A stretch of 55,009 nt of DNA, counting the filler, from Basidiobolus ranarum (Eukaryota): assembly GCA_040143965.1 (NCBI GenBank). It is 3 parts of 3 records of this genome, joined end to end, with 100 filler letters (N's around TTAATTAATTAA, not from the genome) between each part and the next. Parts side by side here need not be neighbours in the genome. Positions count along the whole stretch, not along the records: positions 18,424 to 36,721 come from JASJQH010000280.1; 2 more parts are not named here. One strand, given 5' to 3'. The translations under genes and the position numbers were made by a program. The notes beneath the pieces were generated by a model that saw only the letters and a program-made list of their open reading frames with translations, made no database searches and was not told the origin of the DNA. Shown here one piece after another: positions 1 to 55,009 of this stretch. The first letter of the stretch is position 1, and every line of letters starts with the position of its first letter.

Positions 1-1992
1 TCGACCGGATTTTATAGCTTGGCGTATCCGCCTAAAATCACCACCAGAGGTACTCTGGCTTCTCTTATGCTTAACTAAAGGCTCAGGTGGTGTCGGTGGA
101 GCAGTTGGCTTAGTATATCTGCCTTCTGCAGTATCAGTTGAAGCGGTGATATGCAAATAATCTGTGGCGGCTCTCCGCACATCATCTAAACCAGTATCAT
201 AGCTCATTCCCACATTACGACTATCTGATGTAGATGATTGCCTAATATTTATAGGTTGAGATCTTGTGCCAGCCTGGGGCGACAGAGAGCTGCCACCCAA
301 TTTGTCTTGCTCCATTCTTTGACGTTCTATCTTCTCCTTAACCAGATAATAAATGGAGACCATGGGATGACTGAATGACAATTCTTCTGTAGTTATACTC
401 TTCTTTAAATACCCACCAAATGAACGAGGAAGTTTAAATGTTGAGCTCTGAACGGTTTGATTTTGATAAGAATCACTACCAATAATAGCCTCTAACTCTT
501 CTTTGATATGACTTTCATCACCGAACTCAAACCCAGACATTCCCTTTACCACATCCATATCCAGTGGAAGTCGAAGAGGTGATCTCTGAGGTAGATAATT
601 GTTAGGAGGCCCATCATAGCCCTTGCTAATCCATGGATGACGGAGGATCTCCGCCATACTTGCGCGATCAGACGGATTGGTCACAAGTATTCTTGATAGC
701 AGATGCTTGCAATCTTGTATATAAAAGAAGTCAACTACTGGATGATAGATCTATTATACTATAACAAAAGTATCACCTGAACTTAGCCAGGTTGGATAGT
801 CAACATGTCCTCTCTTAATTTTGGCATGCAAAGCTGGCTGATTTTGGTCATCAAATGGCACTTTGCCGCACACTAATACATACAAGACAATTCCGATACT
901 CCAGATATCTACCTCAGGCCCAGTATAAGCCTTCGCACTAAGTAATTCGGGAGCAGCAAAGTATAATGATCCGCAGAAAGTAGACAGATGTGAACGTGGA
1001 GAAAATAAATTGGAAAGTCCAAAGTCGATTATCTTGATAGATCCATCATTGGCGATTAAAATGTTTTCAATTTTCAGATCTAAGTTGCGCATAAGTTAGA
1101 TGTGTACAATTATGTGATGAATAGCAGGTTAGTCACCTCTATGAACAATCGAGTTACGATGGCAGTAGTCTGGTTTGTAAAGACAGCACGGATTAGTATG
1201 AGCCATAATAAGTCTATTAACAATAAAATTTACCAATTGCAGAGCATATTTGTCTTATGAATTTTCTTGCATGCTTCTCTTTCAACCTTCCATGACTTAT
1301 GATATAATCAAGCATCTGTCCACCGCTAACATATTCCATAATTAAATAATAGTGGTGAGGTCGTATAACAACTTCTTTCATCTTAACGATATTAGGATGG
1401 TTGAGTAGAGTCATAATGGCAGCCTCTCGGACAACACGGATTTCTTTACTTTCATCTTTAGTAGACGGTGTACGCTTACTGCTGTCAGATAGCCCATGTG
1501 GAATAATTTTTATGGCTGCCTATAGTAGATAGAAATCTATGAATAATTGCTATAAGACCGGACAGAATTGCTGGATTTAAAGAGTTTTTGAAAAATAGAA
1601 TATAAACCTGCTCACTGTCTCTAAATTGATATATCAAATGTCTTTAAGAGGCATACCTTCTCTCCAGTTAAGCTATGTACGCCTAGTTTGACTTTACCCA
1701 TACTCCCAGCCCCGAGAGTCTTTGTCAATTGAAAATTACTGATTGACCTTCTGGGTTTGTTTGTGCGTTGAGTTGTGGAACTATTTTGTGTAGCAGCTTG
1801 GCTACTACTGTTTGCTTCTGGTACTATTTGGTCATGTGTTGTAATAGGTGCATCATCAGGAGGTGAATAATGTGGAAGCTCTTCATGTATAGGTGAATCA
1901 TGAAGAATCCTTTCGTTCAGTGGGGCAAGATGTCCATTTCCTTGTTTGGATAAGTCCTGGATAGGGTCGGAAAATACACGACGGTGTGGCAT
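1..1992 (-). CDS. KIN1: Kin1/MARK (PAR-1) family Ser/Thr kinase; 3' end runs off the window
   Basis: Exons about 1992-1657, 1519-1234, 1169-1137, 1079-777, 713-<1 with GT..AG introns. Kinase motifs [36 protein letters not shown]; post-kinase [13 protein letters not shown] typical of fungal Kin1. Confidence 0.93.
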
Positions 1993-3006
1993 TTATATGA
2001 CGGTACTGGCTATGTGGAAAAACTTTGGAGAGAGAAACTAGTGGAAAAGAAATATTTTGAGGAAGGTTGGGAAATTAATATTTAAGCTTCAAAAGAATAA
2101 AGTAAATCTTCAAAGCCCAGAAAGATAGAAACTAAAAAGGGAATAAAATCCTTGACTGATGTTAAAAATATTAAGTATATAGATGTATATACATATATGT
2201 ATTTGTGAGTTCGAGCTTGGGACCGCCTTGAATATCGGGAAGGGAAAAAGACCAAGTGTAAGCTTGCTTGAACGAATATAGGTGAATATATTCGGGAATT
2301 GCAACAAAAACTCAGTAAATACTCTATTGGAGTTAAAGCCAAGTGACCAATGAATATCGAATCTTAGAATAGTCGCATAAAGGTGCAAGTATTCGTATTC
2401 AATCAATCTATTGAACCTATCTTCACATTTTAAGTAACTTCAACACATCATCATATGAGTAACTGCTTACGGAAATACCACTCCAAGATATTACCTGAAT
2501 AACTTTGGGATAATATCGCCAATCTCTCGATAATAATTGTCCAGGTTGACCAATTAGCCGAGCGGAAAACGTGAAAACCACAACTCCGGCATTCGCTCGC
2601 CAACTCTTCATGGAAGTGGGATATTTTCATGAACCCAGTATTTATGAATTTTGAGAGAATCAGATAATTTAAGCACAATATGCTCAAAGTCATTCTATTA
2701 TTAATTTCAAAACAACTTGCGTAGCGCAGAGGCAATTGGGCGCAGTCAAAAGTGGTATCTAGGGGGCTGGATTACATCAAGTGTCTCGGTGTTTGAGGAT
2801 TTTGCATTCAAGTTAAATGTTCTAGTTTAAGCACAATCTTTCTCGAATCTCATCCAAGTTAAAAATTTTCTTAGCTAGGATTGGAAAAAAAACATTGATG
2901 ACATCTAAATTATGATAACCATCCTACTGAGACTTATACAAGTGCAAGTTTACTGCTGGTTTGCGTGCTTTCCTACTTTTAATTTGTTTCTTAGTTCTTT
3001 AAGATC

Positions 3007-3719
3007 ATGCTTGCATCTCTCACCAAACGTGCAACTGAAGATAAGGCCCCTCAAGTGGCTGCTTCTAACAACATACCCGAAGCAAACCAAATCGTAGAGC
3101 CAGTTAACCCTAGAAGTCGCTTAGTTGGTTTGGGAGAGGTTACTGTGAATAACTTAGGACAACTTCGTCGTTTGAACTCTATTTTATTCCCCGTTCATTA
3201 TAGTGAGAAATTTTACAAAGATGTTCTAGAAGTCGGTGAATTCGCTAAATTGGGTAAGTCGCAATCTTCACTCTTTAATCGCTCCATCTTTTTAGATGAA
3301 ACTAACATAATCTTACTACCATGAATCTAAAGGTTATTATAATGATGCCTGTGTTGGTGCAGTTTGTTGCCGTAAGGAGAACATCGAGGATGGCAAAGTC
3401 AAGATTTACATTATGACTCTTGGAGTGTTGGCTCCTTACCGTAAACTTGGACTTGGTATGCGCTGATGATTTCTGTTCTCCCTTGACTTGGTTTACTCAA
3501 CTGTCTTTTATTATAGGCTCTGCATTACTTAAACACATTTTGAATCAATGCGAGCAAGACTCCAAAATTTCTGAACTTTATCTTCATGTACAAATCTCTA
3601 ATGATGAAGCAATCGCGTTCTACAAAAAGTATGGTTTTGAAGTAACTGGTACTCTAGAGAATTACTACAAAAACATCTCACCTGCTGATGCTTACATTCT
3701 AAGCAAGAAGGTGAATTAA
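3007..3719 (+). CDS. NAA50: N-alpha-acetyltransferase 50 (NatE catalytic subunit, GNAT)
   Basis: Exons 3007-3253, 3333-3455, 3517-3719 splice into LNSILFPVHYSEKFY...VGAVCCR...IYIMTLGVLAPYRKLGLGS...LYLHVQISNDEAIAFYKKYGF...YYKNISPADA, the Naa50/Nat5/San signature. Confidence 0.93.
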
Positions 3720-6700
3720 TTGCGTGTTATTTAACGGTCATAATAAACATTTGTTTGAGTCTGTTTCTCCATGCTCATGAAAATACTTGGTGCTAATCAA
3801 TAACATGCGAGGATTGTGCCAATATTGTACGTAGACATGTGTATACCATTGAGTGTCAATAAACGTAGATATCCTACAGTATATATGTTGTATCTTAATT
3901 CTTTGCTCTGCTTCCTGGTTAATCTCGACTACAAAGGTAAGCGCTATTGATTTACTAAATTACGACTTCCGGTTCGTTATACATTCATGTAAGAGAATAT
4001 ATGATCCGCCACCCCCTACTATGCTATGTTGCCTGTCGTTGTGACCTTGTATTCTTGTGTTGACCTCTAAGTGTATATCAGAAGGTAAGAGCAAACATCA
4101 CGTGTAAAATACAGGGTAACCTAAATAAACAGTAAGTGATGTATGATAGGTCGACGTCATTGTGGTGTAGAATTTCGTTGGTTAAATTTGTTTTTAGCAT
4201 GTTGTGCTTTCAAATTGCGATATATACAGGTTGCACTAGAATCGTCACTTAATCTCACATCATACGTAAACATAGCTAGCAATGCCACTCGCATACTGTA
4301 ACCGAAGGTCTGGCAAAAGTTGAGGAAATAAGGTTTAGCTCATTGTGAATCCCTATGATAGTTTAGCACATATGGGATTATACAAGCTAACGATCATGAA
4401 CGGATCTTTGGCATATTCGATAGCGGTGTCCTACATGTAATCAGAATTGACGATGTGGAATTACTGAGCTGTGATTACAATAGCTACTTGGCTGTTGGGA
4501 TGGACTTTGCCTGGTTCATGAAAGGTTTGTATAGCAATTGTCATCTGTCGCATATTAATGATTATTGTTACACATACAGATAACTATTGATAGGCGGGCT
4601 GATACTCGTTGGCAGGAAATCGGACGAACTCGACAAGGATCGGCCAGTAAATATTAGTAATACAGCATACTCAGAGCCTGTTCAATGGGAATTAGTTTTT
4701 GATGATCTTTCTGCAAAGAACCAGATAGGTCTTGTTGGCATTCGCTTCATATATATATTGCCCATAATGGAGGATATTCAAGATATTTGATGCACCATCG
4801 CTAGTTAATATCACAGATGTCTCAGATTTATCTATTTATATTGTAGATTGGATCGTATGTTGAAGATTGGATATTAATGATAGTTGGATTTGGGAGGTAG
4901 TCAAGTCCGGTTTCTTGTATAGTCTCAGCAGCGTATCATATGAACTTTATGGGTTTAATAGGTCCTTTTTACGAGTAAATGAAATTACTACCACTTCGGA
5001 ATATACCATTACTATTTGGTTCATATTGGTACAGCCTATATAGCAGGGATCGTCAGGTCCATTATCTACGCCTTCAAGACGAGTTGCTTCTAATAACACT
5101 ATATCGAGCAGTCTATTTGTCAGCTCTCTTATTCCCTTCCAAATACACCCTTAGGTTTCTACTTTTGCTGCAATAAACACGAATTTTCCACCCTTGAAGG
5201 CTCCCAAAGTTTATGCCGTTGTTTGTAATACAGTAAAAGATAATCATGATGGCCACACTCTCTATCAGTAAACATGATACTTGCGCAGCAATATATAGAA
5301 AATCAGTATGCATATGGTAAGGTTAGCTACACCAACTTTGGGCTGAGAATCACCTGAAGCACGCTGGCTGTACAATATGTGCACCATGCCTGATATATCC
5401 ACCGTTCTCCCTTCTCTCAGGTCATGTGTACGTGATCAACTTTTTTCTCGAAGTGAGTTCTATCTACAAGTGCACAGCCATCAGCGTCCCGAAGTCACGA
5501 TTTTGTGCATGTACGCTTCTTGTGGATACCAAGAATATTGACTGTAAAGTCTACTAGGATTTCATAACCACTATGGCTCCAAATCAAATGTGTGATGCAT
5601 GCATTATTAACTGAGCTGTCAGAAACGTGAAATCTGTGTTGATGGCCTCTCTTAAGCTCTCTTCTGTAAATGACTAGTAGCAGGTATTATAAAGCCAAAG
5701 TACACTTGGAAGAATTATATATCACCAATACAAACAATTCATTTAGCTATCTGTTGGTGAGACAGTATAGCGGTATGGTGAAGTGCAGTAATAATGCAAA
5801 GTTTTGAAGATTGGAAACGGATTTAGAATTGAAGGATGCAATGAGACTGTTTCAACTGGATGCCCAATAAAACACGGAATCCTGGAAAGCTTTGCCTTCT
5901 ATTGGATCGTGATGGGAATCGATAAAGAAGCTTTCTAGTAATGTCACTCAAATCAAGCTATCTTATATCTCTGCCCAGTTTTACAAAATCGAGTCGATCA
6001 GTCCAACCCTATAAACTGTAATTCATTAACGAGTTCATCATACTGAAACGGTGTTTCAACGGCCCGGCTGTCATGCTATCTAAGTAGAGTATGTAGTATT
6101 CAATGCAGTCCCATTGCTATTATAGAACAATCGACTATTTTTACGATGCTTGAAGTTCTAGCCCGACTTGTGTTAGCCTCGTTTTAAATGCTTAGCGGGA
6201 ATGTTTTGGAGTATAGGGGAGTCTCTCGACAAAACTATCTCCGATGGCAGTGTCTCATATGGAGAAGGGCTTGCACCACTTTAAAGCCACTGGTCGATTC
6301 GTTTAAAACGGATAATACTAGTAAGAAATTGGCGAAGCATTTGCTAAACATTCTGTATACCATGGTTGGTTGGTTTTTGGGCTGAGAAAGAGGGAATGCG
6401 TAAGTAAAAGCTTACTAACTTCCTTGGATTCTGGGCACCGCTCACCCAAGTTTAGCAAATATCGTCATGTAATACATCTCTGAGCCCGGTGTCTGCGTAT
6501 AGTGTCAAACAATCTCACAATAAACAAGCCAGTTCTCCTTCCGGAAAAAGCACCATTGTCTCCATATTTACATAGTAAAAGCTTCATTTCCATCAAACAA
6601 AGTTGGAAAGGATGCGACACATCAAGAACTAACTTGTATTGAATTGTGTGATAAATTGTAGCAAAAGATTCCACTGTGATTTACATTGAGCGACTTGCTT

Positions 6701-7379
6701 ATCAAGTTATGCCCAACTTTGTTCGATTCTTTCTCTCCATCCCTATCAAATCGAGTAATCATCTAGTGAAACTTGAAACGGTAGTTTTAAGCTAGAGGAT
6801 ACTATGGTGATTCTTGAAGTGGGTGTTTTTGCCAGCGATGAGCGCGCAAAGCCCTTAATATCTTATTCATATTTAGTAGACTATCTCATGACGTGAATTT
6901 CAACACAGATCGAAATGACAAGTTGTTACCATAAGGCAAAGGAATTTCAGCGATGTTATTAATTTACCAATGTGACAGATTGGTGGCCATATTTCCCATT
7001 CTTATGATTGAAGTGGTCATCAAATTACAGATAGGTTGTAATTCGATCATCACTACTAATATTCAACACCGGTTTAACCATCCTCTCATTTCAGTGATTC
7101 GGTTGACGACGCCCGAGAGATAGCGTAGTTTAGCTATAAAAGATGTTGTTGGGATGCTCAATACAATCTGTCTGATCACTGCCGACGGTCTTCATTATCT
7201 TGTTCGCTGTCGTTCTTTCTTCCTATACATTGAAATCTCTAGCTGAACAACTAATACTGACTCCGACTCCTCTCGAAACATACTTTCCTTCTTTAGTTAC
7301 TAATTCCCCTGACCTTGTGGAATCGTAGCATAAGCAAATAATCCTCATTACTCTATTCTTCCCAACAGTGCTTTACCAA

Positions 7380-8306
7380 ATGATGGAGATACTTCATACT
7401 CGCAAGAGCAGTTTGCCTAATTTCGGATCTTTTCATAACAACATAGACTACGTCCTCCAGCGACGAAACAGTCATTATCACATTCCTAACAGACCTGAGT
7501 CGATATCAGGTCTCTGGAAGTCACGCAAGACTAGCGCACCAGGAATCCTGGAAGATATTTTCTATCCAGGCTCACGGAATATCAGTATCAATTCAGATAT
7601 TCAAAGTGTTGGTTCATCACACAGTCGTCGGGGTAGTATAACAGCATACAGTAATTTAGACGATGATGCCATTCTGGTCGAATGCTCGAATCCTAGCGAT
7701 CTTCATTCTTGCCCCTATTTAGTTTTCTCCCATCATCTACAGGTCTTTGCGGAAGGGAAAGTTTACAAGTCAGATGACATTAGCGAAAGGAACTACTTCA
7801 CTCTATACGTTCCCATTGACCCCCGTACTCACCATATTATCGAAGTCTATCAGCTCAACGACAAGCGAATTCTGATGGTTATTGAAAACTACTGGACAAA
7901 ATGCACCGAATTATATCTAGATACCATCAAAAACATTCTACGCTTGGTTCACTCGAAAACTCCATATATCACTCTGAATACACAATGCCATTTTACAGCG
8001 TTGAACCAAATGAAAGGTATACTGGCTCTGTACGATGCAATTGGCAGCGAGGTAAATTTCAGCTACTTTCCTTTCCATAAGAACCCCCCTTAATCCTACT
8101 TCTTTTACCTATAGCTGTCTATTGTGTCTTACGTCGATGCAAGTAAACATCCTATATCGTCTATCTCGCTTAAACCTTTCATGGCAAGGTATCAGATGAA
8201 AATACGGAATCTTCTATTTATTCTGGGTACAGACGAACTGTGCTTTGTAAAGTCATCAGGCTCTTTCAAAATTTTTGATCTTAGTCGTCGTTCATTTCGC
8301 ACCTGA
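7380..8306 (+). CDS. Hypothetical protein (~288 aa); C-terminal half resembles an internal segment of giant fungal GBP/VLIG-like GTPase proteins
   Basis: ORF 7380-8051 and ORF 8115-8306 are joined in frame by a GTAAAT..ATAG intron (8052-8114). The family resemblance is from memory only. Confidence 0.65.
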
Positions 8307-9036
8307 AAGCTTAATTGTTCTATGTACATGTTTAAATTCTCCTCTCTTTCTTTATTACATTTTTCTCCACGTTGTATTGAACCCTCTTCATATGTCCAAC
8401 TTTAATCATTGTTCTGGTTTACATCATACCTTGTTTCTTCTCAATTTGGTTCATTCTTAGTTTAATTAATAGGATTGAAGTCTGTACATAAAGATGTTTT
8501 AACCATTAGATATTTAGAAAGCACTACCTACATTCTACTGATATTGGATATGGTGACTTGGAACATACACCGGTAATTGCTGACTGTTCTAACCCTTTCA
8601 GTTGAACGAGGTTACTCCCCCTGTTCTAATTATGTAAAACCGCATAGTCAATATGTGGCATATCACGTGGTGTTTAGATAAGCGAGCAAACCCAGTTAAG
8701 CGATATACATTCGGGGTATTTTAGGATCATTGGATATTCAACTTGGTAGTTTAAAGGGTTGTTGAGAATCACGTTAGAACATCTGAATGCTTAAGTGATT
8801 CTTTGGTGACTTTTCAAGTTAGAATGTTCATTAATTATTCCTAGTTTCGACTTTGTGTTTAAATAGCTAGGGAGATTCAAATAATTTGAGGTAAAAACTA
8901 ACACAGAGTGTGTTTTGAGGTGTACATATCGATTAAACTCTCTTTATTGAGCAAAGATTTATTTAAAAAAATCCACTTTAAAATAGTAGGAGTAAGAATA
9001 TGTTCTTTCTCAGTAAGCAATATACAAGAAGGGGAA

Positions 9037-9347
9037 TTATTTTCCGATTCCAAGGTTCTTGGCGCAAGTAGTTACTTCACCATCGGGCTCAATAAGCTTT
9101 ACATGTTCAGACACATGAAGTGTGCTTAAATGATTATCAGGAATAGAGGCGGCAAAACCAAAGATACCAGTATCATAACGATGCTTAATAGTTCCACCTT
9201 GAGATTCAACTTGGCTTACTGCCTCATCGATAACGGAGCGAGGAGTGCCCTCATGGTACATAACAATGTAATCGCCAGCTGAGAATTTGATAAGCTTTAG
9301 CAAGGGAAGTTGATAAAATAAAAGGCAAGTTACTTACTGCTAGACAT
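9037..9347 (-). CDS. Stand-alone peptidase inhibitor I9 (subtilisin-propeptide-like, POIA/Pbi2 type)
   Basis: Micro-exon ATGTCTAGCA (9347-9338), GTAAGT..TCTCAG intron, exon 9278-9037: MSSTGDYIVMYHEG...VESQGGTIKHRYDTGIFGFAASIP...VKLIEPDGEVT. YIV, GF(A/S) and IExD are I9 hallmarks. Confidence 0.88.
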
Positions 9348-12209
9348 TTTCGTATGCTTAAGACGACGGGATATATAGGGCAGAAGATTACGACGAAGAA
9401 TGTTGAATGTTAAAGCTGAATTACGAATGACGAGCTTAAATAGGCTCACGAGCGCACAAGCCTATTTAATGCAGTCACTAGGGGTTACGTAGTCAAATTA
9501 TTTGATATCCTAATCATAAGATCCAATCATTCGCACTCGTCACTGCAAAATTACAAACAGCATTGGTTTCAAATTGACTTGGTCATTTGATACCATGATA
9601 TCACAACATATTTGTGCATCCTAATTTGATTGGCTTACTGTCCATATGCTGCCTTTTACGAGAAGATTGATAACTTGTAACTAAAACCATATATAGTGTC
9701 AAATTAAGCATGCATCATTTTGGAGGTAATTGATAAATATGAGCTGAATCGATACTTTGACAAAGATGTGTTAAAAGAAAAAGAATCTAGAATATCTATT
9801 TTTTATTATCTTTCCGTTTAGCATGTAGAGCCTTTACCACTATCACTAAGTTTCAGCTACAATCTTGTAGTTGGAAGTTCCTTAACTTGAGAGAAATGAT
9901 AGCGAGAGTTTGCAAACCTGTAACAAAGATCACTCAATTCTAAAGGGCTACTGGGCTCTCAATACTGAGTTATTGAGTACAGATGAGAGAAATCTACAAT
10001 AGCAAACATTTTTGACCTGAAGGACACAATTCTTCTACTCAGAAGGAATCTATATCATGGGTGTATGGTTATGCAATGGTAAGACTAGACAAGCTGATGC
10101 TAGCAACCTATAGGAAAACAGTCAGTTCTCAATATTTTAAGAAGGGCGTGCAGTAGACTGGGTGAGTACAGAGTAAGAATTGGAGGCAATGTGGAGTTTC
10201 AATGGGCAGCAGATACTGCTACATAATGAAAGATGTACATATAGGCAGGCTTGGGATACTGATTTGCCATTAATTATTAAACCATCAGCATAGCCATTGC
10301 TGCTGTTTGCGTTGAGCGAAAACGGCAGTATAACGACCCGTTTGGATATGGAGAGGCCTATGGGTTGAGTCATTTCCCAACTTAATATGAACATTCTTTC
10401 TCTTCAATAAGGGAAAGTTCAGGCCAGGAATTTACAAACTTTTAACTCACTTCGCGAGCATGAATGGTAAATCAAATTTAAAGACATTGCAATTTAAGTG
10501 CATTAGATATTGACAGGGATCCCACAAGTACGATTATTCACCATTTAGTAGTTGGACGGAAATAGGAATCAAAGCTGGGAGGATATTCTCCAGAGAATAG
10601 TCTGTATGTTTCTAAGTCTTTGCTGAAACATAGTGATATTTGCATAAGAGATCCTCACACTTCTATGAAACGCTACAGATCCTGATTCAACTGCAAATTG
10701 GATGGCGAATATTTACGCTTACTTACTGCTATGCTACGGTAGATCAAGAGTCTGTCTAATTATTCGACTAGAAATATTGCTATCCAATAGTGTTGGTGCT
10801 TTGGTTTCACGAGGCATGAGGGGAGTTGGTTCATAATTTAGATGCGAAGTAAATGTCGTCACGAACATGTTTGGCACACCATTATATCGGGGTGGAGAGT
10901 TTCGAACCTGTAGATTGCAGTAACTCACTATCGATGTAGTTTACAGATAGCGATATATATGTAAACAATTGGAGGATTCTTCCTATCCTGTAGGATCCAA
11001 CTCCGAAAGCAGGAAATGAAGAATACATGTACTGCTGCCTGAAATGAAAACATGCTACGACTGAGTCGGTGTATACCATGAATGTTTCCATATTTGAATG
11101 GTGGTTGAAAGTAATTTGACCCTCCATTCATGCGATCATGGCACTTGCTTTCGAATATTCTAAATAAAGAGAGGTTCATCAAGAGAAGTTAGGAAAAACA
11201 TTGTTATTCTACAATGGCCAGAGGCGTCATGCTGATACCATACCAGCATAGATATTTATACATGACTAAAAATAGATGGATCATAGAATCAGGGTATATG
11301 GCATGGTTGGGTAGCAAGTGTTGTGCCATGGATAATTCTTCTTAACTCTTCGAACAAATGGAGGTTAGATTACCATTTGACCAGCTCGGTGGCTGATTGT
11401 CTATTTCTAATTACATATATTCGCTAGCCGAAGTTCCCTCTACAATCCAGTATCACTACAGTCCTAGTACACCGTTCCTTAACTGCACGAATAATCAAGT
11501 TCGACCCCCAACACTATATAGTTCAGGTGATTGATTGTTTTCAACAATGATGGTTTGGAGTCATCAATGCCAGGTTCATAGCTGAGTGGTTGAAGTAGAT
11601 TATTAATCAACATGCCGCCGCTACAACCTGGATATGCAGATTTCAGAATCTACTGTTTCATTGAGATTCGCTACCTCTGTGCTGCATAAGCAACGCAGTT
11701 ATAAAGCATAATACTGTAGTGAATCTTGCTCCAGCGTGATATCCAAGCAAATGTCAATCTACCTATTAGAATGAAACGATGCCCTATTTCAAGAATATTC
11801 TAACGAAGCCCAAAGCTTCATACTACTGCAGTCTCTGGAATGTATATGGATCATCTTGAATCGTTACGTCATAAACGAAATATCGAGTAAAGCTCTCAAG
11901 TTTGTGTCATATCTCCGTTTAATCGAAGTTATTTGTGATGTTACCGAAAGCTTTGCATGAAAAATATCTACCTCAGAAGGTTGTTTTAGGAGTGCAATAC
12001 AGATATTTGAATATGGTGGATTCTTGGTTATCTTCTGTTCATTCTATTTTAATTTTTTCGTGGCTGTATTTCCCAAACGTCAATTCGACCAATAATGATC
12101 GGTATTGCTCAAAGGTGGAGTTGTATAAAAGCTATAGAGGCCTCTGGAATACATATCATAAAATAAATCACCTTTTCACTTTTATTCAAGCAATTAGAGG
12201 GAATCCTTT

Positions 12210-13777
12210 ATGGGGCTAAAAATGAAAGATAAAGCTGACGTTCAGATCTTTGCTGTATCGCAGGCTCTTGGCCACACGAAAGCCGATCTTGATGTTGAAA
12301 TACACACATATGACTCGACTGATTGCAAAATTAGTCCTTACATCGCTTTTAGTGTATTCACCGCGGCCCTGTCAACTTTCATCACAGGCTTTAACGTCGG
12401 GTCTCCAAACACCCCGCAACATGTTATCATTGGATGTAACCTGAAGGATTTCCCAGAATCGGCTCTTCCAGCGTGCCTCCCGATGGCACCCATAGTTTGG
12501 TAAGATGAGAATTATTATTCAACTGCTGTCAATATCTGTACTGACTTGTATTATTTTCAAGGGGATTCACTTTAGCCACGTTTGCACTTGGTTCCCTATT
12601 TGCTGGACTTGGCGCTGGATCAGTTGTTGATCGTATAGGGAGAAAAAAGGCCCTCTGGTTCAACAATATTTACTTAATAATTGCTGGAGTTTTAATAAGT
12701 ACATCAACAAGCGTTCCACATCTGATCATTGGAAGATTTTTTGCTGGACTTGGAGGAGGTTCTGCTTGCGTTTTTGTTTCGGTCTATAATTCTGAAATCG
12801 CTCCCCCGCGTTGTAAGGGCATGATAGGTACTATGGCACAGGTCTCAGTGGTGAGCGGTGTACTAACAGCACAAGCACTATCTTTGGTATTTACGTATAT
12901 CCCTGGATGGAGAATACTATTTGCCCTGACAGCTGTTCCTTGTGTTTTACAAATCATTCTGTTGTCGTTCTGTACCGAAACACCTGCCTGGCTAATCAGC
13001 CAAGGTCGAATCGATGAGGCACGGGTTGCCTTGCGGAAACTTCGCCGGGGATACAATACCGACAGCGAATTCGATATGTTGTACCAAAAGAATAGCTTTG
13101 ATCTATCAAACACCGAAGGGATTAAAAACTCTAACCAGCGTACCGTGGCTAAAAGAATGGGACTCGCCGAAATTCTGAGCAAACCCGAAATTCGACGAGG
13201 TCTATTTAATGCACTTATAATTCATGGATTTCAACAGTTATGTGGAATCAATGCTGTCGTATATTATTCGACTTCAATATTTCAATCAGTTCTTGGCTCG
13301 AAAAACTCCGGAATCTTTACAGTGATGGTCGCTGTAACTAATTTAACCGTGTCATTATTTTCCACTATTCTGGTGGATCGCTTAGGCCGAAAACCTTTAC
13401 TGTTGTTTAGCAGTTTTGGGATGTGTCTATCTTCAGTTATGATAGTTACTGCAACAACTACTGGCATTAATATCATGGTAGTGATATCTGTGATGCTATT
13501 TGTCGCATGCTTTGCAACAGGTCTTGGTCCGCTTCCATGGCTTCTTGTTCCCGAGCTTCTTCCACCTACTGCTTTGGGGACAGGTGCCTCTCTGTGTAGT
13601 GCTGTTAACTGGTTTTTTAACTTTGTAATAGGATTCATGTTTCCAATAGTGAAGCAATATCTAGGTGAATGGGCATTTCTCCCGTTCGCCGTTACCACGT
13701 GCAGTTGTGCCTAATACATCCTGTTTTCAGTGCCTGAAACCAAAATCTCCAAGGTCATAACATTAACCCAAGTTTGA
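12210..13777 (+). CDS. MFS sugar porter (GLUT-like) with in-frame TAA at 13712-13714; possible pseudogene or sequencing error
   Basis: Exons 12210-12499 and 12562-13777. Motifs DRIGRK, SEIAPPRCKG, QQLCGINAVVYYS, DRLGRKPL, GLGPLPW..PEL; the VPETK motif lies after the stop in the same frame. Confidence 0.88.
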
Positions 13778-14968
13778 GATCGCACATAAACAGCGAACAA
13801 TACGACATTAATCACTGAGTGATTTAATGCTAAGATGCCAAATGTCGAATATCTCAGAGCATTTTAAATTTTTGGCTAAATTCTATCATATCTGTAAACT
13901 TAAAATATACATCCTATTGTGATACTAACTCTTTTTCAACCATATGCATGTCAATAAAGTATTTTCATAAATGTACAATATCTAACTTGGGTATCTACTG
14001 CAGAGGATTCTAGTAATTACAGTAAAATTACATCATTTGGTGCTACAATTATTTGTTCTCTTTTTGTCCAATCGCCAGATATATGATATCTAAAATTCTC
14101 CAGCATTTGTATTATTCGCAAAATTTATTAAAGTCCAGGAAAGCAGTCTTCGAATCTTCACAGTAGAATGCAGCTAGATATTTCATGTAGTAAAAAATGA
14201 ATAATGTGTTGCTTACTAATAGATAGCATAGAATAGCTCATATTTGCATTGATGATTGAATTTGCAATGTACATAATGCCACTTACATCTACAGCAAATT
14301 ACTTTGTTGTGAATTTTGCATGCAATATTACCATATTCATTATTCACAAGTCTTTACAGCTAGATTACAAATGTCCTGTATGTGCAAGATAACCTGACCA
14401 TGTGTGCTTCATTGAAGTGTCTGCACATACATATTTATGATATACTATCAAAGCAAATGTTGCTATTAGAAGGTGCATATAATAGTTTTTTGTAAGTAAT
14501 TTTCTAGATATTCAATGAGCCACATTCTCTAAAGATATCGCAAGATGTATCCCTAAGATTAAGACTTATTCCTATACAATTTCCAAAGTTCAACTTGTTT
14601 TTACACTTAATGATATTTTATCACTCGCTACATTCACAACTAATATATATCTAATAAACTACAACTAAGCACAAGAAGGCAGTTCTATTTCATACTAGAT
14701 TTGTATACCATCAGCTTCATAGCTCTAGTTTAGGGTCAGTTATGTATATTCTGAAGAGTGTTGAAATAACCTTGTAAATGTTTCAATGGTAGTCAAGCCT
14801 CGCAATAACAAAGGAGCGCCATTTCCCCCGATTTATTTATCAGGGCAAATTCCAATATATCTGAATCTAGGTCATCCTTGTGGATATGAATGTCACAAAC
14901 ACTATCGCTGAAGGTATTCAATTAAAAAATATACAAATGGAAATGGGCAACGTGAATGTTCTAATTAA

Positions 14969-17900
14969 CTACTGTAATGATGCACAATGATTAGCAGGAA
15001 ACCAGCCTATTTGCCCGTTTTCTGCATCTTCACCATACCACATGGTTCTGAGTTCCTCACTCTCTTCAATTTTACTCACTTGAAGAACGGAGTGAAGTGT
15101 CAAATCAATTTCGTCCGGATATTCCGCTTGAAACGGGTGTATAACTGTACACCTAAATGATACCAAGTCACTTCTACGTGGTGAGGTTACGAGTGTAGTA
15201 ATATCGCCAATAGAATCCGCCACAAAGCTTGAATTTCGACTTGAAGGAACAACTTCTTCTGGAATAACTTGTTCATCATAAAGTTGCCGCGGAAATGGTC
15301 TCAAACCTAATGATTGATTTCCATTTGAAACTTGCATCATAAGACAATAAAAATTTAGCCTTAATACGAAGATTATAAAAAACTATAGAAACACTATATT
15401 TTACCTGATCTGGTGGTGAGCCATCGCGTACGATTCATATTAAGTTTAGCTAAAAGTCCAGAATTGTATAAGCATACTAAGACGTAAAGAGTTCATGAAA
15501 ATAAATCTATAGTACTCACCTTTTCGAGGCTTACTAAGTCTTTTTAAAGAATAGAATTTACTAGATACATCTGTTTCGCTTGGGTAAGGAGATTTCAGAC
15601 TAGGTGTTCGGCCTACCAATGTAATAGAATATCAATGACCTGCAAATGTCCAAGAGAATCAACTTAATTATACCAAATGGTGCACGAACTGAAGAGTTGC
15701 CATCTAAGTAAAGATCAGGCGGTACTTCATTTTGAAGAATATGTTAAAATCGATGGTTTTGATAACTATACTTAGTACTACTAACAATTGTCCTCCTTTC
15801 TAAGCAATTGAATCTCATCAAGCTGCTGCTGAAAACCTCCTTCGCATTCCAGAGATTGACAATAATCCTGAATAATATTCCCCAGATTGTAATTGTGTGA
15901 CTCATGCGGAACTAGGAGCTGATAGACATGTTCAAGCTCTAGAGCGAGTTCTTGATAAAAACGACTTTGAATATTTGCTATCACTTTGACCATTATGTTA
16001 TAATATTGAGTCGTCAGTCCAAAAAATTTTGGAAGCTCATCCTGTAATTGAGCGTTAATTGCGACATAATCGTTAACAGATTTCTCAAGTGCAGTATCGG
16101 GCTATTGTAAGGAAGATTTAGCTGTTGGTCCTTGGATATAATCATCGGTAAATATCTAGTATTACCTTGTCTCCTCTTGACTTGATACTCCGCGCTCTGT
16201 CATAATCAAGGAGTTTTTGCTCCCTTTTTCTGATAACAGATTGGGGCTTCTGGAAGAGATTCAAAAATGCTTCAATCTGTGGAATAATTAGGGATTTTAT
16301 GCTAAAATCCTAGATAGAAAAACCCCTATAAGAAAATTGTTGACACTATGTGACGTAGAGCAAGACTTACAATCTTTTGTTGAGCTCTCATATAGATTTT
16401 AGCCATAGAAATGAGATATTCTTTGGCTTGTATCTCGAGCCCTCGTTTGTATCGATCTCCTAAATTGGCACCCGCGTACATCCTCTCCATCATCTCCGCA
16501 AATTTCATTTGCTTGTCAAGGTATTCTACAAGCGATATTAGACCTCTGACAATATAATTGATAATTAGAGTATATTGAATAAGGTACCTAATACCCGACA
16601 TCTCCAATTTTCTGCATTAGTCACAAGATTCTTGGCTCCACACTGTTGATGTTCAAATTTAGCAAGAAAGTGGTCGAACAGTATATCAGTCTAAAAGCGT
16701 ACATATAATATTTTCATTTAATTTGGCTCAAGGGCTACTAGACATGTAACAACGAACCGTAGCATCCTGCAATCCAGCTGCTTGCTTAATCTAAGCAAGA
16801 TACCTCTGTTAGTAAATCAATATACATCGACAAATAAGGTATCAAGTAAATACCTGCTGAGTTCTTCTAGTGATTATCTTGTTGATACCGTGACTAAAGA
16901 CTGCTTCTTTCTTTTTGATCCCAACAATAGTTTCCACAATATCTTTACGTTTCTTAATTTCATTTATGCGCTCCGCTACTTTCTGGATATCCTGATTTAC
17001 GCCTCTCAAACAGTCAAAATCTGAATCTGACTCTGGAGTGAGCAACAATATTTGCTGTTGATTTGAAAGGGCTTGATAATTAGTATTGAGGTGGGAATGC
17101 TGGGAGAAACATATTGGCAAGAGATACCTGAAGTAGCAGAGGATATTTAAGGACTCTCTGAACAGGCTTAATTAATAATGAGCCAAAATCCCAACTAGTC
17201 GTTTGACCCTTCATCTCTTCCTTACAACTCTGTGGATTCAAAAATAGTATCCAATTATATTCAGTAATTCAGTATATGAATATATATATGCATCGAATAA
17301 GAAAAACCTCAAAGAAATCGGTAGCAATTCGACTGCTCTGCAATTCGTTTAACCGAATCACCGCAGACTCGTGGGCTTTACAATAGTTACAATATACTGT
17401 TTCTAGCTTGGGCATCTAAAAAGGAATATGTTGAGCAGCTAGCTACCCTGTATATACATCGATAGTTTTATACTTGCCATTAATGAAAAGGCTTCACCAA
17501 CCCATTTCGAAGATTTCTCGGCTTCAACGGTTACCTCACTAGACAATGCTTTAAGTAGCTCACAAAACCTTTCAGTGAAGTCGATCATTTCTGGTAAATT
17601 ACAGAATAAAGTTGCCATATCACGCGACTGAAATATTTCAGACTTCTGTGCTCTCTGATAATAAATCTATGATAGAATAACAGTTGAATTTAGGTGTCAG
17701 ACTTTCATCGTAGAGTAATAACGCCTACCTTGTCTAAGATATGTAAATCTTTCAGGTATGAAGCTTCTGTTTCAATCAATTCCTCTACGACTTTCGATTT
17801 CTTCTCTAGTTGCTTATATTCCTGGTCACTTGCAACACTATCAGCAATCGAAACAGCATGTAATGATTCACTCGAGTAACTCGTCGGTTGGTCAAGAGAT

Positions 17901-18323
17901 GGTGGAGAGGGGTGGTGGGAAGTATCTGTATCATTAAAAGTACCAGGCTTCGAATCGCTAACGGATGTGGTATTACTGAAAATTTGATCGAGTTTTGTTG
18001 ATATGTTCTTGTCAGGTTGGATTTTCCCAACACTTGTGTAGGCATACCCTCTGGGTCTACTTATTCGTGTAGATGAAAAAGGTGAAGATAAATTACTTCT
18101 GACGTATTCTGATGGTGCATGTGAGATACTGGAGTAGTTGTCTGAAGTTGTACCAGAATTTATATTAGAGTTGCTGGGCAATTTTTTAGTACCATTTGAC
18201 GTCCATCGACGCAAAGGTGGTGGGGCTGGTGGCTTTCTCTTCGAAACTGTAAGAAAGGGTGTTGGATGCTTAGAAATATCAGCAACTATATCTTTTGACG
18301 TAGTAGGCAGTGTGGTGGTATTA
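14969..18323 (-). CDS. RhoGEF with DH, BAR and SH3 domains (Tuba/DNMBP, S. pombe Gef1-like); 5' end lost in the gap
   Basis: Multi-exon. DH motifs VVEELIETEASYLKDL, LLIKPVQRVLKYPLLLQ, INEIKKRKDIV; BAR-like KREQKLLDYDR and DYVAINAQLQDELPKF; SH3 HPFQAEYPDEIDL...GWFPANH. Confidence 0.87.
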
Positions 18324-18423
18324 NNNNNNNNNNNNNNNNNNNNNNNNNNNNNNNNNNNNNNNNNNNNTTAATTAATTAANNNNNNNNNNNNNNNNNNNNN
18401 NNNNNNNNNNNNNNNNNNNNNNN
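18324..18423. other. Artificial assembly linker (44 N + TTAATTAATTAA + 44 N)
   Basis: Exactly 100 bp; the 12-mer gives stops in all six frames; identical structure at 36722-36821. Confidence 0.97.
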
Positions 18424-18857
18424 CTTCTTGTCTCTTTTCTTGTAAGCTTCCAATAAAGAAAGGTCAGAAGGTTCCTTTTCATCTCCAGAGACTACATCCC
18501 AAAGCTCCCTGTCTTCTAGCATGATTTGCATCTTGAACTCCCAGAAATTGTAATTTTCTCCATCAAGCTTTTCAACACTTGAGTTAATAAAAGTGGTAGT
18601 AGTGGTTTCTGTCATGCTGTAAAGGTTCAAACATGGGGCTCATAACCTATTGGGAAAATATGGGCTGTTTGGAGGAACTTTAGAAAAGTGGAGTTGTGAA
18701 TAGCTTTGTGAGATAATTATTTATTGTCCAGCAATAAAACATTTATATATCTTTTGGTGGAAATACAGAAAACTAACACTTGGGTTGTGTTCAGAACATC
18801 TGTGGGAGTAAAAGAGCTATTTTTGGGGAAATTTTGACAAGTTTGAAATTTCCAATA
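18424..18857 (-). mobile_element. Ty1/copia LTR retrotransposon 5' end: LTR (18857-18648), PBS (18647-18636), gag N-terminus
   Basis: gag KLDGENYNFWEFKMQIMLEDRELWDVV (DUF4219/Retrotran_gag_2-like); minus-strand PBS GGTTATGAGCCC directly after the LTR; ~210-bp LTR with imperfect inverted termini tattgggaaa...tttccaata. Confidence 0.88.
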
Positions 18858-19590
18858 TGGAATTGCTAATTCTCACTTTATTCACATATATATAATATAT
18901 GTTCTGATTTGCAGTTAAGTGATATTAGACTAAGTAATCTTAACTAACTTATATTTGATATATGAAATAGTTAGGTGTATAAAGATAGATATACAATATG
19001 ATAAAAACAATAAACTTCAACATGCCTTCTCTGGCCATGAACTGTTGAAGCTTGTCTAAAATAGGACTTTTTATATGTTGATGTAGGAACAGTCACCATA
19101 AATATATGGGACACCAGAGGCTAATTGATTTTTAAAATCAGTGTGCCTGTAATATTTACCTCCAACAAAGCTAAATTTATTTACACTGATTTTACTACTG
19201 TATGGTGTGACTCAAAATGATGAACTAGAGATTTTTCATTGCATGGAGTACATGGGGTATAAGCATGATGATGGGAACAAAGGGTATTCTTATGTCAGTT
19301 ATTGACAGTTTATTAAATCAATCGAAATTCCCAAAAGTAACTCGATAACTGAAAATAAGAGTGGCAAACAACTGAATCAAATCACGAGCTGAACTTTAAA
19401 TAGCTCCTTTCTTGCCATAATAATATTCAGGTATTTTAATCAGTTTGGAATATGAACACTGTTTCTTTCAAATCCATTGCATCAAAGGATTATGTAATGT
19501 AAGGTAACTAGTGGTAGTTGAGAGCAGCTCGCTACCTATTAGTACTTATTGAGTCGCAGATTTTTGTAAACTGATATAGTGCATAGCAAA

Positions 19591-19645
19591 TGTTGATTTA
19601 ATAGTATCCATGCTGTGTTGATTTAATAGTATCCATGCTGTGTTG
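19591..19645. repeat. Perfect 25-bp tandem duplication
   Basis: TGTTGATTTAATAGTATCCATGCTG x2 followed by TGTTG. Confidence 0.9.
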
Positions 19646-20046
19646 GACAGTCTGATATTGAATCATACATATTACACACCGGTGGTATCAAAAGAAAATC
19701 CTAGCCATTTAAGAAATGAAAAGTGAGTGGTAGTGTCATCATATAGCAATAGTAGATATATCATACCCTTTGTCCATTTAATGAGCAAAGGTAAAGTATG
19801 TGTTTTACTAATTTATATGTTGATATAACGTGATATTCCTTCGGTTGACCACATACACTTAAAACACGTTCTACTGAATAGGATGGATGAGGCTTTCACA
19901 TACCACACAAATCTTCACCACTTCCTAGTAGCTGACCCTAACTCTAACTCTAATGCTATTGATATTTTAAGCTATGATACTGGGATGATTTATTGCCATG
20001 TATATCTAATGGTATCTGTGGCATATTATCTTTTCAAGTTGCGGAA

Positions 20047-20114
20047 TGTCCATTACAAAGTGCTTATTAGTAAATAGATTTGTCCATTACAAAGTGCTTA
20101 TTAGTAAATAGATT
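20047..20114. repeat. Perfect 34-bp tandem duplication
   Basis: TGTCCATTACAAAGTGCTTATTAGTAAATAGATT x2. Confidence 0.9.
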
Positions 20115-20877
20115 ACATATATCATCGCTATATATTTACCGATAGGATGACTCCATTGGTTAAATATTTCTCTGGAACAATGTTGGCTGAGATCTAACCC
20201 TTACACGCCGACGACTCACCACCCTGTGAGTATTTCTATGGCGACACATATTGCGATATAAAGCTCTTTTCTTGACTACTAATTCTGAAATGATGTTTGT
20301 ATGTGATCCATCAGTAATTAATCGTATATCACACATTCTGACCAAATGAGGTAGCTATTGGCGATAAATAGATTCAATAAATATTCTGCTATGCAATGAG
20401 AATACTTGGTCACTCACTTGCTTATAAGTCAGATGTGTTGATAGTGTATATGTGTCCTAGTTGAACTCGGTGATGACGTTCAAACCGTGCTCGTAAAGGA
20501 ATAGTAAGCAAAGAGGTATTAGATACTGGTATCACATACGGGTAGATACAAAGAACAACCAGCTAAGCGGAAACCTGATTGTCTCATCTAATGATAGCTT
20601 TATTTATAGCCCACTTGAGCAAATCAGCCTATTAGCAAGAATGCATTATAGTTAAGCATCCTGACGTATATTAATTTCTCCATTTTCCTAGGTGATTTGA
20701 TACCACAGATCCTGGATGATCAGAACCTTCTATCAGCCGAGGTGAAACTTCCAATGGTTTCTGACTTGTGCTTTCCTGATTTCTACAAATTTGTCAATAG
20801 GCTTGTTAACAAGTGATTTTAGCAATATAAGTATCATCTGCTCTCTACATTTGCTTTCATTCAAAACTTCTTTATCC

Positions 20878-23424
20878 ATGCGCATCCATTCATTGGTAAT
20901 TTTTCTAATTGGTTTATCAACATACAATGAGGCAACGCTAATGAAGAGAACCTCGGTTAACATCAATCGCAATACTGATAGGAACGAAGCTTTCATCATA
21001 GAGTTGGAGGGCTTTAGTGAAGATACCGAGGAGAATATTCGAATGCAGGAGAGTCTCTTGGCCGAAATCAACTCAGCTGGTATACCTTTTGTCAAGCGAG
21101 TTAGTTTCTCTAATATCTTCAATGCTCTCTCTATGAACATTCAATCAAAGCACTTGGATTTCTTACATGAACTTCCTCAAGTTAAAGCCATATGGCCGGT
21201 AGTACTGCATCAAAGGCATGCTCCTATACCATCATCACGACCTCATGAGAGTCTCCCATCAAATCTGATAACGAATACTCATGTCGCTACTTCAGTTGAT
21301 AAAGTACATAGCCAGTTGAATAATACTGGTTCTGGTATCAAGGTGGGAATCATCGATTCAGGGGTTGACTACAGGCATCGAGCACTAGGTGGTTGTTTTG
21401 GCGTCAATTGCCGGGTTCAATACGGGTGGGATTTTTTAGGCGATAGCTTCAATGATGTGGCGGATGAAATGAAACCAGATCCAGATCCTATGGACTGTAA
21501 TGGGCACGGCACCCATGTAGCAGGAATTATTGGTGGTAAAGAGGAGAACTTCGTGGGCGTAGCTCCTGATGCTATTCTTGGAGCTTATCGTGTCCTTGAC
21601 TGCAATGGATTTGGACCTAGTGATGCTATTATTCAAGCAGTTGAAATGGCGATCAGGGACAAGATGGATATTATCAATCTATCTTTGGGGTTTAATAGCC
21701 CTTTTCCGGATGGTCTGGAGGCTAGGATTTTGGATCATGCCACTAGTATGGGAATACTAGTCATAGCAGCAGCTGGAAATGAAGGTATTGATGGTCAATG
21801 GACGATTGGAAGCCCTTCCACAGGCTCAAGTGTTATTAGTGTTGCATCCTTCGAAAGTCCATCTTATCCAGGAAAGAAGATAATACTAGACCAATTTCCA
21901 CAAAATGAAATCATCATTGGCCATGATGCAAGGTGGCCAATATCCTTTGCAAAAACTCGGATTATAGCTATCGAATATGACGGTTGTAATCCCACTCCTT
22001 CTAAACTGGATGGAGCAATAGTATTTATCAATTCAAATACAACAACTGACACCTGTTCAAGAGCCAGGAAACTTTTGGTCGCACAAATGGCTGGAGCAGT
22101 GGGAGTAATATTGGATTCTACATTAAATGAGCCCAATGTGCCGAATTCAGGGCCAGTTCAAATACCGATCATGGGCGTTGACGCAAAAGGCTCTTCCTAT
22201 CTTTTATCAAAGCTACTTCAAAATTCCAACTTGACCGTGACATCCTTAGGCGAGAATCAGCTGTATCCTAATCCGCATGCTAATAAACCATCTTCTTTTA
22301 GCTCTTGGGGGCCTGATTTCGAACTGAATTTAAAGCCAGATATTGCTGCTCCAGGCGGAAATATATACTCTACTTATCCATTAGCATTCGGAGGCTACGC
22401 ATATCTTAAAGGGACCTCTATGGCCGCCCCATATTTGGCTGGATCCAGTGCTCTCATCTTAAAGGCTCGTAGAGACGCTCAGATCAACTCTAGTATAGAT
22501 GCTCTTCGTGGTGTAATCATTTCATCTGGTGTACCAACTTTTGATAATGAGCAAACAAACCCTTATATTCCCGTAGGAAAACAGGGCACTGGTATAATTA
22601 ATGTTTGGAACGCGATTCATTCAACCACGCTGGTGAGCCCTCAGAAGATCTCTTTGAATGATACGATTAGAGCAAACTTGAAGCATGCCTTAACTATAAC
22701 TAATACTGGCGTCAAGGCTACCAGCTATAGAATCACCCACCACCCCTCTTTATCGGTGAATGGCTATGATACCCGTGGACTTCCTGTAAAGTCGCAAAAT
22801 TTCTTATTTTCCCAAGAGTTGGGACAAGTTTTTTTCGATACTCCGCAGGTTACCTTAGAACCAGGACAGTCAACTCAAATCACTTTGCAATTCGTACCAC
22901 CCACATTTACCAGCACTTCGCCATGGATTTACAGTGGATACATATTTGTATCTGATTCAGATGGAACTCCTCCTACCGTTGTTCCGTATGTTGGAGCAGT
23001 GGGTGATATGGGTAAACTCAGCTCGATCCATTCATCCGGGCTATACTCACCTGCATTAGTACACGATGGTTCGCTTAATCCTCAAAGAGCTGAGACAAGA
23101 ACGATTTATAATTTTAAGAAACAAGAAGCGGCCGCATTAATCATTCCACTGATGAATCCAACCAAAGGACTTTCTGTTTATCTAACCAACGATAAAAAGG
23201 ATGTTGTCGGTTGGCTCATATCGCAACCTAACATTGGTCGCTCTCTTGAAGAGCCATTGCAGTTAAATTTCACCGGAAAAGTGATATTCAATGATAGAGG
23301 AACTGAAAAGATCATCACCGTGGCTAATGGGCAATATCACGTTGTAGTGGAAACGTTGAAATCGTTTAGCAACGCTGAATCCGATATCTGGGTTTCTCCT
23401 TTAATTGACGTTATCAATTTTTAG
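20878..23424 (+). CDS. Secreted S8 subtilase with PA insert and Fn3_5-like domain (Vpr/C5a-peptidase/Pr1C-like), intronless
   Basis: Likely start MRIHSLVIFLIGLS (signal peptide); catalytic triad IIDSG, HGTHVAG, GTSMAAP; oxyanion AAAGN; PA-like AQMAGAVGVIL; FSSWGP..LKPDIAAPGG; C-terminal YSGYI. Confidence 0.93.
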   Translation: MRIHSLVIFLIGLSTYNEATLMKRTSVNINRNTDRNEAFIIELEGFSEDTEENIRMQESLLAEINSAGIPFVKRVSFSNIFNALSMNIQSKHLDFLHELPQVKAIWPVVLHQRHAPIPSSRPHESLPSNLITNTHVATSVDKVHSQLNNTGSGIKVGIIDSGVDYRHRALGGCFGVNCRVQYGWDFLGDSFNDVADEMKPDPDPMDCNGHGTHVAGIIGGKEENFVGVAPDAILGAYRVLDCNGFGPSDAIIQAVEMAIRDKMDIINLSLGFNSPFPDGLEARILDHATSMGILVIAAAGNEGIDGQWTIGSPSTGSSVISVASFESPSYPGKKIILDQFPQNEIIIGHDARWPISFAKTRIIAIEYDGCNPTPSKLDGAIVFINSNTTTDTCSRARKLLVAQMAGAVGVILDSTLNEPNVPNSGPVQIPIMGVDAKGSSYLLSKLLQNSNLTVTSLGENQLYPNPHANKPSSFSSWGPDFELNLKPDIAAPGGNIYSTYPLAFGGYAYLKGTSMAAPYLAGSSALILKARRDAQINSSIDALRGVIISSGVPTFDNEQTNPYIPVGKQGTGIINVWNAIHSTTLVSPQKISLNDTIRANLKHALTITNTGVKATSYRITHHPSLSVNGYDTRGLPVKSQNFLFSQELGQVFFDTPQVTLEPGQSTQITLQFVPPTFTSTSPWIYSGYIFVSDSDGTPPTVVPYVGAVGDMGKLSSIHSSGLYSPALVHDGSLNPQRAETRTIYNFKKQEAAALIIPLMNPTKGLSVYLTNDKKDVVGWLISQPNIGRSLEEPLQLNFTGKVIFNDRGTEKIITVANGQYHVVVETLKSFSNAESDIWVSPLIDVINF

Positions 23425-23807
23425 CACTCTTTTATTGGTCCAATTTTGCCAAGTGCCCTCATTGTTTATAGCTGATCTACTGCATTAATAAATAAACTAT
23501 ATAATTATCCAGATCACTTACAACTCGGACTTTGATTTACCGTTACCATCTTGCATGCACTGGCAATTTAACTAACCCATTAGGTCCTAATGAGAGCAGA
23601 TTCCAACGAAATTGAACACAGTAGATACAGAGGGAATGGGAAATCTATTTAGCTGGTTAATTCAAGTATATCTATTCCAGCTATCCATTTCCATATATTG
23701 CAAGTCTTTGATATATCTCCTTCCATGAGGATTCGTGATAAACTCCAGTAACCCCTTTCTTCTGCCTTCCTTTTTAAACGCTTAGTATATACCAGAGATT
23801 CCAAAAT

Positions 23808-26655
23808 ATGCTTCGAAGTAGTTCTGAAAATGTGGTTGCACCAACGACAAATCGACCAATATCTCCGCTTACACGAAGCGTTACCGATAAAATTGAACCT
23901 GCTCATAATTCACTTACCACTTCTCAACTTGTTCCATCGAATGCAAGTGCCATTCCTGCGAATAACCTCTGGAGTGTACCGGACGGTAAATTACAAGTAA
24001 GGAAGTTACGAAATCTCACAAATGATGGCAATCAATTTATCTTTCACCATTGTAGTATATACTCAAATCTCTGTCATAGGTTAGGGTCATCAAAATATCA
24101 GTTGACCGACCAGTTCGACGACCATATGTCCGACTTATCTTGGGAGGTAAGTAATATGCTCTCGTTTAAAAAGTAATTTCTTAAAATGTATCACTTAATA
24201 TTACCTTCTTCTCATTCAGACCAAACATATCAAACTTCAATATCCGATTTGCCAGAAGGTTATTGGAACGAATGCTTTGAGTTCGACATAACTTTCCATT
24301 CACAGTTATTTGGAATATGTCAAGTAAGAACTCACTTTTCTTGAACTCATTAAAATGGAAATATTTCTCAATTACCCAATTACCCTTGTAGTTAGATCTA
24401 TTCGAATCCAACTTTATAATGCCTGATAAGCATATTGGAAGGGCTGAAATACCACTCACCCAATTAGAAGGGATGCCAGAACAATTTCATAGGTGAAGAT
24501 AAATAGTCCTTTATTCTTGCAGAGTACCTAGCGTTTAACGGATATTTTCACAATATTCATAGTTACTATGAATTATGGGATAAACGCTTATCACCAAGTA
24601 ATAGCACCTCGCTTAACGCCTGGAATATGAAATCAGTAAATCGCGGAGCAATCCAAGTAAGAATTAACTATCGATTTCAAGGGATCACCAACGAGGCATA
24701 CGATACCAATATGAAGGCAGAAAGCCTTGAATTAGACCGAAGCATTCATAATATCTTCCGAAGTAAAGTAGAATCAGGCTTAGAAGAAGAACATACAGAC
24801 GCAGAACTTCCTAAAGTCGAAGAAAAAGAAAGTAAATCAAGTCCATTAGATAAAGAAGAATATTTGTTCAGTTTGGATGAACCAGTGGAAGAGAAATCCG
24901 AAAAATCATTCACATTTCTTTTCGGTTTGAGTAAGCACTTAATCTCCGATCAAACAGCACAAGTCCTACGAGGAATCAGCAAATTGTCAGCTGCCTTTGT
25001 AGGAAGATTTAAGAACTGATATCACTTATGTCATGCTAAATTTAATCATCCTATTATTTTTGTCTACTCTCTAGGGACAAGGCCTGGTTGCATCCAACGT
25101 AGAGATTCTTGCTGGTCTGTTGATTTTAGAAAAGTTTTATCTAACTGTAGCTGAGTACGCTAAGCATCATGATTGAGACTCAATCCAAATTATCGACTGA
25201 TTATTCCTCTTGAACATGATTGAAATAGTGTAAAAACCAAGCTTTACGTTCAAGATTTGCACGATATCGAATACCCTTCCTACTTTTACAAATATGCTAT
25301 GGCGGCCTATGTAAGCAATAAGCAAGCGATATACATCGTTAAGCCATGCGATTCTTACCATTAGGATGGATTATAGGGATGGCGAGGACTGCATTTCTCT
25401 GGGAAAAAGAATGGTGTTGTAGCAGGTATTCAACATTAAAGTAGCCAAACTCCTTCACACATAATCTTTTACATTAAATATTCCATTGTCTATCACTAGG
25501 TGCTATTCGAAAAGGATCTGATGTCACCAGTATTTGTCAATTCTTAGCACTTCCACAAGAGGACCTTCTTGGCTTTGAGTTTCGTAGAGGACGAATTTTT
25601 CAACCAAGTTACTTCATTGCTTTAGATAGAAGTACAAATTCCATGGTCTTAAGCATAAGAGGAACAATGGTAAGCATTTAGTTGGATGAAAAGAGATCAT
25701 CTCATACTGGAGTATCTCATCATTGAATCCAATGAATTTCACTGTAGAGTGCTCAAGATACGCTAACGGATTTAGTGTGTGAATATCAACCTTGGAAAGG
25801 AGGAGTGGTTCATTCAGGAATGAAGTGTTCGGCTCAATTTTTCATGACAGAAATTATGCCTAAATTACTTACCCACATGGCTGAGCATCAAGTGACTAAT
25901 CTAAATATAGTTGGACATTCCTTGGGAGGAAGTACAGCTAGTGTTCTAACTATGATGCTCATGGATCATCTGGATAAAATACGTGAGGCTAGTACTCCAG
26001 GATTCCAAATTCAATGCTACGCTTACGGTCCCCCTCCATCGGTGTCATTAGACTTGGCCAAGAAATACGATGATGTGATCTATACCTATGTTAATGAGAG
26101 TGATATCGTCTGTCGACTCAGCTACGGTGGTATGTTGGATTTCAAAAGCATGGTACTATGTGCAGCAGAATCTTCCAGTAATCATCTAGAAGAGCTGTTG
26201 ACGTTCAGGGTAAGTGAATTCCCATCACCCATAAAATTGGATGTCACCATTTATTCCTATCGGATATTAGGGATCATCCAGTGTACAAAAGTATTCGGAT
26301 AAATGGAAGAAACGATTTGACTTCCTTATGGAACATCGTCGAAAGAGGGAGAAATTGGCCAAACCAAAGGTGGGTTAGGGTAAAGGGTATTTCCATTGAA
26401 TTCTTATTAACTGGGACTATTTCGATATGTTAGTTGTATATTGCGGGGACGGTATTCCATATGTATGCTGACCCTACTATCGCTGAACCAAATCGGACAT
26501 TGATGGAACGAACTGAGGTGGAAAGCTTCTCAGAACTGATAATTCGCAGTAGTATAGTCATGGACCATTTACCCAGTATGTATGAAGTTGCATTTCATCG
26601 AGCACGTGATACTTTGATGAGAGGAAAGGTAGGAACCCAGGAAAGAGAGGGATAA
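23808..26655 (+). CDS. C2-domain, class-3 lipase (DAG-lipase-like catalytic domain)
   Basis: About 11-12 exons. Spliced N-terminus gives C2: GKLQVRVIKISV..PYVRLILGDQTYQTS...WNECFEF...LDLFESNFIMPDKHIGRAEIPL. Lipase: LSIRGTMS, VHSGM, IVGHSLGG, CYAYGPPP, DIVCRLS, DHLP. Confidence 0.85.
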
Positions 26656-27599
26656 TTGATTCAGTTGTGATTCTTTTGGCTACTGTGGTATCCGTTATCA
26701 AGTGACCATTCCAGAAACGTTACATATAAATATACCAATAATGAACGAACGTTTTTGATCATCATTCATCTACTCTATAGATTTGTCTGCTCTATACATT
26801 GTAAACAACATGATGGTTTGGTATTTGGTATGCTCACTGTAAATGTTTTGCTTGAAGCTGAAGCTTAAAATATATAAACATTCTTAAATCTATTTTATCT
26901 GTGGGCTATTTTCGAATTAGATTTAATTCAGTTTCAGACAGAATAATAGGAACCTCACCATATACTCATACGTGAATTTCCCGCACTGTAAATAGTCCAG
27001 TTGCCACTTCACCCTACTCCTACGATCAGAGGTTAATAATAACCCCGTTGCAAAATATAACGTCATACTCTATACTATAAATAGCATCCTTTATTCCTCA
27101 AAGTGATTTGCAATATATCATCATAGCTCTGTGCTTAGAGGCTTGTATGGAAATGCTTTAGACATTAGGAGACAGTTAATACCATGAGAGATATTGCTTT
27201 TCACAGATATCATTCAAACAAAAATATTATATATTTCATGTAATGCTTTTTCAGCATCTGTAGTGGTAAAACTTCACCTAGATGCAGATAGCTTCCAAGT
27301 CTAGCTATATTCAAATATCCCAGAAATGCCCTTGATATAGTGCAGGTTATGGTTACAGAGCCACTTTGCATTAAGGAGAAATGGATATATTTTGAACTAA
27401 CCACATAGGCTCATATACATCACTCATTTATCGGGTTTTCCACTTCAAATACCAGTCCAATTATCATAAAGCTAGGTATGATACTTTTTTTTCTTTATCC
27501 AAGAAACCAGCTCAGGTAGTATGGTGTCTGATGCAGTAGTAAATATTGAGTTGTAATTATTTAAAGCTACTGCCATTGCATAATGTGAGGAGTACTAAC

Positions 27600-27928
27600 T
27601 GTTAAAGTATTTGGGAGCCTGTTGGAAGTGGTTTGGAGAATTAGAGGAATTGGTGGTTTTCACTTATTGATTTATTGAATACAAAGTTGACATTTATAGT
27701 TTTGTCAAGATGTAAACAAACTAACGTGTAGAATGTGTTAAGGAAGGTCCCAGGAACATGTGTGCAAAGTTTGGGGCTTCTAGCACAAGTTTGAAAAATC
27801 TATATATCTGAGAACTTCTAAGTAAATTCCAATTGAGAATAATGGATAATATCTTAGTAAATTATAAGATAACTAAGTACTAAGCTATATATGACTATAT
27901 TGGTGTTTAGGCAAAGCTAATTTCAACA
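27600..27928 (-). mobile_element. Solo copia LTR (329 bp) with 5-bp target-site duplication
   Basis: TG...CA termini flanked by CTAAC at 27595-27599 and 27929-27933; aligns end to end with the LTR at 35658-36004 that precedes a PBS and gag. Confidence 0.9.
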
Positions 27929-29724
27929 CTAACTCTACTAGTTGTATGTTACTTATCTTATAAATAATGGTTTCTTTGAAGCAAAAGTTAGTGAGGATAA
28001 ATCAAGGTGATACTGAATGCTGAGGGAATAAAAAAGAAAAGAATTTATGAATGAGTTGCGAGAGAAAATTATATACTTCAAAGAAATGCGATGGTTAAAA
28101 ATGGATTTGGGTTATGTAAAAATTGACAGTTCGCTACTTCCAGATAGTTCAGAAATTTCAGTACCGTCTGTGCTATGATTATAGATCAGCGGTTGTAACT
28201 AATGGTCCAATAAAAAGACTAGAAATATCTGACGCAACTATGATGTCTGAGCAGCTTCATAAATGGCAGTCATATGTTGTCATTGCTGATAATTGGCCCG
28301 TGAGATTGCTATATTTGTCAATGAAATTTGCCCGGGATATTTAGGGATAAGCATTGATATCGAAACCAGCTTTCTGCCCCTTAGCAGTGGTTCAATTCGC
28401 CCGAAATTGACTTGATCATCGGCAAACAGACCAGATTAATCGATTAATCTACTTTTAAAGACCGCTAAAGAAAGCTCAAACCAACATAAAAATGACACCT
28501 CTAATCCATTCAAGTATGAATCCTTTCATCATCCTTCTTAGCATGGTAATTAAGGACTCTCGATTGTTCTTGATTGGTCAAGTATTGTAAAACAAATTGC
28601 ATCATTGGGAGCTTAGCTTTAAGAAAATGGCTTATATAAACTGTGCTGGCTAGTTTCATGACCTTTGGATGACTATATATGGTACAGAGATTGTTATAGT
28701 TAACCAGTGCTCTGACCTTTACAACCGGATGTGCGAAAGGTCTACGTCATACGTCTCATGCGGATCTAATTTCAATGCTCGCGTACACAAATGGAACCTC
28801 GGTTGAATTATTGTGATTAAACTTGATGCGACCTTCGCATTGGGGGTAATCCTCCACTTCTGCATAATACGTCATGAATACTTCATTTTGACGTAATACT
28901 CATTCCAAATATAGGACGAATGAAGATTCGGTTATTTTAGCGCGGAAGTAACCTCCAACGAGATTCAAGGTAAAGGCGTGAAGAACTCATTTAAGTCCAT
29001 AATAGGGATAGTCCAACTAGTTAAAGCATTACACTACATAGCAATGACTACATTACTTACTGTCTACATAAATTCAACAGACAGCATTGGCTTATAATTA
29101 GGAAGATGTCAGCCCCTAAAACGAGTTGCGGGATTTATTGGTCTAGTATGAATTTGGAATTTATACATGGAAGGCGAAGGAATCTTCTGCCTCAGTATGA
29201 TGATCAGTACAAATTCATTTCAAGTGATTCACCATCGATTGCATAGCTTTGCATAACTATTGTTTCTAATCACAGAATCGGACACGGTCAGTTCATTCTT
29301 CTCTAAAATTCGATCCAATTCAAATATATCCCCGCGAATCTTCTAGATCATAAAAAGTTAGATTCCCCAGAATCCTACTGATTTCTCAAAATGGAAAATT
29401 AATACGAATCAATACAATCCTTTTTAGAGGGGACTTGAGCAACATCAATGTAGTGGATTGCTTGGTTTGATTACTTTCTGACGAAATCAGTCCAATTGGA
29501 GAACTGTTGCAGAGAGAGTATTTAAAGAACACTTGGTCACGATGGAGTTATATACTTCGTTCAATCTCCAAATCTTGTACTCACTTTGAAATCTTGGTTT
29601 CTAGAGTGCCTCCAACTTACGCCAAAAATCCTGACTTAAATCTCACCCTATTTGCCCTATTCCCCCTTCCCCTCCCTCCCCATTACCTCAAATATTTTTG
29701 GACCTTTTATCATAGTAAGTAGTA

Positions 29725-30738
29725 ATGCCTCCACATCGATACAAATTAACAGACGAGCAACGTAGAGATTTGATTTACTCTGTTGTCAACGAAGGTAAAT
29801 CTATCAAAGAGACAGCGGATGATTTTCAAGTTCCATACGTTACTGTATATGCAGTGATACATACATTTAGAAGAACTGGAAGAATCAACGCATTAAAGAA
29901 AGGTGGTGATCGTCGAAGTAAATTGAATCAAACACAGCATGATTGGATATCTCAAAGAGTTGATGACAAACCGGATATCACAGTCAGACAACTTACCCAA
30001 GAACTTTGCGAGGAGTTCAACGTCCAAGTATCATCCTCTACTATCTCACGAGTATTGGCCAAAAGAGGATTCACTGTCAATCGAATACCATCTGATGGTA
30101 TGGTTGAAAATCAGATACCTCAAAATGGTTTCGGAAGTCAGAAGGAAGCTTTTGTGAGACAAATGCAGGTCATTCAGACAGAATTCGAGAATCGTATCAT
30201 ATATCTTGGTGAGGCGGGATATAGTATTTACCTTAAGCAATTCTACGGCAGAACATCTCAAGAGTATCCCGAAGATGTTGGTGGTGAGTCTTCTAAGCGA
30301 AGTAGCCAGTGTGTTTCTGTCTATCTCGCATTGAAGGAAAACCAACTTCTGTACTCAGATATCCAAATTGGCTCATTCAATTCCAATGCCTTTGTATCAT
30401 TTATGAACGAGGTCTTGAGGAATCTTGGAAATATAAGCCATTGTCTTATTTATGCTGCATCTTGCACCGCTCATAGGATCATCATTGAAGACCTTGTTAA
30501 GGGTACCACTCACAAGTTACTTGCATTTCCATCTGATGGCTCCCTGTTGAACCCTCTCGAAGGAGGGTTTGTCTCTTTAAAAAAGAACTTGCGAAGGGAA
30601 AAACCGACGACTAAAGATACTCTGCTTATGAGATTTCAAGAGGCCTTAGACAATCTGACTACGGAGGATTGGACTAGGGGAACTCAAAATGGAATCCATC
30701 CGATCACTCAAGATGAAGGAGATAGTCAGATGAACTAA
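29725..30738 (+). CDS. Tc1/IS630 transposase-derived protein with intact HTH domains and degenerate DDE centre
   Basis: HTH1 (GKSIKETADDFQVPYVTVYAVIHTFRRTG), GGDRRSKL linker, HTH2 (PDITVRQL...VSSSTISRVL); core IIYLGEAG, LIYAASCTAH, LNPLE. Confidence 0.85.
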   Translation: MPPHRYKLTDEQRRDLIYSVVNEGKSIKETADDFQVPYVTVYAVIHTFRRTGRINALKKGGDRRSKLNQTQHDWISQRVDDKPDITVRQLTQELCEEFNVQVSSSTISRVLAKRGFTVNRIPSDGMVENQIPQNGFGSQKEAFVRQMQVIQTEFENRIIYLGEAGYSIYLKQFYGRTSQEYPEDVGGESSKRSSQCVSVYLALKENQLLYSDIQIGSFNSNAFVSFMNEVLRNLGNISHCLIYAASCTAHRIIIEDLVKGTTHKLLAFPSDGSLLNPLEGGFVSLKKNLRREKPTTKDTLLMRFQEALDNLTTEDWTRGTQNGIHPITQDEGDSQMN

Positions 30739-33242
30739 TACATCATTTGATGCACATTTTCGTACCTTTCGATATTCATAAGGGATTCTTCACGGTAATT
30801 CATTTATAATTATATCGCTTTGATTACGACACTTCGGACCCCACTAAACCATTGGGAATCGGCATCATCATCTATACAAGTATGTACAAAGACATAGTAT
30901 GTAAGGCATCTATAGACCTTTGTTGTAACCATATAATATTGCTTTTTAGAAAGTACTTTGGTCCCCTTCGAATTGTATATTATTATGTATGGCTACTAAC
31001 ATAATTAAGTAATCAAATACTTCCCAAGCAACAAGCTAGATTAGTGGGTCGAAATAAACAAATATTTTGTGAACATCGTGGAAATTATGTCCCTCTCTTT
31101 CTATATTAGAACTCATTTAACCTCCATACTCCACCATGGAAGTCGCGTTGAAGTGTCACCTAAACCTATTAGGCGAGAATACTCGAGCCATGTTCTTCTG
31201 ACGAGTCATTAGATAGATTATGTGCATAATGGCTACCTCATAACTAGTTTTTTTTGGTATTATTTGGTGGCTAACAAGGTAACTTATTAGGGAGGCAATT
31301 ACTAAATATGGAATTGCATGGAGTGTTTATTCAACATTCGCTCATGACACTACAGCGATGGCTGTCATGGTACTTGATATCTGTTTGTTATTACATATGT
31401 ATATTCATCATTGTAGACCACCTGTACTCTATATATAACCATAAATTGATTGGTAAGTGCGGCACGTGACCTATCTCTCTCTTAATTGAGTTGTAAGTTA
31501 CTTCCCATACAAACGTCATTTTCACTATCAAGTTCGTATTCAATACCGCCATAAGATAATTCCAATCCAATCTCAATTGGAACTTAAATGATCCTAATGG
31601 GTATTGGTATTATTGGGTGATGCTTATGACCTTTCAAATAATCTCAAATTTTCAAGTACAATGGTGAGTATTGAGATAGAAACATGGACTTTCTGCTAAA
31701 GAGGAATTGGGTTCTTAATCTCTGTAAGAATTCAAGCCTGCTACCAAACTCTCATATCATTTGAACATTGGCTTCATTAATAATGCCTTGGTATCTTTTA
31801 TTAATAATCATATTACAATAAAATCATACAAAACTGACAAGATATTTAAGCTTATTGTTAAAATACTTTTGAGTTTCTTGTCAGGCATCAATTCTTTTTA
31901 GTCTAAATTTTCCAATATTACTGTTTCTACTTTGGTATGAGCTAAATGCAGATATTTGGATTTTCCTGATATTTTTCATTTTTTGTTTCTTGTCACTTCC
32001 AAGCATCTTAGCTCCTGGATAAATATAGCTTGTAAGAAATAATGCTTGCTAGAACAGATTTTAATTGGGTATTTCCTTTCAGCCAAAAAAAAGAACTCGT
32101 AGCTTACTAACTGATTATATGATGCTTCTCTTTACTTAATAATAACTACCTTGTACTAATTAGCTTCCCGTGAATTCAAAAACCTCTACTTTATGCAGTG
32201 CCAACATTCATATTATCTTAATTGGTATTATAATGTATCTAGTATCTGGCTTCCTCACCCAACCAATATATAACTTGCTAGCAATACATCATTTCCTCTT
32301 GTCAATGAAGAAATTGAGCATCCATAAAATTATTTTGTAATCTAAGCATTGTAGTAAGTTGAAGGCTCATATATAGAAACCTAGTAGCATGTACTACCAA
32401 AGTGATGCTACAATGCTATTTCGAAAAATCCATATACAAAAATAGATTCAATTATTAGTTATACATAAGAAGTCGAATAAATTCAGTACTTTTACAATTA
32501 TAGCTAAAAGAATACTCTTGTCAGGTCACATAAACCTTAAGATTTCTTTAATCAATCGGAAAAAAGAACTACCCTTAACCCCCTGCCATGAAATAGGCTT
32601 TCCTAAATTCACCGATCTTGAGAAAATATTATGTGGTTGGTCAATTCATGGGTATGGGTATGTATATATGACTAACTGTCTTCTTACTTCCCACATTATT
32701 CCGATATTACTTCACTTGTGATTTGGTTTCAAGGAAATCAACGGAGAATTTAGAAATCTGGTCAATGATATTACTTGATGAAGTAAAGGTATATTTCCAA
32801 ATCGATTTCATACATCTATATTCATATTCACTCGTAGACGTGGTGAGGATGTCGGATAATGTAATTAGCCAGACGAGATGAAGCATATACTATAAAATAT
32901 AATTTCATATAGTAAAATATATGGTGATACGATATTTAACTCTGACATTGTTATGATTGATAACTAAAGTAGAAAAGTAAATCCTAAAGCTTGGTGGCTT
33001 CACATCTTCTTAAGCCAATACGCTTCAAGGTGACACATAAGTTAGCTACACGTATTAATCAAAGAAATGAGTTTGCCTGAGGTCCTTGGTAAAAATAGGG
33101 AGAGCGTTTGGTAATTCATTCCCAATGAGAACCTCGGAATTCACTGAATTTCTCAGAGTTTCAAAGGTCGATATTAAAACTCCAAAGGTATATATATATA
33201 AACCAGCCCTCCCATAACTCCATATCTCTGTTATTTCTTGAA

Positions 33243-34995
33243 ATGGTACAAGTATTGTCAACACCAAGCGAGGAGGATTCATCAATCGTCACGGTAGTCA
33301 GCAACTACACTCATGATTCAACAGAAGTGGCAGGCGAACGTTGGAGAAAGCCGGAACACTCCTATATCAAGGAAGAAAAAGATAAGAGACTGACAGAAGA
33401 TAAACTCAGTGAGGGTATACCTGAATTTTCAAAGCGTAAGAAGACTTTGATCGTGTTTGTGGTTGCATTAGCAGGGCTAGTAGGGCCTATAGCAACGAAT
33501 ATTTTCGTGCGTATGAGAAAATGTTACCGTTATTCCTATATCTCACATCTCTCATTTTATCACACTATCTTAGGTTCCATCGCTTGATATCATTCGTAAG
33601 GAGTTTGACATGTCCGAGTCGGTTGGAAATTTGACGGTCACAGTGTTCATGGTATTTCTAGGAATCGCGGTATGGTCATCTACTCAGCCTCATCCTCTAT
33701 ATTCACTAACTATTGATCAGCCTTTGTTCTGGGGTCCAGCCTCAGATAAAATTGGAAGAAGAGTGATTTATTTGATTTCTATCTCGATTTTCATTGTTGG
33801 AAGTATAGCTTGTGCTTTCTCAGTTAACGGCGCAATGATGATCGGTATGCGTGGAATACAAGCTATTGGTGCTTCTGCAGTACTTGCAATCGGTGAGAAT
33901 TGATTGGCTTCCTATTACACAGTAAATGGCTAACGCCTCTATTAGGAGCTGGTACAATCAGCGACATATTTGAGCCATTAGAGCGCGGTACCGCTTTTGG
34001 ACTCTATTTCATTGGACCATTACTTGGTCCTGTGTTGGGTAAGTTTATCGCTTTGCCTGGACTTTTGTGACAGTCAACTAAGGGTTCGTTAGGGCCGGTC
34101 GTTGGAGGAATACTTGGAGACAGGTTCGGATGGCGAATGATATTCTTTGTGTTAGCTGGGTTCGGAGCATTTGTATTGGTGTCAATCATCTTAACCTTGC
34201 CAGAAACCATGCCTGAAATACGCATGCGAAACTACGCACGTAAAAACCATTTACCTGTACCTAGAATAACTAAACAAGTCAGCATAATACAGCCTCTGCT
34301 TTTGCTACGGTATCCATCGGCCTTGATGGTTATTCTTTATGCTTGTTCTATTCTAGCATCAGTATATAGCTATACCACTTCGGTACCAATCATATTTCGT
34401 CCATCGTATCATCTAGATACCACTCAGGTGGGCTTGTTATTTTTAAGCTCAGGCATAGGAAATATCTTTGGATCGATCATTGGAGGAAGAATTGCCGATC
34501 ACTCGCTCAGAAAACTGAAATCCAAATCCGAAACCCGCATTCCTCCTGAAGCTCGATTCAATCTGGTTTGGTTTGGCTCCACATTATTTCCATTAAGCCT
34601 GTTGTGCTATGGTTGGTTGATAAATTTCAGTGTCAAAATAGAAGGACCTCTAGTGATGATGTTTCTCAGTGAGTAGACTATGTTTGAATGTAAATATGTA
34701 AGATGACAAGAGATTAATCTTAATCACAGTTGGATTTAGCTCTACCTACGTTTTCTCTAACACGTCAACCTACATCGTGGACATTTTTCCAGGATTTGGG
34801 GCTAGTGCTACGGCTGCAAATAACTGCTTACGGTATTTAAGTGGAGCTATAGCATCTGGTATCGTCAGCCCGTTACTTGAAGTAATGGGACCTGGTTGGC
34901 TGTTTACTGGATTGGCAGTTCTTACCATTGCAATGGATGGGATATTATTCATTGTGTATCGATGGGGCCATAAATGGAGGCCGACATTGGCATAG
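33243..34995 (+). CDS. MFS drug:H+ antiporter (DHA1, QDR-like)
   Basis: Six exons starting 33243-33506, 33574-33669; motifs PLFWGPASDKIGRR, GAGTISDIFEPLERG, GPLLGP.LGP..GG, WR..F, LPET, PEARF. Confidence 0.9.
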
Positions 34996-35508
34996 CCAAC
35001 GTTATCTTAGTGATAATCCTAATAGTTGATATTTATAGATATATTTAACTCACTCCAATTATATAAACATCATACAAAGAAAGATGCGTAGTACTTTGTA
35101 GTTATACTATGCCATAGACTGCTAAAAACTAATATGAAATCAGTCTCAAAAGAAAGTGTATGATTGCCCATCCAAGGTAACATATATACTCTTTGTATTA
35201 ATACTTAGCACTAAATATCAGATTCTGGGCACTTCACTATATGTCGCCATTTTATTTCGGTAATATGGTGAAAGATATTCCAAGAATATTTTCTTTATAA
35301 TCCTTTTGACTTTAGTACGTAGTTGGCGCATTGTTATGATTTGGAATATATGTAGCGTATGTTGCAAATAAAAAAATATGTAAACATGACTAAGTTAATG
35401 CTACTATAACTTATTGAGCTGTACTTGTTATTGTTCTTGCAAATCATTGGCATAATTCATACATCAAATAGTATATCTGCTGGTAAATTCTCACTCTATT
35501 ATTACTCT

Positions 35509-35570
35509 TGCTGAAATAAGCATTGCGTAAGCACCTACATAATCATACATAGCTTAGTATTTAGTTATTC
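35509..35570 (+). mobile_element. Diverged fragment of the same copia LTR 5' end
   Basis: tgctgaaataagcattgcgtaagcacctacataatcatacatagcttagtatttagttat matches the first ~60 bp of the 35658 LTR. Confidence 0.7.
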
Positions 35571-35657
35571 CATAGGGTTACTGACCCCCTTCCTGCGGAA
35601 CCTAGCAATCTAGTAGCTTATGCTTTGATGATTGGTAGAATATTTAGTATTTAAATG

Positions 35658-36170
35658 TGTCGAAATTAGCATTGTCTATGCACCTATATAATCATATATA
35701 TCTTAGTACTTAGTTATCTTCTATTGAATTAAGATATTACCCATTATTCTCAATCAGAATTTACTTAGTATATTGACACAAACCTGGAAGTTCCCAAATA
35801 AGTAGATTTTTCAAACTCGTGCTAGAAGCCCCAAACTTTGCACACATGTTTCTGGGACCCCTCCAAGCACATTCTCCATGTTAGTCTGCTTACATCTGAC
35901 AAAACTATATATGTCACCTGAATAATCAATAAATTAATGAGAGAAAACCACCAATTTCTACAATTCTCCAAACCACTTCCAACAGACTCTTAAATACCTT
36001 AGCAGATTGTGAGCCCCAAGCTTGCACTCTCTGTAAGGTCAACTTCTCATATCTCTGAAACTTTTCCCTCTTCTGATAAATTGGATGGAACCAATTATCA
36101 ATTTTGGAAAATGAAAATGCTGCTGCAAGAAAAAGGACTTTTGGACACTATTGTGGGAGAAGAAAACAAC
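35658..36170 (+). mobile_element. Degenerate copia 5' end: LTR (35658-36004), PBS (36005-36016), gag stub
   Basis: LTR homologous to 27600-27928; PBS GATTGTGAGCCC (decayed GGTTATGAGCCC); gag KLDGTNYQFWKMKMLLQEKGLLDTIVGEE without a start codon. Confidence 0.85.
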
Positions 36171-36721
36171 ACAAAACCATCTTTGTCATGAATCCAATCT
36201 TGGCATACTCATCCACCACATATGGAACTCTATATTATTCAATTATGACATCATATCTGCTGTGCCATCCTTTCTTGGCAATCTTGTGCTAGTTCATCCA
36301 GGTGATCTTATATGGAAGTCATGTTCATTGGAACATTCCCTGAAAGCTAACCAATCATGTCATCCCACATATAATATATTTCCACCAAGACCTTCCATGG
36401 AAGGTTACCTGATCATCCTTACTTCATCCCCCTTTGTATTGGTCCTTGTAGTCCCCAACACCCTGACACTTGAACTTGCCAAGGTATATTCCCTATTCAG
36501 TGTATAATATTTCACTCTGCAATATCTATATAGGCTTCTTGTTTTCCTTGATCAGACCTCACTCTGATCAATGCTAGTTATCAATAAAGATTCTTGCCAA
36601 AGTATCTTCCTTTTCTTTTCGTTTTTTTTTTGGCTTTGTTATAAACACCAAATTACTCTCTTTTTTATTTGCTTTTTTTTTTTTTTTACTTTCTTTTTCC
36701 TTTTCTTTTTTTTTACTGTCT

Positions 36722-36821
36722 NNNNNNNNNNNNNNNNNNNNNNNNNNNNNNNNNNNNNNNNNNNNTTAATTAATTAANNNNNNNNNNNNNNNNNNNNNNN
36801 NNNNNNNNNNNNNNNNNNNNN
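36722..36821. other. Artificial assembly linker (44 N + TTAATTAATTAA + 44 N)
   Basis: Same structure as 18324-18423. Confidence 0.97.
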
Positions 36822-37052
36822 GACATGAAGAAGGATGACATGAAGAAGGATGACATGAAGAAGGATGACATGAAGAAGGATGACATGAAGAAGGATGACA
36901 TGAAGAAAGACGATATGAAAAAGGATGACATGAAGAAGGATGCAAAGAAGGAAGGATCAGCTCGTAACCTCGCAAATTCAGTAAACGATATTGTAACTAA
37001 CGAAGACGATCCTGAAGAGGAAGACAACGAAGAGGATGACGAGGATGAGTGA
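36822..37052 (+). CDS. 3' end of a (MKKDD)n pentapeptide-repeat protein with acidic tail; 5' end in the gap
   Basis: Eight 15-bp units GACATGAAGAAGGAT (36822-36941); variant units differ only synonymously (AAG/AAA, GAT/GAC), followed by AKKEGSAR...EDDPEEEDNEEDDEDE-stop. Confidence 0.7.
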   Translation, partial: DMKKDDMKKDDMKKDDMKKDDMKKDDMKKDDMKKDDMKKDAKKEGSARNLANSVNDIVTNEDDPEEEDNEEDDEDE

Positions 37053-37901
37053 ATAACTTGTTGCATTATTAAGAGAGAACTTGTCATGGTTCAGGAAACT
37101 CTCTCGAAATAGACCAAAATCAGCGTCTTATATGAACCTACTGCATCTAATTATCTTTATCTATTTTACATAACCAAAACCGTTTTATCAAGTTACATTT
37201 GTTAATGTTTACCTAAGCGTAGTGAAATTAGGATTAGCAAACGTTGTTGAAATTCCCTTTTCGCTTTACATTTTATCCCCTCATTAGAAGTTGCGTGTTC
37301 TATAGCTTGTTCACCGAATTGTTAGGATCAGCTACAAATCTCAGTAAATCCATAGATTTTAAATAAAGGTATTTACTATATATATGTCAATTGATTTGTC
37401 AAGGATAAATCAATACATTGATGAGCCTCACATGTACCATTATTATTAATAGTGCATGCACAATTTTACTACTGTTCACTCTCGAATTGAATATAGAGAA
37501 ATTTATTACTGAAGTTGTGATTATTCAAGAATATTTCGATTACTCTTTATTTCTATATTACAATTTAATTACAAGTATTTCTTGATAGTGCTTCACAACA
37601 TACTGTATTGGAGATTAGATTTAGCTAATTGCTTGAAACAGAGAGGCCTTTGGATCGCCAATGATTACTCTTTGAATATCGTAGTTACTTGACGAAAACA
37701 GTGATGGCGAACAAGGAGTATCAATTATAAACATATTAACAAGTAAAATAGAATTGGAGATTCTGTAAATGAAGCTATGAACAGAACAAAGAGTATCTCA
37801 GTTGATTGAGGTTTGTAACTCTCACTCCTTTACTAAAGTTTAAAATCTTGGTTAACTAAGTTTACAAGAAAACGTTGCTATAATGGAATGATACAGCGTA
37901 C

Positions 37902-38782
37902 CTAGTCCTCTCTCTCAAGTGAAAGCTCCCTAGATCCAGGCTCCATTTTTCTTGATGAATCGACAGGTGAAAGTGAACGCGATCCATGACGGTCATTCAG
38001 CCCCGTGGCCCCTCTTTTCGCAGGAGTTAGTGAGCGAGTGCGGGCTGGTGGCGAAGAACGAGAGTAGGAATCTCGTCCTTGCGAATGATTACGGGAGGTG
38101 GAACGATTCTTGAGATTGATAGCGGAAGATCGCTCTCGAGGTGAGTGGGAACGAGAGTACGAACGGTCAAGTTTACGGGTATCATGTGGAGACCTACTGC
38201 GATCATGTGAATATGAGCGACTTCGAGAGCGACAAGGAGAACGAGAACCAGCCCCTCGCCAGCCCCTTGGAGGGGCATTCTTAGCCCACTTAAGAAAGCC
38301 GAGATTAATGGGGAAGTGCATTTCAATATCTAACTAATGTAACATATTCACCTGAACACTTAACGTGTGACCATCAAGTTTTCTACCATGCATCTCGACA
38401 TATGCGTCCTCTGCGTCTCTACAATCTTCAAATTCGACAAAGGCGAAGCTGTTAAGTTCGATTATGCGAAAAGATGAGTGAGGATACATTTCGTCGTATT
38501 TTGGTTGAACGAGGATTGCGACATGATGGGCTACTTACAGTCTAGATGAATAGCCTTTAGGTGCAGGGATATCACAGCGGACAAGTCGGCCATATCTTGA
38601 ATATCATGGTTCGACACAAGAGGTACGATTTAATTTTATACAGTAGGGAAATATTGCAGCTTAGTGAGACATGGTTGCAAACTGAGCTACATTGATATAC
38701 ACTACCTTTCAAATTCATAAGCCAGGTCACGAGCACGTAGGCTTGAGCCAAAGCCCACAACAAACAAAGTCTTTCTGCTCAT
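37902..38782 (-). CDS. srp1: SR splicing factor (RRM + RS domain), S. pombe Srp1-like
   Basis: Exons 38782-38706, 38595-38539, 38448-38352, 38288-37902: [59 protein letters not shown] plus RS repeats. Confidence 0.9.
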
Positions 38783-39218
38783 AGCAAGAGAGCTGCCTAG
38801 TGCAAAGGAATGAGGGATTCCGAGTAACATAATTGCTTATGTTGACTGCTAATCTGGTAAATTTTGAGAGCCGAGTTAAAAAAAGAAAAAAATACCAAGG
38901 TTCTGTTAGTTGCCATCATTTTGCCCGAAGTAATTCTCGGAGCTTAATAGAAATAAGCAAGTCACGAACCACGTTTTTAGGAATCCCAAATACTATAATA
39001 TATGTGCAGGTCAATTAAATTAAAGTACATCATACGACTGTAGGGAAGCTGATGATTTCATAGATGAGGCACAGCATAGATGGAGCAGCCTTATTGGGGC
39101 CAGCTTTCTACCACAAAGGTAATCGCAAGTCGAGTTAGATGGTAGTTTTAATTTAGCAAGGTTGAATGAGCAGCCACTCCTTGCCATATAAGAGTTGCTC
39201 TCATCAAGTGTGTTCGAG

Positions 39219-39488
39219 ATGTATCCTCACAGCACCCTCTTTTACACACTTATAGCAGTAGCTTCGGCCTCCAACATACTGCTTAATTCATCTGAAGAAA
39301 GCACCAGCGGTTACATAGTCGATCCTTCGTATCGGACTTGTCTAGAGAGACATGGCGGTGTCCCATACTTCAGAATGAAGTGCAACTTGTGCAGGTGCTT
39401 ACCTTCGGGAGCCATTGCTTGCACTAAGAAAGCATGTTTGGGTTACACCAATAATGCAACAAAAAAGTTAACAAATGTGTATTATTAG
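39219..39488 (+). CDS. Small secreted Cys-rich protein with pacifastin-like (I19) inhibitor motif
   Basis: 89 aa; hydrophobic N-terminus MYPHSTLFYTLIAVASAS; C-x13-CNLCRC-LPS-G-AIA-CTKKAC; TATA-like CATATAAG upstream (~39185) and AATAAA downstream (~39528). Confidence 0.8.
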   Translation: MYPHSTLFYTLIAVASASNILLNSSEESTSGYIVDPSYRTCLERHGGVPYFRMKCNLCRCLPSGAIACTKKACLGYTNNATKKLTNVYY

Positions 39489-39993
39489 TGTGGTTGACCT
39501 AGAAGTCACATCCAGTTGCTCTCCAATAATAAACCCGTTAATCGTTGGCAACCCTAATATTATTATCATTGTTGCGAGGAATTATGCTGATCCGGTGGAT
39601 GGAACGGTATACATCATATGCTGGAAATTGTAAACTAAACTTAATGTTGTCAAGTTTGTAATTATAGATGGACCGAATTTTTTTTCGCATGTAAACAAAA
39701 AAAATTACAGGAATCATTGTCAGTGATGAAGAAAAAAAGAGGTTTTAGTATGTCGAAAGAAACCAAGGTGATTTCCCGGGCCAACGTATTATATTTCGCA
39801 TAGTACGTCCACTATCTGGAACCTGTCGTATATTTGGGAACTCTTTTCTCACTTGTGTTTTCTGTTGATAGCAAAGGGGCACAAGTTACTCTGTGGCACA
39901 TTTTACAACAGCAAGTTTCATAGAACCAAACATCTTCAATTACCCCTTATACGTCTCGTAAAAATTCATTCAACATAGTTTTGCATTTTACAC

Positions 39994-42900
39994 ATGCCAT
40001 CGACTTTTAATACAGTAGAACGTGAGAAGTTGTTCTCCAACCCCTCAGAATCAGGATTCCAATATCCTGCTCTTCAAACTTTAGTCGCTCCTCATCTAGA
40101 GTCTTTCAATTCATTGTTCGAAACTAATCTTCCAGATAATGTCGGACTATTAGATCTTGCCATTCGCGATATTGGCGAAAAAGTTATCTTTGACGGGAAG
40201 GGCGAGGGACCTGACGGGTCTTTAGCTAAAGGGAATCGTCTTTCATGTACGTTAAATTCTTTAGGATTTCTCATACTGGTTTACTAATGTCACATTCTTC
40301 CTTGGCTTAGGCTGGATTGAAGAGGTTCAAATCGGCCGTCCCACTCTCCCTGAGAAGGAACATCGTTCTGTTAACAGGTTGATCTTCCCTACCGAGGTGA
40401 GCGACCTTTTACACTCAATTCCACTATCCCTTCATATCTGACTCATACTGTATTACAAAGTGTCGTGAACGTTTCACCTCTTATAAGGGAAAGATGCAAA
40501 TCAAATTTTGCTGGCGCATTAATGATGGCCCAGTCAACGTCGAAACAAAAGCTCTTGGACAAGTACCAATCATGGTTAAATCTACTAGATGCAACTTATA
40601 CAAAATGACATCCAAGGATTTGATTAAGCACCATGAAGAATCTGAGGAGATGGGCGGTTATATCATAGTCAATGGTAATGAAAAAATCATCAGATTACTG
40701 ATTGCCCCCAAGAGAAACGTTGTGTCTGCTCTTATTCGTCCTTCTTTCACCAACCGTGGAGCTACTTATACTCACTTCGGTACAGTTATTCGTTGTGTCC
40801 GTCCTGATCAAAGCTCTCACACCAACACTTTACATTATCTCACTGACGGTAGCGCAATGTTTCGTTTTCATTGGCGTAAACAGGAGTATCTCATCCCTGT
40901 TGTACTCATTTTAAAGGCGCTCACAAACACATCCGACAAAGAGATCTTTGAAGCCATTGTTCAGAATGATTTTGGAAATACTTTCTTAACTGACAGAGTA
41001 GAGCTTCTCCTTAGAGATTTCAAAAGATACTCACTCTATACTCGTACACAGTGTCTAGAGTATCTTGGCGATAAGTTCCGTGTTGTCTTAAACTTACCCC
41101 CTGATTATACCAATGCTCAAGTTGGAGAAGCTCTTCTAACAAAAATCGTTCTGGTTCATTTGGACGACAATAGAGACAAATCCAATTTGTTGCTCTTCAT
41201 GATTCAAAAGCTTTATGCTCTCGTATCCGGTGCTTGCTGCGCCGACAACCCTGATTCCCCTCAACATCAGGAAATCCTTCTCGGTGGTCACCTTTATTTG
41301 AACATTCTGAAAGAGAAGCTTGAGGATTGGATTGAAGGATTCCGAAGACAAATAGCTATAGATGTTCGTAGAGGCTTGAGCAGCGTTAACTTCTTTGATA
41401 AAAAATATATAGTTAAGACTTTGGGTAAAGTTCCATCCGATATTGGCCAAAAGCTCCAGTACTTCTTGGCTACCGGTAATCTTATTTCCAACACTGGTCT
41501 TGATTTACAACAAGTTTCTGGTTACACTATTGTTGCTGAGAAATTGAATTTCCTTCGTTACATTTCTCATTTCCGTTGTGTTCATCGTGGTTCTTTCTTT
41601 GCTGAACTCAAAACAACGGCTGTCAGAAAACTTCTTGGTGAGGCTTGGGGTTTTCTATGCCCGGTCCATACTCCAGATGGCTCTCCATGTGGTCTGTTGA
41701 ATCATCTTGCTCATCAATGCAAAATCTCTACCGATTTCCCAGATACTTCTAAGATTCCGTATCATTTGGCTTCACTGGGTGTCTCTCAATCTCTTGTTCA
41801 CACTACCAGTGGCCCCAAAAACATTTCAGTTCAATTAGACGGTAAAGTGGTTGGTTGGTGTACTCCTGCTCTCGCCAAAGAGATCGCCAGTAAACTAAGA
41901 CTTTGGAAGATCGAAAAGAAATATGGAATTCCACTCGATCTTGAAATCGGTTATGTCCCTAGCTCTAACGGTGGCCAATATCCAGGTTTATTCCTTTTCT
42001 CTACTCCTGCCCGCATGTCTCGCCCAGTCAAGTACTTGGCTAACGGAAAGGCTGATATGGTGGGTCCATTCGAGCAGGTATATTTGGATATCGCTTGCAT
42101 GGATGATGAGGTTGTCCCCGGAACCTCTACACATCAAGAATACACTCCCACTAATATCCTCTCTGTGGTGGCCAATCTCACACCCTTCTCTGACTTCAAC
42201 CAGTCACCACGTAACATGTATCAGTGCCAGATGGGTAAGCAAGCTATGGGTACTCCCGCGCAGGCTCTCAGGTATCGTACTGATAACAAAATGTATCGTA
42301 TTCAAACTGGCCAAACTCCGATTGTTCGTCCCCACCTTCACAATCAATACGGTATGGATGGTTTCCCCAATGGTATGAATGCAATTGTCGCTGTTATTAG
42401 TTATACGGGTTATGATATGGAAGATGCTATGATCTTAAACAAATCCTCTCATGAGCGTGGATTTGGTTATGGTTCTGTCTACAAATCCGAAGTCATAGAT
42501 TTGTCGGATTTAAAGCGACCTGGAGAACCTATCACCTGCCATTTCGGTATTAATGAGAACTCTAATCGTGCTTGGAGGGAAAAGCTTGATTCTGATGGAT
42601 TGCCTTATATCGGTGTGAAACTCACCCAAGGGGATCCCATGTATGGCTATGTTAATGATGTCTCTGGTAAGACGGTCGTCAAGAGATATAAAGGTTTAGA
42701 AGACGCGTACGTGGATGAAGTACGTGTATTGGGTAACGATACAGGAGACGAAGAATGCCAAAAAGTTCATATTAAACTTCGAATTCCTCGTCCACCTATC
42801 ATTGGTGATAAATTCTCTTCTCGTCACGGACAAAAGGGTGTTTGCTCGCAAAAGTGGCCAGCTGTAGATATGCCTTTCACGGAATCTGGAATGCAGCCTG

Positions 42901-43565
42901 ATGTTATCATTAACCCGCATGCTTTCCCCTCCAGAATGACCATTGGTATGTTTGTCGAGAGTTTGGCTGGTAAAAGTGGTGCTCTCCATGGAACAGTTCA
43001 AGAGGCAACCCCATTCCAATTTAATGAAGATCACACAGCCGCCGATTTCTTCGGTCATCAGTTGTTACAGGCTGGCTATAATTATCATGGAAATGAGCCT
43101 ATGTATAGTGGTATCACTGGTCAAGAATTTAAGGCAGATATTTATATTGGATGTGTTTACTATCAAAGATTGAGACATATGGTTTCCGATAAATATCAAG
43201 TTCGTACTACAGGCCCAGTACATGCTCTCACCCAACAGCCCCTTAAGGGTCGTAAGCGTGCTGGTGGTATTCGTTTTGGTGAGATGGAACGTGATTCTTT
43301 ACTTGCTCACGGTGTGTCTTTCTTATTGCAAGATCGATTAATGAATTGCTCTGATTACTCTCAGACATTGGTATGTAAGCTTTGTGGATCCATTGTATCC
43401 CCAATTTCAACCGCATCCAATGCTTCCTCTATGCGTCGTGAGCACGAATGTCGTTCCTGTAAGACTTCTGAAGGATTGGAATTAATTGCTGTACCTTTCG
43501 TATTCCGATATTTGGCCACTGAGCTTATGGCAATGAACATCCAAATGAAATTAGAAGTGAAGTAA
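39994..43565 (+). CDS. RPA2: DNA-directed RNA polymerase I second-largest subunit
   Basis: Exons 39994-40246, 40311-40396, 40461-43565; PHLESFN, CVRPDQ, CPVHTPDGSPCGLLNHL, GDKFSSRHGQKG, RFGEMERD, C-terminal Zn ribbon; Pol I-type features. Confidence 0.97.
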
Positions 43566-45181
43566 ACCGTGTATGAATCTACCATTTTCCAAGTACTTCA
43601 ATCATTTGTTACCACTACACTCTTCCAAGTCCTCAGTTTTATCGATTTTCCAATGCTTGTTTTATATAGATTGCTTATAGGAAATCCCTAGATTTCAACA
43701 TACACATTAACAGCCTGATTATCACTCTCCCTACCGTAGATATTAAATACTCTACTACCTCTTTAGCTGTACACATAATACATTTTAAACTTGTTAGACC
43801 TCGTACTTTTAAAGCCTCCTAAGTCTACTGCCAAGTAGAGATTAGTGCTATATGGTTCGTTAAAGCTAATGACCTTATGGTGGCCTTAATTCTACTAAAG
43901 CAAACGGGTCATGATTATATAATGAACTAATATTTGAGTTTCTATCGGAAGTCGATAGGCGCTCCATGTATGGATGAAACACTCAATTGAATAACTGTAT
44001 CATTGTGTAGAAAAGTTGGGAAAAAAGTGAGGTAGGCAAGTATCAACTTGTTAAATCATGTTCATTGATGATGAATTCAAACTGATGAATCGATTTTGGA
44101 GGGCTGTATTTTTACGAGGTTAATTGTCTCACGAGAAACCAATTAGTAAGTCTTAGACAATAATAACAGTCACATGATATTCGGCAACACTTGTCTGGTA
44201 TTGGGTCATAATTGATCCTTAGTGGTGAGATCTGCGTCGTTTATCACATCCTCGACAACTTCACTTTTGGAGTATTCTTACCAAAAGTAGCGCCATTATA
44301 CTTCAGTTTATTAACATACTCTCCCCTTCTGATAGGTTCGAATGTTACCATGACTTCTCTAATTCTAGAGAAACCACTACTGTCACACCCACGAAGGAAG
44401 TACAGCGTTTTCGAGTAGTTCACCACAGATAAAATCGAAAACCTATTGTTTCCAATATGCCCTCATTCTGAGAGCGTGACGATATGGCGGAATACTCGGG
44501 AGAGAACTTGAATGATTGTTTTTTCATACAAGATAGCTGAGTTGCACGTTATGTTCAGCCTCTGATCATCTTTGGAGATATTCACAGTCCTATTTTGTGA
44601 GCGTAGAAACCTCTCTAGAGTACAGAATGAACAACTTGCTTCCATGGAGATTATCGGAATATTTAGAAACTCTCTCTCCCTACTCTCACATTTCCTATAT
44701 CCCCTGGGTATCAAATCATGTAGGCGTAGAAGAACGTTTGGAGGGGAGATTAACGAAATTTTCAGTATCAACCTATAACAAATATATATACTGGACAATA
44801 TCCATATTCCCAAAAGAAATGGGAGAAAGTCACCTCCTAATGCTTCGGATCATTTAACCAAAGCAAATATGCGTTCAAGCCCGATTTAGACACGGTTCTC
44901 CAGAATATTGAAGGAATCAACGAATCTATTGAAATAGAGTTCCATTCATTCTTTACTCAGATCTGCATACTGATGTAGATGTCAAGAGGGATTTGAAACA
45001 ACGTTTTGGATGCAGTGTGTTGAACACTGAGTTTCAACTTGTGGACTTCTAAACTGATCGAATGATCTCTGTTGCTATCTCTAGTGATAGACTCGGCTCT
45101 ACTTAGACTATAAATACCCATCCACTAACATTCATGCATTTCACTCAGTACAGGCCATTCTCCTCTCATCTGCATCCAGTC

Positions 45182-45784
45182 ATGAAGTTCTTCAACACCA
45201 CCTCCATCGCAATCGTTGCCAGCTTGATGATAGTCACACCAACTGTGACTGCTACGCCACTTCGATTGGAACAGAAGGATGTGGAAGCTATGGATGTAGA
45301 TGGGCTTCTGGGTGAATTCGATCATGATCCCGCCTTTAGAGATGAACTCATTGGGGGTAAACCAAACGTGGTCTCTAAATTAGTAGGTGGGGGAATCAAA
45401 GGGGCTCTCGTTGATAAGATCTTACATCGTGTTCTACGCTCATACGGGAACAAACTTGATATAGACTTGAGTGGCCTTTTCGATGGTGTAATCGATTCTG
45501 AAGGACCAAATGTCAAAACTATTCTACAGTCGGTCAGCAGGAGTCGTCGACTATCAAAATACTCCGATACGATCGAAAAGCTGGGTGGTATTGAGCATAT
45601 CACTACTGTTTTGGATCGATTTGGCGGTATCAAGTCTATCCTAGGCTACGGTAAAGGTCGCAGTAAAGGAAAGAAAGACGACAGCACAAAGAAGGAAGGA
45701 AAGAAGTCTGACAGCACGAAGAAGAACGAAAAGAAGTCTGACAGCAAGGGAAAGAAGCAAAAGAGCTACAAGAAATCCCGCTAA
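45182..45784 (+). CDS. Secreted hypothetical protein, paralog A, with Lys-rich repeat tail
   Basis: Signal peptide MKFFNTTSIAIVASLMIVTPTVTA; TATAAATA at ~45109; intronless; homologous to 46503-46988. Confidence 0.8.
   Translation: MKFFNTTSIAIVASLMIVTPTVTATPLRLEQKDVEAMDVDGLLGEFDHDPAFRDELIGGKPNVVSKLVGGGIKGALVDKILHRVLRSYGNKLDIDLSGLFDGVIDSEGPNVKTILQSVSRSRRLSKYSDTIEKLGGIEHITTVLDRFGGIKSILGYGKGRSKGKKDDSTKKEGKKSDSTKKNEKKSDSKGKKQKSYKKSR
45671..45760 (+). repeat. Three imperfect 30-bp coding repeats (KKDDSTKKEG/KKSDSTKKNE/KKSDSKGKKQ)
   Basis: Units start at 45671, 45701, 45731 and share GACAGCA. Confidence 0.8.
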
Positions 45785-46502
45785 GTGACGGAGGTGAACT
45801 GAGACGATGAATATTTTATTTAGATACAAAAGTTGAACATAATAAATTGTTAATCAGCTAGAATACATGCATGTCCCTAAGTATTCTTATCTTCTGCCTT
45901 CCTGTTGTTGTTGATTATTTAGTGTGGTTACATCATTACACTGGAGTTAAAAGACACCGCACTAATAAGATAAACATACAATATACATGTTCAGTAGCAT
46001 CTAGTATTACATGGCAGAAAACCATTGAACAACACAAAATCTTGAAAGATGTAACGCTATCTCCTTACACGGAAATATGTAATGTTAAATATTATGATAT
46101 TATGGACCAAGCTATCATTACAACTATGGTCTGTGGCCGATAGAGATCGCTGTAATCCCGTAGTGATACGATAGGAGGCCTCGAAACGTATCAGATGTAC
46201 TAAGCTTTTGATTGCGTCCCTGGTAGCACAACCACCCTCTTGCATGAAGGAGGTGATCGCTAGGCTGTTTGGAATGTTACAGATGCTAACAAAGGAGATT
46301 TATTAAGTGTTGACACTAACATCCCAGACTATGACTTCGTTGTAATGGATGCACTTGTCCTCGACATGGTGTGGTTTCAGATAGTGCAACAGTACATATC
46401 CTCTGACTGTCGAAAGCCGTCGTCTTGAATATAAATATCGAGAGAGATCCTTTCTTGTTGCTCACCATCCCTTTGCTATTATATAGGCGCGTTTCCTCCA
46501 CC

Positions 46503-46988
46503 ATGAAATTCATCAGCTCCGCCTCTATCGCTGTCATTGTTGGTTTGTTGGTGGTTACACCAGCAGTGACTGCCATTCCACGCCAACTGGCACTAGAGGA
46601 TATGGAAGTGGTGAATGTAGATTCTCTCATTAATGAACTTGATAACGATGTGCTTTTAAGAGATGATATTTTTGGAGCTGGAGGAAAAGAGACTCTGATC
46701 TCCAAGTTAGTTGGTGGAGGATACAAAGGAGCTATTGCCGATCAAGTAGTTCATAGTTTCCTGAATAAGTTTGGGGATCAATTGGGGGTAGATTTGGCTG
46801 GTCTAGTGGATGCTATCATTAATACCAATGGACCAGACACTCAAGCAGTTCTTGACGCCTTAAAGAAGAGCAAGAAATTCATCCCTCTCTCCAAAATATT
46901 AGAGAGCTTTGGAGGTGCCCCCGAGATTGATCGCGTAGTTGAATCAGTGAAAAAATTGCTCGGCAGTCGCTTAAAACACAAGGCGTAA
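46503..46988 (+). CDS. Secreted hypothetical protein, paralog B
   Basis: Signal peptide MKFISSASIAVIVGLLVVTPAVTA; shares SKLVGGG.KGA, DL.GL.D..I...GP and E..GG with paralog A. Confidence 0.8.
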   Translation: MKFISSASIAVIVGLLVVTPAVTAIPRQLALEDMEVVNVDSLINELDNDVLLRDDIFGAGGKETLISKLVGGGYKGAIADQVVHSFLNKFGDQLGVDLAGLVDAIINTNGPDTQAVLDALKKSKKFIPLSKILESFGGAPEIDRVVESVKKLLGSRLKHKA

Positions 46989-48087
46989 TCCTGAATATCA
47001 TATTAGCGGTTCTTCTAAATAAATATAATTAAACTGGGGGTTGGCCCTTAAATCCATCAGATCAACACTGTTGAGGCATTTTCAAGCGATGCCTTATTAT
47101 ATATCTAGTATTGTGAGGACAATAAGGTGCACAAAAATAGATTTCCAGTCTCGTAAAATCCACATCGATTTAGACATCACACAATGTGAGAAGCCGAGAT
47201 GCCAAGTCATGCAGTTATTTTGAGTTGACGATGTAGACATGTTTCAGGCAGGGCTTCGTGTGCAGTCTGTAATAGCCGCTAGCTGCGCAATAGTAGGTCG
47301 TTCTAGCTTTGTCTCATATGGGAACCTTTCTGTGACCCAGCTCTTAGCGTAATGGACTCTAGCTCATTTCTTTAGCTCCTTGACTCTGCGCAGGCTTGAT
47401 CCGTCTTTTCAATGAGATGAATCTGAAAGGGAGCTTCCATTCATTTCACTAATGACCAATGACCCGGGCGGGCACTGATTGGCGAAACCTAAGTTAGAGT
47501 GAAATTCTGATTTGTTCGAGCAAGGAGAAGCCCGACAATTGGCCACTTCATTGTCATCAAATCCAAATTGTGAACGACTTTGAAATGAGTCAAATGCGAG
47601 CATAAATGGAAAATAGAGTGTCATTTATTATCAGAAGATAGATGTCAAAACGCTCAAATGTAGTCGATCTCGCTGAGACGAAGTCATTCTTTTCTTTCGA
47701 AGGATGCATGGATTTCCGAACCATGAGCCAATTGAGGTCAGCAATTGTTAATGATCATTGGAGTGAACAATTGCCCCATGGTGCTTTCACAAGCTTCCAA
47801 CGAACCATATAAATGAGATCCATCCTTTTTCTATTAAGTTTGTTTACTTTTCGCCAGATTTGATTTCGCAAACATATTCCTGTTTACTTCCCAGCCTTAT
47901 CATCCTTCAACTAGACCTCTAAACAAACGCGTCTGAGACTCTAATCTAGTTATCTTTACCAGATTCATAGAGTCGTCTATTTCCTCTCATTTCTTATTGC
48001 TCCCTCTCAAGTTAGCCCCCTATTTTCTCCACTTGACTGCTTTCTGCCTATCGATACTATCCCTTACCCTAAATTTATCCTACTAGC

Positions 48088-50223
48088 ATGGAGTTGGTTC
48101 ACTCTAGGGTCCAACACCTTTATACTTTATGGAATGACCTTGGCTACTATGAGACAAAATATACACGTGGAGACTGTGCCATCCCTAGTTGGGTTGAAGA
48201 GAAATTTCGACCAGCTCTACGTGAACTGGATAAGTTAGTCTTGGTCGAAGCTAAACAACGTGCTTTATTGCAAGCAGAAGTCGAAGATTTGGAGGTAACA
48301 TAATATCCCCATTTGAATTTATTGTGTTCGGTTTTCTCATTGAAACTCCCTCATAGGTGTCTATTGAACAAAAGTGTCACTCCTTGGGCCACAATGTCGA
48401 TTTATACCTACCCAGATGTACCCCTATGAGTACTAAATCCATTTACGCTACTTATTTGGAACTCAAGAGCTTGTGCAACTCCCTTGACGCAGAGCTTGCT
48501 AGACAGAAGAAACGCTTTGAAGAAGCAATGCACACCTTGCAAACGTTAACCAAAGAGTTATTTGAAATGGACAAGCTTCCAAACCCGGTAAGACTTCTTT
48601 TTCCAGAAAGGGAATGAATTTATTGATATGACTATATCCAAATTCTGATGCATCATTTATGTTTAATATTACCAGGATTCCAATGATTTAAGCCAGAGTA
48701 CAGTTGATTTTGTAAGCTATGCAGCCAACAATATCACCCTCCTCAAAGAAATTAGAGTTCAAGAATTCAATAACGCCGCTACTGATTTGCATCAAATTTG
48801 GAAACATATCAAATTCACTCCATCGGATGAAATAGAACAAGCGCTGGTGGACCAATTTATTTTATTAGATGGAAATTGCTTGAATACTACGAATAGTTCA
48901 AATTCGATGAAGTTGAACTGGTACTCACCTCATCAACCACCACTTACCTTGTCAAGTGAATGTGTCGAAGCGATGAAGCAGAAGCAGCGTCGCTTCAATC
49001 AAATCTTAGTGGAGCGTAAGCAGCGGCATGCGTCTCTCACAAAGAGAATCAGCAGGTTGTATAAGGAGTTGGGAACCCTTGAGTGCAAAAAGAAACACTT
49101 CCCAGTCAATTATGAAGAAAGTGCATTAGCTGAAATGGAGTCAGAACATGGACGTCTGAGAGAGATCCTCATGGTTAATTTGGATCAGCTTATCGAAGAC
49201 TATAAACTCAAACTCACTGAGTACTGGGAGAAATGTGAAATTAACAAGGATGAGCAAGGTTTCGCCATGTTACGTATCATGGAAGGCGTCGATAAAGAAG
49301 AGCGAGCGGATATTATTCGTGAAGAGTTGATACAACTTGAGGACCTTTACAACAAATGCCATCCTATATTCTCTGCTATGCAGGAGCGCCGCGAATTAAT
49401 CCACAAGATGATTCAATTTGAAAAAACCGCCTCGGACCCCCGTCGCTTATTCCGTAGTTCTTTCCAGCTCAATCAGGAGGAGAAATGGCGAAAGACAGCA
49501 TATCCAAATTTATTGAAGTTTGAAGAGCTACTCATAAATGCTATATTAGAGTACGAGTTGGAAGAGAACAAACCATTTGTGCACAATAACCAACGTTATA
49601 TGGATGTATTGGAGAGAGAGATCGCCGAGCGTCCAGTTTGTCTAACTGTATTCGGTTTCGGCAACGGTACTCCCGTCAAAGCTCGTAATGCAAGCTACTC
49701 TGGAGCTTCTTCTATTCGTGGAACGTGTGGTAACGTAAATCGCCCCTCATCTCCATCACGCAGTACGGTTACTCCACGTCGACCTACATCAACAATTCTC
49801 CGTACTACGACACGAAGTGTATCGCGTACAAGCAATATCGACGAGCGTCGTAGCTCAGTATCATCCAATGATTCAGGGGACTCGATTCATACACCGTTGC
49901 AAGCATCAAATATTGATGACCACTCCTACCATCATTCCTCGATCAACCTCAATAACGTAGCCTTTGAAATGCAAACGCCGCGTACACGGTTCAAATCTGG
50001 CAGTACAGCAACATTACCAAGGTATCGGAATATTTCATCCCCCCCACCCCTGCCTTCAACACCTGGACGTACCTTGGGGAGCATCGAACAAAAGACTATC
50101 AGAAAACCAGCAGTTGCTACTTTGTTTGGGGATACAATAAAAGTAGCCTCTTCTCCAACCACACCTAGAGCTGGCCCTCCAAGGTCCACCAGAAAACCCA
50201 CTTTACTCTCCAAGTATCAGTAG
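48088..50223 (+). CDS. ASE1: Ase1/PRC1/MAP65 microtubule-bundling protein
   Basis: Exons 48088-48294, 48357-48587, 48676-50223; conserved FEKTASDPRRLFRSSFQLNQEEKWRK..YP.L...E.E..KPF; basic S/T/P-rich tail. Confidence 0.85.
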
Positions 50224-50974
50224 TCAACATTCCGAAAAAGCTGTTCATCATCCATCCAACTTTTGCTATCACCGCATTTTTTAGTCAATTGCGTTTTGTA
50301 TTCAATCTTTTATTTTTAGACTAATCTATTTTCTCACCTGGACAAATCCATTCTAGCTGGGTAGATTGAGTTACTCTGCACCTTTCAAAGTCCATCTTCT
50401 TAATCTTTGCCATTCACTTTGTTTCGATTGACCTATCATTGTTTAAGCGTGTAATACTTCATTGTTCAAATTTGACAGATCTCACTGGAATATCATTATC
50501 AATATACTTGTTTACTCAACTTTTTGGATAGCGCCATACTATGATTGAAGCTCCTAGCGGAGTTTTCTCCTATTGGCTAGATTATGGTGAAATTTACGAG
50601 TTCATGGTTACAATTGGATATGGTAATTGTATCAAGTTATGATCTAAGAATCAGCTTTAGAGGATTTGAGTTATACAATTTTTTCGTACGTATTTGTGGA
50701 GAGTTGGAAGCACTTAGGATAATTAGAAGCACATACTATTGCAACACATTTAAAAAGTATTTATTAGGTGAAAAGTCACAAACACACAACTTTAGGGTAT
50801 GCCAAATATTTCAACATTTCAGTTCTTCCTTTACTTCACCATCTTTTACCAGTTTTTATTATTTAGTGCAATGAACTTAATCCAGTATCTTGCTCTCGAA
50901 TTAAGAGAATTGACTTTCAGCAAGTCAAATATGGCAGTTGACACATCATCAGCTAAGCATAATACTGTTCAAAG

Positions 50975-51250
50975 TGTTATAGTATTTCGGGAGTTTGTTA
51001 GAAGTAGTTTGGAGAACTGGAAGAATTGATGGTTTTCACTTATTGATTTTTTGAGTAGAAAGTTGACATTTATAGTTTTGTCAAGATGTAAACAAACAAA
51101 CGGGTAGTATGTGTTAAAGAAGGTCCCTGGAGCATGTGTGCAAACTTTGAGGCTTCTAGCACAAGCTCTGAAATATATATATCTTCAAAATTCCAAGTAA
51201 ATTCCTCTTGAGATATCTTAGTTCAGTCACTATTCTATGATAATTCAACA
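50975..51250 (-). mobile_element. Diverged solo copia LTR, same family as 27600-27928
   Basis: Shared blocks AAAGTTGACATTTATAGTTTTGTCAAGATGTAAACAAAC, CATGTGTGCAAA, GGCTTCTAGCACAAG; TG..CA ends; internal deletion; no TSD recognisable. Confidence 0.85.
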
Positions 51251-53416
51251 ACATCACAACTTGGGCATAGGAATTAACTTTAAGTATGGCGATTTGGCTT
51301 GAATATAATGCATAATAAGTATCGAGTCAATTGTAGTTCTATAGCGGTGATTACTACTAAAGAATGGCAGCATCCTCTCAATGAGTTAACTAGCCACAAC
51401 TCAACGAAATATCAAGTTAAGCATAATGAAATGGTACAGACCTTACAATGGCTATGAGAGAATTTACAACGAGAAAACTTATTAAGCCAAGTGTACAATA
51501 ACTAATTGAGAAGAAATCAACTGGCATTTCTACACCAAACTTGCAATATTGCAATGCAAGGGTAGGGATCTTGTAATATCTTACACAAAACTGCCAAAGA
51601 GGGTGCTAATACAGAGCACCAATTAGTCCATTACATACGACTGATTAAGACAGTATATGCCAAGGCCACTAATTGAGTTTATTCCAACCCTACAGAGAGT
51701 ATTGAATATAAGTCTCCGAGTACGAGCCTGCTCTGCTGCTGATCCAAATAAGTGCATAACATGCTAGGAAATATAAAACTTATTAGTACTGAAATGGCAA
51801 CCGAAAATCAAGACATCAAGTGGGTTGAGTTTCATCTTTCTACAACAGTTATTCATGTGTGATGGCTTGGTTCGGTAAAAGTCAAAAAACAATGGTACTG
51901 CTTGGGGTTACGTGATGGTGTTGGATTCAAGTAGTATATAGTCATTAGACGATATGAACCATAAAACCTGTCAATAAAGGGATTCGTCCTTCTGGTAATT
52001 TCAGTTCGTCATGCTGCTGGTCGTAGTCCTTGGCAGAGACATAATACTCGCATCAGTCACCTAAGTTGTATTAGCCTGATCCGATTTCAGCTTCAACTGT
52101 ATCACGTTCTGACGGTAAACCTTATCTGACACTGCTCCATATCATTATTTTTATAGAAGCTGGAACGAGGTGGTTACAAGGGTTGTTTCGGCTATTCTAT
52201 GCTCCATACTAAGTAATCCATGGATTCAAACACTGAAATAACCGATTTCACTTGACGAAACACGAATGCTGCAGAAAAATCACTTGGAAAGGTGCCTTCC
52301 AATCCCTGACAAAAGAGAGCATATCATCGCCATTCAAATATCAGGCTAGATCTACCCGGGTCTCCACGTATCCCAATCAATATGAAGGGAGCGAATGGCT
52401 TGATCAGCGCAACAAGAGAAAAGAGGATTATTCACCATCGTAATTTGGAATATCTTCTCTGTGTGGCATAAAACCGGTGTATTGCAATATCGCGGTTGCT
52501 GATGGACCTTTTCACTTGGATATGCAGTGCGTATCAAGTCTATTCATTTCTCATCTAATTGGAATACCAACTCAGGCGATAAGCGCCTCAAACATCACGC
52601 TACTACTGATAGGCTGCACGGTGCAAATGTTGCATATCTATCACGACGATCACGCCACTAAGAATGATGGTTTTGAGCCCAGTGCCAGAGGATGAAGTCA
52701 CCTCAGAATTTCTTTCTAATGCATCCTGCTTTTGCAGTGTTCAGTTGAAATAGTGGCATAAGTAATGTATGAGACACTATGTTTACCACGTAATGTTATC
52801 GTTGTATCTCACCAAGAGCACAGTGTTCTTCCGGCTACTATCGACGTTCTCAAAGCGACTTGGCCTAGGTAGCCGATCATTGAGGGATGAAGGTAAAACT
52901 AGCTCATATAATACAGTGCGTCTTATATTGAAACTCAGACCAACCCTAAACGTAGCACATGACTAACTTACGTCAGTCGGTCCTACCTTCGGTCATTTGG
53001 ATTCATGCCATGGTAAATGTCAACCGATCAGGGCGATTGAATTGTGATCCGGTTTTTTTCTAACCGTCACGGACTCACATACCAAACAAAGAATGTGTTC
53101 GCTAAGCAAAAACATTGTTCACGATCCAAAACCTTTGATGGATACGTGGTGCCCTTGGTTTTTCCAATTTCTCGCTTGTTTCCTTCAAATTGGAAACAAA
53201 TCCTTCGTAAACCTCAGGTAGTCTTCTCAACTGACTCATTCTTGCACCTACTAGCATTTTCAGTAAACTCTCCACGCTTTCATTTATTTGGACCATTCGC
53301 TCTTTTGCTGATTTTCTAGCAACTCGGTGTATCAAAGTACCCTTCATTCGTCACCAAAAATTTCTAACATACCTACTGGAGAATTTCGTTTCAGTACCTT
53401 CGTTACCTCCTACAAC

Positions 53417-54911
53417 ATGTCTTCTCAAAGTGGGGCACCAGCTCCTAGCTTAAGCATCGCTGATACAGCTTTCAGCCAGACTAATATTGTGATAAATAGT
53501 GAGTATTTTAGAAAGTGATATTCTCCTCATGGTATCCATCAAATAATACTCCTTCCACCAACCTCTCATAGCTCACATCTATTTCTCTAGCAACGTTCAA
53601 TGCCCTCTCGATTGTAGGTGGTTTGCTCGTACTTTTAATTACCTTTGGCCTTTGGCAACATGATCACCGTCTGATGAATCGAGTCAGCCTGCGAATAAAC
53701 GCATTTGTATCCCTGATCGATGCACTTAGATCGGCCATTGTTCTAGCCTATACATACATGACCGAAGACAGTAAGCACACCAAATATCATGGTTAATTTA
53801 ATTCTAAAGGCGACTAATATATTTCTTCGCCTATCCTCCTCCTTTCACCGAACTCGTTTTTCGACAGCTCCGAAAGAAATTTGTACATGGAGTGCGTGGT
53901 TAATCATTTTCACAGTAGATCTATATCTGTTTTTGTCAGCGGCAATTGCTTTCAATCTTCAATGGGTTGTCCTCCAGGAAAAGAAGTTTGCGCCTTGGAT
54001 GGAGCGGTACTTATATTACGGTGGATCACTTGTTCTGTCACTGCTATTCTCTTGTATCCCGTTGATAGCGGGAAGATTTGGATGGGATCAGGCTCAGGCG
54101 ATGTGTTGGTATCGAGACAGCTGGAAAACATCCTCCATTATCTGGGAATGGGTATGAGCACTCCAAGGGGTTTTACACCTTCCATTTCATTGCTAACATT
54201 ACTTATATCTCATCTCTTCAGTTTAGTTACCTTGGACCCGCGGTGGCAGTGATCATTTACTGTAATGTAGTGGTTGGGTTGGTGATCAGGAAAATAATCA
54301 CCACAAATCGAGCACTCAGGAAACACATTGGCTCAAGTCATTCAGGCAAGATTTCTACCATCCAGCGCAACACCCAGTGTGCCATCAATCGAGTGCTTGG
54401 TCGTATTGTCCTATATCCGTTTATTCCATTCATTACCCAAGCTCCTTTCATTGCAAGTAAGAAGCATAGTTCTCACTCATGAAAACGAGGATTATCTACC
54501 CATTACCTAACCATTCGATTACCTTAGGCGAGACTTATATGCATAGTAGAGGTGAGATCAACAAATGGCTGTCTCTTTTCGGGAATATCGGTAAACTTTG
54601 GGGGTGGTGTTTTACATCTATTGTAATCTATTATGTCACTAACTCTGGTATAATAATTAGCCACCGACAGCCCAGGTATTCTGAATTTCATTGCTTTGCT
54701 GATCGATCCTTCATTGTACAACGCCCTTGCTCGGGTTCGTCGGGACCTTGTCGAGAAGTATGCACAGCCAACTCATTTTCAACTGACAAACTTGTCATTG
54801 GAGGCAGAGTCAAAACCCATGGTGTCTTCTACATGTAAACATAGATTCATGTGTTGGTTTGTTAACACATTTCTACATCCTAACCCTGAGTTAAAGAACC
54901 CTCATCTCTAG
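53417..54911 (+). CDS. 7-TM GPCR, cAMP-receptor-like/Git3-related
   Basis: Six exons (53417-53498, 53591-53770, 53868-54151, 54222-54456, 54528-54590, 54661-54911): LSIVGGLLVL, NRVSLR, C..SAW, AIAFNL, FGWD....CW, RIVLYPFIP, PGILNFIALLIDP. Confidence 0.82.
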
Positions 54912-55009
54912 AAGTTAGAAATTCTCCCCCCCCCGCATGATAATTTAGCTTCTTTAATAGCTAAACTTGTAGTTTGTGTTAAAACTAGTTGTACTGTAGG
55001 AGCTGGTAC

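Follow-up and report, generated by a model that had tools for sequence, protein, structure and literature searches.

Domesticated IS630-Tc1-mariner (ITm) transposases are well documented in animals (SETMAR, the CENP-B relatives, Drosophila genes), as are pogo-derived ones in fission yeast. In the genome of the gut fungus Basidiobolus ranarum (assembly GCA_040143965.1), an open-reading frame (ORF) within the 55,009 nucleotide stretch of DNA analysed here (the window) reads as a complete transposase with a broken catalytic triad, raising the question of whether it is the relic of a mobile element or a gene that the host has kept. An earlier note on this DNA had favoured co-option by the host, as a transcription factor or a repressor of transposable elements (TEs). 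We conclude that the ORF is very probably a domesticated transposase, one of a kept pair, and we place at roughly two in three the probability that its product is a non-cutting, sequence-specific DNA-binding regulator under strong purifying selection, one of two paralogs, with binding and regulation being predictions.

An intact transposase derivative between two host genes

Translation of the window gives a stop-free, single-exon ORF of 337 aa at 29725-30738 on the plus strand, just downstream of an in-frame TAA (29716-29718), with a class 3 lipase gene on one side and an MFS transporter gene on the other. It is an ITm transposase derivative comprising two helix-turn-helix domains (HTHs) and an RNase H fold, with the following features:

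29570..29724 (+), likely 5' untranslated leader, pyrimidine-rich in part; contig 14 of run X3 continues from 29570 to 29849, inside the ORF, without a listed joint
29725..30738 (+), full-length ITm (DD34E-type) transposase derivative; single-exon ORF, 337 aa; Pfam HTH_32 and DDE_3, NCBIfam NF033545
29752..29877 (+), first three-helix HTH, aa 10-51; predicted helices 10-22, 27-34 and 38-51, pLDDT ~95
29902..29922 (+), GRPR-like (AT-hook-type) linker GGDRRSK between the HTHs; identical in the paralog and homolog P0002
29929..30063 (+), second three-helix HTH, aa 69-113; predicted helices 69-81, 87-98 and 104-113
30064..30087 (+), inter-domain linker strand, aa 114-121, apparently where the KKPLLS/WVPHEL segment lies (role of that segment given in PMC4820933)
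30190..30696 (+), RNase H-like (DDE) domain, fold retained and catalytic site degraded; structural match to the Mos1 catalytic domain
30205..30264 (+), clamp loop (first half) preceded by strand 1, aa 161-180; 19/20 identical between paralogs
30208..30210 (+), first catalytic position, Gly162, motif IYLGEAG; family Asp replaced, Gly common to the paralog
30454..30459 (+), second catalytic position, Ala244-Ala245, motif YAASCTAH; without Asp, paralog Asp at the Ala244 column
30559..30561 (+), third catalytic position, Glu279; retained
30739..31006 (+), likely 3' untranslated region; contig 11 of run X2 spans 30599-31006 across the stop

The earlier note had described an uninterrupted frame with a pyrimidine-rich leader, and both are present, the 337 codons being open throughout and the leader lying at ~29650-29690. 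The acidic C-terminal extension it also described is instead a tail of normal family length (21 residues past position 316; the 120 homologs that align at this point have a median of 22), which has three acidic residues in its last 20 and differs from that of the paralog.

Matches to HTH_32 (aa 40-111, E 1.9e-10) and DDE_3 (PF13358; aa 189-300, E 5.9e-07) both exceeded the Pfam cut-offs, whilst the NCBIfam IS630 model NF033545, matched over aa 13-311, fell short of its cut-off (88.5 bits against 100). Section 12 of PMC13469147 describes a GRPR-like motif of ITm transposases, of the kind seen between the two HTHs. DDE_1, HTH_Tnp_Tc5, HTH_ABP1_N and the PAX paired domain (PF00292) were all absent from the 12 families that Pfam listed at E up to 1. 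The same library does detect the first three of these in locus L035 (G000:C6962), where a pogo/CENP-B-like gene (3-845 and 1108-1683, minus strand) carries them in separate frames, owing to introns or breaks; this locus has a host-like CpG ratio of 0.71 and is a second candidate for domestication, of the Abp1/CENP-B kind.

A structure model built on a 23-row alignment (mean pLDDT 79.5, pTM 0.52) comprises two three-helix HTHs and an RNase H fold. Its closest structural matches are Mos1, Metnase and Sleeping Beauty, the top Foldseek match being Mos1 (4u7b, E 3.6e-12), and VIA-align superposed it on the Mos1 catalytic domain (4mdb) with Z 14.8 and an rmsd of 3.4 over 175 aligned residues. A sequence search of the PDB returned Sleeping Beauty alone (E 0.17), and in the ESM Atlas the protein fell with DDE_3 clusters at 0.96-0.97, with no cluster of its own.

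Two of three catalytic residues are lost

The first Asp of DDE enzymes binds both metals. In a MAFFT alignment with 150 homologs, in which the catalytic columns were scored, this column (162) is Asp in 130/150, Gly in 3/150 and a gap in 6/150, which bears out the loss of the first Asp previously read from IYLGEAG. The second position is placed differently by two lines of evidence: MAFFT aligns the family Asp (125/150 homologs) to Ala245, whilst Ala244 is favoured by where the predicted strand (E240-243) ends and by the D..E spacing of the family, which is 34 residues in 77 of 92 homologs in which both motifs could be matched. Residues 243-246 include no acidic residue, and the second Asp is absent in either one-residue register, in agreement with the earlier reading of YAASCTAH. 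Glu279, at a column that is Glu in 118/150 homologs, is retained at the expected spacing of about 33-34 residues past the second position.

The only other copy in the genome, on contig C1558 (G000), is an open frame of 334 aa sharing 71-73% protein and 72% DNA identity with the ORF. It also has Gly at the first catalytic position, and its second Asp is probably retained, since an Asp precedes its Glu by 34 residues. Both paralogs are without the PYSP-loop residues Tyr271 and Pro273 and, in the MAFFT alignment, without the DN pair, and of 47 family-conserved columns the ORF copy keeps 27 and the C1558 copy 31. Among the hallmarks of an ITm element, the ORF thus displays the bipartite HTH with GRPR-like linker and the RNase H-like fold; an intact DD(34)E triad (here Gly162, Ala244/245, Glu279) and dispersed near-identical copies are absent.

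Two single-copy loci without mobile context

Genome searches, which score the best candidates only, returned the same two loci with three queries: the ORF protein (two matches of three scored), homolog P0002 (two of four) and a 4.7 kb DNA query (two of two). Read depth in the DNA run X1 was 13.2-14.7 over the ORF and 13.2-13.6 on both flanks, and the flanks are single-copy in this depth from 28191 to 35400, as they are in the genome search; the sole change listed by X1 within the ORF, at 30411, is synonymous. No inverted repeat rose above shuffles within 1.5 kb on each side of the ORF (the best, with 16/20 matches, was reached by 17/20 shuffles) or near the C1558 paralog, where 510 nt upstream were covered. 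The near-identical copies flanked by terminal inverted repeats (TIRs) that would have spoken for a mobile element were therefore not found, and the impression by eye that the ORF has no TIRs held up around it.

The CpG observed/expected ratio is 0.72-0.73 in the ORF and 0.88 in the paralog. Four host ORFs range from 0.71 to 0.95 and four CpG-poor tracts of the window from 0.13 to 0.30, so that the contrast drawn earlier between a CpG-rich ORF and the TE relics around it is upheld (0.73 vs 0.13-0.30). The CpG-poor tracts at 18424-20000 (0.21), 26800-27600 (0.30) and 35400-36721 (0.13) are probably transposon relics.

A separate repeat of 329 nt lies at 27600-27928, with TG...CA ends, CTAAC on both sides and a CpG ratio of 0.14. 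Its relatives occur at 35657-36005 (minus strand) and 50972-51213 and in loci L003 (325-636), L027 (3861-4039) and L030, and its summed X1 contig depth runs to hundreds of thousands, against 13.6 on the flanks, which makes it a member of a very abundant family, present also in the organism coded B (below). The repeat was considered as a MITE target and rejected, as its ends and 5-nt direct repeat resemble a solo LTR. Elsewhere in the window are an intronless 848-aa S8 subtilase with PA and fn3_5 domains (20878-23424, plus strand) and two adjacent small ORFs (45134-45784 and 46503-46988, plus strand) with signal-peptide-like starts, which look alike by eye. The RNA polymerase I subunit gene in the window clusters with KAK9765335.1 of B. 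ranarum.

Purifying selection between the paralogs

Over 329 codons the paralogs differ at saturated synonymous sites (pS 0.742) and at few non-synonymous ones (pN 0.166), giving a dN/dS of 0.055 with a bootstrap upper bound of 0.119, a rough ratio, being from one pair with saturated synonymous sites. The value is far below 1, and not the neutral one that the earlier note had named as refuting its reading; it is measured against a paralog with which the loss of the first Asp is shared. Constraint is uneven along the protein. The two HTH regions (aa 1-64 and 65-122) are each 91% identical, with dN/dS of 0.032 and 0.024 respectively, whilst the RNase H domain (aa 156-300) is 67% identical (pN 0.23 vs pS 0.77). 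In 20-residue blocks, identity is highest at 41-60 (0.95) and 101-120 (1.00, 20/20), where helix 3 of both HTHs and the linker strand lie, and at 161-180 (0.95, 19/20), which runs from strand 1 halfway into the clamp loop; it is lowest at 121-140 (0.43) and 241-260 (0.42). Within the RNase H domain, conservation is weakest around the second Asp and the PYSP loop.

A quick tree of 61 rows (the two paralogs and 59 of 150 representatives, being those among P0002-P0079 of 300-400 aa, with no named reference transposases) placed the paralogs in one clade (SH-aLRT 100) and resolved no sister group. Faster evolution of the ORF copy, suggested by its branch in this tree (0.37 vs 0.028), was rejected on a site count of 37 vs 40 (p 0.82). 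The common ancestor of the pair was most likely already catalytically dead, because Gly at column 162 is so rare among homologs and further active-site losses are shared, and the constraint would therefore postdate catalysis.

The neighbouring lipase gene (24000-26734, plus strand) is intron-rich, with nine GT..AG introns spliced in runs X2-X4 (also L027). It too has one close paralog, on contig C2145 (78%, pS 0.73, similar to the transposase pair), with a collinear layout that is 68% alike over 2 kb. Contig C2145 ends in the last exon of the lipase, and C1558 (5.5 kb) ends 510 nt upstream of its ORF; the contigs numbered beside them (C1557 and C1559, C2144 and C2146) were tried as neighbours and rejected as unrelated scaffolds. 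A collinear duplicate block of lipase and transposase derivative is possible, the saturation making the age match a weak one, and the flanks of the two transposase paralogs have no clear similarity. PMC10079182 calls Basidiobolus genomes regionally duplicated, B. meristosporus has 22.6% duplicated BUSCOs (PMC10799480, Table S1), and the passages of the main text of PMC7466969 do not mention genome duplication.

Relatives and transcription

Runs X2-X4 come from one study of an organism coded B, with no library type on record and with contigs that carry neither strand nor level. They contain spliced RNA, since their lipase contigs skip GT..AG introns. All three have contigs over the ORF, at a depth of ~3-4. 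Gap-free contigs within it (30266-30574, 30403-30677 and 30371-30603) differ from it at 17/309, 19/275 and 11/233 positions, so that these partial contigs from the one study are 93-96% alike; the lipase exons differ to a similar degree (23/443, 6/171 and 18/462, or 3.5-5%). The contigs reaching the flanks of the ORF are the two given in the feature list, and the bins 28191-29333 and 31239-35400 have no cover in X2-X4. An 81%-alike piece in X3, with 56/291 differences to the ORF and 51/291 to the C1558 paralog, fits the paralog. These low-depth contigs suggest that orthologs of both paralogs are transcribed in a relative ~5% diverged. A run search listed no RNA run for the ORF.

At E up to 0.001, a collection of 5.8 billion proteins gave no homolog among 1315 near-length, 495 shorter and 7999 longer candidates, the search of the longer ones being weak, and 1.84 billion representative proteins included no ortholog, the best outside match being 29% identical over the full length. 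Proteins of B. meristosporus are present in the collection, without an ortholog match. Neither paralog is itself in the protein collection, so annotation misses both of them, whilst three of five neighbouring ORFs looked up are present. A metagenome scan returned 593 pattern matches, none of which was confirmed.

A likely DNA-binding regulator and its alternatives

The absence of near-identical TIR-flanked copies, the low dN/dS and the transcript-like ortholog contigs of a related organism together support co-option by the host. Of the two roles named in the earlier note, that of a regulator is the one we retain, and TE repression is the weaker because no cognate element was found. In the history that we propose, an ITm element reached fixation, with loss of its ends and of its first Asp. 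A segmental or genome-scale event, which may have taken in the lipase next door, would then have duplicated the gene, and the second Asp would later have disappeared from the ORF copy as well. Target recognition would fall to both HTHs together with the GGDRRSK linker, at a site derived from the ancestral element's terminal repeat. PMC4820933 places the clamp loop between strands 1 and 2, where the structure model also has it, and describes how in Mos1 and Sleeping Beauty it pairs across the dimer with the partner's linker. The corresponding segments here (linker strand, aa 114-121; clamp loop, aa 161-180) are near-invariant between the paralogs while the active-site face drifts, and from their position the dead RNase H domain may serve as a dimer scaffold through them. 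Dimers so bound might change transcription or chromatin at scattered sites, as the transposase part of SETMAR does at Hsmar1 repeats. We regard as speculative, and on balance doubtful, the wider proposal that the paralogs form a transcription or chromatin factor family of Basidiobolus making, heterodimerising through the old transpososome surfaces around a dead RNase H scaffold and binding relics of the vanished transposon's ends genome-wide.

The best surviving alternative, though an unlikely one, is a domesticated transposon repressor acting in genome defence, in which the dead protein would occupy cognate ITm ends or form mixed dimers that poison the cognate transposase. Conservation is strongest in the DNA-binding module and at the likely dimer surfaces, as a dominant-negative protein needs, and the genome is rich in decayed transposons; nevertheless, no cognate family was found among the best-scored candidates. 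The genome holds ten DDE_3 matches, of which the eight besides the two paralogs are short fragments. Seven of these belong to one decayed Tc1-type family whose members are 80-94% alike (L007, L008 and L011-L015, on G000 contigs C505, C8261, C1148, C10433, C9310, C2812 and C7511) and end in ...ACTG followed by TA, and its terminal 30 nt match at most 17/30 near either paralog. The CpG ratio of its loci falls from ~0.6 to 0.04, with two loci at 0.04-0.06, as would be expected if the copies had been methylated and deaminated over time, and the family is the contrast case for how real ITm relics appear in the B. ranarum genome. The eighth fragment (L009, G000:C7328) is a broken relic from the broad IS630-like DD34E group to which the ancestor of the ORF also belonged, and is only 24% alike to the ORF over 58 residues.

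Improbable in turn is a residual nuclease or DNA-repair activity, as in the transposase domain of Metnase/SETMAR, in the paralog at least. The whole RNase H fold has been retained under selection, Glu279 is present in both copies and the paralog probably keeps its Asp-34-Glu, against which stand the Gly at the first position of both copies, the missing second Asp of the ORF copy and the weak conservation around the second Asp and the PYSP loop.

Even less credence attaches to a dead accessory ORF of a larger mobile element, under selection for the element and not for the host, although PMC13469147 describes such an ORF (IS630-like, with a homeodomain-like part and under purifying selection) in active fungal ITm elements. 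The single-copy flanks, the absence of TIRs and the lack of clear similarity between the flanks of the paralogs all argue against it, and the survey of ORFs in the window found no second transposase between the lipase and the MFS gene.

A reading of both copies as neutral relics, each from a different transposon family and with a low dN/dS left over from its mobile past, is equally improbable: values of dN/dS below 1 are indeed seen between families of active transposon lineages and no annotated ortholog was found in the protein collections, but the shared Gly and further active-site losses point to a dead ancestor, both frames are intact despite saturated synonymous sites, and neither copy is CpG-depleted as true relics in this genome are.

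Comparison with known systems

The nearest relatives by architecture are IS630-like DD34E transposases (P0002, ENA; CAG8803766.1, Cetraspora pellucida; KAF7684942.1, Cucumispora dikerogammari), which share with the ORF a length of ~330-340 aa, two HTHs, the GRPR-like linker, a strand-1 motif ending in EAG, the YGR motif, LNPxE and the 34-residue spacing. The ORF is at most 29% identical to them over its full length and differs in the loss of the first Asp (in both paralogs) and of the second (in the ORF), in having no TIRs and in being present as one copy per locus.

The PAX paired domain is of ITm origin. The analogy drawn earlier with PAX and CENP-B holds in so far as CENP-B and Abp1, which are pogo-derived, are also host DNA-binding proteins of ITm origin (for CENP-B, PMC10799480 and PMC7325037); given the absence of their domains and of the paired domain from the ORF protein at E up to 1, it is an analogy only. 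The transposase part of SETMAR is a closer one, because the ORF keeps the whole catalytic fold. SETMAR/Metnase is likewise a full-length domesticated ITm transposase with its DNA-binding domain kept, and its fold matches the model (3k9j, Z 14.7, rmsd 3.4, 176 aligned). SETMAR, however, is a mariner-type fusion with a SET domain, found in primates, with thousands of known TIR targets (it acts at ~5000 Hsmar1 repeats according to PMC9062482), whereas the ORF is stand-alone and DD34E-type, with targets that are only predicted.

Among Drosophila genes, CG4570, cag, toy and CG14478 resemble the ORF, as PMC13548663 describes them, in low copy number, absence of TIRs and purifying selection that is strongest on the DNA-binding module; they keep either the DNA-binding or the catalytic module, whereas the Basidiobolus pair keeps both domains with a broken triad. 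An intact ORF at low copy number without TIRs or target-site duplication, as here, is listed in section 20 of that paper as a sign of domestication, together with purifying selection after the loss of mobility, which is seen here in the dN/dS of 0.055 between paralogs sharing the first-Asp loss (one pair, saturated). A fungal counterpart, Dici CDS3 of Diutina catenulata, is according to PMC13469147 also an IS630-like ORF (347-398 aa) with a degenerate triad and its HTH part kept, but it lies inside active, multi-copy, TIR-flanked elements beside a working transposase, whereas the ORF has single-copy flanks and no partner transposase.

A literature search, with subscription papers mostly outside its scope, found no report of a domesticated ITm transposase in Basidiobolus and no stand-alone, full-length ITm domestication in Zoopagomycota. 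The sections seen of PMC5751038 treat the transposon content of Basidiobolus and name no such gene. A fungal co-option screen (PMC10799480) included B. meristosporus, which, among the 30 of 54 DDE_3 places seen, is named in the genome list of its workbook only.

The pair is a further case of a known process, transposase domestication, and reveals no new mechanism. Neither paralog appears in the public protein collection, so genes of this sort may be discarded as transposons as a matter of routine. With a common loss of the first Asp and differing states of the second, the two paralogs make a natural experiment, and a map of the transposase surfaces that a host has kept.
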